Below, piece by piece: positions 1-64,000 of a stretch of DNA of 64,000 bases. Every line of letters begins with the position of its first letter. Position 1 is the first letter of the stretch. The DNA comes from Tubulanus polymorphus (lineage: Eukaryota; Animalia; Nemertea): the NCBI RefSeq assembly GCF_964204645.1, contig NC_134033.1:7448655-7512654 (forward strand). The letters are read 5' to 3'. A program made the translations under genes and the position numbers. A model generated the notes under the pieces. The model was not told where the DNA came from and did no database searches. It saw only the letters and a list, made by a program, of their open reading frames with translations.

Positions 1-225
1 AGACGAGTGAGCCATACTTACTAGATTGGTCATGTGAATCAACATCAAATTTAGAACTATCATCCATTTTTAGTTTTCAATCAAAGACCAACCTATGAAA
101 TAAAGTACATATTTTTCTGATAACAACCTGGAATAAATTAAAATAAATCTGAGGAATTCACCAAATTTCTGTATCAAACCCCTAATAGGGCCTATATAAC
201 CTATAGATTGATACTTACATACGAC

Positions 226-493
226 AGTAATAGGGATAATGGGCTTTCAGGCCAAAGGTCGAACGGTCGAGCTCGTAAAAATGAAAAAACATAAAAATAA
301 TAACAATTTCTACTTGAATTACTCGCAAAACTCATAAAAATGAAAAATAAATTCTCACACGCTCGAATTTATTTTTCATTTTCATGAGTTTCACTCCTAA
401 TTCAAGTAGAAATTGTTATTATTTTTATGTTTTTTCATTTTTACTCACCCGCCCGTTCAACCTTTAGCCTGAAAGCCCATTATCCCTATTACT
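226..493 (+). repeat. Left TIR, itself a 268-nt imperfect palindrome (fold-back hairpin)
   Basis: AGTAATAGGGATAATGGGCTTTCAGG at 226 and its reverse complement ending at 493; exact reverse complement of 17805-18072 by eye. Confidence 0.97.
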
Positions 494-575
494 CTTAAAA
501 TATTCACATATATATGAATAACATTTAAATCATTGAACTTCTAAAATCAATTTTAATAAAAAATATAGTATTAAA

Positions 576-3500
576 ATGGAAGCAAATAAATACTACTGCC
601 CAACATGTAATATCGATATAGACAAGTCTCAAAAAGCAAGACACAATAAAACTATAACACATTTAGAGAATAAATTGAAACTAGAGTATAAGGATGATAT
701 ATTAGAAACTAAATTAGAAGAATTAAAGAATGAAAAAGAAACATACAAATGTGGTACATGTAATCAATCATTCAGTGATAAAAGATATTATAAAGAACAT
801 TTAAAATCTATAAGTCATATTAGAAATAAGAATAATGATATTTTAGGTGAAGATTATTTTGATAATGACAATGATAAGAAACAGAAAACAATTAAAAGAA
901 TAAAAAATAAATTAAACAATAAAAGACCATACATGGAAGATGTAAGAAATTATATTAATTCATTAGATAATAAAAAAGATATAGAGATAACCGAAGCATT
1001 TAAAAGTGATATTGGTCCAGCAGCTATCGAGTTTAAATTTCATAAAGGTAAAACAATAGAAGAAAATAAAAAACATTTAGAAAATATGAAAGAAATAATA
1101 AAAATAATTACAGATGTTGAATATCCTAAAATAAGTATATCTTCTAAAGTAAAGTTTATAAAATCTGAAGATAAACCAATATATAATATTAATTCTCATT
1201 CACAACATATTATATCTAAACAACATATAGATGATAAATTAAATAAATGTTATAATGAAATAAAAACTAAAATAGAAGAGAAATATTTTGAAGGATCTGG
1301 TTTAATATTTGATGAAATAATATTTATGACTTTACATGTTTATAACACAAAATATAATAAGTTAACTAAATCAAAACCAATTGATGAAAATAATTTATCA
1401 TATTATAAAGAACCAGATATTGAAGCATCAAGTTATATTAAACTACCATTTAAAACTAATGCTGTAATAAATATACAAAATGAAGATGATAAATGTTTTC
1501 TATGGGCTATAATAAGTTGTTTACATCCAGTTGAAGATTATAATAAACATACTTATAGATTAACTCATTATAAACAATTTGAAAATAATTATAAGATAGA
1601 TAAGTATCCTGTTAGAATTAAAAACATCCCCAAAATAGAAAGAGATAATAATTTAAAGATAAATGTATTTGATTTAATTAAATTACCAAATACAAAAGGA
1701 AATAATATTAAACATTATACATTAGAACCTTTATACCTATCAAAAGATTATGATTCAAACGATGTTATAGATATACTATATTATGAGAATCATTATATGT
1801 GGATTAAACAAATAGATTTATTTTTCAAATCAGAAAATGATCACCATAAAATATATCTATGTAGAAAATGTTTACATAAATTTAGTAATGAAAGTACATT
1901 ATTAAATCATAAACAACTATGTGATAATCATGATTATTGTAAATTAGTTTTACCAAATGAAAAAGATAAAATATTAGAATTCAAAAAATATGATTACAAA
2001 AATAAAGTACCATTTGTAATATATGGAGATTTTGAATCATTAAATAAAGAATTAACAGATAAAGATAGAAAAGATATATATTATAAAAGAAAGAAATTAA
2101 ATTCTAATGAAAATGATTTTTCACATGAACCACCAAAAACAAATACTATTAAAAAGATTCATCAATCAGCTGCTGCTTTCGGGTTATATATAAAATCTGA
2201 TTATCCAGAACTAATTGAAAGTGAATATTATAATTATAGAAATGAAAATGTTATCAATCATTTTTGTGACTTATTAATTGAATATGAAATAAGATTTAGT
2301 AAATTATTGAATACAAATAAAGAAATAATTATGACAGAAGAAGATAAAGAAGTATTTGAGTTTAGAGATAAATGTTATTATTGTGAAAAGATATTTAATT
2401 ATAAAGATAAAAAAGTAAGAGACCATGATCATTTGAACGGAAAGTTTAGAGGCGCTGCACATGAGAATTGTAACTTACAAGCTAAGAAAATTAATTTTGT
2501 ACCAGTTATATTTCATAATCTATCAGGATATGACGCGCATTTATTCATTAAGCAACTATGTCGTAAAATAGAAGAAATTAATAATGAAATAGAAATATTA
2601 AATTCAAATAGATCAAAAGATAAAATACCAACTTATAAATTTAGAATGTTAGCTAAAACATCTGAGAATTATATATCATTCCAATTTGGTTGTTTAAGAT
2701 TTATAGATTCATATAGATTTTTAAATAGTTCATTAGATAACTTATCAAAATCATTAGTTGATGATGAATTAAAGATATTAAAAGAATATTACCCAAATTA
2801 TGATGATTTTAAATTAATGAGATATAAAGGAGCGATTCCATATTCTTTCTATAAAAATCATAATGATTTTAAAATAACTGAATTATTGAAAGAACAATTC
2901 TATGATGAATTAAAAAATGAATATGTTAAAGATGAAGTTTATAATAGAACATTGAATATTTGGAATCATTTTGAAATTTAAAATCATGGACAATTAGTAG
3001 ATTTATATTTAAAATCAGATGTATTATTATTAACCGATATATTCGAAAGGTTTAGAGATGTAAACCTAAAATATTTTAACATTGATCCATGTCATTGTTA
3101 TTCATCACCAGGATTAACATGGGATTGTGGATTAAAATTTACAGATATAAAAATGGATTTGTTAACAAATATAGATCAATTACTATTATTTGAAAAATCT
3201 ATAAGAGGAGGTGTTTCAGGTGTATTGGGTGATAGATATTTCAATGTAAATGATAATCCTGGATATAAATTATTATACATAGATGCAAATAATCTTTATG
3301 GTTGGGCAATGATGGAACCACAACCTTATGGGATGTTTGAAATAACTGAAGTTTTACAAATTGATAAATTTGATTGGAAGAAAAGAATCCTAGATATTGC
3401 AGATGATTCAGATATTGGTTACTTCTTTGTTGTAGATTTAGAATACCCCGAAAATATTAAATTCAAATCTAGAAATCTAGCATATTGTCCCGAACATAAA

Positions 3501-4607
3501 ATTGTTAAACATGAAGAATTATCAAATTATCAAAAAAGAATTAAACCCGATAATCATGTTCATACTGAAAAGTTAATGGTAACTCAAGAAGATAAATATA
3601 ATTATGTAGTACATTATAGAATGTTGAAGTTTTATTTGAATCAAGGAATGATATTAAAAAAAGTACATAGATATATTTCATTTAATCAATCTAAGTGGTT
3701 AGAAAAATATATAGATTTTAATACTACACAGAGAACTAAATCTAAAATTGATTTTGAGAAGGATTTTTTTAAGTTAATGAATAATGCGTTTTATGGTAAG
3801 ACTTGCCAAAACATAAGAAATAGAAGTGATTTTGAGTTAGTTAGTAATGGTAAAAGGATAAGGCATTTACAATCATATCCTAAGTTTATAGGTAACAGAA
3901 TATTTGATGAAAATTTAGCAGCAGTTAAAATGAGAAGAACTTCTATGAAGTTCAATAAACCTATTTATGTTGGTGCATCAGTTCTAGAAATTTCAAAATT
4001 ATTAATGTATCAATTTTACTATAATGTATTGCAACCCCATTTTGGGGAAAAACATATTGAAATATTATATTTTGATACAGATTCTTACATATTAAAGATA
4101 AAAAGTGATAATATAAAAGATGATTTAAAAATATTAAATCATCATTTTGATTTCAGCAATTATCCCAAAGATCATGAACTATTTAGCAATGATAATAAAA
4201 AAGTTCCTGGGAAGTTTAAGGATGAATTAGGTGGTGAAGAAATGATAGAGTTCATTGGTATTAGATCTAAAATGTATAGTTATAAAACTAAAGAACATGA
4301 AGCTAAAAAGTTAAAAGGAATAACCAAAAGCGTTGTTGAAAAGAATATTCATTTCAAAGATTACATCAATTGTATATTCAAAGAAGAAGTTAGAAAACAT
4401 AAGATGAAATGTTTAAGATCTGAAGATCATGAAATGTATATTGAAGAGATAGAGAAGATAAGTCTAAACCCATTTGATGATAAAAGATATATTTTAGATG
4501 ATGGAATCCACACAGTCGCCTATGGTTGCAATTTAGATGAATATATAAAATTCAAAAGAGAAGAATCAAAAGAAAATGAAATTATGAAAAGGATTCTAAC
4601 GTGTTAA
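576..4607 (+). pseudogene. polB: Protein-primed family B DNA polymerase (pPolB), about 1343 codons, with one in-frame TAA at 2979-2981
   Basis: ORFs 576-2981 and 3153-4607 are in the same frame and the gap reads NHGQLVDLYLKSDVLLL. Motifs: YGDFES (ExoI), FHNLSGYDAH (ExoII), YIDANNLYG, KLMNNAFYGK, YFDTDS; N-terminal zinc fingers; OTU-like DKCFLWA...HYMWIK; endonuclease VII-like RDHDHLNGKFRGAAHENCN. Confidence 0.95.
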
Positions 4608-4635
4608 TAAATTTCAATAAAAATTTGTATAATAA

Positions 4636-4977
4636 ATGGAGAGTAAACAAGTACACAGTGAATTCTTAGATAGAATTAAAGATACCACAAATGTAAAATC
4701 TGTAGATTATAAATTCAAAAAATTAACAGAATTAACAATTCACAAGAAATATTTAATTACAAATATTGTTACAGTTACTAACAAATATGGAGATAAATTA
4801 GTAATTCATTTAGAATATGAAGGATTAAAAGGAAATAAATATAAATTCAGAACTTATTTACCAGATAGATTTCATAGATTATCAAGTGAAGATCTAGAAG
4901 AATTATGTTCTGGAGATTTCTATTTCGTATACAAAGGTAAGAATGAAAAAGGGCACCATGAAATAGATTTCGAATGA
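4636..4977 (+). CDS. 113-aa conserved Polinton protein, candidate OB-fold ssDNA-binding protein
   Basis: Intact ORF with TAAATG start; homologues at 34907, 44980 and 50100(-) with mostly synonymous differences. The function is inferred only, from the beta-strand/aromatic pattern, the acidic tail EIDFE and linkage to polB. Confidence 0.6.
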   Translation: MESKQVHSEFLDRIKDTTNVKSVDYKFKKLTELTIHKKYLITNIVTVTNKYGDKLVIHLEYEGLKGNKYKFRTYLPDRFHRLSSEDLEELCSGDFYFVYKGKNEKGHHEIDFE

Positions 4978-4994
4978 GAAAATATGTAAAATAA

Positions 4995-5753
4995 ATGGTG
5001 GAATTAAAAGAATACAGAATATTTGTTGATTCTAGAAAACTTACAAATTATAAATCACATAATTTATTAGTACAATTAGACAGAGAATTCAAAAATTGTG
5101 TTGATTTAAAATTAGTAAATATAAGTTTATGTAATTCTTTTTACAATGTATCGGATAAGTCTATTGAACATAGAGTCTTTTTAATTCATGATAGAAATAA
5201 AAGTAAATGGTTTCATCTTTATCTTAAACCAGGATTATATAATTTAGATACATTAGCTCAAGAAATTAATAGAAGAGCTCGGTTGAAAATGGGTGCATCT
5301 GCTGGATTTGGATTAAGACTGATTAAAAGTGATAGTTCTGATAAAATAAGAATAAAATTAGGTAATGAAGATCAACATCAATTTCTAGTTAAAAAACCTT
5401 TAGCTAAAATTTTAGGAATAACCCCAGATATAAGGATACGCAATGCTGATGCTACACCAAATATAATGCCTTTTACACATTTTTATATTTATTGCAATTT
5501 AATCGATCCTACAAAAACATTCGAAGCAACTAAAGATATAACTTGTAATTCTGGTTTACTAAACATTTTACCATTGAAGAATGTTAAAGAATTTGGAACG
5601 CAAATAAATTATAATTTAACAGAATGTGATTTCAAACCATGCATTCCTCATTTTAATAATTTTAGATTAGAAATTAGAAATCATAATGGATACTTAATTG
5701 ATTTAAATAATTTCCCTGTAATTTATGAATTAGTTATAAGATGTAAAGAGTAA
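4995..5753 (+). CDS. Minor capsid protein (penton, single jelly-roll)
   Basis: Pattern IFVDSR...NSFYNV...LKPGLYN...LAKILG...FYIYCNLI...LEIRNHNGYLIDLN is typical of Polinton/PLV pentons. Confidence 0.85.
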   Translation: MVELKEYRIFVDSRKLTNYKSHNLLVQLDREFKNCVDLKLVNISLCNSFYNVSDKSIEHRVFLIHDRNKSKWFHLYLKPGLYNLDTLAQEINRRARLKMGASAGFGLRLIKSDSSDKIRIKLGNEDQHQFLVKKPLAKILGITPDIRIRNADATPNIMPFTHFYIYCNLIDPTKTFEATKDITCNSGLLNILPLKNVKEFGTQINYNLTECDFKPCIPHFNNFRLEIRNHNGYLIDLNNFPVIYELVIRCKE

Positions 5754-5769
5754 TTTTTTTGATATATAA

Positions 5770-6111
5770 ATGAATATAACTGTTGGACCGAGTATATGTT
5801 TTGGGTTTGATTTTAAACATGGTAAAGAAATGAGAATTAAACTAAATGATGTAATTACTGATATAAAAAGTAAATCATTTAACAATGCATCAATGATTGA
5901 TAAAGAAAAGTATAATATAGAAAAAGTAATTGATTTAATTAAATCACCTTTAGAATATTATGAATTAAATGAAGATGGAATTATTGATGATATTAAAAAC
6001 ATATTATCCAAAATATATGATAATCATAAAAGTAGTAATGAAATAAATGTTGAAATAATCATAAATAAGATAACTAAATATTTTGATGATAGTAATTTTT
6101 TTGATAAATAA
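5770..6111 (+). CDS. Hypothetical protein, 113 aa
   Basis: Intact ORF in the gene array, preceded by T7-N6-TAAATG. Confidence 0.7.
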   Translation: MNITVGPSICFGFDFKHGKEMRIKLNDVITDIKSKSFNNASMIDKEKYNIEKVIDLIKSPLEYYELNEDGIIDDIKNILSKIYDNHKSSNEINVEIIINKITKYFDDSNFFDK

Positions 6112-6333
6112 ATGAGTGATAATAAGTGGATAATTACTGGATTATATAATGGCGCATTACTATCAGTTGGAACTGTTGGTTATTCAATGGTATTAAAAAA
6201 AGGATTCAAAATGGGAAGTGTTAATGTTGATAGATTTGATATAAATGATATTCTAAAATTAACATTAGCAGTTACTTTATCTAATTTAACTATTGATTAT
6301 TTGGAAAAACAAAAATATATTCCTCCCATATAA
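6112..6333 (+). CDS. Small hydrophobic/membrane protein, 73 aa
   Basis: Two hydrophobic helices; preceded by T7-N6-TAAATG. Confidence 0.75.
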   Translation: MSDNKWIITGLYNGALLSVGTVGYSMVLKKGFKMGSVNVDRFDINDILKLTLAVTLSNLTIDYLEKQKYIPPI

Positions 6334-6357
6334 ATGCATAATTTTTTTGTTAAATAA

Positions 6358-6780
6358 ATGGCTTCTGCAATTATAACTATTATAGGATCGGCAATTGTTA
6401 ACGCTTTAGCATTTACTGGTGGTGGTTATTTATTTAAACATATTGATAAAAATAGTTCATTAGGAGAACAAAGAAGACATAACTTAGCGTTAGAGAAATA
6501 CAATAAAGCTGCAGAAGAATATAGAGAAAAGAGACAAAACTATATGGATTACATCAATAAAGAATTATATGATCAGAAGATTTCACATAGAGATTTTCAA
6601 TCAGTTGATGATGCAATGAGTTTATATAACGCGGTAACCAATAAAGAAAAATTACATCTATACAAACCTAAATTATCAGATTATTATACCCCAAGTAAAG
6701 AACAACAGAAATATGAAATAATATAGATTTTAGGCAGAACTGTTATTGTTATATTTGTTGCTTATAAGTTTACTAATTAG
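6358..6780 (+). pseudogene. Membrane/coiled-coil protein (about 140 aa) with premature TAG at 6724-6726
   Basis: Hydrophobic N-terminus and coiled coil; the frame continues past the stop as ILGRTVIVIFVAYKFTN to a TAG at 6780, just before the next promoter motif. Confidence 0.7.
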
Positions 6781-6799
6781 TAATTTTTATTCTAAATAA

Positions 6800-7234
6800 A
6801 TGGAAGATAAAGTTGATAGTATTGATATTATTCCTCATGATATAAATAAAACTAAATTAAAAACATATTTAGAAAAACAAATATTAGAATTTGAAAGTGA
6901 CTTAAAGATAAAAAAGAAAAAATATTTAAAAAGTAAAATTATATATTATTTGATTATAAGTGGTTCGGTTACAATTAGTTCTGTAATAACATTTCTAGCA
7001 ATATTTAGTCCATTAACACCTTTAGCTATATCAATTGGTGTATTAGGATTAAGTTCAAGTGTTTTAACTGGTATAAGTTCAAAATTAAATATAAAAAGTA
7101 ATAAAGAAAAAATCAAAACTAATATAAAAGAAATTAATAAATTAAAGAACACACTAGATTATATAATAAGTTTAAATGGTCATATAACAGTTAAAGAACA
7201 AGATAAATTATTAAAAGAATTAATAAATTATTAA
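6800..7234 (+). CDS. Two-TM helical-hairpin membrane protein, 144 aa
   Basis: Coiled coil, two adjacent hydrophobic helices, coiled coil, ending NGHITVKEQDKLLKE; resembles the putative membrane-active proteins of adintoviruses. Confidence 0.7.
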   Translation: MEDKVDSIDIIPHDINKTKLKTYLEKQILEFESDLKIKKKKYLKSKIIYYLIISGSVTISSVITFLAIFSPLTPLAISIGVLGLSSSVLTGISSKLNIKSNKEKIKTNIKEINKLKNTLDYIISLNGHITVKEQDKLLKELINY

Positions 7235-7250
7235 TTTTTTAATTATATAA

Positions 7251-8558
7251 ATGGTAGATAGTTTTCCAAAAGCTTTCCAATATAATAAATCAATTAAATA
7301 TAATATTCCGGCAATAGATTTTAAGAAAAATATTACATATAAAAATAGAGTTTTAAATTCATTAACTAATTTAGAAATTTATGTTAATGAATCACAGTTT
7401 TTTATTTCTAAAATGGAAAATATATTTAATACATATGAAGTTACTTTTACTCGAGATGAATATCATATATATAAAGTAAAATCTAATATGAAGTATTGGC
7501 AGAATCAATTAAATTTTGCTGTTTATTGTGCAACAACAGGATGTGGAATTAGTTGGAATGATCATTTAAATAACTTAGATAAAAATTTGAAGTATTCTGA
7601 TTTAAAATTAATTCACACAATATTTAGATTTCACACATATTTTCAAATCAGAATAATATTAAATGAATTAGAATGTCCTTTACCCGGGTCTAAATATTTT
7701 AAAGAATTGGATAATAATATTAATATATCCAAGTTTTATAAAATATGTAATGAATTTAATATAAATATTAATTCCGATTTTAGAGCGCATGGTAAATTGC
7801 AAGGTGTTGGTGAAGAGTTTGAAATAAAAAGAATTGATTATATGCATAGAATTTCAGCTTATCATAATTATAAAATTGATAATAATAATGGTTGGGTTAA
7901 TTTCATTTTAGAAAATGGTGAAGGTTTTACAAAATCTGGTATACAAAGAATAAATCAATCTATTAGAATTTATTTGATATGTATTCTAGGCGCCCAAGTT
8001 GAAACAAGATCCCCAATAATTGGAAATGATAACACTTCATTCGATGCGCAGAAACAGTTTAAAGTTTTATTTGAAGATTCCATACATGATGATAAAAATA
8101 GATCGATTCCAGAAAACATTATAAGATATCAAAATTATTTAGATAAATCTCATGTAAGACTTAATCATTGTATAGGCCCTAATCTATTAATTATTTCTAA
8201 TGATTTAGTATTAAAGATGGGAAATATAATTGGTTATAATAATCTAATTAAAACTGCAACAATAAATAATTCATTTGGATTGAATGATATAAATAAAAAG
8301 ATTATTACTGCTCCAAAATTAATGGAAGGTGAAAAAAATAAAAAACACATTCAATCAACAGAAACTAAAACTAAGAATATTAAATTGGTTAATGATTCTA
8401 AAATAAAAGATTACAATACATCAGAAAATATAAAAACTGATAAAATTCAACATGATATAATTAAACTAAATGATGATAATAAATCCCATGAAAATACTAA
8501 ATTAGCTATAACTTGTATAGGAATTGTAATCGGAGGAATATTATATTTTAAATTTTAA
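7251..8558 (+). CDS. Hypothetical 435-aa protein with C-terminal TM anchor
   Basis: Intact ORF; motif WQNQLNFAVYCATTGCG; C-terminal LAITCIGIVIGGILYFKF. Confidence 0.8.
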   Translation: MVDSFPKAFQYNKSIKYNIPAIDFKKNITYKNRVLNSLTNLEIYVNESQFFISKMENIFNTYEVTFTRDEYHIYKVKSNMKYWQNQLNFAVYCATTGCGISWNDHLNNLDKNLKYSDLKLIHTIFRFHTYFQIRIILNELECPLPGSKYFKELDNNINISKFYKICNEFNININSDFRAHGKLQGVGEEFEIKRIDYMHRISAYHNYKIDNNNGWVNFILENGEGFTKSGIQRINQSIRIYLICILGAQVETRSPIIGNDNTSFDAQKQFKVLFEDSIHDDKNRSIPENIIRYQNYLDKSHVRLNHCIGPNLLIISNDLVLKMGNIIGYNNLIKTATINNSFGLNDINKKIITAPKLMEGEKNKKHIQSTETKTKNIKLVNDSKIKDYNTSENIKTDKIQHDIIKLNDDNKSHENTKLAITCIGIVIGGILYFKF

Positions 8559-8574
8559 TTTTTTTATTATGTAA

Positions 8575-10033
8575 ATGGCAGAAGGTGTAGAAGATTATGA
8601 AATGGGAGAAATGGGAAATAATAATGAAGGATATATTGATGATGATTATAATGATGCAGAAACTAATATTGATAATAATGATGAATCAGCATATAATTCT
8701 AATTTAGCAGATAGTGGTTCTAAAGGTCAATCAACAGATGAATTTGATAGAAGAACTAGATCGAGAATAAATCCTGAAAATGAAAATCCAGATTTAGTAA
8801 AACAAAATTTAGAATATAATGAATTTATGTATGATTTTCAACATGTATTTAAAGATTCTGGATATAATATAAATGCCAGAGGCGCTAGACTTTTAGTACA
8901 AGAATTAAAATTTTTAGATGGTGAATATTATTATCGTTTGAAAGATGATTATTATATTGATATCTCTTATAAAAAACAAAACAAAATATTAGCAGAATCA
9001 ACTTTGCTTAAGTCTGACTCATTACTATCTAGAATTAAAAGAATAAGAAATAATAATGAAATAGAAGATGTAACACAAGAAGAAATTATTAAAAATGAAA
9101 GAGTATTTAAACAAAGAATTAATGAATTATTTGAAACAATCGATAATAATTTAGAAACAGAAACAACTTCTGAACAGAATATAACTTCCAAAACTAGTAA
9201 ACTTAAATCAAACACTGAAGTTCAAACTGAAAAACTTTTACCGAATGGATTACTTGATGCAACAGATCAAGAAATAGAAGCTTTAAGTATGTTTTCTAAA
9301 AAAACAATTAGAGAAATAATAAGTATACGAGATGAAGCTGATAAAATTGCTCGCGAAAAACATATTAGATATAATAAAATTAAACCTTTAGAAAATAAAT
9401 TATTTGACACCAGAAAAGAATTAGAACAATTAAAATTAGATAGAGAATTTAAAGTTATTGAAGAAATTGAATTTAAAAAAAGAAATGCATATTTAGAAAA
9501 AGAAATTGATGATTTAGAATATAACATAGAATTTCAGAAAGAAAAAATGAAATTATTATTAAAATCATACGATTATTGTATTAATAGATTAAAAGTTGTT
9601 GTTAAAGAGTTAATACTAAAACCAAATTCTGACATATCACTAAAAGACAGAATAAAATTATTATTTAAGTTTGAAGGAATAACGGTTCTTTCAATTCTAA
9701 CAGCTGTAACTATGTTATTTACAACAATTGGTTTAGCAATATCAAATGCTTTAAAATCTACTCCTACTCCAAATAAACCAGATAAACCTCCAGGTAATAA
9801 TTCTATACAAGATAAAGTTAAGGATGGTTTAAAGAAATTAGCAAAATATTTATGGGAACTATCAAAGAAATCTGCTGTAGCACTACCAGGAGTTATTGCT
9901 TCAATTGTTGGATTTTATATTGAAATCTGCAGGTAATATTCTTAACTTTGCTGCTGAACATATTATTTTATTTTTAATCACAGTTGTAAGTGCTATTATT
10001 TTTGGTTTAGTAAACATGATAAAAAATAAATAA
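8575..10033 (+). pseudogene. Acidic/coiled-coil membrane protein (about 485 aa) with a 1-nt frameshift near 9915
   Basis: Removing one T in GGATTTTATATTG extends the ORF with ILKSAGNILNFAAEHIILFLITVVSAIIFGLVNMIKNK to TAA at 10033, filling the gap before the MCP. Confidence 0.75.
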
Positions 10034-10054
10034 TTAATTTTTTTTGTTAAATAA

Positions 10055-11302
10055 ATGAGTGGGAGTTATATAAGTCCTTCTAAGATTTCTAGAATATCTA
10101 ATGCTATTAAAGCAGAAAGATCACATCATATAATTACTCATAACCCTTCAAATATTAATCCCGATGAAACTTTATATGTTAGAATTCCTAGATTAACACA
10201 AAATACTTTTTATGTTCCAAACAGTATTTATTTATCAGCTGATATAAAAGTAATCGGTAATAATAATAATTATGTTGTTGATAATGTTGGAAGATATTTG
10301 ATTAAAAAGTTAACAATAAAGATTGGTCCAGAAACAGTTTTCTCATTAGATGATTATAATTTATTTATGCATTATAAAGATTTATGGTTAACTAAAGAAA
10401 ATAGAAATAATATGATATTTCAAGGCATCCAATCAGAAAACCAAAATAAATTAAGATCAGAAGCTAATAGCGCAATATTAACAAATGATGTAGATAAATT
10501 GATAAAAAGTATATATGGAAACAAATATAAAATTCCATTAGACTTTGAATTGATAAATAATAATGCACCTTTATATAAATACGCAATTCAAGAAGATATT
10601 ATATTTGAGATAACATTTGCTCCTGTAAATGAAATTGTATTATCTAGCGTTAATAAAGATATGAGTTATAAATTATCGAATATATGTTTAGAATATGATA
10701 CAGTAACTGATGAAAATATTGCTAGAACAATTCAAACTCAATACAATCAAGGATTTTCATTATTATATGATTATATTGATAAATTTAAAACTGTAACTAT
10801 TAATGCAAATGATGAAATAATAAATGAGAATATTAACTTCCCTAGAAGATCTATTAAAGGTATATTAATATTTTTTACTATTGGAACGTATACTAATGGC
10901 GCAATAAATGTTGATAATTATTATAATCCTGAAATAACAAAAGTAGAAATAACTATCGAAGGTATAGCGAATAAAATATTTTGTCAAGGAATGAGAATGA
11001 TAGATCAATGGGTAGAAATTAAAAAACATTTTATGAATGAAAAAGTAAAATCATTTGAAAATTGTAACATTAATCAAATTGATTATTATACCGGTAATAA
11101 ATATGCATTATGGTTAGATTTTAGAACAACAGAGGATAATTCATTACATGGTTCTGGAAAAAAACTACAAAACACTAAAGATGGAATACAATTATTCATG
11201 ACAAAGAAAAAGGGAATCAAAAATTTTAAAATGCACATTTATATTATATCTGACGCGCAATTAAATATTGTAAATTCACAATTAGATAGTGTTATGTATT
11301 AA
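10055..11302 (+). CDS. Major capsid protein (double jelly-roll)
   Basis: 415 aa, beta-rich; HNPSNINPDETLYVRIPRL...NVGRYLIKKL...LEYDTV...ALWLDFR; size and position fit a Polinton MCP; diverged copy at 35800-36290. Confidence 0.85.
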   Translation: MSGSYISPSKISRISNAIKAERSHHIITHNPSNINPDETLYVRIPRLTQNTFYVPNSIYLSADIKVIGNNNNYVVDNVGRYLIKKLTIKIGPETVFSLDDYNLFMHYKDLWLTKENRNNMIFQGIQSENQNKLRSEANSAILTNDVDKLIKSIYGNKYKIPLDFELINNNAPLYKYAIQEDIIFEITFAPVNEIVLSSVNKDMSYKLSNICLEYDTVTDENIARTIQTQYNQGFSLLYDYIDKFKTVTINANDEIINENINFPRRSIKGILIFFTIGTYTNGAINVDNYYNPEITKVEITIEGIANKIFCQGMRMIDQWVEIKKHFMNEKVKSFENCNINQIDYYTGNKYALWLDFRTTEDNSLHGSGKKLQNTKDGIQLFMTKKKGIKNFKMHIYIISDAQLNIVNSQLDSVMY

Positions 11303-11334
11303 AATTTTAACTTTAATAAAAATATATATAATAA

Positions 11335-12324
11335 ATGGAAGGAGGTAAAGTATATAAACATATTCCATACATCGATACACATGAAAATAATGATGGTTTA
11401 TATTATGTAATACCTTGTAATATAGCTTTGATATTCGATCCTATTTTTAAAAATTATAAAACTAAACTGATAGAAATCAATAATAATAAAAGTGGTGTTG
11501 TTAATAATAGTGTAATTGATAATAATGTAATACCTACTACACCTGTAATACCTACTACATCTGTAATACCTACTACTACATCTGTAATACCTTCTACATC
11601 TAATAACGTAATACCTTCTACATCTAATAACGTAATACCTACTACATCTGTAATACCTACTACATCTAATAACGTAATACCTTCTACATCTAATAATGCA
11701 ATAATATTAAATGTTAGTGAAAATAGAAATTATTGTGGTTATTGTAATGGTGAATTTTCAAACGCTCCATCAAATTGGAATAAACATATGAATACAAATT
11801 CACATATTACTAATGTTATAGAACGTGTTGGTTTAAGAGAATTTATAGAACACCCATTTAGATATGTTACAAAGTTTGTTTCAAATAAAAAAGTAAATGG
11901 TGAAAAAATATATGAAGATTTATTATTAGCAACACCTAATAAAGATGAATTAGATTTAACCGATGCTAATGAAATATTAGGATCAAACACTGTAAATGAA
12001 ATATTAGGAGCAAACACTAATAAAGATGATAATGAAAATGGTGCCATACACCCACATGATGATATAGTTACAGTTAAACATATTGATAATAAAGATTCTA
12101 TAAAACTTAAAGTAGAAAATAATGATAAATTTTATTGGATGAATAAGTTTAAAAATGAAACAACTATTGATGGTTTGGTAAAAAATGTTAAAAAGGTGAA
12201 AAAGGTGAAAAAGGTGAAAAAAAATTATAAAGATGTTGATGTAGATTCGGTAGAGCATTTAAATATGTTGTTAGCGCCTGATAGTGAAAGTGATTCAGAA
12301 AATGATTATCTAAAACTCGAATAA
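11335..12324 (+). CDS. 329-aa protein with VIP(T/S)TS(NN) repeats, one C2H2-like finger and KKV repeats
   Basis: About nine VIPxT repeats (11527-11700), CGYC...KHMNTNSH, acidic tail. Confidence 0.75.
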   Translation: MEGGKVYKHIPYIDTHENNDGLYYVIPCNIALIFDPIFKNYKTKLIEINNNKSGVVNNSVIDNNVIPTTPVIPTTSVIPTTTSVIPSTSNNVIPSTSNNVIPTTSVIPTTSNNVIPSTSNNAIILNVSENRNYCGYCNGEFSNAPSNWNKHMNTNSHITNVIERVGLREFIEHPFRYVTKFVSNKKVNGEKIYEDLLLATPNKDELDLTDANEILGSNTVNEILGANTNKDDNENGAIHPHDDIVTVKHIDNKDSIKLKVENNDKFYWMNKFKNETTIDGLVKNVKKVKKVKKVKKNYKDVDVDSVEHLNMLLAPDSESDSENDYLKLE

Positions 12325-12382
12325 TAAAGGTTGAAAATTGTATAAAATAATAGTAAATAAAAAAAGGGTTTTAATCATTTAA

Positions 12383-12498
12383 GGTATCTAATAGGGTATC
12401 AGGTATTAGGGTATCAGGTATTGGGGTATTAGGGTATCAGGTATTAGGGTATCAGGTATTAGGGGTATCAGGTATTAGGGTATCTAATACATAGGTAT
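12383..12498. repeat. G-rich 15-bp tandem repeat (TAGGGTATCAGGTAT) between the convergent gene blocks
   Basis: About six copies read directly. Confidence 0.9.
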
Positions 12499-12506
12499 AC
12501 AAATAG

Positions 12507-13118
12507 TTATTTTATAAATTTATATTCATATGGAAATTGTAATCTCATAAGTAATTTGGAACCTTTATTATTTTTTAATTTATTCATATATTCATCATGT
12601 AATTCAGGAGGTATAATTTGATTTTCTTCCAATGATTGTTGCATAGATTTTCTATCTTTGTTGTAGAATAAAACTAGAAATCTTATATTCTCCCTAAAGT
12701 CTTTAACAATTGAATTATATTTTTGATTTAAAACCCATGTTGTTATCCCAAAATGTCTACCAGAGAAAGCTAAATAACATAACTCACTTTCTCTAATTTT
12801 AGAATCATGTAAATTTGCGCAATCATCAATAATAAATAATGTATTTGATCCTTTATAAATATCTAATACAATTTTTATACAATTATCTAAATTTTCTTTT
12901 ACTGTTTTAGGGTCTAATATAATGAACTTTTTTATCTTAACTATATCTCTATTATATGTTTTATTCATTTCATATGTAGGACAGAATAATATTATATTAT
13001 CAAAATGATTTTTATAAATAGTTTCTAACAAGTCTAATATGAAATGTGTTTTACCACAATTTGTAACTCCAGTAACTAACATATTATGTGGTTCAAATAT
13101 AAATAAATCTTTATTCAT
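12507..13118 (-). CDS. A32/FtsK-like genome packaging ATPase
   Basis: Walker A GVTNCGKT, Walker B LFIIDD, GRH motif, LNQ, IR. Confidence 0.95.
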   Translation of the reverse strand: MNKDLFIFEPHNMLVTGVTNCGKTHFILDLLETIYKNHFDNIILFCPTYEMNKTYNRDIVKIKKFIILDPKTVKENLDNCIKIVLDIYKGSNTLFIIDDCANLHDSKIRESELCYLAFSGRHFGITTWVLNQKYNSIVKDFRENIRFLVLFYNKDRKSMQQSLEENQIIPPELHDEYMNKLKNNKGSKLLMRLQFPYEYKFIK

Positions 13119-14193
13119 TTATTCTTTTAATTTTACTAGATAAAATCCATTCATTAAATTTATCATCATATCCTTTATATTTCACCAAAGAATACTTTTT
13201 TCCTTTAAGAGTTTTTGTTTTCAATACTTTTTCTATTTTGTATTCTATTTCATCTGGATTTGGTACTAATGATAATTCTTGTTCATAAAAATAACCTAAT
13301 ATTTCTTCATCTTTTAAATCTTCTAATTTATAAACAAATGGTTTAGTTAATATTATCTTTTTAATTTTAAATATTTCTTCAGTAAAATTAGGGGTATAAC
13401 CTTTATAAAATGTTTTTCGATATTTAGAAATTCTAACGTGTTGTCCTATTTTAAATTTAGGTTCACCGAAATCATGTGTAACAAATGCTCCATATAAATT
13501 ATTCCAAACTATTTCCGAATTATCTTCTTTTCTAGCTTGTATGGGTTTCATATTTATAGAACTATGTTTAGAATTATTATAACCTTTCACTAAATCATCT
13601 AACACATCGATATATTTATATGTTTCATTAGCGGTGAAATATTTCCACGTTTTCAATGTTTTATTAAATCTTTCTATAACAGATGCTTTTTTATCTGAAT
13701 GTGTTGAAAAATATTCTACATCGTTATCAGTTAATAGTTTTTTAAAATGTTTGTTATAAAATTCTTTACCTTCATCAAATTGTATTTTATCTGGGATAGC
13801 TTCTTTAAATATAGATTTAAAAGCATTTGTAACTTCTATTCCAGTTTTATTTTTAATCGGGATACTCCATGCGTATCTACTGAATATATCTATAACATTC
13901 AGTATCCAGAAATATCCTTTGTTATATTCTTCTAAGTTTTTCATGTCAATTAAATCAGCTTGCCATTGTTGGTCAATATATGAAACCATAACTTTTCTTG
14001 TTAAATATTTTTTATCCATCTTTTTATGAATTTGATATGTGGGTTGATTTTGTAACCATGATTTTAATTCACTATATTTTATATCACTATTATCGGATTT
14101 AATTTTATTCCATAATTCTGAAACACTTGAATATGATACTTCACTTTCTGGGTTATAATATAACTCTCTTAAATATTGTTCTTTTTTCATCAT
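13111..14193 (-). CDS. Retroviral-like (rve) integrase with C-terminal chromodomain
   Basis: WQADLIDM, QFDEGKEF, VIERFNKTLK (DDE triad); YKIEKVLK...LVKYKGYDDKFNEWI chromodomain. Confidence 0.96.
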   Translation of the reverse strand: MMKKEQYLRELYYNPESEVSYSSVSELWNKIKSDNSDIKYSELKSWLQNQPTYQIHKKMDKKYLTRKVMVSYIDQQWQADLIDMKNLEEYNKGYFWILNVIDIFSRYAWSIPIKNKTGIEVTNAFKSIFKEAIPDKIQFDEGKEFYNKHFKKLLTDNDVEYFSTHSDKKASVIERFNKTLKTWKYFTANETYKYIDVLDDLVKGYNNSKHSSINMKPIQARKEDNSEIVWNNLYGAFVTHDFGEPKFKIGQHVRISKYRKTFYKGYTPNFTEEIFKIKKIILTKPFVYKLEDLKDEEILGYFYEQELSLVPNPDEIEYKIEKVLKTKTLKGKKYSLVKYKGYDDKFNEWILSSKIKRINE

Positions 14194-14196
14194 ATT

Positions 14197-14562
14197 TTAA
14201 TCCATTAATAATATTTCATATTTATTTTCATTTGATTTATTTTCTGGTATGATAGGTTTACTGTCTGTACACGGATAACTAAGTTTCCGATCATCTTTAT
14301 CATCAGATTTGAATTTTGATTTATATATTACACCGGATAATATAATAACTGTGATTAACCCAATTGTAATATATAAGTAATTATTTCTTCCACTATTAGA
14401 AGAATTAGATGGATTATTATTTGAATCAATACCATCAGATTCATTTATATCAGTTAATTTCTTTTTCTTAGCTTTTTTTAATTCTGAAGATCTTTTACCT
14501 AATTCTCTTGCCCATTTAATTTGTTTCTCGGATCTAGCCTTTTTCTTAACTCCATCACTCAT
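14197..14562 (-). CDS. Basic single-TM protein, 121 aa
   Basis: Lys-rich N-terminus, TM YLYITIGLITVIILSGVIY; TAAATG start. Confidence 0.75.
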   Translation of the reverse strand: MSDGVKKKARSEKQIKWARELGKRSSELKKAKKKKLTDINESDGIDSNNNPSNSSNSGRNNYLYITIGLITVIILSGVIYKSKFKSDDKDDRKLSYPCTDSKPIIPENKSNENKYEILLMD

Positions 14563-15157
14563 TTATTTTAGTTAATTTTTGTTCTGATTCATCTTCTGTT
14601 TCGACGTTTGGTTGTAGTACATCTGTTTCGTTCTTACCTGATTTATATTCCATAGGTTTGATGTTCGAAAATGTTATAACTCCAGTAGAAATCAATGTCA
14701 TAACCGATCCTAATTGAAATGAAGCATATCCAACCCATTTTTGTAATTCAGTCATAACTAAATAGTCATTTTTCAAATCATTATATAATTTATTTTCATC
14801 ATCAATTGGTATTAGCCGGTTACATAACTTAGAATAACATTTGATAATACCATCACTTATAGAGTCGTTTATTCTAGCTGATCTTGACTCTTCATAAATC
14901 TTAAAATATTTAATTACTTTAACGGGTTTCATAGAGTCTAGTTCTTGAAAAGTTATTATTTTTCCTAAGAAGTCCTTAGATTTCCCGCCAGCAATTAATA
15001 ATTCAAGATGATGCTTACAATATAAATAGTATTCATAATCTATATTGTTATTAACTTGAGCACAATTAGTTGCAACTGTATCTTTATTATCACTTATACC
15101 CAAATCATCTAATGTCTTTTCAATATCAATACTATTCTTATTAGATTTCTTTGACAT
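14555..15157 (-). CDS. Hypothetical protein, 200 aa
   Basis: Intact ORF preceded by TTTTTTTCTCTAATATAAATG. Confidence 0.8.
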   Translation of the reverse strand: MSKKSNKNSIDIEKTLDDLGISDNKDTVATNCAQVNNNIDYEYYLYCKHHLELLIAGGKSKDFLGKIITFQELDSMKPVKVIKYFKIYEESRSARINDSISDGIIKCYSKLCNRLIPIDDENKLYNDLKNDYLVMTELQKWVGYASFQLGSVMTLISTGVITFSNIKPMEYKSGKNETDVLQPNVETEDESEQKLTKINE

Positions 15158-15405
15158 TTATATTAGAGAAAAAAAGCAAAAAAAATATTATAAGTATTCT
15201 TCAAATGATACTAGCTAGTTAAAGCTAAAGAATTCTAGTATTGACTACTGATACTAGCTATTTGAATTTAAAGAATTTCTATTTGAATCTATTCAAAATA
15301 TAAAGTATTCTCATTTGAAAAGAAAATATTAAAAATATAATAGAATTCACTAGCTAGTTGAAGTTATTGTTTTTTTATTATATTTTATTTGAGATATATT
15401 ATTCT

Positions 15406-16074
15406 TTAACCACTCATTAAAGACTCAACGTATTGTTCATTATTTGGATTATTATTCCATTGATCAATAAATTTCTTTGCTTTTGTTAACTGTTCTAAAT
15501 ATAATTGTAAATCTAGTTTATTAGATTTGATTTGATTTTCTTTCTTTTCTAAAGGCCTTAGATTCTTCCAATTCCAAATAAGTTTTTTATTATATTCATC
15601 ATTCATGTTAAATTTAGATATTGGTAACACGTGATCAATGTGGTAATAATCCCCATAATTATCTATATTCATTTTATCATCGAATTGAAATATTATCCAT
15701 GATTTGAGAAATTCATCTGAACAACCCAACAAATTAGATAGTGTTTCTGAATGTGTTTCTTTGTTGAATAATTGTGTTATTCTAGTCCTTAAGCATTGTT
15801 TCAATCTAAAATTAAGATCTGTTTGATATCTTTCTCTCATATATTTTGTCATATAATAATTATAATGTTTTATATTATCTTCTCGATATTGTTTGGTGTA
15901 TAGTTTAGCACAAGTTTTACAACAATTTTGAAAACCATCTTTGCTAATCTTACGCTTACTAAATTCTGTTAAAGCTAATTTATCTAATTCACATTTAGAA
16001 CACTTCTTGTAGTATATGTTTATAACGCCAGTGTTATTTGTAATATTGATAGTTTGTGGTTGTTCTGGTTCCAT
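15406..16074 (-). CDS. Zinc-ribbon + HNH-type endonuclease (type common in large DNA viruses)
   Basis: CSKC...CKTC; LGCS...QF...M..DNYG..HIDHVLP...WNWKNLRPL...N..K.NK. Confidence 0.85.
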   Translation of the reverse strand: MEPEQPQTINITNNTGVINIYYKKCSKCELDKLALTEFSKRKISKDGFQNCCKTCAKLYTKQYREDNIKHYNYYMTKYMRERYQTDLNFRLKQCLRTRITQLFNKETHSETLSNLLGCSDEFLKSWIIFQFDDKMNIDNYGDYYHIDHVLPISKFNMNDEYNKKLIWNWKNLRPLEKKENQIKSNKLDLQLYLEQLTKAKKFIDQWNNNPNNEQYVESLMSG

Positions 16075-16215
16075 TTATTATACGTATTTTTTTACTAAAT
16101 TGGTTAATAATTTTAGAATCCTCTTCCATTTCTCCGACTAACGTCATCCTTTTTCATTCCTCGCTGTTTTTGATAAGTCAGTTTCGATTCCTTGATATCT
16201 AAATAATACCACTGG

Positions 16216-16735
16216 GCAAAAGCGCGCATTCATGCGCGCTTTTGCTTAATGCGCATGCGCTAATCATAATTATATATTCATTCTGTAAATTCTGTAAAAT
16301 AGAAACGACTGACATAAAATATCTAAACGTGTTCGCACTAAGCAAAACCGCTCTTATAGGAGCGTTTTTGATCAATGCGCATGCGCTAATCATAATTATA
16401 TATTCATTCTGTGAAATAGAAACAACTGAACATAGAAAATTCAAACGCATATGTACTAGGCAAAACCGCTCTTATAGGAGCGCTTTTGCTTAATGCGCAT
16501 GCGCTAATTATAATTATATTTACATAATGAATATATAATTATGTAAATAGAAACGACCGAACATAAAATATCAAAACGTGTTCGCATTAGGCAAAACCGC
16601 TCTTATAGGAGCGCTTTTGCTTAATGCGCATGCGCTAATTATAATTATATATTCATTCTGAATAGAAACGACCGAACATAAAAATTCATCAATCAGATTT
16701 ACACAATACATTATACAAGTTGTTCGGTCGTTTCT
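16216..16735. repeat. Four tandem ~118-131-bp units, each with a 30-bp palindrome and TGCGCATGCGC
   Basis: Palindromes start at 16216, 16342, 16460 and 16591; AGAAACGACCGAACA recurs inverted at about 16721. Confidence 0.92.
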
Positions 16736-17723
16736 TCCAATACATCATTTGATTTCTATAAATACAATTTATAATTACAAACATTTTTTCAATTGCTGGT
16801 AAATATTTAACTACATCAACAAAAGTTAAACTTAATCATTGGAGTCTTAATGTTTTTGAAATTCTTATATAGTTTCTTCGACGATCTTTTGGGCGATTCT
16901 TGTGTTTCTTGTGCTAATTTCTATTGGTTTGATATCCATTGCTGTTGATTCCTCAGTCAGAAAGAGTATCTTGAGTTTCTCTATCGCTTCTTGATGTGTA
17001 TGACGTTTTATTAACCTAAAAGATATTAGCGGTAACTCTAGCAATCTAAAAGATATTCTAAATACGCTTAAATATATCTAAAGGTTTCATATTTAATAGC
17101 TCTAATAACTACAACAAACAGTACTTACATTTAGATTTATAATTGTAAACTATAAACTCCTAATTTCGTTTCAAAAGATAGAATATCCTGAGCACAATAT
17201 TACAGCGTATATCCATTTCCGGGGCGATTTCTAGAATGACACGTCGTTGATTATGCCACGCCATCTAGTTCCGGTTCTAGAATATTCTACACGTTTCTAA
17301 TTATGACGTGTAATAATGTCTCGTCGTTATAGTAACAACTGTAACAGCTGTGAATTTATAGATTTATTCTATGGCTCTGTACATTGAATGTATATAGGCT
17401 CAAATAGAATCATGTTCTAGTATAAACATCTAGAACAAGCATGTTGAGACTTGTAAATTATGAGATTTGTGATTCGCTACGTTCGCTGTATACACAACGT
17501 GTTGAAGTTGAAAAAAACAATAATAAAAGCATTTAGATTAATGAAATTAATTAACTCTTTACAATTGAAATATAAGCTGGTAACATATGTTTACTAGAGC
17601 TAATACAACCAACTATATAGCTGAGTATTATCGGGTGTTTATAACGATTCAACATATTTTTCACCATGTGTTGAGTTCCTTAATTCGATAAATGTCTTTG
17701 CTTTAACCAACTGGACTAAAAAC

Positions 17724-17801
17724 AAATGTGTTATAGTTTTATTGTGTCTTGCTTTTTGAGACTTGTCTATATCGATATTACATGTTGGGCAGTAGTATTT
17801 A
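17724..17801 (-). repeat. Inverted exact copy of the polB 5' zinc-finger region (587-664): extended TIR lacking promoter and ATG
   Basis: 78-bp reverse-complement identity. Confidence 0.9.
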
Positions 17802-17804
17802 GGG

Positions 17805-18072
17805 AGTAATAGGGATAATGGGCTTTCAGGCTAAAGGTTGAACGGGCGGGTGAGTAAAAATGAAAAAACATAAAAATAATAACAATTTCTACTTGAATTA
17901 GGAGTGAAACTCATGAAAATGAAAAATAAATTCGAGCGTGTGAGAATTTATTTTTCATTTTTATGAGTTTTGCGAGTAATTCAAGTAGAAATTGTTATTA
18001 TTTTTATGTTTTTTCATTTTTACGAGCTCGACCGTTCGACCTTTGGCCTGAAAGCCCATTATCCCTATTACT
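17805..18072 (-). repeat. Right TIR / fold-back hairpin
   Basis: Reverse complement of 226-493. Confidence 0.97.
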
Positions 18073-19212
18073 TACGACAAATTGACGAAGAAACTTCATT
18101 TGACGGTATACAAACTCGCGGACAAACTCCCAAAATGAATCATGTCCTATTCACCTAGAATCAAACAAAATACAACTAAAAAATTCACAATACAGATTTC
18201 GCTTTCGAATCCTTCAAATAGCTGTTTACTTACATGAAACGAATCTATCCATATAATATCGTTCAGCTCACTGAGATCTACAGATAGCCCGCGTGTTTTT
18301 TCACGAATCATCGTTACAAAAGCGCTGTCGGGCCGTAAACATCGAAAATTTAGCCCCATTCAATGGGGCGACATGTTTTTCGAGTCGTCATCCCGAAATC
18401 AACCCGCAGGCCGACTGTCACTTCGATTATCAATTCAAGTATAAATGAACTAATTTATTGTCGCAGACTTCACATTCAGTCGCGGTCTTCAAACAGTGAT
18501 TTTAACAATAGCCCATTTTCCTCATCAAATCATATTACCGATACACTGGATATTTACTACTTTAGAGCACTGTCGAGCCGTAAACATCGACGAATCGACG
18601 TGTGTTACTACATCGACGTTCCGGGGATGAGCTGCGAGTTTCTCCTCATCATGAGAATCAAATCGAGTACAAATTAATTTATTACTACCAGTGATTTAGC
18701 TGCGGGTTTCAAGGAGTTAGTTTAACAATACCAATTTTTCTTTACCGAATTAACCGTGTATTTACTAAGATAAATCTTTAGTGTACCGGGGAATCGTAGG
18801 CCTAAACTAAACAGGCCGAAGAGATATGGCGGAGAAAAGCTGTTATGTCGACGAGGTATCAAAATAAAAGAATATATTACTTTATTCGGCCGCGGGCTTC
18901 AACCATTCATCAATACTCTATATTTCCTACAGTAAATACCGATCATTGTCAAATGCACAAGGTATTTACTAAATACAAGTATATAACACACTCCTATCCG
19001 TATGCTGGACTCACACTTGACATTCGGAGTAAGCGTTCGCTGTGGGGGGAAAGGAGATCGTTCGCTGTGTCGCTTGAAGTGTTTATCGAGTTTTACGCGA
19101 CCTTAAGGCTTTAGTATGGTGGCTGATAAGATAAAAAAACACGAATATGCAAATGAGGGCGACATTACGACAAAACGACAAAACTAAAATAACGCGAGAA
19201 AACAATGATTTT

Positions 19213-20970
19213 GATTTTGTCGCCCGCGACAATTCATTATTTTGGTTTTGTCACACGCGACAATTCAATATTTTGGTTTTATCGCCCGCGACAATTCATT
19301 ATTTTGGTTTTATCCCTTGCGACAATTCATTATTTTGGTTTTGTCGCCCACGACAATTCACTACTTTGGTTTTATCGCCAGCGACAATTCATTATTTTGG
19401 TTTTGTCGCCCGCGACAATTCTTCTTTTTGGTTTTGTCGCCCGCGACAATTCATTATTTTGGTTTTATATTTTGTTTTTGTCGCCCGCGACAATTTTTTT
19501 TTTGTTTTGTCGTCCGCGACAATTCAATATTTTGGTTTTATCGCCCGCGATAATTCATTATTTTGGTTTTGTCGCCCGAGACAATTCATTATTTTGGTTT
19601 TATCGCCGGCGACAATTCATTATCACGGTTTTATCGCCCGCGACAATTCATTATTTTGGTTTTGTCGCCCGCGACAATTCACCATTTTGGTTTTGTCGCC
19701 CGCGACAATTCACCATTTTGGTTTTGTCACCCGCGAAAATTCATTATTTTTGTTTTATCGCCCGCGACAATTCATTATTTTGGTTTTATCGCCCGCGACA
19801 ATTCATTATTTTGGTTTTGTCGCCCCGACAATTCTTTTTTTGGTTTTGTCGCCCGTGACAATTCATTAGTTTGGTTTTGTCGCCCGCGACAATTCAATAT
19901 TTAGGTTTTGTCGCCCGCGACAATTCAATATTTAGGTTTTGTCGCCCGCGACAATTCAATATTTTGGTTTTATCGCCCGCGACAATTCATTACTTTGGTT
20001 TTATCTCCAGCGACAATTCATTATTTTCGTTTTGTCACCCGCGAAAATTCATTATTTTAGTTTTATATTTTGTTTAAGTCGCCCGCGACAATTTTTTTTG
20101 GGTTTTGTCGCCCGCGACAATTAATTATTTTAATTTGATCGCCCGTGACAATTCAATATTTTGGTTTTATCGCCCGCGATAATTCATTATTTTGGTTTTA
20201 TCACCCGCGACAATTCATTGTTTTGGTTTTGTCACCCGAGAGAATTCATCATTTTGTTTTATCGCCCGCGACAACTCATTACTTTGGTTTTGTCGCCCAC
20301 GACAATTCAATACTTTGGTTTTATCGCCCGCGACAATTCAATATTTTGGTTTTTTCGCTCGTGACAAGTCATTATTTTGGTTTTATCGCCAGCGACAAGT
20401 CATTATTTTGGTTTTGTCGCCCGCGACAATTCATTATTTTGGTTTTGTATCCCGCGACAATTCAATATCTTGGTATTATCGCCCGCTACAATTCAATATT
20501 TTGGTTTTATCGCCCGCTACAAGTCATTATTTTGGTTTTTGGACAATTCTTTTTGTTGGTTTTTTCGCCCGCAACAATTCATTATTTTGGTTTTGTCGCC
20601 CGCGACAATGCAATATTTTGTTTTTGTCGTCCGTTACAATTTTTTTTTGGTTTTGTCGCCTGCGACAATTCATTATTTTGGTTTTGTCGCCCGCGACAAT
20701 TCAATATTTTGGTTTTATCGCCCGCTACAATTCATTATTTTGGTTTTGTCGCCCGCGACAATTCTTTTTTTGGTTTTGTCGCCCGCGACAAGTTATTATT
20801 TTGGTTTTGTCGCCCGCGACAATTCATTAGTTTGGTTTTGTCACCCGCGACTATTCAATATTTTGGTATTGTCGCCCGCGACAATTCATTATTTTGGTTT
20901 TATCGCCTGCAACAATTCATTATTTTGGTTTTATCACCCACGAAAATTCATTATTTTGGTTTTGTCGCCC
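19213..20970. repeat. 31-bp minisatellite (TTTGGTTTTGTCGCCCGCGACAATTCATTAT), roughly 55 copies
   Basis: Direct reading; each unit has the palindrome TTGTCGC-CC-GCGACAA. Confidence 0.95.
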
Positions 20971-21018
20971 ACTTTATTAGCTTTTGAATAATAATCCAAT
21001 TAATAACATAATAAAGTA

Positions 21019-21815
21019 AGTGTCGAATATTAAATATTAAAGTCATTTTTGCAGATTCTTTTTTTTTAAATTGATATTAAAGCGATCATTCAAGTGATCC
21101 TACTTAATGAAAGATCACATATCATTTCTTTTTCTAAAGATGTACGGAAGCTTATATGTCAAAAGCGATAAAGGGCCTCGAGTTGTCGCCATATTTATGT
21201 CGACATATCGCGATATATCGCGTCAACTCTACATGAATATATCGACATATCGTGACGTTTTCACAACAAATTTCGATTTTTTGCTCATTTTCCACGGGTC
21301 AAGCCGTCATTTGAAGAAATGTCTAAATGTAAGATGAGGACGCCAGTAATATGACGACTGAGTTTCAAGTCGTCATGAATATGTCGACTTGTCGCGAGGA
21401 AAATGGTCGAGAAAACGAAATATGTCGTCAAAACGTCACGATATATCGACATATTCATGTCGACTTGACGCGATATATCGCGGTATGTCGACATAAATAT
21501 GGCGACTTGTCGAGTTGGAACGCGATATCTCGAGGCCCTTATCGCTTCCGTAGATATAGTGTCGAATATTTAGGTCATTTTGGCAGATTCTTTTTTTTGA
21601 AAGTGATATTAAAGCGATCATTCAAGTGATCCTACTTAATGAAAAATCTACGGAAGCGATAAAGGGCCTCGAGTTGTCGCGTTCCAACTCGACAAGTCGC
21701 CATATTTATGTCGATATATCGCGATATATCGCATCAAGTCAACATAAATATGTTGACATATCGCGACGTTTTGACGACTTGAAACTCAGTCGTCATATCA
21801 CTGGCGTCCTCATCT
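21019..21815. repeat. CpG-rich fold-back repeat: three related units in alternating orientation plus a direct duplication
   Basis: GTCGCCATATTTATGTCGA.. at about 21185 (+), 21487-21505 (-) and 21696 (+); AGTGTCGAATATT..TACTTAATGAAA at 21019 and 21558. Confidence 0.8.
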
Positions 21816-24128
21816 TTCAGCAACGCCAGTCACATGGAGTCGTACGTGTTCTACTTTCTGCGACGCGACACGACTGTCACAACCAACCGACGCGCTCTTG
21901 CGACTGGCAGAAACTAGTCGCACACAATCGTATTGCAACCGACTTGCACCGAAACTTGCGATGCAAGGCGAGGATCGCATCGTGTCACAAGACCAACCTA
22001 CGTCCGGCTTTAAGTTACTGCGGAGCACCAGAAATATCTTTTTTTTCGTTCAAAAGACCTTTCGCTTGAAAATTCTTTCGTCGGAACAAAATTTATTTCG
22101 TTCGAACCAATAATATTCTATACGATTGAACCAATTTGAAAAAATCGTTAGAACAAAGTTGAACAAACTTTTTTTTTGTCCAAACGAAAGGTTTTTCGTT
22201 CGAACAATCGTTCAATTGAACAGAATCGTTTTAATTTGAACAGAATTTTCTTGTCAGAACATTAAGTTTTTCGTTCGAACAAGTATATTGAAAAGAATTT
22301 TTTCTCCGAACCGAAAGTATTAAGTTTTTCGTTCAATCGAACAGAATTGTTTTCATTCAAACATTCGTTCATAAAAATTGTTTTCGCTCAACCGAATTTT
22401 TTTGCCGGGACTAAAAATTTTTCATTTCAACAATAACATAGCTTTTTATTCGAACACACTTTTTTTGTCAGAATGAAGAACATTTTTAGTTCAAGCAAAA
22501 AGCGTATTGTTCGATCAAACAGAATTATTTTCATTCGAACAAGATTTTCTTGTTGGAACATTAAAGTTTTTTGGTCGAACAGCGTGTTAAGGTCGATTTG
22601 GAAATTTACTCGGTCGGGTATATGTTGGATTACTGTGTATGTCATTTGTCAGGACATTAAACACAAGACTGACTGACTTATTCCAAGATGAGGCGTTCCG
22701 TTGATTTCGGCTTCAAGTTTTCGTTCAGAGATAACTGCTGAGCCATTTGGGCGACCTATCATTGATACTGTTTCCTAATAGCCTGTTTTGTAATAGCTGA
22801 TGTTGTGCCTTATCAAATGCTTCGTCGAAATCCACCGTTGAACAGGATTCTAAAACTGTTCAGAAAACCCGTTATCACAGCTTTGCAGCTATATTTGTCT
22901 TTGTAAGTCAAAACTTACCCCCAGCAACTGCCTTTTGATATGCAAGTGTGAATGTCACAGCAACACCATCAATTTCCATAGAAAATTCTCGATAGTAAGA
23001 CCTTCTAAAATTAGAAAAAGAAATTTGATCTCATCAGTGCTAGTAACAACCCCACTATTCGGGCAATGAATGCTGAATGAAACTGTTCAGAGATATTGAT
23101 TAAACTGTGCAGATTGTTTCGTTGGAAAAGTTTTAGCGTCAATAAAAAAGTTATTGATTTGAATTGTATAACAAAAAATATCGAATGGGGTTTTTTAATA
23201 ATATCTTCATTTTTCCTTTAGTCTGAATAATGATCGCTACTAATTTAAGGGGAGGGGGTACATAAGGACCATATAGATTGCGTTAGGTTTGTAAATATAA
23301 ACGATTTAAGCAAAAAAGATCATTTCCATGCAAATTTCACTTACACGACGCGCGACTGATCCGCCATCTTGTTCCGAATACGTACTTGGAGGTACTTGCT
23401 CGGCTAGTAGGTACCCTACCCGGCATAACCAGGTATGGTACTCGTCGCTCATAAAAACGACCGGGTAGGCATACTCGGTGCTCATAAAAACGATTGCATA
23501 CCCGGGTATGATACTCGGTGTGCCCATAAAAACGCCTTTAGTTTCGCTTATTCGATGAGACGCCATTTTAACCCGGAACTAACTCGATACTGACATGTTT
23601 GACATGCATCAAAAATGTAAAATGGAGGATGGGATCAACCGGTCTCTAACTGAAGGTAGAGACCGGCAACCAGTTTATCTGCAGATTTTCCAGAACCTGC
23701 CCTGAGAGGCCACCAGGCTTCTCAGGACAGGAACCTGCCCTGAGAGACCAGTGGTTTGAATCAATAGAAAATGAAAACCATTCACCAGATTGAGCTGAAA
23801 CGGTGGCAAGTCAAGGTAGTCGGGAAATTCGGATTCAAACTTAAGTTCTCGAACATAGAAGACTACGCTGTTTTTTTATATTTATTTCAGAAACTAATTA
23901 AAACAAACAGATACTTTTGACCAAATATAGCTAAAACAGTTGCATGTCAAGATGATAGGGAATGTGATGGACCGGTAAAGTCCGGTATCCGGCTTTTACC
24001 GAGTCCAAATCCGTATTTTAGTGACCCCGTATTGTGTGGTGATTCTTTTGTTCTCTTTTGGCGTGGTAATAAAAGAAAGAAGACGTTAGGTAAATCTCGG
24101 CGTGGTCTTTGATTAATTTAGAGGTTCT

Positions 24129-24359
24129 GTGGAAACGATTATTCCTCCTTTCTTGATTGAGCCAACGAAAGAGGAGATTTCACAAATGGTGGCAGCGGTG
24201 GGAGAGCCTGATCATCCTGGAAGTCAGTGCCCCCAGCTCCAGTGTTACAACTGCGGTCAACGAGGACATTATTCCCGTCAATGCCAAGTCACCAAACCAT
24301 CATCATCGGGAAACGACACAAGGGGCTCTCAGAGGGGCAGGAGAACCCCGACCCAGTAG
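24129..24359 (+). pseudogene. gag: Gag C-terminus with CCHC zinc knuckle
   Basis: CYNCGQRGHYSRQC. Confidence 0.85.
24308..24350 (+). other. Programmed -1 ribosomal frameshift signal (G GGA AAC plus downstream stem)
   Basis: Slippery heptamer in the correct gag phase; the -1 frame is the protease-containing ORF 24227-24877; GGGGCTCTC...GGAGAACCCC follows. Confidence 0.75.
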
Positions 24360-27300
24360 GACTACCCTACCCTGGGCAGCCCCATGATGCGTCAAGAAAA
24401 TATCAAATACCGCAAAGACGTATGAGGCAACAGATTTTGGGTGATGTGCCTGCAGGTGACTCGAACCTAACCCAGATGGCTGGTATAATGGTATCACCTG
24501 AACTAGAACCACTCCCCCATACCTATGAATCAAAAATTGAAACTGAGATAGGGGCGCCACACCACCAACAGTGGGAGGGTTCACCTCTCTCTACAACCAG
24601 CGTAGGGCGCTCAGGTGTTTACACCGTGGGCGATGTAATCGTTCATGACTCAGGACTTTATTGTACGGGCCAAATAAATAGCCAAGATGAGGTCTGTATC
24701 CTTCTCGATACGGGTGCTGCAGTCACTGTCCTAAAGACCTCAGTCTGGGCAGCGTGTAACCCAACAAAGTCGGTAAGCGAGGTGCAAAAAGCCGAGGGAT
24801 GCCTAAGTACAGCTAATGGGACAGGATCTTCACCTAAGAGGGATAGAGATAGTGCGGCTTACATTAGGGGGTCGTAACTTTGATATCTCCATGGTTATTG
24901 TAGATGATATTACTCAAGATTGTCTACTGGGTAGTGATTTCTTTGAGTCCTTCAACTGCAAGATTGATTTTGAATTAAAGGAGCTTACTTTTGGCACGGC
25001 TAGCATTCCACTTCGAAATCAAGAGAGTAAGGCCAAATGCTGCAGGATTTTCGCCAGTAAGACCTTGTGTATCCCGGCGGGAACAGAGATAGTCACTAGT
25101 GGTACAATGCGACTTAAATTCGTGGGTAATAACTCGACTTCAGGTACCATTGAGAACTTAAAGTCATCGAAGAGTCGCACACCGGTGCGACTAGCAAATT
25201 TCACCGATTCACCACAGTGGATAAAAAGGGGCCAACCCATCGCCTGGTTTAGTCCAATTGAGTCCCTGACCTTGTCCCGGATTAATGAGGGCGAAAAGAG
25301 TGACCATGACCGTTTAGTCTCACTGGAACCGATCCCTGAAGAAAAGGCCCAGTCCGTGCTAGATGACTTGCTGATTACGGATGTGGGGATGCCGGAGGAG
25401 ACCAAAAAGGAATTGACCAGAGTAATCCGGAGGAACATTGATGTGTTCTCGACAGGTGATTTCGATCTGGGGCGCACCAGCCTATTAGAACACGAAATTG
25501 ACACCCAGGATACTCGTCCGATTAAGCAAAACCCTCGTCGAATACCACCTAATCGACAGAAATTTGTGTCGGACACGACTGATCAACTTCTAGAACAGGG
25601 TTTGATACGTGAGTCACATGGAGCTTGGTCAAGCCCGATAGTTCTCGCAAAGAAAGCAGATGGCTCACTTCGATTCTGTGTGGGCTACCGTAAACTTAAT
25701 GAGGCCACGGTCAAAGTCGCCCATCCATTACCGAGGGTTGACTCGACGCTTGAGACTCTTGCGGGATCAACGTGGTTTTCGTCACTCAAGTGGATACTGG
25801 CAGATGCCCGTGAGTGAAGCAGATAAAGTGAAAACAGCCTTCGCTACAGAAAGGGGCTTATTCGAATGGAATGTCATGCCATTCCCGCTAACCAATGCAC
25901 CTGCGTCGTTTTCACGGCTGATGGCTCTGGTTTTGGAGCCCGTAGCATGGAAAACTTGTTTAGTGTATCTGGACGATGTTATTGTTTTCAGCCCTGACTT
26001 GGGAAGTCATCTTAATCGACTTGTCGAAGTTTTTGCCTGTTTCCGAGCAGCTAACTTGAAGCTGAAACCCAAGAAGTGCCACTTGTTTCGGAGGATGCTG
26101 AAATTCCTAGGTCATATAGTTAGCGGGGCTGGAATCCATACTGATCCGGAGAAAGTACAGCGAGTGGTTGATTGGCCGGCCCCTCCAACTTAACTGAACT
26201 TAGGAGTTTCATTGGCCTCGTCGCATATTACTCTCGTTTCATTGAAGATTATGCGTCGATTGCTCACCCGCTCTACACTCTTACCAAGAAAGGAACACCG
26301 TTTCATTGGGGAAAGGCACAGGAGTCTGCATTTCAGCGATTGAAAATGGCCCTTGTAAAACCACCAATTCTCGGATTCCCTGATTTAAGTACGTCGGCAA
26401 ACACCTTCATTCTCGACACTGATGCCAGCAACTGGGCTATCGGCGGTGTCCTTTCACAAGAAGATAGCCAGGGGGTTGAGAGAGTTATTGCCTATAGTGG
26501 ACGTACACTGAAAGGAGGTGAAGAAAATTACTGTACGACACGTCGAGAGATGCTTGCTTTAGTAGACATGATCCATCATTTCAGACATTATCTGCTCGGC
26601 AAAGATTCCTGGTAAGGACTGACCACGCGGCCCTCAATTGGTTAAGAAATTTTAAGGAGCAGGAGGGTCAGATTGCGCGCTGAAACGAGCGCCTTGGAGA
26701 GTACCAGTTCGATATTCAGCATCGGCCCGTAAGGCAACATGGGAATGCAGATGCCATGTCTCGTTTCCCAAAAAAGGTCAGACGTCATGGCGATTGTCCC
26801 AGTTGTGGACTGACTGAACCGAAACCGATACGACGAATACAGGAATTGACAGGAACTATTAAGCACGATTTGAACATGCGAGAAATTGAGAGTGCACAGA
26901 AAGCAGACCCACAAATAGACCTCGTCCGTACAATGGTGCTGAGTAACCAAAATAAGCCAAAACCTAATACAAATGAGATGCGACAGTTCGGTCGTATAAG
27001 TAGGAGTCTGTTAGCTATTTATGAGCGGTTGTTAGTTGTGGACAATGTGCTGTGTGTAACACCCATAACAGGGACTCGGTACACTAGGGACCGGATTGTA
27101 CTGCCGAGTAAGTTAAATGAGACCGCCCTGAGGGAGTTACACGATGGTTTTGCAGGGAAACACCTAGGTGAAAGGAAAACTGACCAGAAAGTCAAAGAAC
27201 GTTTTTGGTGCCCCGGCCTGAAAGGTATGGTGCGGAGATATGTCCAGAGCTGTAAGGCCTGCCAAACCAGCAAAAACCCACCTAGAAAGGCCAGGGCCCC

Positions 27301-28663
27301 ACTCATCTCGACACCTATTGGCCATGCAAACCAGCGTCTGCATATCGACGTGATAGGGCCGATAAACCCTAGGACACGAAGAGGCAACCAGTATATACTA
27401 GTTGTGCAGGACGCTTTCACCAAGTGGCTAGAAGCCTGGCCGATGCGGAACCAGTAGGTAAAAACAGTGGCACGGTTACTCATCAATGAGTGGATCTGCA
27501 AATATGGTTGCCCGGAGAGCCTCCATTCAGATAAGGGCTCCAATTTCACGTCGAGGGTGTTCAAGGAGATCAATCAGCTACTCGGCATCCATCGAACTTT
27601 AACCACCGCTTTCCACCCTCAAGGGAACGGACAAGTTGAAAATTTCAACAAATCGATCAAAGCGATGCTGACAGTGACAGTTGACGAGAATGGGAAAGAC
27701 TGGGATGACCACCTTCCGGGATGCTTAATGGCATTCCGATCGAGTGTTCAGTCATCAACACAGGAGACTCCATCCTTTTTGACATTTGGACGTGAAATGA
27801 GTCTCCCGATTGATCTGATGGTGGGTAGCCCGGAGCCGGATCAGCCCACTACAGAATACGCCCGGTGTGTCGGGGGCCGACTTGAATCTGCCTACAATGC
27901 AGTCAGGGAGAGAGTGACCGTTGCCCAACGGCGCCAGCGACAGTATTATGACAGATTCACACACGTGGTGGCTATCAAGTGGGTGACAGAGTCTGGCTAT
28001 ACAGTCACTATGTCAAGCCTGGGGAGGCCCCGAAATTCCATAAGAAGTGGTATGGCCCGTTTGTGGTCACACAGCGCCTGACTGAGGTGAATTATCGGGT
28101 GGAGACTCTGTCAGGAAAGACCAAGACCAAAGTCGTCCACTTCAACGACATGAAACCGGTCAGTTAGGTTTGATGGTGGTAAAAACCCCCAGGTTCCCCA
28201 GAACAAACCTCCCTCCACTAGGCACGGCACCATGAAGCATGACCCGGTAGCACAAGGACGTAGCCCAACAAGCTCGGAGGTGGAGGAGGAAGAGGATCAG
28301 CTGATTCCGGTGGAACCGCACCCTCAGAATGGAAGGATTCGAACCGAAACACCTGTTCGAGCTGAACCACCGACTCTCGCTGAGGAAAGTGGCTCAGAAC
28401 AAGGTGAAACCGACGGAGAATCGGTAGATGAGGGACAACCGGCCAGGGGACGACTCCGACCGCGAGCTGCACTAAAGGCTCCTACATGGCAGAGGGACTT
28501 TGTGTGCTCAGTGGCTCCCATTAACCATGACGTCTGGATGGAAACTTGGGACCGGATCCGGAAACAAAAGCCATTCTGGCTGAAAAAGGGTAGAGAGATC
28601 TCAAGGGCCCTGAAAATGAATCGACTACGTGACTGGGTGGGGTGGTTCACGCGAGCTCTTTAG
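24311..28663 (+). pseudogene. pol: Gypsy pol with several frameshifts and stops
   Basis: LLDTGA protease; WSSPIVL, YLDDVI RT; LDTDAS RNase H; HHCC and LHIDV/HSDKG/VENFN integrase; GPF motif. Confidence 0.93.
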
Positions 28664-28764
28664 TATAGGCAGTATACGGAGCTCCGCGAACCGACCATTC
28701 TCAGGACTGGGTGAACGTGGCCACTGTCCTTGAACTCTTGCAAACCGGAACTCCAACACTTAAC

Positions 28765-29500
28765 TCGTGGATTACCCTTATATAAAGTGGCTGGGATCGA
28801 GGGGCTGTGTGTGTCGGTGATTCCCTTATATAAAGTGGCTGGGATCGAGGGGCTGTGTGGTGCGTGGATTATCCTTATATAAAGTGGCTGGGATCGAGGG
28901 GCTGGGTATATGCGTGGATTACCCGCCGATTACCCTCATATAAAGTGGCTAGGATCGAGGGGCTGGGTATATGCGTGGATTACCCGCCGATTTCCCTCAT
29001 ATAAAGTGGCTAGGATCGAGGGGCTGCGTGGTTGCGTGGATTACCCTTATATAAAGTGGCTGGGATCGAGGGGCTGTGTGACGCGTGGATTACCCTTATA
29101 TAAAGTGGCTGGGATCGAGGGGCTGTGTGACGCGTGGATTACCCTTATATAAAGTGGCTGGGATCGAGGGGCTGGGTATATGCGTGGATTACCCGCCGAT
29201 TACCCTCATATAAAGTGGCTAGGTTCGAGGGGCTGCGTGGTTGCGTGGATTACCCTTATATAAAGTGGCTGGGATCGAGGGGCTGTGTGACGCGTGGATT
29301 ACCCTTATATAAAGTGGCTGGGATCGAGGGGCTGCGTGGTTGCGTGGATTACCCTTATAAAATGTGGCTGGGATCGAGGGGCTGGGTGGTGCGTGGATTA
29401 CCCTTATATAAAGTGGCTGGGATCGAGGGGCTGTGTGGCGCGTGGATTACCCTCGGTTTGTCGGTATGTCGGTTCGTCGGTATGTCGGTTTGTCGGTATG
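28765..29500. repeat. 49-61-bp tandem array (GCGTGGATTACCCTTATATAAAGTGGCTGGGATCGAGGGGCTG), about 14 units, followed by a GTCGGT microsatellite
   Basis: Direct reading; start of a nested insertion (about 28760-30965) within the Gypsy element. Confidence 0.9.
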
Positions 29501-30967
29501 TCTTGAAAAGTACGCAGCCGAATTCCTCCTTTTCTAAAAATGTATCCTTGAGCGGGGAACTATTCCACGCTATACTGGACTTGAACCCAATATTTTACGT
29601 CGAAATTGCCGACTGGCGCTCAGTCGGCACTTTTACCACTCAGTACTCGGCAACTACTCATCCGATTTCAATAAATAAACTACCTACACTGACCTTATGT
29701 TGTTATCTTTTCATTGTTTACACTCAAAAGAATATATTTGAAGTTCAAGTGGCTGGAAATTGCCTCTAGAAATATTTTAGTACCGCTTTTGTTGTACTAA
29801 AAAACGGTTCCTCACGAGACTCACCCGCATGAAAAAATCAATATCTTGCAACACAACAATAGATACCGCTCTGAGCGACTCGTGGATATTTGACAAGTCA
29901 TGAAAAATCGTTTCATACACAAAATACGATGACAAAATGACTAAATAAACACAACAGTAAGAACAAGAAAGATCAGAGGTTTGCAATGATGGTTTATTTT
30001 TTGAAATCGGATGAATGAGAGCTGAGTAGTGGTGATATAATTAGAATTGAATTAAAAAGAATTTAAAATCACCGCGTATATGGCTTCCGCGACTGTCAGG
30101 GGTCGGGTTAGCGATATACCACTGACACTAAGGTTCTCAGTGAATGGCCACGTGGTAGGCATTTCACTGTGTGGGTGTAATTATTAGGCGAATAACTGTA
30201 ACGATGATGGATGGCTGTATGCAGCCCAGTGTTTTCAAAAAATAAATCCATTTTTTCTAAATTGATGAATCTTGTTCTAATTATCAAAATCATTTCCAGC
30301 TAAGATCTATTGAAATATCGTCTATTAAAATCATCGTGCACGTAACGGGCAGTCATCAGTCAATGTGAAATGTATTGTCCGCATTTAATAGATTTTGAGA
30401 AGGTTCGCACAGCAGTTGGCCAACGCGCAGATTTTCTGCCCTGTAATAGACCACTGCAGTCGAGATTTATTCACTATGTACAATAAATTACTCTTATTAT
30501 GCTGTTTGAAATGACAATTCGACTTCATTTTGAAACCCGTTCTTTGAATTACGTGCTTCGGATATCCGAAGCCAATTAGTGAAAAACGTGTAATTCGTAA
30601 AACGTAAGTCTTAAATCGTAAGTCGTAACGTATTGTAGCAAATGTATTAGTAACTCGTAAAACGTAAATCGTAAAACGTAACTCGTAAGTCGTATGGCCC
30701 TTGAGGTATTCCATATCTAACAATCCACGCAATCCGCTATCGATCAAGTCGATCATGACGACGACCTAAAGGCATGTCTCTGTAACCGAAGCTAGAGCAT
30801 AAAACACGGTGCAGGACTCGTCAGCGGACACCGGCCCAGAAAACATTTCAAAACGTGTATTGTCGGTACCTAGCACGATTTCAGCGTTTTTCGGGAATTC
30901 CCTGAAATTTCGGCTTTTTTTTCGGAAATTCCCTGAAATTCTTCAGCTTTTTCAGCGAAGTTCAGGA

Positions 30968-31339
30968 ACCGGTCTACTGGGCTATCTCAAGGGAGTCCAG
31001 GTGAACTGTTCAGCCGTCGTATTCAACCACGGTATGAACCACACGCGTGAGTTTGGGAGACACACCACTATGGACCTCCAGGAGCTCCGTAGTCTGTTAC
31101 GGAAGAGGTACCCCAAAGCTCCGCTGTATCACCTGGAAGTCCCTGTCCCTCCCTGCCTCGAAGGGAACGCAGGTGCTGTGCGGCGCATCGCCCGAATAAA
31201 CCGCAAAGCGAAAGAGGTTGGCTTCATTGAGATACCACACCCGGAGCTGAAACCTACCAATTTTAATGGTATCCATTATAAGGGTGAGGTTCCGGAATGG
31301 ATCATGAGGCACATCCTGTGCTATATAACCCGCGGTTAA
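30968..31339 (+). pseudogene. 3' half of an SGNH-hydrolase-like extra ORF of the Gypsy element
   Basis: AVVFNHGMNH (block III-like), RINRK, FNGIHY (block V-like); homologous to 59.5-60.2 kb. Confidence 0.6.
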
Positions 31340-34076
31340 TCCTGAATCATGGTTCGGGAGTAGTACATATCAATGGTTCACTACCCTACCCCCCCCCCCC
31401 CCCCCACTGCAAAGTGACATAACAACTAAAAGTTGTTGTTTACTCAAATCAACAGAGTACTCTCCGTTTCTGTCTTTTCTTGTTTTTCAGGTCATACGTA
31501 TGTATGCGACCTAGATGCCACACTAGCAACGAAACTGGACCTGGATACCACACTGGCTGTCGACTACCACATAGACGTCCCACTGGCTGCCATACTCGCG
31601 TGTGAATGGTTTTGCGGTCCATCCTACTGGTTCGGATATTTTTGCAGATACAACCCGCGGTTCAACAGCTGTGTTGTCGTCGAAATGGTGGCCCGATGTG
31701 CCTTGGGCGTTACGAGACAGGAAACCTACCAATGGTTGTTCTTGTCTGTAGCGTTCCATTCTCCTTTTATCTCAATGGACTATGTATATATGTGAATAGA
31801 CTATTATTGTTTGTTGTCGGATACAACCGACAAAATTTAGTGGGGGGTGGTGTGATGGACCGGTAAAGTCCGGTATCCGGCTTTTACCGAGTCCAAATCC
31901 GTATTTTAGTGACCCCGTATTGTGTGGGGATTCAGGATTAGAATTTTGCTGCTATGTTTGGCAATTAATGATAACGATGATACAAGTTTTTGTAACAATT
32001 TAGTAAAATCATCAAATTCCAAGCGGCGCTGTTGTTATTTGTATTTTATAATTTACAATAAAATTCTGTTCGAATTTCTTTGCACTTCACTTTCCTATGT
32101 TACTTTTGCATACGTATTTCTATGTGTATACCTGTTTGCATCAATAGATAAATGAACGCACTTGTGTTAAATAACAAAGTCCTTATCGAATCGTAATTAA
32201 ACTGGCTATCGGCTTGTTCACACACACTGAATATCGCAGAATGGGAGGTGACGAAGAGATTAGGAGAGCACGCAATTACTCATCAATATCAATAGGCCTT
32301 CAAAACATTTGTCGAATTTTCAGCCTGATTTTGTCAATATGCGTAGGCCTGTAGCCTTGATTGTAAATGTAGGAAAAATGTGTTTTATCAAAATGAAAAA
32401 AGAGAAAAGAAATTTAGGTGATCAATGAAAACGAGGATATATTGCAGCAGTTGAACTGGCCTCTCAGGGCAGGTTGATATCTGCAGAAGTTCAACTGGCC
32501 TCTCAGCGCAGGTTTATATCAGAAGTCCAAAATTCTAAAAACGCTAAAATTCCACCCGGTTAATATCCCCCCGGTAAAAATCCCCCATAGGTAATCCCCC
32601 CTGGTAAAATCCCCCCAAATTTGATTTCACAGCAATTAGCAAAATACTTCAATATTCCTATGTTGAAAAACTTACAGTAGTTTTCACAAATTTCAGATTT
32701 TCCGTGATGTTTTTCACAATATTCACCTTGGATAATCAATGACTTTGACCAAGCTATGTGCATAAATGACATTATTCTGTGACTTTTAGCTAGTGAAATG
32801 CATGATAAAGGTCCAATGGCCCTGTGGCTCACCATTAAATCATTTAGTGCATATATTGTCAAAAATATTATACTAAATATGAATTAATTTGGATTGAAGA
32901 TGTGAGGCTGACATTATATGCGCCTGCGGATTTGTGTGAGTGCTGCGTATATTATCATTGCCGAGTCACTGTGCTATACATAGACTCGCTCAGGTGATTA
33001 CTAACACACATACTGTTACCTATACTGTAACCTGTAAACAGTATTAGATTGGCCGTAATTTCACAAGTCAGAATACCTCCATCCACAAAATGTCAAAAAT
33101 ATACAAACATATACGGACTTTTTTTCTAGAAATAAAAAAAAATACCGGCTATGATTTTTTTTCTTAAATGACTTGGAAGACCCACTACGAACCCTGTCAT
33201 TGGTATCGTCATACTTGCTAGTTCAGAATTGCAACTGAATTGAATAGCGTACTCGCTTATATTCGTGTCAACGAACAAATTATAAGCAAACGTACGATAC
33301 CTAATCGAATAAAATGTTCGACATTTTGTCTTGGGTTTCACATCAGGCTTTCCCAATTACATCAGAGGCGCCGAAATTCCCGGTATTTCCCGTATATCCC
33401 ACAAACAGCCAATCACATTCATTGTAGCTCAGGTTACAAGGTCAACTCAAATAAATAGAAGCGAGGAAATTTAGGGGGTTTATAAAGTGAGGGCCTGTAG
33501 GTCGAAAAGTACATTGAGATGAGTAGAACTAAAAACGGCGACACTTCCAGGAAGGATTGAACTTTTATATATTTCAATTGCAAGCATGAAAATTGTCATA
33601 TATAAAAACGTGCCATTACTTAGTGCTAAAAAGCAGGGTTTTTGCGTGTTTTTCAAGAATAAGTCCCCTAAAAATAACTCGATCACTATGAAATTTTTGT
33701 GGCCTCGAGAACTCATTAAGCCAAACCATGAAACCAAAAATCAACACGATCGGTTCAACAGCCAATGTTTGTGCCTTGTTGACACACCGGTACTCTATTC
33801 ATTTTCATTGAAAACTGCTTCATCAGACCGTTTGCATAGGCAAACCTATGGTTCGCCAAAAATGATATTATCGTATTTCTGAAAATTTCTATGAAGAAAT
33901 CTAGTTTAAAAGTAATAGCAAAATATCTGTGTACCTATCTATGTATTATCTAAGTATTATTGTAAAAAGTAATATCGGTTTTCATTTAGGTTGTTTACTT
34001 AAATTTGATAGAAAACTGAAATTAGGGGTTTTTTTACCGTGTGGGATTTTTACCGGGGGGATTTTTACCAACATTC

Positions 34077-34724
34077 GAAGTCAAACTGCAGCAGTTGAAC
34101 TGGCCTCTCAGGGCAGGTTGATATCAGAAGTCAAACTGCAGCAATGAAACTGGCCTCTCAGGGCAAGTTGATATTGGAAGTCAAACTGCAGCAGTTGAAT
34201 TGGCCTCGCAGGGCAGGTGATTATCACTGCAGCAGTTAAACTGGCCTTTCAGGGCAGGTTGATATCTGCAGAAGTTTAACTGGCCTCGCAGGGCAGGTTG
34301 ATATCGGAAGTCAAACTGCAGCAATGAAACTGGCCTCTCAGGGCAGGTTGATATTGGAAGTCAAACTGCAGCAGTTGAACTGGTCTCTCAGGGCATGTGA
34401 TTCTCACTGCAGCAGTTAAATTGGCCTCTCAGGGCAGGTTGATATCTGCAGAAGTTTAACTGGCCTCTCAGGGCAGGCTTATATCGGAAGTCAAACTGCA
34501 GCAGTTGAACTGGCCTCTCAGGGCAGGTTGATATCTGCAGAAGTTTAACTGGCCTCTCAGGGCAGGCTGATATCGGAAGTCAAACTGCAGCAGTTGAACT
34601 GGCCTCTCAGGGCAGGTTGATCAGAACTCAAACCGCAGCAATGAAACTGCTGGCCTCTCATGGCAGGTTGATATTGGAAGTCAAACTGCAGTAGTTGAGC
34701 TGGCCTCTCAGGACAGGTGATGTC
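34077..34724. repeat. Minisatellite of 37-51-bp units (AACTGGCCTCTCAGGGCAGGTTGATATC...)
   Basis: About 14 units; further copies at 32445-32525 and 44329-44797, and inverted at about 23695-23750. Confidence 0.92.
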
Positions 34725-34847
34725 AGTAGTAGGGAATAAGTTGTTTCAAGCCAAAGGTCGAAAAGGTCGAAAAATAAATTCTCGCACACTCGAATTTATT
34801 TTCCGACCTTTCAACCTTTGACTTGAAACAACTTATTCCCTATCACT
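34725..34847 (+). repeat. 123-nt variant terminal hairpin (AGTAGTAGGG...CCCTATCACT)
   Basis: Self-complementary, with compensatory changes relative to 226-493. Confidence 0.92.
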
Positions 34848-34906
34848 CTTAAAATATTAATCTAATAACTTCTAAAATCAATTTTAATAAAAAATTTGAT
34901 ATTAAA

Positions 34907-35263
34907 ATGGAGAGTAGTAAACAAGTACACAGTGAGAACAACAAATCATTTCTAGATAGAATAAAAGATATCACAAATGTAAAATCTGTAGATTATAAAT
35001 TTAAAAAGTTAACAGAATTAACAATTCATAAGAAATATTTAATTACAAATATTGATACAATTACAAATAAATATGGCGATAAATTAATAATTCACTTAGA
35101 ATATGAAGGATTAAAGGGAAATACATATAAATTCAGAACATATTTACCAGATAGATTTCATAGATTATCAAGTGAAGATTTAGAAGAATTATGTTCTGGT
35201 GATTTCTATTTCATATATAAAGGTAAGAATGAAAAAGGGCACCATGAAATAGATTTCGAATAA
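34907..35263 (+). CDS. Intact homologue of the 113-aa Polinton protein (118 aa)
   Basis: Near-identical protein to 4636-4977. Confidence 0.85.
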   Translation: MESSKQVHSENNKSFLDRIKDITNVKSVDYKFKKLTELTIHKKYLITNIDTITNKYGDKLIIHLEYEGLKGNTYKFRTYLPDRFHRLSSEDLEELCSGDFYFIYKGKNEKGHHEIDFE

Positions 35264-35480
35264 AAAATGTAAAATAAATGGAGCTCGTAATAAATGAAAA
35301 ATAAATTCTCGCACGCTCGAATTTATTTTTCATTTTTTACTCACTCGCCCCTTCAACCTTTAACCTGAACCCCCATTATCCCTATTACTCTTAAAATATT
35401 CATATATATGAATAACATATATGAATATAAATATATGAATAACTTCTAAAATCAATTTTAATAAAAAATTTGATATTAAA

Positions 35481-35800
35481 ATGGAACAAGAACAATCACA
35501 AACTATCAATATTACAAATAACACTGGTGTTATAAATATATACTACAAGAAATGTTCTAAATGTGAATTAGATAAGCCATTTACAGATTATTATAAACAT
35601 AAGATTGGTAAAGATGGTTTTCAAAATACTTGTAAAAGTTGCAAAAAAAGCAAATGATGAACAATATTATATAAATAATACTGAAAAATGCAAAGAAAAA
35701 AGTAAACAATATTATCTAAATAATCTAGAAAAATGTAAAGAAACGAAAAAACAATGGAGAGAAAATAATCCAGAATATATTAGAGATTGGAAAAAAGAAA
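35481..35800 (+). pseudogene. Truncated, frameshifted homologue of the zinc-ribbon/HNH gene
   Basis: MEQEQSQTINITNNTGVINIYYKKCSKCELDK matches the N-terminus of 16074(-). Confidence 0.85.
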
Positions 35801-36290
35801 ATCTTCTTGGGAAGTCAATATTCTCATTAATTATCACTAATTATCATTATTCTCAAATTTATCAATATAATCATATAATAATGAAAATCCTTGTTTGTAT
35901 TGTGTTTGAATTATACTTGAAATATTTTCATCAGTTACTGTATCATATTCTAAACATATATTCGATAATTTATAACCCATATCTTTAATTATACTTGATA
36001 TTAAAATTTCATTAACAGGAGCAAATGTTATCTCAAATATCTTCTTGAATTGCGTATTTATATAAAGGTGCATCATCATTTATCAATTCAAAGTCTAATG
36101 GAATTTTATATTTACTTCCATAAATCTTTTTGATCAAATTATCTACGTCATTAGTTACTACTGCATTATTAGCTTCTGATCTTAATTTGTTTTGGTTTTC
36201 TGATTGGATGCCTTGAAATATCATATTATTTCTATTTTCTTTTGTTAACCATAAATCTTTATAATGCGTAAATAAATTATAATCATCTAA
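35800..36290 (-). pseudogene. Major capsid protein fragment
   Basis: LDDYNLFTHYKDLWLTKENRNNMIFQGIQ...LEYDTV, with frameshifts. Confidence 0.92.
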
Positions 36291-36900
36291 ATATAGCTGC
36301 AAAGCAGCGATGACGGGTTTTCTGTAAAGCCATTCAGAATGATGGGAATTGTAGTAAATTGAAATATCGATACATAGAATAAAATGCATTGACAGATTCG
36401 AACCTAATATGCAACCACTGTGTAAACGTCAAATATGATTCAGCTTTGAAACCGAACATACGTGGACGTACAATCACAAATATTAATATATTTGACCAGG
36501 CACTTATTTTGGCATTCAAACATCATGATACTGTATTATCACCATCCTTAAAAATGGATCTGTCCTATTAAGAACTCATCTTAAGCACCTGCTGAGCCGA
36601 TAGATTGAGTGAATTCACAGATAAGAACGTATTATGATTTAGAATAGATTAGATTTAAGAAGTTAATGTTTTTATTGAAATATTTGAATAAATACATATA
36701 TTGTAGTGTAGATTCAATTAATAAATTATGAATTTATTTGGTCTGGGTTTCCGGCTGATGTTGATTTTGGCTTTTATGGATTACAAATTCTACAGTGATA
36801 AACAATTGATACCCGCAACATGTGTGTAAATCAAACCTATTCCACTAGTTGCGTGTGTTTCCTAATAAACGGGAGAGTCACTCTTGATCTGAGTTATTAG

Positions 36901-37458
36901 AACTAGGGGTCCAGGGACACCATGCCCACTTGGGAAGTGGTTCCAAATGCTCAACAATCTAACAATTCAGGTATCAAAGGTATAAAACAACCCTTTTCAA
37001 AGAATACCCATCACAAATTGCAATGAGAAATGGCAAACTCAGAATTCGGGCCAAAATTGACATTTTTGGGCACTAAAAAAGGTCATAGGACGGCCATCTT
37101 GAGTCCGTATCCCAATTTTTGTTATGCTGATGGGCCCAGGGGCATTCACATATATCGGAAAGATCAAGGTAATTGATCAAAGCATCTTCAAAATTTCCCT
37201 CAAAAAGTTCAAAAATGTGTAAAAAGTGTTGATTTTGGCGAACAACAATGGCTGCCAGTCGACATCTTGATTCTGACAGGGCCAGTTTTTGAGCTGAAGA
37301 TGTGTCTAGGGTAGATACATGTGAAACCCAAATATCAAGACATTACATTGAAGCGTCTTCAAAACTTCCTAAAATAACTGATATCCGTCTACGGACGGAC
37401 GACGGACGAAAAGTGAACGCAATAGCCCGCTGGGACTAAAGTCCCAAGTGGGCTAAAA
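36901..37458 (+). mobile_element. Helentron-associated non-autonomous (HINE/DINE-like) element
   Basis: AACTAG start, (ACGG)n microsatellite, 3' hairpin TAGCCCGCTGGGACTAAAGTCCCAAGTGGGCTA followed by an A-run; partial related copy at about 61265-61337. Confidence 0.6.
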
Positions 37459-38454
37459 ATAATGTTCATTTAGTCATAGAAATTCATTGCCTTTTTGGAG
37501 TTTCTGTAATAATATTTGTTCTGCCCTAATTTTTATTACTGTATGAACCAATGATATGCTTTGTAAATATGATGTAATAAAATAAATTTGAATTAAATTT
37601 GAACATGAGAATCAAGCATAACTTGTGTTTTTTCAACTTGTCTTACTTGTCTTTTGTTAACAGTTCCAGAGTTTCAATTACAATCAAATCCAAATTGGCT
37701 AAAAAGTACATAGCACTCAATGAAATGAACGGTTAGTTACTGCAAACCTATTCCAGTGTTATGTCGATCGTGTTGAATCACTTTCCTTGAGTTGAAAGAA
37801 TCAGATCTTCTATGGTACAACATCGGTCGAAGAGAGATATCTTGGTGTTGACTGTCCTTGACCATCTAACTTCATGCGTTTGACATTGGAATTTAGCATC
37901 ATACCCATTTGAACTGCAAAATATTCATACAACATGAAAACCTACAGTACATGTATACAGTATTAATCAAACTTTCACCGATGTTGGATATTTGAATGAA
38001 CATTAGGTTTATTTCAGTACTCTAAAGCAGGAAATAATAAGCCCAATCAATAGGCCCTATTCCCATTGGAACAATTATATAATGCGTACAGCTGTACCGT
38101 ACACTTATCAGTCAAGAATGGAGAAATCGGTATACCGAACCTACGAACAGCAAAATGTACAGGCCTACAATGATTTCTGGTAATACAAGCCGTGACCATA
38201 TGAACGTTTTGGTTTGACTATTAATGTCAGCAGGTCAGAGAAGGCCTGGCCAAACTTAATCACATGGCTCAAATCAATTAGCCTTTCTGCGTGTGAATAT
38301 TTCACTGTATTGTTTTAAAAATAGGCCTATCGAGTGAATTAGTACATAGACTGTACACATCCATATTATAATGGCACCAGTTATAGTAACATCACTGTAG
38401 GGCCGACGAGAGGGAAAAAGTTGTGTTTGTAGTACATAGGCATGGTAGGCTTGT

Positions 38455-39060
38455 CGTACTCACTTAATACTTAAAACGCTGTTGTTACCTGTACGTGACT
38501 GTACGGTGATTTCTACAGGTTAGCCATATGTGAGTACGTTGACGCTCAGACTTGCAATATTGGGATTCAAAACCAAACGAAAAAAAAATCCAGTAGTAGT
38601 CCAGTGATTTACCCACTGTGCCACAGAACGTAACTGGTGGGTGGATGAAATTTGATTTACAAATAGCCTAGCCTCACCTAACCCAAACTCTATTCTTTTA
38701 CGCATGCGCGTTTGCAGATTATAGGAACTCACGTACAGCGTTTTTAGGGAACTCACGAACGGTTAACCTGTGGATATCACCGTACAGTCACGTACGCGTT
38801 ACAATTTCGTACTTAAAATGGTATTGGCTACTAGGAACTCACGTACGGCGTAAGTAGGGAACTCACGTACGGTTAACCTGTGGATATCACCGTACAGTCA
38901 CGTACGCGTTACAGTTTCGTACTTAAAATGGTATTGGCTACTAGGAACTCACGATTGGCATTATAGACTTAGTAGGGACCTCACGTACGCGGTTAACCTG
39001 TGGAGATCACCGTACAGTCACGTGCGGTTAACAACTACGTACTTAAAATGGTATTGGCTT
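38455..39060. repeat. Three ~110-120-bp tandem units with an upstream inverted partial copy
   Basis: GGTTAACCTGTGGATATCACCGTACAGTCACGTAC three times (38761, 38871, 38991), inverted at about 38490-38525. Confidence 0.85.
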
Positions 39061-39825
39061 CTATATAATAGGCCTATAGACAAATAAATACCGGTAGGCT
39101 TTCTTATAATCTTAGCTTCCACACTTCACAACCGAACCAACTGACCAACCAGTATATTTAGTCCCAGTACGCACCAACCGGCACAGGCCTAACACTGTTT
39201 GTCAACTGTGTGTACCGTTGTAGGCTATCGATAATCACCTGATACTTTTCTGTCGTTTGTTTTCTCTCTGAGACGAAGACGAACGTAATTCTAGTAGCCT
39301 TCCGCGACTCAACGACCTTGATTTAAACTTGATCAATTCAAAGTCTGTTTATTGACGCTTTTGGTTACATGAACTGATCAGCAATATACTTAAATAAAAT
39401 AACCGGAATAACAAGAAATCAAAAATATTAAAGAGGTAACAAACAAATGCCCGTAAACCTGTCAGACACGCGAACGCCGGACTCGTAAACTCTTGGACTC
39501 GGACCCGCTGAGCAATAAATTCATAAAATTGACTTTGAAATTGATTGTGGAGAAGAGAGGGAATAATTCGATAGCTCTTCCTCGAAAAGAAGAGAGAAAT
39601 ATCGGTAAGAAAACACAACATGGCTACTAATTGAATCGAGCCAAATTTCCGATGTTTACGGCTCGACAGTGCCTTTATAACGTGGATTTATCAAAATTCC
39701 CATGCAGTATCTGGAGATTGAAGTGAGCTGAAGGACATCATACGGATTGTATCGGCGACAGCGGTAAGGTAAGGAAGCCTTTACACTTTTAACAAAAACT
39801 ATGTGGAAAAGGGAAAAAAAATAAT

Positions 39826-40050
39826 AATCATCACGCGAATTTCAATAGGGTTTTCTGTGAAGAAACAGAAAACCCTAATCACGCGAATTTCAATAGGGTT
39901 TTCTGTGAAGCAACAGAAAACCCTAAATATGTAAATGATAATAATAACAATCAACAGAATTACAAAAGGGTTTTCGACGAAAGTCAGAAAACCCTAATAA
40001 TCACGCGAATTTCAATAGGGTTTTCTGTGAAGAAACAGAAAACCCTAATA
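39826..40050 (+). repeat. Four tandem hairpins AGGGTTTTCTG-N8-CAGAAAACCCT, Helentron-like 3' ends
   Basis: Direct reading; the family assignment is inference. Confidence 0.7.
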
Positions 40051-43000
40051 ATGCTTTCCTCTCCTGATGCGATGGGAGATTTAGTTTTGTAGTTTTAGAA
40101 CCATTAATATGGGAAGTTAATGGTTCAGCTGAATTTATAGTTAATGAGGATTGAGGATTCAAAATTGACGATGTAGATTCAGGTGTAGATTCATTATTCG
40201 AAATCGGTGCAGATTCAGGTGTAGATTTTTATAGTCAAAATTGGTGCAGATTCACTCTTCGAAATTGTTGTAGATTCAGGTGTAGATTCATTAGTCAAAA
40301 TTGGTGCAGATTCACTATTCGAAATTGGTGTCGATTCAGGTGTTGATTCATTAGTCAAAATTGCTGCAGATTCATTATTCGAAATTGGTGTAGATTCAGG
40401 TGTTGATTCATTATTCAAAATTGGCGTAGATTTAGATTTGGCTGTAGTTAAGACTGATTTGCTTTTTTTAGGGGCGATATGGGAGTCTGACATCTTTAAT
40501 TTAGAACTAGCTAGTGTATTATTTGACTCAGTTGATCGTTTATGTCTCTGTCTGCGAGATAATCGTGATATCTTAGAGAAAGTAGTGCTATTAGCAGTAG
40601 GCCTAGGTTGAGATGACTTTGAGAAGAGTTGAGTAATATCAATTAGATGTTTCATAATCCAATTAATCAATATCAATCTAACAAAATCAGAATAGTAAGA
40701 AATGTTCTTAAGATAAGATAATTCATTGGGAGATGAAAATACACTTGAAATATCCTTTTCATAATAGGTTGCAATGCAAGCACCAATTAATGTAGCAGGG
40801 CCACAGACAGATGAACATGTTTGGAGTGGGTAATAACTAGTACAATTATTACTACATACATGCACTAAATTTTCAGTAACAAAATGAGGATCATGGAGGT
40901 GGATATAAACAGGATCAGCGCAATTCAAACCTTTCAAAACAGAGCTTAAATGATTTTTAAATTCCCTAGGACAACCCCATGCTAATGTATCAGCATAACA
41001 CACTTTGTTACTTTTTGGGTAAAAAACTACTAGTGCATAATGATTGGCAACAACATGTCCATAAGAATTTAGAAATACGAAATCAATTTGGGTGCCAACA
41101 TGCAGGAAAAGAATTAGTTTATCACAACTTATGAGTGGATTAGGACCGAATCTTTTATATAAATTTGAAACATATTTCTTAGCATCAAATGTAAGTGGCA
41201 TCATAAATGCATGAATATTACAGTACTGTTCATTTATCATAGATGCAAAAGCATTTAACACAGATCCTTCAAACTATTTTTTTAGTTATCGTTAGATATA
41301 GATTAGTCATCGTCTGAAGTTCTGGTGCAGATACGCTATTATCATTACCAACAGGAAATTGTTGAGAGGGTTTTAAGGAAAAGAGCATATTTGAAAATGC
41401 TTGAATCTGTTCCCAATCGACTGAATCAATGGGGCGTAAAGGCTTACTATTTACCCAAAGATTCATGGCAAAAAGATCTTGTTGTTTGGTTTTAGCATAA
41501 TGTAAGAAAAGAAACCTATTAATCTGATCAATAGAATAGCAGCCCGTATCGAGTCTCACATGGATATTAATGGAAGGGTCACGGACAATCCTTGACTGCA
41601 TCTGTGGTTTTATGTCCTCCAACTGATTTTTGTGGGGCATAGTGGGGGCATCATCAGCCAAATGACATAAATTAGACATGTCACAAATTCTGAATGACGT
41701 GACCTTTGATGGCATAGCAGGAGGATTTTTCAAAAACTGATAGTCATTGAGGCACATTTCTGTTGGATTGTAACTAAAATTTCTTCTACATACATGTTCA
41801 TCATCAGAATCATTCTCATCACTATCATCAATTATGATTGGTTCGATACTTCCACCACCTGCGATACTTAGCTGTTTTTTGTTTTCCATCCATCTATCTT
41901 TCTGCATCTTTAATCTTTCTATCCTTTCTTTCGAACTATCTTCCTGCATCTTTTCTTCTTCCTCTATCGTTCCTTCCGAGAAATTGTCACAAGCCGCAGC
42001 CTTTCCTTCTTCCTCCATTGTCCGCCTGAAATACGCATTATCAACTCACTTTTTTTAGACATATCAATAGATAGAGTATGAAATTACCCATATAGGCCTA
42101 ACATAAAAAACATGGGTATCTCTGAGTCATTTGCATTAAGTCATTTGCATTTGTAGGTACTAAGATAATTGAATTATGTTGTACTTACATTTCAGTGTGG
42201 TTTAAACTAACATGGTCTAGAAGATCTTTCCAATTCATGAATTCAACTCCGCAAAAACATGTCGAGTCAGCAGGATCCGTCTGTGGATGAATAACCTAAT
42301 GTAGAAGAGCACATTAATCTGTTTTTGCTTCAACATCTATGCAAAAATGACAAAAATGAACCCGCGTCTCGCAGAAAGGGCATCAAACTTACATATTCCA
42401 GTGAATTCCTTTTTCTGTTAAATCTTTTAGTATTGTGACAACTTCTATTGTAGCATCCCTGAATATGAAAACAAAGCTTTACAGCATAAATCATACCAAT
42501 ACCAATGAATTTCTATAATTTCATTTCGAGAAACATATTACTCACGTTCTTAGTCTAATAAAAAGGAGTTAATAATTTAGGCTTTAAACAAATACCAACA
42601 CCAGCCACATCAATTTTAGTCATGTACTGGAAAAAAAGACAGATCTATGCATGCAAAGCCTTAAGGTAATTGTGAAATAAAAGTGACCAAACTAATATTT
42701 CACTGAGAACCTTAGTGTCAGTGGTATATCGCTAACGCGACCCCTGACACTAAGTCGCGGAAGCCATATACGCGGTGATTTAAAATTCTTTTTAATTCAA
42801 CTCTAATTATATCATCACTACTCAGCTCTCATTCAACCGATTTCAAAAAATAAACCATTCTCAGGACTGGGTGAAACTAATATTAAATCATATGTTCTTG
42901 AGATGATATGTACCTGGTCGAATGTGAAAAAGGCTCTTTGATCTTCACAACAGAATTGTTTCCTTGTATGATGCGCAACGTCAAAACTGCTATACTGGAT

Positions 43001-44152
43001 TGTAGGATACAAAAAACTGTTAAAATGTATCTCCTAACTTTAAAGATAAATCATGTACAAATCACACTTAGGAAAACAACTTTACCACTATTGTTGAATC
43101 ATCCCATGATCTTGCTTGATCATTCTTCAACTTGTTTTTCGCTATCAGCTATCAATATGATTCATTAATTCAATGCAAGGATTTTGAATAAAGTGGTTTC
43201 GTATTCAAGTTATAAAAACCAATTGCAAATCATTCATTTTCTAGGATATCAATGCTAAATGATTACCTTTGGTCGATGGACTGCTCTACTTCTTTGCATC
43301 TTTTCTATCTCATATGGAAAGTATTGAGGGCACCTGATTAAGAATCATTCATTATTTCCAGTAATCATTAAATTTATGTAGTTTGTATACCTGGTAATTG
43401 GATAAAATAATGCAATTCTACGTACATTTGATTTTCATTTTTCAATAGTAGTAGTTCGATTATTCTGTTATTGATGAACTGATTTCCCTTACGGCTGGGG
43501 TGTAACAAGTCAGTCCTAGATCACAAAATTTAGAAAAAAACAAGTTAGTTTAAATCGCGAAAAATGCTTATAACCTACTGGGCTTATTAAAATTAAACGA
43601 TTACTTACGGTGAAAGGAGATCTCTTGAGAAGTGAAAATCAACAAACTTTACACCCAGTGTAAAGCATTCGCGGTGCAGCATTTCATTGTAATGAAAAAT
43701 CTTTGTGTCAGCATCGAAACTTTACAAAAGAAAGAAATTTAAAAATCAATACATCGATCATAAATATAGTACTTCAAGAAAAATCTATTCTTGATACTTA
43801 CTCATCACATCGAGGAAAAAGAGCTGGTACAATGATGGTCCCAGTACATTTATAGAGCAACAAACGAATTAATTCAACGTGTCTTCGCAGAACAATCTCA
43901 AGCGGGACATCACGCGTCATATTATTTGTTCCAACATTCAGCATCTTCACCTTTTTCAATTTTTTGTTATATAGGCCTACAACTAATCAGTAAGCCAACG
44001 AAAATGAACAATATAAATCAGTACTGAACCGAGAAATTACCTTCCATCAATGTTTCGATGGTTTCTCCGGGGCACATCCTTGTCCATTCAAATAAGCCTA
44101 CACCATCTAGCCCAGCATACTTTAAAATGCTGTTTGCTACGAGACCAATACG
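40050..44152 (-). pseudogene. Decayed multi-exon gene: SGNH-hydrolase domain, C2H2-like finger, Ulp1/C48-like protease, Ser/Thr tandem repeats
   Basis: GT-AG exons 44152-44041, 43976-43802, 43719-43609 and 43515 onward join in frame to give LVANSIL, CPG, NVGTNN, YNEML..C...GVKFVD and DLLHPS; CFCGVEF..DLLDHV...H near 42.2 kb; HYALVV, YADTL and PLQTCSSVCG in 41261-40215; stop plus frameshift near 41280. Confidence 0.7.
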
Positions 44153-44328
44153 CTACAAAAAAAGATTATTTCCTGGTTGTAACTTCATGGTCAGTCTCAG
44201 GCCAAACTCCCTGTGACATTGGCAATGTCACAGGGAGGTGTGAGAAAGCACACTGGTTACAGTAAGACCCTACTATGCAAAAGAAGTGAAACATATATGT
44301 ATATCAATGTGATAGAATTGATTGAAAA

Positions 44329-45118
44329 AGGTTGATATCTGCAGAAGTTTAACTGGCCTCGCAGGGCAGGTTGATATCGGAAGTCAAACTGCAGCAATGA
44401 AACTGGCCTCTCAGGGCAGGTTGATATTGGAAGTCAAACTGCAGCAGTTGAACTGGTCTCTCAGGGCATGTGATTCTCACTGCAGCAGTTAAATTGGCCT
44501 CTCAGGGCAGGTTGATATCTGCAGAAGTTTAACTGGCCTCTCAGGGCAGGCTTATATCGGAAGTCAAACTGCAGCAGTTGAACTGGCCTCTCAGGGCAGG
44601 TTGATATCTGCAGAAGTTTAACTGGCCTCTCAGGGCAGGCTGATATCGGAAGTCAAACTGCAGCAGTTGAACTGGCCTCTCAGGGCAGGTTGATCAGAAC
44701 TCAAACCGCAGCAATGAAACTGCTGGCCTCTCATGGCAGGTTGATATTGGAAGTCAAACTGCAGTAGTTGAGCTGGCCTCTCAGGACAGGTGATGTCAGT
44801 AGTAGGGAATAAGTTGTTTCAAGCCAAAGGTCGAAAAGGTCGAAAAATAAATTCTCGCACACTCGAATTTATTTTCCGACCTTTCAACCTTTGACTTGAA
44901 ACAACTTATTCCCTATCACTCTTAAAATATTAATCTAATAACTTCTAAAATCAATTTTAATAAAAAATTTGATATTAAAATGGAGAGTAGTAAACAAGTA
45001 CACAGTGAGAACAACAAATCATTTCTAGATAGAATAAAAGATATCACAAATGTAAAATCTGTAGATTATAAATTTAAAAAGTTAACAGAATTAACAATTC
45101 ATAAGAAATATTTAATTA
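44329..45118 (+). repeat. 790-bp near-identical duplicate of 34256-35045 (minisatellite + Polinton terminus + truncated small gene)
   Basis: Constant offset of 10,073 bp; unit-specific variants are shared. Confidence 0.93.
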
Positions 45119-45407
45119 ATTTAGCCGGACGAGGATCATCAAAATTTATATTTCTCTTGGTATGGATGTTTGATGCTTTCACTGGTGAACCTATAACATA
45201 CAATATGAATTCATGGACAGTTTTTTTGCTCATAATTATTAGGGGTCTGTCAATATAATTTGAATTTTAAATGAATGTGATCATAAATTATTTCTCAAAC
45301 TTACCATCATATTTCTGTTTTGGTTTATGGAATGTTTGTAAATTTTCTGTACATGACTTCCCGATGAGTAGCTCTCCATTTTGCGTGAAATTTTCCAGCA
45401 TAATCAT

Positions 45408-48400
45408 TACTGCTGCTAGATGTTTGCACGTCAAATATTCTGTTACCAATAAATTTAGGATATGTTTGTAATACCTTATCCTTTTGCCATTACTTACTAA
45501 CTCAATATCATATCTATTTCTAATATTTTCACAAGTCTTACCATAGAATGTATTATTCATTAGTTTGAAGAAATCTTTCTCGAAATCAGTTTTAACTTTA
45601 GTTCTCTGTTTGGTGTTAAAATCTATATATTTTTCTAACCATTTAGATTGACTGAATGAAATATATATATGTACTTTTTTTAGAACCATTCCTTGATTCA
45701 AATAAAATTTCAACATTCTATAATGTACTACATAATTAAATTCATCTTCCTGAGTTACCATTAACTTTTCTGTAAGAATATGATTATCGGGTTTAATTCT
45801 TTTTTGATAATTTGATAATTCTTCATGTGTAACAGTTTTATGTTCGGGCCAGTAAGCTAGATTTCTGGATTTAAATCTTTTATCTTCAGGATATTCCAAG
45901 TCTACAACAAAGAAGTAACCAGTATCTGAATCATCTGCAATATCTAGAATTCTTTTCTTCCAATCAAATTTATCATTATTTTCATACTGTAAAACTTCAG
46001 TTATTTCAAATACTCCATAAGGCTGAGGTTCGATCATTGCCCAACCATATAGATTATTTGCATCTATATATAATAATTTATATCCAGGGTCATCATTTAA
46101 ATTCAAATATCTATCACCTAATACACCTGAAACTCCTCCTCTTATAGATTTTTCAAATAATAATAATTGATCTATATTTGTTAACAAATCCATTTTTATA
46201 TCTGTAAATTTTAAACCACAATCCCAAGTTAAACCTGGGCTAGAATAACAATGGCAAGGATCAATATTAAAATATTCTAGGTTTACATCGCTAAACCTTT
46301 CGAATATATCAGTTAATAATAATACATCTGATTTTAAGTATAAATCAACTAATTGTCCATGATTCATTATTTTGAAATGATTCCAAATATTCAATGTTCT
46401 ATTATAAACTTCATCTTTAACATATTCATTTTTTAATTCATCATAGAATTGTTCTTTTAATAATTCAGTTACATTGAAATCCTTATGATTTTCATAAAAT
46501 GAATATGGAATTGCTCCCTTATATCTCATTAATTGAAAATCATCATTATTTGGATAATGTTGCTTTAATATATTTAATTCATCATCAACTAATGATTTTG
46601 ATAAATTATCTAATGAACTACTCAAAAATCTTAATGAATCTATAAATCTTAGACACCCAAATTGGAAAGATATATAGTTCTCAGATGTTTTAGCTAACAT
46701 TTTAAATTTATATGTTGGTATTTTATCTTTTGATCTATTTGAATTTAATCTTTCTATTTCATTATTGATTTCTTCTATTTTATGGCATAACTGTTTGATA
46801 AATAAATGAGCATCATACCCTGATAAATTATGAAAGATAACTGGAACAAAGTTAATTTTCTTTGCTTGCAAATTACAATTCTCATGCGCTGCGCCTCTAA
46901 ATTTACCATTCAAATGATCATGATCTCTTACTTTTTTATCTTTAAAATCATATATCTTTTCACAATAATAACATTTATCTGCGAAATCAAATTCTTCTTT
47001 ATCTTCTTTATTTGTATCTAATAGTTTACTAAATTTGATTTCATATTCAATTCATAAGTCACAAAAATGATTAATAACATTTTCATTTCTATAATTATAA
47101 TATTCACTTTTGATTAGTACTGGATAATCAGATTTAATATATAACCCGAAAGCTGCAGCTGATTGATGAATCTTTTTAATAGTATTTGTTATTAGAGGAT
47201 CTGAATAATCAATTACATCATTTTCATGAGGATTTAATTTCTTTCTTTTATAATATATTTCTTTTATATCTTGATCAGTTAATTCTTTATTCGATGATTC
47301 AAAATCCCCATATATTACAAATGGTACTTAATTCTTGTAATCATATTTTTTGAATTCTAATACTTTAGGCCAAAAAAAGATGCCTTGTTTCTCATCACAC
47401 TTTTGTTTTTTACCATGACGAGGGCGGGCGGTTTTTATGTACTTTAAAAAAAAAAGAAATAAAAAGAACTGTTTGAATTTTTTTTGGAGATGCGGGAGGA
47501 GTCTTTTTATTTTTATTATATCAATAAAAATATCCCTCTGACATATTTTCTTCAGATGCAGGAGGTAGTTTGTTATTTTTATTAACTGGAAAATCACTGC
47601 TTAATCCTGGAAATGATTGGTGAATCCTGAAAATCCATTGCAACACATCAAATAAAAAAAGAGTAAACTTCAAAATTAAACAATGAAAATATTCTATTAA
47701 CCATAAAATGTTACAAAATTGCTATTTCTAAGGCTAATAGCCTTAGAAATAGCAATTTCACGCATTACTTCACTAAGTGTCAAGTTTGAGTAAGAACCGG
47801 CCAACGCATTTTCGAAAAGTTCCATCACTGTTGACTCTGGAGATACTTGTAGAATTGGCCAACGTAGTATTGGCTTCTTTTGGAATATTATTTGAACAGA
47901 TAGCAACATCTTGGACGCTATTAGCACCACATTTTACCAAGAGAAATCGCTTCGAAATAAGAATCACGCCAGAAATCAAGCTCCACAGCGACCTTGGCAT
48001 TTGACATTTAGGCCTACGGTAACTGACTCCGTTGATATGGGTTCGGGTCACCAGTGTGGTGCCGATGATATTTATACGATCAACTTTTCTCGATACGTTC
48101 ATAGAGAAACGATACAAAGATGACGATATGCGTATTATATCAATACGGGCGGGTAGATTTTAATTTTTATAAAGAACAAATTTATTTTCGAGCTATGATG
48201 CGGGAGGGCGGACTTTACTTTTATCGCTAATTTGCCGATGATTTTTCCGATGCGGGCGAGATTTCAAAATCATGAGAAACAAGACATCTTTTTTTTGGCC
48301 TTATCCTTTTCATTTGGTAAAATCATTTTACAATAATCATGGTTATCACATAATTAATTATGATTTAATAATGCACTTTCAGTTCTGAATTTAGTTATAC

Positions 48401-49695
48401 ATTTTCTACATAGATATATTTTATTATCAAAATCATTTTCTTATTTGAAAAATCAACCAATTTGTTTTATCCACATATATAATTCTCATAATATAATATA
48501 TCTATAACACCATTTGAATCATAATCTGTTGATAAATACAAAGGTTCTAATGTATAATGTTTAATATCATTACCTTTTGTTTTTGGTAATTTGATTAAAT
48601 CAAATACATTTATCTTTAAATTATTATCTCTTTCTATTTTTGGAATATTTTTTATTCTAACAGGATAACTGTTTATCTTATAATTATTTTCAAATAATTT
48701 ATAATGTGTAAATCTAAAACTATGTTGTTTATAATCTTCAACTGGATGTAAACAACTTATCCATAGAAAAAACTTGTCCATAGAAAACATTTATCATCAA
48801 AATTTTGAACATTGATAACAGCATTAGTTTTAAATGTTAGTTTAATATAACTTGACCCATTAATATTATCATCTTTATGATATGATAAATTATTTTCATC
48901 TATTGGTTTTGATTTAGTTAACTTATTATATTTTGTGTTATAAACATGTTAAGTCATAAATATTATTTCATCAAATATTAAACCAGATCCTTCAAAATAT
49001 TTCTCTTCTATTTTACTTTTTATTTCATTATAACATTTATTTAATCTATCATCTATATGTTTTTTTACATATGATATGTTGTGAATGGGAATTTATATTA
49101 TATATTGGTTTATCTTCAGATTTTAAAAATTTAACTTAAGAAGATATACTAATTTTAGGGTATTCAACATCAGTAATTATTCTTATAATATTCTTCATAT
49201 TTTTTATTTTCTTCTAATGTGTTAACTTTATGAAATTAAAACTCGATAGCAGCTGGACCAATATCACTTTTAAATGCTTCAGTAGTTTCAATATCTTTTT
49301 TATTATCTAATGAATTAATATAATTTCTAACATCTTCCATGTATGGTCTTTTATTGTTTAATTTATTTTTTATGCTTTTAATTGTCTTCTGTTTCTTATC
49401 ATTATCTTTATCAAAATAATCTTCACCTAAAATATCATTATTCATATTTCTAATATGACCTTTAGATTAAATGTTGTTCATAATATCTTTTGTTACTGAA
49501 TGATTGATTACATGTATAACATATGTATGTTTCTTTTTCATACTTTAATTCATCTAATTTAGTTTCTTATATATCATCTTTATATTCTAATTTCAATTTA
49601 TTTTCTAAGTGAGATTTAGTTTTATTGTGTCTTGCTTTTTGAGATTTATCTATCTTGATTTTACATGTCGGGCAGTAGTACTTATTTGCTTCCTT
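45408..49695 (-). pseudogene. polB: pPolB pseudogene
   Basis: ORF pieces 45288-46913, 48467-48790 and 49236-49445 match the element-1 pPolB; multiple frameshifts; interrupted by a DNA transposon. Confidence 0.93.
47368..48300. mobile_element. Non-autonomous PIF/Harbinger-type DNA transposon, 933 bp
   Basis: TIRs GGCCAAAAAAAGATG.CTTGTTTCTCAT; 3-bp TSD TTA (47365-47367, 48301-48303); excision restores polB PNEKDKVLEFKKY. Confidence 0.85.
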
Positions 49696-49762
49696 TTTAA
49701 TACTTATTAAAGTACTTCCATTTTTATACTTAAATTATTTATTAAAATTGATTTTACATATT

Positions 49763-50100
49763 TTATTCAAAATCTATATCATGGTGCCCTTTTTCATTCT
49801 TACCCTTGTATATGAAATAGAAATCACCAGAATATAATTCTTCTAAATCTTCACTTGATAATCTATGAAATCTATCTTGTAAATATGTTCTGAATTTATA
49901 TTTATTTCCTTTCAATCCTTGTTATTCTAAGTGAATAATTTATCTCCATATTTGTTAGTAACTGTATCAATATTTGTAATTAAATATTTCTTTTGAATTG
50001 TTAATTCTGTTAACTTCTTAAATTTATAATCTACAGATTTTACATTTGTAATATCTTTGATTCTATTTAAGAATTCACTGTGTATTTGTTTACTCTCCAT
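49763..50100 (-). pseudogene. Frameshifted homologue of the 113-aa Polinton protein
   Basis: MESKQIHSEFLNRIKDITNVKSVDYKF...; small deletion and stop. Confidence 0.88.
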
Positions 50101-50279
50101 TTTAATAACATATTTTTTATTAAAATTGATTTTAGAAGGTATTAGATGAATATTTTAAGAGTAATAGGGAATAAGTTGTTTCAAGTCAAAGGTTGAAAGG
50201 TCGGAAAATAAATTCGAGTGTGCGAGAATTTATTTTTCGACCTTTCGACCATCAAGGTATTCAACCCCTGGTATTCAAA

Positions 50280-51113
50280 CAGGAAGTTTTGAAAACGATA
50301 TAACAGTAAATGGGTCAAATCTTGAATATTTCCCAGTTGAATCAAAAGAAACTTGGAGGGATGTGAAAATAAATCCAGACTTAGAGGGTGATAAACGCGC
50401 GGAATTAGAAATATTGATATATGAATTTAGAAATGTATTTTCAGATATACCTACTCAAACCGATCTAGATATACTGCATATTGAATTAACATCTGATATA
50501 TCGATGTCAAAAACTATATCCGGTACCATTTGCTCTTCAAGAGAAAATGAACCAGGAGGTATCAGACATGCAAAAGATGGGCATAATTGAGGATTCGAGA
50601 AGTAAATACTCGAGTACGCCTGTCTGCGTTCGTAAGTCGGACAATTCTAACCGATATTGTATCGATTTTCGTAAACTAAACTCGATTACAAAATTTCTCC
50701 CGGAGACAGTATCTGATCAAGAGTTAATTTTGTCTACCTAGGAAAAGCAAAGATTTATAGCAAGATCGATTTAGCAAAAGGCTATTGGTCAATCCCTATG
50801 TGCGATTGCTGTAAACACTTGATGGCATTCCAAACGGAACACGGCTTGAAATATTTCCGTGTCATGCCATTTGGTCTTGTTAATAGTGGGGCTGTATTTT
50901 GTAGAATGATGCGAAAATTACTGAAGGATATTGAAGATGTCAAAAACTTCATAGACGATTTAATAATCGGTAATCTAAATTGGGATGGACATCTTGGTAC
51001 TCTTCGGGAAATTTTTATCCGATTAAGAGAACACAATATCAAAGCGCGTCCATCAAAGTGTAATTCGGATATGACAAAATGGATTTTGTAGGTAGTGATA
51101 TTGGAAACGGTAT
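50280..51113 (+). pseudogene. pol: Decayed Gypsy RT; continues at 57458-57960 (RNase H) after the BEL insertion
   Basis: YCIDFRKLN, IDLAKGYW, MPFGL, FIDDLII; ETRYSTIEKECLA and VDHQPL after the insertion. Confidence 0.88.
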
Positions 51114-54100
51114 TGTCGGCAAAACCAACTAACGGCAAAGAATTGAGAGGCGAAGAGTTGGTTGTCAAGCTGAAGTCTATATTTTAACTGCACCACATTT
51201 ACAAATTACATGGGTTTATATAGTAAGGTAAGTTTACAAGAATAAAGTTTGCTATAGAAAAATAGTGCCAGACACTGACTTTGCACAATAACTTGGACCC
51301 GGGTGAACTATATTACAATACACATACTTGGAGTTCATGCAACCATAAACATACTGGGAATTAATACGGCGAACAACAGATTGAAGAATCAATATAAAAT
51401 AAACGACCGTGAAGCGGGCATAATAATGCGATAAATCTGTAACATTTCCTCCAGCTCAAAACATGATGCAGAACAATATTTAAAAATACTATATCAAATT
51501 TTAACTTCGAATCAAGCGACGACGTCTACGACTACGATTTCAGTCTTTAACTGTCTACAGCACGACGCAAAACGGTTCGTTTTTCAAATGTCCGACTTTT
51601 CGAGGACACAAAGCTTGCTGACAGGACGACGCAACAAACCTGTGGATAATTTGACCTCGGCGGATCGGACGACTCCATCGGCTCCAGGAAAAACGTCTAC
51701 TATGCGACCAAGCTTCCAGTAGCTGCGCGGGCACCTATCGTCTACGACGAGAACGACATCTCCAATTTCCAGGTTTCGCGTCTGACGAGTCCACTTGCTA
51801 CGTCTGATCAGAGTCGGGACATACTCCTTTCTCCATCTCTGCCAGAAGTGATCAGCGAGAGTCTGTGCTTGCTTCCAGCGGCGTTGGTGACTAACAGCTA
51901 CATCAGAAATCACCGGTGACAAATTAGGACTGGATCTCCCCAACAGAAAGTGACACGGTGTTAGCGCTGACGGACAGATATCGTTCGCGTCGGTGTAGGT
52001 TAGCGGACGCGAGTTCAGCACGGCTTCGACCTCCACAAGAACAGTGTGTAGCACCTCATCTGTTGGAGTAAGGTTTCCGATGACAACCTTCAAGCACTTC
52101 TTAACGGATGAAACCAAGCGCTCCCAGACGCCTCCCATATGGCTGGCTGTCGGCGGGTTGTAGAACCATTGGATCTGGCGTTGAGACATCTCATCATTGA
52201 TACGCTGCTGGTTCAGAGCATCTAGCGAATGACGTAACTCTCTCTCCCCAGACTTTAGGTTGGTTCCGTTATCCGAGTATACAGTGGCTGGACGACCTCG
52301 ACGGGCGATGAAGCGGCGAAAAGACATCAGGAAACTGTCTGTGTCCAGTGAATGGCTAACTTCAATGTGGACAGCTCTGGTTGACAGGCAGGTAACTAGG
52401 AGACCATATCTCTTCTCTGTCTTGCGGAAGCGGCGGACATCAAACGGACCAAAGTAGTCGATCCCAATACAGCTGAATGGGAAGCTTGTGTTGAAACGGG
52501 CAGCAGGCAAATCTGACATCAATGGAACTTCAGGCTGGACACGCCTCAACTTGCACTTCATGCACTGGCGCACAATCTTCTTAACGGTAGAACGGGCTCT
52601 CGGAACGTAATACTCTTGACGGACTTCGTTTAAAGTATGCTCTGGACCTTCATGCATCAGGAGGACGTGGATAGCTGTGACAATCAGACGGGTGACATCA
52701 TGACTTCTTGGCAGTATCATCGGGAACTTGACAGCGACATCAACATCAGCATTCTTCAAACGACCGCGTGCTCTCAGGATTCCATCTTCATCTATGGTAG
52801 GACACAGCTGTAGGAGTTTGCTGGAACGAGCGATCTTCTTCTGAGCTTTGATAGCAGAGTATTCTTCTGGAAAACCATCTTCTTGGGCAGACTTTATGAC
52901 TAAGAACCTGGCAGCATCCATTTCGGTGGCAGTAAGCGGACCAATTCTGCAACTGGACTTCTTGATCTGCGAACCAGCATTCCGGATGAACCTCAGGACA
53001 CAAGCGACAACTCTGCGGTATCGAGTCCAGGACGAAAAACGAGAAGGATCTAGTACATGGTTGGCTTTCGTCCGAGCGGTGACGTTGACGGATCTTCTGA
53101 TTTCCGGATCATTTGTATCCAGGTTGACAATAGGCAGCGACACATCTGGCCAACTATCTTCCGACTGGTACAGGAAAACTGGCGCTTGAAACCATCTCTC
53201 AGCAAGGGCAGCAGCTGGTATACCTCTGGAACAATCATCAGCCGGGTTTTGACTCCCCGGTACATGGCGCCATTGTTTGGGAATGGTAGAGTCGTGGATT
53301 TCGGCAACCCGAACGGCAACAAACATGTGGAACCTCTTGCTTTCATTCGACACGTAGGACAGGACCACCTTACTGTCTGACCAGTACAACGTTTCGTCAA
53401 TATGGCACGTAACTTCCTTCTTTATGGATTCACCAAGTCGTACAGCTAGGACTGCAGCCTGTAACTCCAGACGGACTATCGACATCTTCTTCAGAGGGGC
53501 AACTCTAGTTTTGCTCATGACAAAACAGCATCGGGTGGTACCATCTGGCATCATCATTCGGAAATAAGCGACAGCACCGAAGGCTTTTTCCGATGCGTCG
53601 CAGAACAGGTGGAGTTCTCTTCTTACAGGCTCAACATCTGTGGGCTTGAAGCATCTTGGGATCGTGACTTCTGACAGCTTGGGCAGGTCTTGTAAGAGCT
53701 CTCTCCACTGGACAACATCTTCTTCTGGCAATTCAGCATCCCAGTGTAACTTCCTGGACCATGTAGCTTGCATCTGGATTTTGGCTCTGATGATGACAGG
53801 TGCTATCATACCAAACGGGTCAAAAATCGAGGATATTAGCCTGAGTAGTTCTCGACGGGAAAATCTCTTCAGCTCCAGACTAGGCAGCTTGATACCAATT
53901 TCATCCGTCTCAGCATTCCACCAGACACCTAAGGCTCGCTCGGAGGGTAGACGATCAGTGGCGACATCTACGGACAGCTCTCCTGGTGGAAGGGCTTGGA
54001 TGACTTCTCTGCTGTTGCTTAGCAACTTGGTCAGTCGGAAACCTCCATGGCGTACAGCTCGAGTAACATCTTGTACCATTCTGGTTGCTTCGGGTGGCGT

Positions 54101-57100
54101 AGTCTCTGAGTGTAGAAAATCGTCCATATAGAAGTCTCGTAGAATGGCGTCTCGGACATCTGCAGCGACCCCTGGCTCGTCAGCGGTTTTCCGAAGGGCA
54201 AAACAAGCTATGGCTGCTGAGCACCGGGCACCAAAGATATTTACGACCATCTGGTATGCATCGGGCTCTCGGTCTTCAAGATCTCTCCACAGGAAACTTA
54301 AGGCAGGCTGGTCTTCTTCAGCAATCTTCACCTGGTGGTACATTGCCTCAATATCACCCATAACAGCAACAGGCTCTTGCCGAAATCTCAGCAAAATCCC
54401 TGGTAATCTTTGAAGGAAATCTGGACCGGACATCAACTGGTTGTTGAGGGAGACTCCCTGGTAACTGGATGCTGCATCAAAGACCACACGCAACTTCTTC
54501 TTCTTGGGGTTGCAGACAGCATGATGCGGTAGGAACCATCGCTTCGGGCTTGGAACATCGGCTTCTTTGGCAGTCAGTTTTCTGGCATAGCCCTTCTCTA
54601 GGTAGGTCTGAAAAGTCTTGCTGTAAGCGTCTGTCTTCTTAGCGTCATTCTTCAGCATCTTTTCCACACTTCGAAGTCGGTTGAGGGCACATGGTTTGTT
54701 GTCTGGTAACTTCACATCGGACCTTTGCCATAACAGCTTCGTCACATAATGACCATCCACGAGGTGAGTATTGTCTTCCAGCATCTTCTGAGCTCTCGTA
54801 TCTTCAAGTGACTGAACTTCCATCTTGCTGTACTTCACACCAAACGACTCTGTTGACCACCATTCTCTGACAAGCGCCGTCAGTTCGTCATTTTCTTCGT
54901 TGGATTTCTTAAAGAGGTACACGCTTGGACTGGAGCCTGCTGGTGACAGGAAGTTACAGGTACGACCAGTAAGCGCCCAACCAAAATCTGTACGGACAGC
55001 TATGGGCTGATTTGGCTTCCCCACTCTTGATTCATGCTGGACTATGGCTTCGGTGACATTGGCTCCAAGGAGAACTTGAACATCAGAGATATCTGGCGAC
55101 GAGACTTCTATGTCATCAAGATGCGACCAGCTTTGCTTCGGTTTCAGTCGAGTGTGAGCAACAGGAATCTTCAGGGCAGGAACGGACCATACTTCGTCTA
55201 CATTTATCAGCTTCTGTGTGCTACCACTTGCGAGCGGGGCGACATCTAGCTTCACCAACTTCACTGCTCTCTGGCATCCTTGACCTTCAACTGTATTCAG
55301 CCGCAGCATCTTGTCTTCACCATCTAGACCAAGTTGATCAACGATTTCTTGACTGCATAAAGACGTCTGCGAACCAGGATCCAAGACAGCAAATGTGTCG
55401 ACAAATTTACCATCGTCACCATGGAGACGGAGAGGAACGACTTGCAGAAGGACTTCGTCACTTACAGCAGGTTTCCTGGCTAAGGTGTAAACTAGCTTCT
55501 TAGGTGGATCTTCTTGCGGTTTCTTGTCTGCAACGGGCTGAGGCACGGTCCCCGTTGACGGCTGTGAGCTCCCTTCCGAGCTTGGACGACGCGGATATAT
55601 GCGGCTGCTTCCATGTAGCAGTGGGTGATGTCTCTCTGAGCAACCTGCACTTGTACATACTTTCTTTGACCGACACTGGCGTGAACGGTGACCCCAGCGG
55701 AGGCAGGAGAAACACCGGCCATTGCTTGCAGCAAACTTCGCTCTGTCATCTGGCAATAAGGACGTGAAGACTGGACAATTCGTCAGGACGTGGTCACCTT
55801 TACAGCTTGGGCAGACTTCGGGCTTAGACTGGCTGAACTGTGAACTGCTGGAACCAGTGGCAAGTGAAGACACATCAACTTCAGTGTTGTTCACGGACTT
55901 GAACGGCGTGGACTTCGGGCCTCGGGATGAACGGTCATCTGGCTTTGCTACATCTGCATAGCTGAGTAGAATTCGAAGCTGCAGAGCTAACCATTCACTG
56001 AAGTCGAGTAAAGTCGAACGTTGAGCTCGGTTTTCCAATTCTAGGACCTGCTTCCCCCAGTCTCGTTTCAGATCTAGTGGTAATTTTTGGACAGCGCGGC
56101 GCAGGTTTTCGGCACTGGCGAGGTCACCATGAAACCCAAGTGTCTGTAGCGTGGTTACGGCTGAATGAACTGCTCCTTGGTAACTTTCGAGGGCTGTGGC
56201 GTCATGTGCTTTCAGCTGGGGATGGTCAAACACGACTCTGAAACAGGCATGGACAACATCATCCTCTTTCCCGTAACGGTTCATCAGGGCTTCAAGGGCA
56301 TGGTGGTACAGGCGTCCATCATACAGCATACCAGCAATCAGCTTTTGCGGTGGACCTTCTACGGAGTTCTGTAGGTGCGCCATCTTCTCATCGTCTGCTA
56401 GCGAGTCTTGGCGATGGATGATAGAACAGAACAAACCAAACCATCTTGGCCAGTCTGCAGAGTCACCTCGAAAAACGGGCAGTTTCAGCTTGGGTACGGA
56501 TTTCGCAAACGTTGAACTGCGTGGTCTTGGCGCTGCTGGCTGGAACGGCGTTGGTGGTAACGGCTCTGGACGTGGCGAGGGCGTACGTCTAGGCGGTGTT
56601 GTCGGTGCTGGCGGCCATCTAGGTTGGTAACTATCAGTATACGTGGACATCTGTGGCAATCGTGATGGTGCAGGAATCGGACGTGGCATCGACAAGTATG
56701 GCATATGTGTCACTCTCGGTGGCGACGTCTGGTGTCTGAGGTCTTCTGAAGGCAGTTCATCGACGGTCTCAACATCAGTTGGTGTTGGTGTTCGGGCCTC
56801 GAGGACGGCCGTCGTGATCTTCTCGACAGCTACTCGGTGTTTCCTGTATACTTCGGCCATATAATCGTCGGCATCTTGAACATCCGCGTCATCTACCAGT
56901 AAGGCTACCAACTCTTCATTAATCTCGTCGATGGCGTCAACATATTGGCCTATCTGCAACAGGACAGCTTTCAGATCTTTTCGGGTTGCAGTGATGGCTA
57001 TCAAGTCTTCAGCCTTCTGGCATTGACGCGTGAAGATACCCTTCTTAACCCCACGGGCTCGCCGCAGTTTCTTCAGCTTACCAGCTAACTCTTCCTCCAT

Positions 57101-57452
57101 CCGGTTCGAGGGACCAGAAAATGTCGGCAAAACCAACTAACGGCAAAGAATTGAGAGGCGAAGAGTTGGTTGTCAAGCTGAAGTCTATATTTTAACTGCA
57201 CCACATTTACAAATTACATGGGTTTATATAGTAAGGTAAGTTTACAAGAATAAAGTTTGCTATAGAAAAATAGTGCCAGACACTGACTTTGCACAATAAC
57301 TTGGACCCGGGTGAACTATATTACAATACACATACTTGGAGTTCATGCAACCATAAACATACTGGGAATTAATACGGCGAACAACAGATTGAAGAATCAA
57401 TATAAAATAAACGACCGTGAAGCGGGCATAATAATGCGATAAATCTGTAACA
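51114..57452 (-). mobile_element. Intact BEL/Pao LTR retrotransposon, 6339 bp
   Basis: 331-bp LTRs (51114-51444, 57122-57452), TGT...ACA, identical by eye; 5-bp TSD GGTAT; tRNA-Tyr-type PBS TGGTCCCTCGAACCGGAT; PPT GAGCTGGAGGAAA. Confidence 0.97.
51584..57100 (-). CDS. BEL/Pao Gag-Pol polyprotein, 1838 aa from the first ATG outside the LTR
   Basis: Triple Cys/His knuckles, LDPGSQ protease, RVVFDA/YMDD RT, FCDAS RNase H, GIDYFGP/SDNGTN/WERLV integrase. Confidence 0.96.
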   Translation of the reverse strand: MEEELAGKLKKLRRARGVKKGIFTRQCQKAEDLIAITATRKDLKAVLLQIGQYVDAIDEINEELVALLVDDADVQDADDYMAEVYRKHRVAVEKITTAVLEARTPTPTDVETVDELPSEDLRHQTSPPRVTHMPYLSMPRPIPAPSRLPQMSTYTDSYQPRWPPAPTTPPRRTPSPRPEPLPPTPFQPAAPRPRSSTFAKSVPKLKLPVFRGDSADWPRWFGLFCSIIHRQDSLADDEKMAHLQNSVEGPPQKLIAGMLYDGRLYHHALEALMNRYGKEDDVVHACFRVVFDHPQLKAHDATALESYQGAVHSAVTTLQTLGFHGDLASAENLRRAVQKLPLDLKRDWGKQVLELENRAQRSTLLDFSEWLALQLRILLSYADVAKPDDRSSRGPKSTPFKSVNNTEVDVSSLATGSSSSQFSQSKPEVCPSCKGDHVLTNCPVFTSLLPDDRAKFAASNGRCFSCLRWGHRSRQCRSKKVCTSAGCSERHHPLLHGSSRIYPRRPSSEGSSQPSTGTVPQPVADKKPQEDPPKKLVYTLARKPAVSDEVLLQVVPLRLHGDDGKFVDTFAVLDPGSQTSLCSQEIVDQLGLDGEDKMLRLNTVEGQGCQRAVKLVKLDVAPLASGSTQKLINVDEVWSVPALKIPVAHTRLKPKQSWSHLDDIEVSSPDISDVQVLLGANVTEAIVQHESRVGKPNQPIAVRTDFGWALTGRTCNFLSPAGSSPSVYLFKKSNEENDELTALVREWWSTESFGVKYSKMEVQSLEDTRAQKMLEDNTHLVDGHYVTKLLWQRSDVKLPDNKPCALNRLRSVEKMLKNDAKKTDAYSKTFQTYLEKGYARKLTAKEADVPSPKRWFLPHHAVCNPKKKKLRVVFDAASSYQGVSLNNQLMSGPDFLQRLPGILLRFRQEPVAVMGDIEAMYHQVKIAEEDQPALSFLWRDLEDREPDAYQMVVNIFGARCSAAIACFALRKTADEPGVAADVRDAILRDFYMDDFLHSETTPPEATRMVQDVTRAVRHGGFRLTKLLSNSREVIQALPPGELSVDVATDRLPSERALGVWWNAETDEIGIKLPSLELKRFSRRELLRLISSIFDPFGMIAPVIIRAKIQMQATWSRKLHWDAELPEEDVVQWRELLQDLPKLSEVTIPRCFKPTDVEPVRRELHLFCDASEKAFGAVAYFRMMMPDGTTRCCFVMSKTRVAPLKKMSIVRLELQAAVLAVRLGESIKKEVTCHIDETLYWSDSKVVLSYVSNESKRFHMFVAVRVAEIHDSTIPKQWRHVPGSQNPADDCSRGIPAAALAERWFQAPVFLYQSEDSWPDVSLPIVNLDTNDPEIRRSVNVTARTKANHVLDPSRFSSWTRYRRVVACVLRFIRNAGSQIKKSSCRIGPLTATEMDAARFLVIKSAQEDGFPEEYSAIKAQKKIARSSKLLQLCPTIDEDGILRARGRLKNADVDVAVKFPMILPRSHDVTRLIVTAIHVLLMHEGPEHTLNEVRQEYYVPRARSTVKKIVRQCMKCKLRRVQPEVPLMSDLPAARFNTSFPFSCIGIDYFGPFDVRRFRKTEKRYGLLVTCLSTRAVHIEVSHSLDTDSFLMSFRRFIARRGRPATVYSDNGTNLKSGERELRHSLDALNQQRINDEMSQRQIQWFYNPPTASHMGGVWERLVSSVKKCLKVVIGNLTPTDEVLHTVLVEVEAVLNSRPLTYTDANDICPSALTPCHFLLGRSSPNLSPVISDVAVSHQRRWKQAQTLADHFWQRWRKEYVPTLIRRSKWTRQTRNLEIGDVVLVVDDRCPRSYWKLGRIVDVFPGADGVVRSAEVKLSTGLLRRPVSKLCVLEKSDI

Positions 57453-59449
57453 GGTATAATTAAATGTCAAAAACATAAAAGTTGAGAGCGTATTATTGGC
57501 AGAAAGACCTCAAAATAAGGAGTTGTGTTCATTCTTAGGGGCGGTAGGGTTTCAATCGAAATTCATTGAAAACTGTGCGACTGTGACAAAACCGCTAACC
57601 GATATGACATTCGATGATATTAATATCAGGTTGGGGAAATATCCTATTCCTACCCGATTTCTCTAAAGATTTTGTACTGTGCACATATGATTCCAGTACT
57701 GGCATGGGGGGGGGGGGAGTCGCTAATGCAAATCTTTGAAGGGGAAAAGTTGCCAATAGTTTACGTGAGTAGAAAATTAAAACCTCCTGAGACGCGGTAC
57801 TCTACGATTGAGAAAGAGTGTCTAGCTCTTATTTGGGCAATCAGAAGATTACGGAGATACTTAATTGGGAGTGAATTCATTCTGGAAGTGGACCACCAAC
57901 CTCTCCAATTCTTAAATAGAGCGAGAATTGATAATGATCGAGTACGACGATGGGCACTTCAGTGGGTTGAGGCATGGCCGGTACGGAATGAGAAGGCCCC
58001 CACTGCGACTCGGAAAGTCGTGGATGAATGGGTCATGAGATATAGCTGCCCAGAAAGCATTTACTCGTACCGGAGTGCCAACTTTGAGTCCAAGGTTTTT
58101 ACGGAAGTGTGTCGACTGTTGGGGATCGATAAGACGCGTACCACCTCGTATCACCCAATGGGAAATGGTCAGGTGGAAAACTTTGACAAATCAATCAAGG
58201 CCATGCTGACCATATCCGTGAATGAAACTGGCATTGATTGGGGAACGAAACTGACATCATGCCTGGTGGCATTTCATTTTAGTATCCGGGAATCCACCGG
58301 CGAAACCCCGTTCTACCTGACTTTCGGTTCATAGATGGTCTCGCCTCTGGATATCATGGTTAGACCATCCGAAGAACCAGAGTACATTACTAAGTTTAAT
58401 CATGATGTGCACACAAACTTCAGGAGGCGCACCATATGGTCAGGGAGAGACTGGATAAGCCTCAGCGGCGTCAGACTACTAATTTCGAAAGACTTGCTAT
58501 GCGGGGTGGGTATAACGTTGGTGATAGGGTATGGCTATAAAGTCATGCCATTAAGCCAGGGGAGGTTGAAAAATTTCATAAGAAGTGGATGGGCCCCTTC
58601 ATTGTTATCGAGAAGCTGCCTGAGGTGACGTATCGGAGCAGACTGGAGGGGGTTCCCCAAAGCAAGATTCTCCACTTAATTACAATGAATCCAGCGTTTG
58701 GCCAGCCCCCTACCAACGTCATGAGGGCGGTCCCTGCTAGAACCAGAAAGATGACAGAGATCGTCTTGAGGCGCCAAAACGAGCGGATTGTGGCAGTACC
58801 AACAGATGATGCTGCACCAATCGAAGCGGTGGCAGAAGTCGATCCCCCAGCGGATCAGCCAGTGGACAATGCCCAGCCGCAACCACCGGCCAACAACGGA
58901 GATCAATTTTGTCGACTGCGTCCAAGGAGAGCATTGAAGCAGCCAGCCCGATTCAGGGACTTGGTTTGTCATTGCTCCATATCGGTAGTAAGTAGAGCTG
59001 TTGATGGTGACTGTACCACCATCGATGGTCCAGAATCCGAGAGAAGAAAGACCTGTGGTGGCTGAAGAATGCGCGAAAATTGCTGCGAGACCGGGTAAAC
59101 TCTCTGCTCGCCAGCCACCTCAACGTTTTTCTCTCTAAAATGCTACAAAAATGTCTGATGTGCTCCAATTGATTGATCGAGGAAATACGATATCTGAAGA
59201 AAGATGCTGTGCACCATGTACGAAGATACGTACAAAGCATCGCAAAGAGGAATGAGCCTGAATGGACCCCGCACTTCAGCGCACTGGTAAGTTCTTTTGA
59301 GCGCCATTTGTACCAGCCGGGGGACGTAGTTGCGAGTTCTATAGTCGCTGGCGTCTGCCAAGCGTTAGCGGCCATCTATGTCGAACGGAGGGTTGAATCG
59401 GCTGGGGACAGAAATCAGCTGTTTTTCAGCAGTGAAATCCCAGCATGGG

Positions 59450-60184
59450 GGTAGGGGTTTATGCCTCGAAGGTAAGCTGGTGAAGTTGAAACGGCAGCTT
59501 CGAGTTGGAGATCTGTGTCGTCCAATTCTTCTACTGAGCGACTCCATGTTCAAAGGAGTCAAGTGCAGCGATGACTTGTATGTAATCGCTCACTCAGGAG
59601 AACGAGTTGAACAGGCTGCTCGTTTCACTCTGCGGAGTACTCCGAACACTGTGCAGAGCAAAGAAATACACTAGAACAGGTCACGTGACTCTTTCAGACG
59701 CTAACTCTGCTACTCCACATAATTTGGTGGGGCAGCGAGAATTCCGCTAGATGGCACTGTTTGGCTAGGTCACGTGACTCTTACAGACGCTACTTTGCTA
59801 CTCCACATAATTTGGTGTGGCAGCGAGAATTCCGCTAGATGACACTGTTTGGAGTACTCCGCAGAGTGAAACGAGCAGCCTGGAAGATCGGACGATACGA
59901 CTGATGAGCGTCAGTTGCTCAGCTGTCGTCGTTAACCACTGGGTTAATAACGTGCGGGAATTTGGTGACACTGTCAAGGAGATATATATTGCTTAGCAAA
60001 CATGATACGGAGGAGGTATTCCCATGTCTCGATTTTCCACCTTCGCGTTCCAAAGGCACCGTGTATGAGAGGCAAGCGGGAGACGGTCATCCCGATTGAC
60101 CGTATTAATCTTCACTTCAAGAAAGCTGAGTTAAGCGCCATCAACGAAGTAGTTCGTCATGTTATTGCCTCCGTAAATTCGTAG
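59450..60184 (+). pseudogene. SGNH-hydrolase-like extra ORF interrupted by a MITE
   Basis: Removing 59612-59885 gives in-frame ILLLSDSMFKG..AHSGERVEDRTIRLMSVSCSAVVVNHWVNNVREFG. Confidence 0.65.
59612..59882. mobile_element. 271-bp MITE with ~36-bp TIRs (CAGGCTGCTCGTTTCACTCTGCGGAGTACTCC) and 3-bp TSD GAA
   Basis: TIRs and TSD read directly; two internal ~85-bp direct repeats. Confidence 0.9.
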
Positions 60185-62759
60185 TTGTGACACCTTAGTA
60201 ATTCCATACCCACTCTAGAAACCCGGCCTTTAGCCTCGTGCATCCCTGCCTCAGTCCTGGTTATGTGTGTTAGAACTTTTTCCGCTGGCCTCTTACTTTC
60301 ACTTTTTCAGCGCTACCGGTACTACGGAATCATCATACATCAGCTACCATTTGCACATAGACCATCATTTGTATATAGACCGCGAGTCCCGACGCGTGAG
60401 TAGGTATGGGGATGTCGGGGCCAACATCGGTAAATGGCCAGCCATCTATCCTGCAGCGGTGAAGTCTACCTCGTGCTTCAGTAATGGATTCAGCGGAAGT
60501 GTAAATAATCATCTAGACTCATATGAACTCAAATGCTATGAGCTTCATGGGTTATTTTTAGTTAACTTTTGCGATGGAAACCCTGCGCGTTGGACTTAAG
60601 GCTATATATGTAGTATTGCGAAAGTTATTTTTGGTACTGAACCGTTTCAGTAGACATTTTTAGGGGGAGTGGTGTAACGGTGTGACTCCTGTCATTATTA
60701 TATTGTGATTTAATACAGTGTATTTGTATTCGTAATAATAAATGTCACCGGCAAGTGGCGTATCTATCGCTCTCTTGAAAAGAATACTTTGTACCGGTAC
60801 TGGTGAGTTGTGTGTGAATCCATTGTCCCGATTTAAGACTCTAATTGTCCCTTATCACAGCGGCGATTAACCCTGGTATAACTATACGAATACCCCAAGA
60901 CGATAATTGTTACACACGGACACATTCTCTCGCCAGGGACATAATAAGATATATCATTGATAACGATTAAAGAGATTACATTACAGCAAGAGCTTCGCGT
61001 CCCAAATTGTTTTTTTATCTTTGCTCAACTGTAGTGAGTACGCGGCTACAATATGCCACAATTTTGGGCATTTCATCCGCATACTTATCTTCACCCGTCA
61101 AGGAATTCTAACCCACTACGCTAAACCTGTTCCCCGAAATGGCGTAGGGGTATCTTAAAAAGGTTTCTGGAAATATTTATAGCAGAATCCAATATCTTCG
61201 GTCAGCATTGTGCGTATGGATACGTCAGGTAAAAGGCCATTTCTATACTTTTCCATATTCTATACTAGAGCCATTGATCAAAGCGTCTTGAAAAATAAAT
61301 GTGTAGAAAGTGCTGATTTTGGCGAACAACAATGGCTCTCCGAATCCAAGACAAGAATCAAGTCAACCTCGCCGAATTCTTATCGCTTGGGACAGTCTGT
61401 CGAGTTGTTTCGGAGTCCCTGGAGTGCAGATGATTGATCACCATAGATGTGTTGGAGAATATTCGTTACATTTTCTTCAATGACTAGTTACCAGAACTTT
61501 ACAAGTTAGATTCATAATACCAGGTTAAGGGAATTAGGTTTTTTTATGCTGCATCAAATCTTAACCAAGTGTGAAGCTTAAGGTCCACTGTCCATCGGAC
61601 AAGGGGGAGGGGTCTAGGTGATATGGATTTTGTGCGGACATAGGGGGAGGGGGTCAAAGTTTACATATATTATTTTGTATAGATGTATTTTATGGACAGA
61701 ATCCTTCAAAAACGAAAATTTTCTAAGAAACAAACAAGTGTCAAAATTTAAATTGTCCATTTCCCCCATTTTCTAACGGAGTACACTAAATCATTGGAGT
61801 GGTCTAGTCTGAATACCAGTCATTGTTACGGGTTCAAGAACAAGGGCTAGATACTAAAAGGAATGGAGTAAAGTGAAACCTCGTTCTAACGAACTGCTGA
61901 AAATAAAACGATCGTAATATCCGATAGTTCGTTAGATCTGTTTCACAACATTTATGTATGAAAAGAGAACACCCCCTGGTGCGATGAAACACGAACCAAG
62001 TGGTTCCATTGGAGTAGGCCTACTATAAGTATAAATACTGTCGGCTAATAAATCGCTTATTGACAACTATGAAATAAAATATAAATTAAAACCAAATTCA
62101 GATATGCTCTCTGTTCACTTTGAGTGGTTAATACATGTGTTGGACACATGAGTCCCTCCCAGGGGATGGAATGAGATTAAGGAAATGAATGTAACAATGA
62201 TATGCCAGTTAAAACGTCAGAACAATTTCAAAACTTCCGAGCGTTTAGCCCCTTTTTCGATTTCTCTGATGGTCTCAATCCTTTTGTGAAGTAGGTTTTC
62301 ATAGGCGCATGTGCATATCACCGTAAACAGGCCGAAACAATGACCTACTACCATTCTACAAATTGTAGCAGCCAGCAACACATCGTTAATCTGTATATGG
62401 ATACTCGTTGTTTGAACAATAACAGTTTAGTATTTTGATAGTTAAGTATTTTGAAACTTTTCCGTGGGCAGCAACACAATGTTGTTATCTGCTGCTAACG
62501 AAATCCAGGGGGTCAGTCATCTGGCCTCCATTAAGCTGCTTTAAGATGTGTGTAAACATCCTCTGCCCTCTCTGCCGAAAATAGTCCTTGTTATGCAATT
62601 TTGTTATAACTGTTTCATATCAAAGCGACAGCTTAGAATTTTGACCAGGCAACGAGTATCCACGAGTATCTTTAACCAGTTTTTGTTTTTGACCAATCAG
62701 AACAATTGGGGTTGGTGAATTGTGGAAGGTGAGATGGGGACCCAAGATCGGTTTTGGGT

Positions 62760-63346
62760 CACATTTGCCTTCCACGATTCGAGAAATAAACAGCTTTAGC
62801 TTTGGAATTACATGTATCATACTTTAACTACGGATATCGTTATATTATATATTTTAAAGGTGAGAAGACTTTGTTTTTAAATCTATATCAATTTTGAAGA
62901 TAACTGAATTGACATTGATAATTGTGAAGTCATATTATTCATAGTGGATTATGACTGAAATATCAGAGAGAAGAATATATCGGTCAGAGTTGAGCACACG
63001 CTGCTTCACTTTAAGATGGCTACAATTCTATGATGATTACTAGCTCACGTCCGCTAGTTGGTCAAGACCGATCTGAATTAAGTTTAACGTATACAAAGTA
63101 TGTTAGTTTCATTGTTAGTTTCAATGTTAGTTTCATTACTACGATTATGATAGAAAGAGATGAAATGACTGTAGTGTCGCAAATAGTTGCATGAATATCT
63201 ATATGTATATTAAACAATTACTACTATCATATCAAATATTGTAACACATTTACCTTCCACGATTCGAGAAATAAACAGCTTTAGCTTTGGAATTACATGT
63301 ATCATACTCTAACTACGGATATCGTTATATTATATATTTTAAAGGT
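62760..63346 (+). repeat. ~100-bp direct duplication (62760-62861 and 63245-63346)
   Basis: CCTTCCACGATTCGAGAAATAAACAGC...TTTTAAAGGT twice. Confidence 0.85.
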
Positions 63347-64000
63347 ACCGAGCTTAATTCCCCGAGCACCGGCTTTCGTCAGGGTGCTATATTAGTTCCG
63401 AGGTCGATAGGTTCCACTGCAGTAGGTTCGAGTCCTGACTTCGCGCTATACGGAATCTGACTTTAAACAAGTAAAATTGTTGCGATATACTTCTTAAATT
63501 ATTCCGCCCAGTTGGTTTTTATTTCATAAAGGAGAAAGTATTAACTTGGCCAGCACCATTTTTTTCTATATAATTTTTACCGTTAATTTATCCAACCCAG
63601 CAGGGGAATGACAGTCTCGGTATCTTTTTTTTACCTTACTACATATAACGACAAACCGTAGGCGACAACGGTTTTTCGGGCTCACACTCAAGCTCCAAAA
63701 TGCACATGAGAGAAATGTAGGATCCCATTTTTTAAATGGACCTTCCTTAGGTTACAACTTTTCACCCCCAGGCAAACCATAATAAGTTGCCCATGGGCTA
63801 AGTGTGGTTTACCTTGTAAGCTAGAGGTTGCTTAGAGTAAGGGCATTGCTTGAAAAATATTTTTAATTCGTGACTTCAAAGGTCTAGAAGTTTATATTGT
63901 ATTCTATCTTTCTTAATGAATTATTTTGTTATCAAATAAGACCAAAGATAAACATTTGTTTATGGTCAACGTCCAAAATTTCGTAGGGTACAGTTAGGCG

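Follow-up and report, generated by a model that had tools for sequence, protein, structure and literature searches.

Organization of the element

Within the window (the whole stretch of DNA analysed, 64,000 nucleotides of a Tubulanus polymorphus contig), positions 226–18072 are occupied by a Polinton-like element that has both borders present, an AT content of ∼77 per cent, and genes for a protein-primed type B DNA polymerase (pPolB), an integrase, an A32 ATPase, and a capsid protein. Its features are given below, with all promoters as candidates; A-core denotes the pattern TTTTAATAAAAA-N9-11-TAAA(A)TG, and L001 is a relative of the element.

220–225, +: left target-site duplication TACGAC, the identical hexamer lying just outside both termini
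226–502: terminal inverted repeat of the left end, 277 nt, matching the right arm at 99%
576–4607, +: type B DNA polymerase, protein-primed, that carries an HNH/endonuclease VII insertion (PF02945)
4636–4977, +: 113-aa soluble protein, no Pfam match; A-core promoter, TAAATG
4995–5753, +: 252-aa likely minor capsid (penton) protein; weak DUF5901, E 0.03
5754–5772, +: late-type promoter T7-GATATA-TAAATG of ORF 5770–6111 (113 aa)
6096–6114, +: late-type promoter T7-GATAAA-TAAATG, lying within the final codons of ORF 5770 and kept in L001
6112–6333, +: 73-aa ORF, weakly hydrophobic, served by the promoter at 6096–6114
6342–6726, +: late-type promoter T7-GTTAAA-TAAATG and ORF 6358–6726, 122 aa, N-terminal hydrophobic segment
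6787–7234, +: late-type promoter (T5, 8-nt spacer) and ORF 6800–7234, 144 aa, two hydrophobic segments, weak SLATT match
7235–8558, +: late-type promoter (T6, 7-nt spacer) and ORF 7251–8558, 435 aa, C-terminal hydrophobic anchor
8559–9936, +: late-type promoter T7-ATTATG-TAAATG and ORF 8575–9936, 453 aa, C-terminal hydrophobic segments
10038–11302, +: late-type promoter T8-GTTAAA-TAAATG and putative major capsid protein 10055–11302, 415 aa
11335–12324, +: 329-aa protein, likely C2H2 finger and repeats; A-core promoter TTTAATAAAAA-N9-TAAATG
12507–13118, −: A32-type packaging ATPase (PF04665 E 3.6e-11); TAAATG without T-run
13111–14193, −: rve integrase with chromodomain (PF00665, PF00385); start TAAAATATG
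14197–14562, −: 121-aa membrane protein; TAAATG, T stretch merely short
14555–15185, −: 200-aa protein, start 15157; late-type promoter T8-GC-T7-CTCTAATA-TAAATG
15406–16074, −: HNH/endonuclease VII-like protein (PHROG 1035 E 4e-15); A-core promoter TTTAGTAAAAAAA-N8-TAAATG
16100–17795: CpG-rich and non-coding, with four TGCGCATGCGC in a tandem repeat of 131 bp
17796–18072: right terminal inverted repeat, palindromic, then the duplication TACGAC at 18073–18078

The 277-bp terminal inverted repeats, the rve integrase, the A32-like ATPase, and the protein-primed PolB (full length in relatives, split here) are those of a Maverick/Polinton, as is the 6-bp target duplication that is the rule in this group. 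The first 268 nt of the left repeat form an imperfect palindrome with a single long hairpin fold (−106 kcal/mol, z −26). At position 226, 1716 reads leave the element into differing flanks (agreement 0.34), which indicates many host insertion sites, and broken and deleted copies are also found within the window. The non-coding region terminates in a short inverted piece of polB 5′ coding sequence adjoining the right repeat, and an Rfam search of it returned zero matches.

In this copy polB is broken into ORFs 576–2981 and 3153–4607; it stands at 83 per cent to 1363-aa relatives (81–83 per cent identity over full-length relatives), and further homologues carry PF03175. We infer from sequence comparisons that ORF 10055–11302 encodes a double jelly-roll (DJR) major capsid protein: PF16903 is matched weakly, below cut-off, in 15 of 31 aligned homologues, and Atlas look-alikes of the homologue P0069 carry DJR families on 10–24 per cent of members, while a comparison with PDB sequences gave no match. 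The size and position of ORF 4995–5753 make it the likely minor capsid (penton) protein, and we take it to resemble penton proteins. The element has at least five membrane proteins; for the product of ORF 7251–8558 the structure model is confident (pLDDT 86), and a clear structural match was not found.

A preliminary description of this DNA had put the intergenic gaps in the structural block at 0–25 bp, which holds for five of seven (16, 0, 24, 73, 16, 16, and 118 nt); the two long gaps come after ORFs shorter than their L001 orthologues (122 vs 139 aa, and 453 vs 485 aa for ORF 8575–9936, which terminates before the end of its orthologue). Introns, said there to be absent, are not evident here either, and ORF 7251 and its L001 orthologue align over their whole length. 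As to its statement that no RNA polymerase is encoded, a search of the ORFs by Pfam and by BLAST against two 22-kb poxvirus core regions detected neither an RNA polymerase nor a transcription factor of poxvirus type, and the BLAST search found no poxvirus genes in the element or its relatives.

Gene starts

TAAATG lies over the start of 14 of 16 genes (the polB 3′ fragment at 3153 excluded), the exceptions being polB (TAAAATG, 576) and the integrase (TAAAATATG, 14193 on the minus strand), whose start is the least canonical in the element; this recount agrees with the earlier one. TAA precedes only 44 of the element's 722 non-start ATGs (∼6 per cent; Fisher p 7.5e-15), and the first ATG of shuffled ORFs falls in TAAATG in 152 of 2631 cases. 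The eight ORFs previously said to have a T-run about 6 nt upstream were exactly those recovered (5770, 6112, 6358, 6800, 7251, 8575, 10055, and 15157 on the minus strand), with runs of 5–8 T and spacers of 6–8 nt, 6 nt in five of the eight. At 6112 the motif does sit within the last codons of the upstream gene, the run lying 16 nt before the stop of ORF 5770–6111. Such runs, at 6–8 nt, precede 8 of the 14 TAAATG starts and 0 of the 44 non-starts (p 1.6e-6), and T5-N4-8-TAAATG is enriched beyond dinucleotide shuffles (8 observed; mean 0.98 and maximum 5 in 60 shuffles). These counts support reading the TAAATG motif as a promoter.

It is most improbable that TAAATG arises as a by-product of AT richness, of stops overlapping starts, of Kozak context, or of an AATAAA polyadenylation signal that overlaps it. 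The high AT content, the 10 of 14 TAAATG starts that read AATAAATG, and the one start that comes immediately after an upstream stop would all suit such an origin; against it stand the ∼6 per cent background, the four starts without AATAAA, the AT-rich control elements that lack the motif, and the base at −3, which is T here and A in a canonical Maverick. The Kozak reading was rejected on this last ground. As for polyadenylation, which the preliminary description had named as the explanation that might undo its own, it is largely refuted by divergent gene pairs, where an upstream gene to terminate is absent; pairs ∼19–24 nt apart with TAAATG on both sides occur in the relatives L002, L005, and L006. 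Nor is AATAAA depleted inside the 14.6 kb coding strand (67 vs 70.6 expected), the corresponding figure for the window's retrotransposon and other host-side ORFs being 0 vs 3.0 expected, a small control.

Two promoter classes

A second class of start, absent from the preliminary description, has the A-core pattern and comprises polB (intermediate-like, with TAAAATG at 576), HNH, penton, and ORFs 4636 and 11335. In poxvirus late promoters the 10th base upstream of TAAAT is a conserved T, and intermediate promoters are without T at −10 and have an AT-rich core further upstream (PMC11980589). With orthologues pooled, T at −10 of TAAA is present in 16 of 17 capsid and membrane genes and 5 of 13 enzyme genes, a difference for which p-values are overstated because the gene groups were assigned after the motifs had been seen and orthologues are not independent; it is present in 16 of 18 poxvirus late orthologues, 2 of 10 intermediate ones, and 11 of 43 non-start TAAATGs. 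The A-core pattern, which was drawn after viewing the sequences and set beside a small poxvirus sample, is found at 10 of 22 soluble genes and, among poxvirus genes, at 4 of 10 intermediate and 0 of 18 late ones; 0 of 43 non-starts have it. The split is imperfect, penton having an A-core and the ATPase and integrase fitting neither class well.

Judged by these motifs, the late-type starts of the element match vaccinia late promoters, and its A-core starts resemble vaccinia intermediate ones. In both systems TAAAT(G) lies over the start codon (PMC11980589, PMC5294985), and the vaccinia late combination of a T-rich tract, a 5–7 bp spacer, and T at −10 (PMC11980589, PMC5294985) recurs in the element with a spacer of 6–8 nt. 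An A-rich core class without T at −10 appears to be common to vaccinia and the element. Tight divergent pairs are also shared, and the poxvirus pairs A10/A11 and A17/A18 of L130 show a similar arrangement. TAAATG usage in the element (14 of 16 ORFs) is more stereotyped than in the poxvirus cores L130 (7/20) and L131 (8/19), which is expected if the element is without early genes.

The same start geometry makes it very unlikely that a promoter-binding factor of the element's own, encoded among ORFs 4636, 5770, 11335, and 15157, steers host Pol II. Pol II starts 25–30 nt from a TATA core, and the TATA-like core here, 13–24 nt before the ATG, would place the start at or past the ATG. Divergent pairs ∼20 nt apart leave no space, the T at −3 suits a Kozak context poorly, and the genes do not avoid AATAAA internally. 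In favor of such a factor, no function is assigned to any of the four ORFs, ORF 11335 has a likely C2H2 finger, and TBP genes are mentioned for Polintons (PMC8502044), but Pfam gave no TBP or TFIIB match among the ORFs.

Relatives and specificity

Among ORFs of at least 100 aa, TAAATG starts number 14/15 in L001, 7/8 in L002, 5/7 in L004, 3/4 in L003, and 3/4 in L006, and most promoter classes are kept orthologue by orthologue. The capsid T-run is kept in L001–L004, the promoter at 15157 (minus strand), 248 nt from the upstream gene's stop, in L001, L002, and L004, and the A-core of ORF 11335 in L002, L003, and L004. ORF 4995 starts in TAAATG with an A-core that is degenerate here and full in L001, and ORF 4636 has an A-core here and a T-run in its L001 orthologue. 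Distant relatives L008 and L009 (35 per cent capsid identity) have TAAA(A)ATG, A standing at −3, a pattern also compatible with ordinary Kozak context, and the L007 capsid start is TGAATG. Of 136 motif-selected IMG/VR loci with at least four ORFs, TAAATG starts reach half or more of the ORFs in L024 alone, which Pfam identifies as a poxvirus; four of five other pPolB-related elements have just 0–1 such starts. The comparison with other Maverick clades that had been suggested at the outset points the same way, the canonical Maverick L133 having TAAATG at 0 of 14 starts and A at −3 in 13 of 14.

Such conservation bears on whether the wiring is a relic, that is, whether a descendant of a pox-type satellite has retained its promoters and is now a nuclear transposon whose integrase and polymerase are driven by a control region for host Pol II in the CpG-rich repeats at 16.1–17.8 kb. 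That region, with its four TGCGCATGCGC (presumably NRF-1-type sites), may serve host Pol II as a control region, and it lies upstream of the leftward block with HNH, integrase, and ATPase; the least canonical start is that of the integrase, copy number is high with many flanks, and the window holds broken and deleted copies. However, motifs are near-perfect in relatives at 52–78 per cent capsid identity, which indicates ongoing selection, and internal AATAAA occurs 4 times in the integrase gene and 18 times in polB with no overall depletion. We regard a relic as unlikely.

A probable helper-dependent satellite

We favor, with a probability of roughly 0.6, the reading that this is an integrated, many-copy Polinton-like satellite of a co-infecting giant virus of pox type, whose RNA polymerase likely transcribes it in the cytoplasm. 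The pox-like helper wiring proposed in the preliminary description is upheld as to promoter grammar, which fits in enrichment, conservation, spacing, divergent pairs, and poxvirus likeness, and is loosened as to the helper, which may be of another Pokkesviricetes type. A helper of that kind or another giant virus (asfarvirus- or egovirus-like) in place of a poxvirus, with the T-run perhaps doubling as a polyT terminator, seems improbable. In African swine fever virus (ASFV) there is a late initiator TATA and terminators of 6–7 T (PMC7458399), egovirus-like genes occur in marine sediments (10.1101/2024.03.23.586382), and the T-run starts directly after the upstream stop in three of eight cases. 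Yet the initiator of the element is TAAAT(G) rather than TATA, and the T-runs keep 6–8 nt from TAAAT yet range from −16 to +230 nt from the upstream stop: the run precedes that stop at 6112, L001 10981 (minus strand) has no same-strand upstream gene, and T-runs are missing downstream of the capsid, ATPase, and ORF 11335 stops.

On the pox-type reading, a free copy of the element would reach the helper's factory in an infected cell. Because poxvirus early transcription occurs within the virus's own core, the intermediate stage would be the earliest open to naked DNA, and the A-core genes (polB, HNH, penton, ORFs 4636 and 11335) would be read by the helper's intermediate machinery, the T-run genes (capsid and membrane proteins) by its late machinery. 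Poxvirus late mRNAs initiate within AAA and carry a non-templated 5′ poly(A) leader; initiation in AAA would similarly leave the element's mRNAs with 5′ A leaders that are non-templated, and this would account for a T at −3 that is otherwise poor. Genome and integrase would be brought to new cells by particles, which likely have an inner membrane; there the element would integrate and remain silent until infection recurs, as happens with mavirus/EMALEs in protists. It counts against this scheme that many germline insertions need repeated germ-cell access, perhaps rare for a strictly helper-dependent element. Host RNA-seq shows expression of coral polintovirus hallmark genes, possibly from another lineage than the present element, and a helper was not reported there (PMC11131425); a limited literature search found no report of poxviruses of marine invertebrates.

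More tentatively, and with rather less than even odds, a widespread marine-animal PLV lineage could consist of endogenous virophages of poxvirus-type viruses, with a two-stage intermediate-to-late programme on the helper polymerase, poxvirus-telomere-like 268-nt hairpin palindromes, hundreds of germline copies acting as an inducible antiviral reservoir, and promoters that are the footprint of undiscovered marine-invertebrate poxviruses. It has long been an open question whether animal Polintons live as autonomous nuclear viruses, as transposons, or as helper-dependent parasites, and the literature searched yielded no endogenous virophage of an animal for which dependence on a helper is defined. 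A poxvirus promoter grammar in two classes makes the lifestyle question directly testable and, if true, predicts pox-type viruses in invertebrate groups for which no report was found; TAAATG starts with T at −10 would also be a simple genomic marker for sorting Polinton lineages by lifestyle.

Comparison with known systems

The entomopoxvirus-associated PLVs AHEV_PLV1/2, CBEV_PLV1, and Ca_PLV1, found in occlusion bodies (Barth et al. 2024, PMC11296320), are small dsDNA Polinton-like proposed hyperparasites of poxviruses that share the A32 ATPase and inverted repeats with this element, and one of them is integrated in a beetle genome, as this element is in its host (PMC11296320). They are known by physical association with occlusion bodies, and in the accessible text of that source no promoter analysis was found ('TAAAT' 0 times, 'promot' solely in a reference title). 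An adenain protease and a mu-like protein occur in all four, and an rve integrase in none of them (PMC11296320), a gene set unlike that of our element, which has rve, at least five membrane proteins, many genomic insertions, and no detected protease (PF00770 is absent from its 17 ORFs by Pfam).

The capsid of mavirus and EMALEs is virophage-type. Mavirus/EMALEs of Cafeteria are, like this one, integrated rve and pPolB elements, and EMALE reactivation depends on helper-type late promoters (10.1101/2025.10.09.676808); they differ in having a protist host, a mimivirid helper (CroV), and another motif, against an animal host and a two-class pox-type grammar here.

Mavericks/Polintons (Polintoviricetes; adintoviruses, PMC8502044) have pPolB, rve integrase, A32 ATPase, capsid, inverted ends, and a 6-bp duplication, all present in the element, and an HNH-type insertion in pPolB is shared with some pPolB2 (10.1101/2023.08.22.554363). 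The combination of Mavpol-type capsid PF21738 and adenain that marks Group 1/2 Mavericks (adintoviruses) is present in the control L133 and was not detected in the element, PF21738 matching L133 and 0 of 31 capsid homologues; L133 lacks TAAATG starts. The element may belong to an animal PLV lineage outside the main Maverick groups (10.64898/2026.06.19.733378) or to the Polinton-3_NV/N1A_NV clade.

Gene content of the element

The promoter finding is carried by an AT-rich Polinton-like element at window 226–18072, whose inverted ends of 277 bp are 99 per cent alike and are met directly on the outside, at both ends, by the hexamer TACGAC. Profile searches detected no adenain, RNA polymerase or TBP among its ORFs. 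Its features are:

pPolB carrying an endonuclease VII insertion (gene split in this copy)
rve-chromodomain integrase
A32 ATPase
HNH protein
capsid protein, a putative double jelly-roll
putative penton protein
five or more proteins bearing hydrophobic segments
16236–16688, tandem repeat of 131 bp with four TGCGCATGCGC, in a CpG-rich non-coding region

A start-site motif and its two upstream classes

TAAATG spans 14 of the 16 gene starts and only 44 of the 722 other ATGs (p ~1e-14), and a run of at least five T ending 6–8 nt upstream precedes 8 of those 14 starts and none of the 44 non-start TAAATG. The preliminary description, which had reported this combination as a poxvirus late-type promoter, thus holds as written for the motif; its range of 0–25 bp for the intergenic gaps does not, since two gaps exceed 25 bp. 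Eleven sense-strand runs of six or more T lie between 560 and 16120, and eight of them belong to these promoters.

Seven metagenome loci with capsid identities of 52–78 per cent were searched for TAAATG starts, which are kept at 14/15 ORFs in L001, 7/8 in L002, 5/7 in L004, 3/4 in both L003 and L006, and 2/2 in L005; the capsid gene of L007 starts in TGAATG, and two distant loci (35 per cent identity) have ambiguous TAAA(A)ATG starts. Neither IMG/VR, searched by capsid, ORF 7251 and ATPase, nor the phage collection yielded close relatives. Sorting by orthologue separates two upstream types: (A)ATTTTTTT-N5-8-TAAATG, a late-like T-run class, marks the capsid and membrane genes, while polB, the HNH gene, penton, ORF 4636 and ORF 11335 carry TTTTAATAAAAA-N9-11-TAAA(A)TG, an intermediate-like A-core class. 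The exceptions are ORF 4636, which falls in the other class in L001, and ORF 5770, whose run is weak there; ATPase and integrase starts fit either class poorly. L001 also holds a deoxynucleoside kinase gene (PF01712; L001:10340–10981) behind a T7-CTTAAA-TAAATG promoter.

ORF 7251 (window 7251–8558) encodes a conserved, anchored protein of 435 aa with 179 homologues. An internal T6-ATTTC-TAAAATG lies in frame at its Met55 (window 7398–7415), and the equivalent methionine in L001 has T4-AATG-TAAAAATG; from these sequences a shorter isoform is possible. The predicted model reaches a pLDDT of 86.4 from the alignment vs 29.5 from the single sequence. Foldseek paired it with nothing in PDB or BFVD, and the other structural matches were to helices only (Z ≤5.2); in these comparisons no likeness to poxvirus entry-fusion proteins was found. 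ORF 7251 gave no usable hit in Atlas.

Comparison with poxvirus promoters

According to the available text of PMC11980589, vaccinia late promoters combine TAAAT(G) across the start codon with a T that is conserved at the tenth base upstream; intermediate promoters have TAAA without that T and an AT-rich core further up; a T-rich core 5–7 bp ahead of TAAAT is described in part of PMC5294985. For comparison, vaccinia classes were transferred to the genes of two 22-kb poxvirus core stretches, six of which were confirmed by Pfam and the others putatively named by gene order. With TAAATAAATG starts anchored on the corrected TAAA, T stands at −10 (counted upstream of TAAA) in 16/18 poxvirus late and 2/10 intermediate genes, and in 22/23 rows of the element capsid/membrane group, 8/22 other element genes and 11/43 non-start TAAATG; these tests are descriptive, because the groups were formed after the motifs had been seen and the rows include orthologues. 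A strict hydropathy rule gave 16/17 for capsid/membrane genes vs 5/13 for enzyme genes, having dropped ORFs 6112 and 15157 (6/23 rows), which fall below the cut-off and had earlier been grouped with the membrane genes.

TAAATG is less uniform in the poxvirus cores (7/20 and 8/19 ORFs) than in the element. The poxvirus early terminator T5NT showed no significant deviation (6 vs 9.8 expected), family ORFs showed no similarity to poxvirus core proteins, and a literature search for the core word of the promoter returned nothing relevant.

Alternative explanations of the motif

TAAATG might be read as part of a polyadenylation signal. Four starts lack AATAAA, as the preliminary description had pointed out; moreover, TAAATG stands on each strand of the divergent gene pairs of L002, L005 and L006, ~19–24 nt apart, where there is no upstream gene to end. 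The same divergent layout occurs in poxvirus pairs of L130, one of the core stretches. A reading of the T-run as a transcription terminator, as in ASFV (the accessible part of PMC7458399), is opposed by its position: it lies 6–8 nt from the downstream start and −16 to +230 nt from the upstream stop, and is missing after several stops. A Kozak context is contradicted by the T at element base −3; the canonical Maverick L133 has A there in 13/14 ORFs. As to the comparison with other Maverick clades proposed at the outset, L133 has no TAAATG start.

That AT richness alone produces TAAATG is opposed by 78 + 58 IMG/VR loci with at least four ORFs, selected by the two motifs: pooled TAAATG rates were 56/586 and 33/477, and the single locus in which at least half of the ORFs start with TAAATG was a poxvirus. 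Other pPolB-related elements have 1/18, 0/14, 0/8, 7/8 and 1/23 TAAATG starts. The Polinton-like IMG/VR contig L135 (38 per cent GC), whose integrase is 45 per cent identical and has a long N-terminal extension, has TAAATG at 7/8 ORFs without T-runs. The signal is real, strong and lineage-specific.

Transcription of the element genes in the nucleus is countered by AATAAA counts of 67 vs 70.6 expected in element coding strands, against 0 vs 3.0 expected in the host-side window ORFs, a small control. CpG was dropped as evidence: synonymous shuffles gave no junction depletion (104 vs 105.6), yet overall o/e is 0.52.

The CpG-rich repeat region, with its four TGCGCATGCGC, may serve as a control region for host Pol II, which would agree with a dual or relic lifestyle of the element. 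We take TGCGCATGCGC to be an NRF-1-like site; it occurs nowhere else in the 64-kb window, and no Rfam match was found. A second motif scan (67 loci) gave no candidate helper, and a literature search found no report of poxviruses of marine invertebrates. A further point against a helper-dependent reading is that coral polintoviruses, which may differ in lineage, are expressed in ordinary RNA-seq (PMC11131425, available text).

Copies and ends

In raw DNA reads from a sequencing run labelled as the same species, window 1–12150 is covered ~130–1300-fold in 1.93 Gb read; mapped reads are mostly 90–99 per cent alike to the element, and 1716 run off position 226 into unlike flanks. This mixed likeness and these flanks indicate a diverse element family inserted at many sites, with 155–620 copies if the genome is assumed to measure 0.5–2 Gb. 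In run X9, which may be RNA, one contig matched, over 19 bases only; runs X5 and X6, whose shares are small, were left out. Related features are:

226–493 and 17805–18072, terminal repeats, each an AT-rich imperfect palindrome of 268 nt (single-hairpin fold, z −26)
34850–36300, 44920–45120 and 45400–50250, three deleted or rearranged family copies
~34760–34860, 35280–35400 and 50130–50250, shorter end palindromes in deleted copies
51584–57100 (−), unbroken 1838-aa ORF between long direct repeats (51114, 57122), presumably BEL/Pao-type by its motifs
24281–28700 (+), decayed element, which we take from its motifs to be gypsy-type

In the deleted copies the promoter adjoining the terminal repeat is fused to ORF 4636-like or HNH-like genes, not polB; in reads of run X7, too, position 573 is fused to 4634, and 553 to 11318. 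The deleted copies are likely non-autonomous derivatives that arose at shared promoter sequences. The end palindromes, in which reads show internal skips, look like poxvirus telomere junctions; inspected by eye for the poxvirus resolution sequence, in its general form, they showed none. AAAAATGAAAAA occurs three times per element end and is similar to AAAANTGAAAA, the early consensus of vaccinia (PMC5294985, in part).

A proposed helper-dependent mechanism

There is reason to think, with a probability of about 0.6, that the best explanation of the sequence match is a satellite using the post-replicative transcription of a pox-type helper; each step beyond that match we infer. Poxvirus early transcription takes place inside the core of the helper, and a free satellite genome would therefore be left with the intermediate and late machinery alone, which fits the greater uniformity of the motif compared with poxviruses. 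The intermediate machinery would read the A-core class, where replication genes are found, and the late machinery the T-run class, where capsid and membrane genes are found. Slippage on AAA would put an A leader in place of the T at −3, an unfavourable base there. More speculatively, the end palindromes may tie replication to the helper. Integration by rve would keep silent germline copies, resembling EMALEs as the available part of that literature presents them.

Relation to known systems

The literature search found no publication on promoters of poxvirus type in Polintons; most subscription journals and bioRxiv supplements, which may bear on the point, lay outside its reach, and it included term checks of the accessible portions of PMC11296320, PMC8502044, PMC11131425, 10.1101/2023.08.22.554363, 10.64898/2026.06.19.733378 and 10.64898/2026.10.13.758929. 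Entomopoxvirus-associated PLVs differ from the element in gene set, and the portions seen of the paper and its supplement (PMC11296320) contain no promoter analysis. The element shares core features with Polintons and fails the capsid-profile and protease tests of group 1/2 Mavericks; going by the available text of 10.64898/2026.06.19.733378, it may belong to a lineage of animal PLVs that lies outside the main groups. In its way of working it would resemble a virophage.
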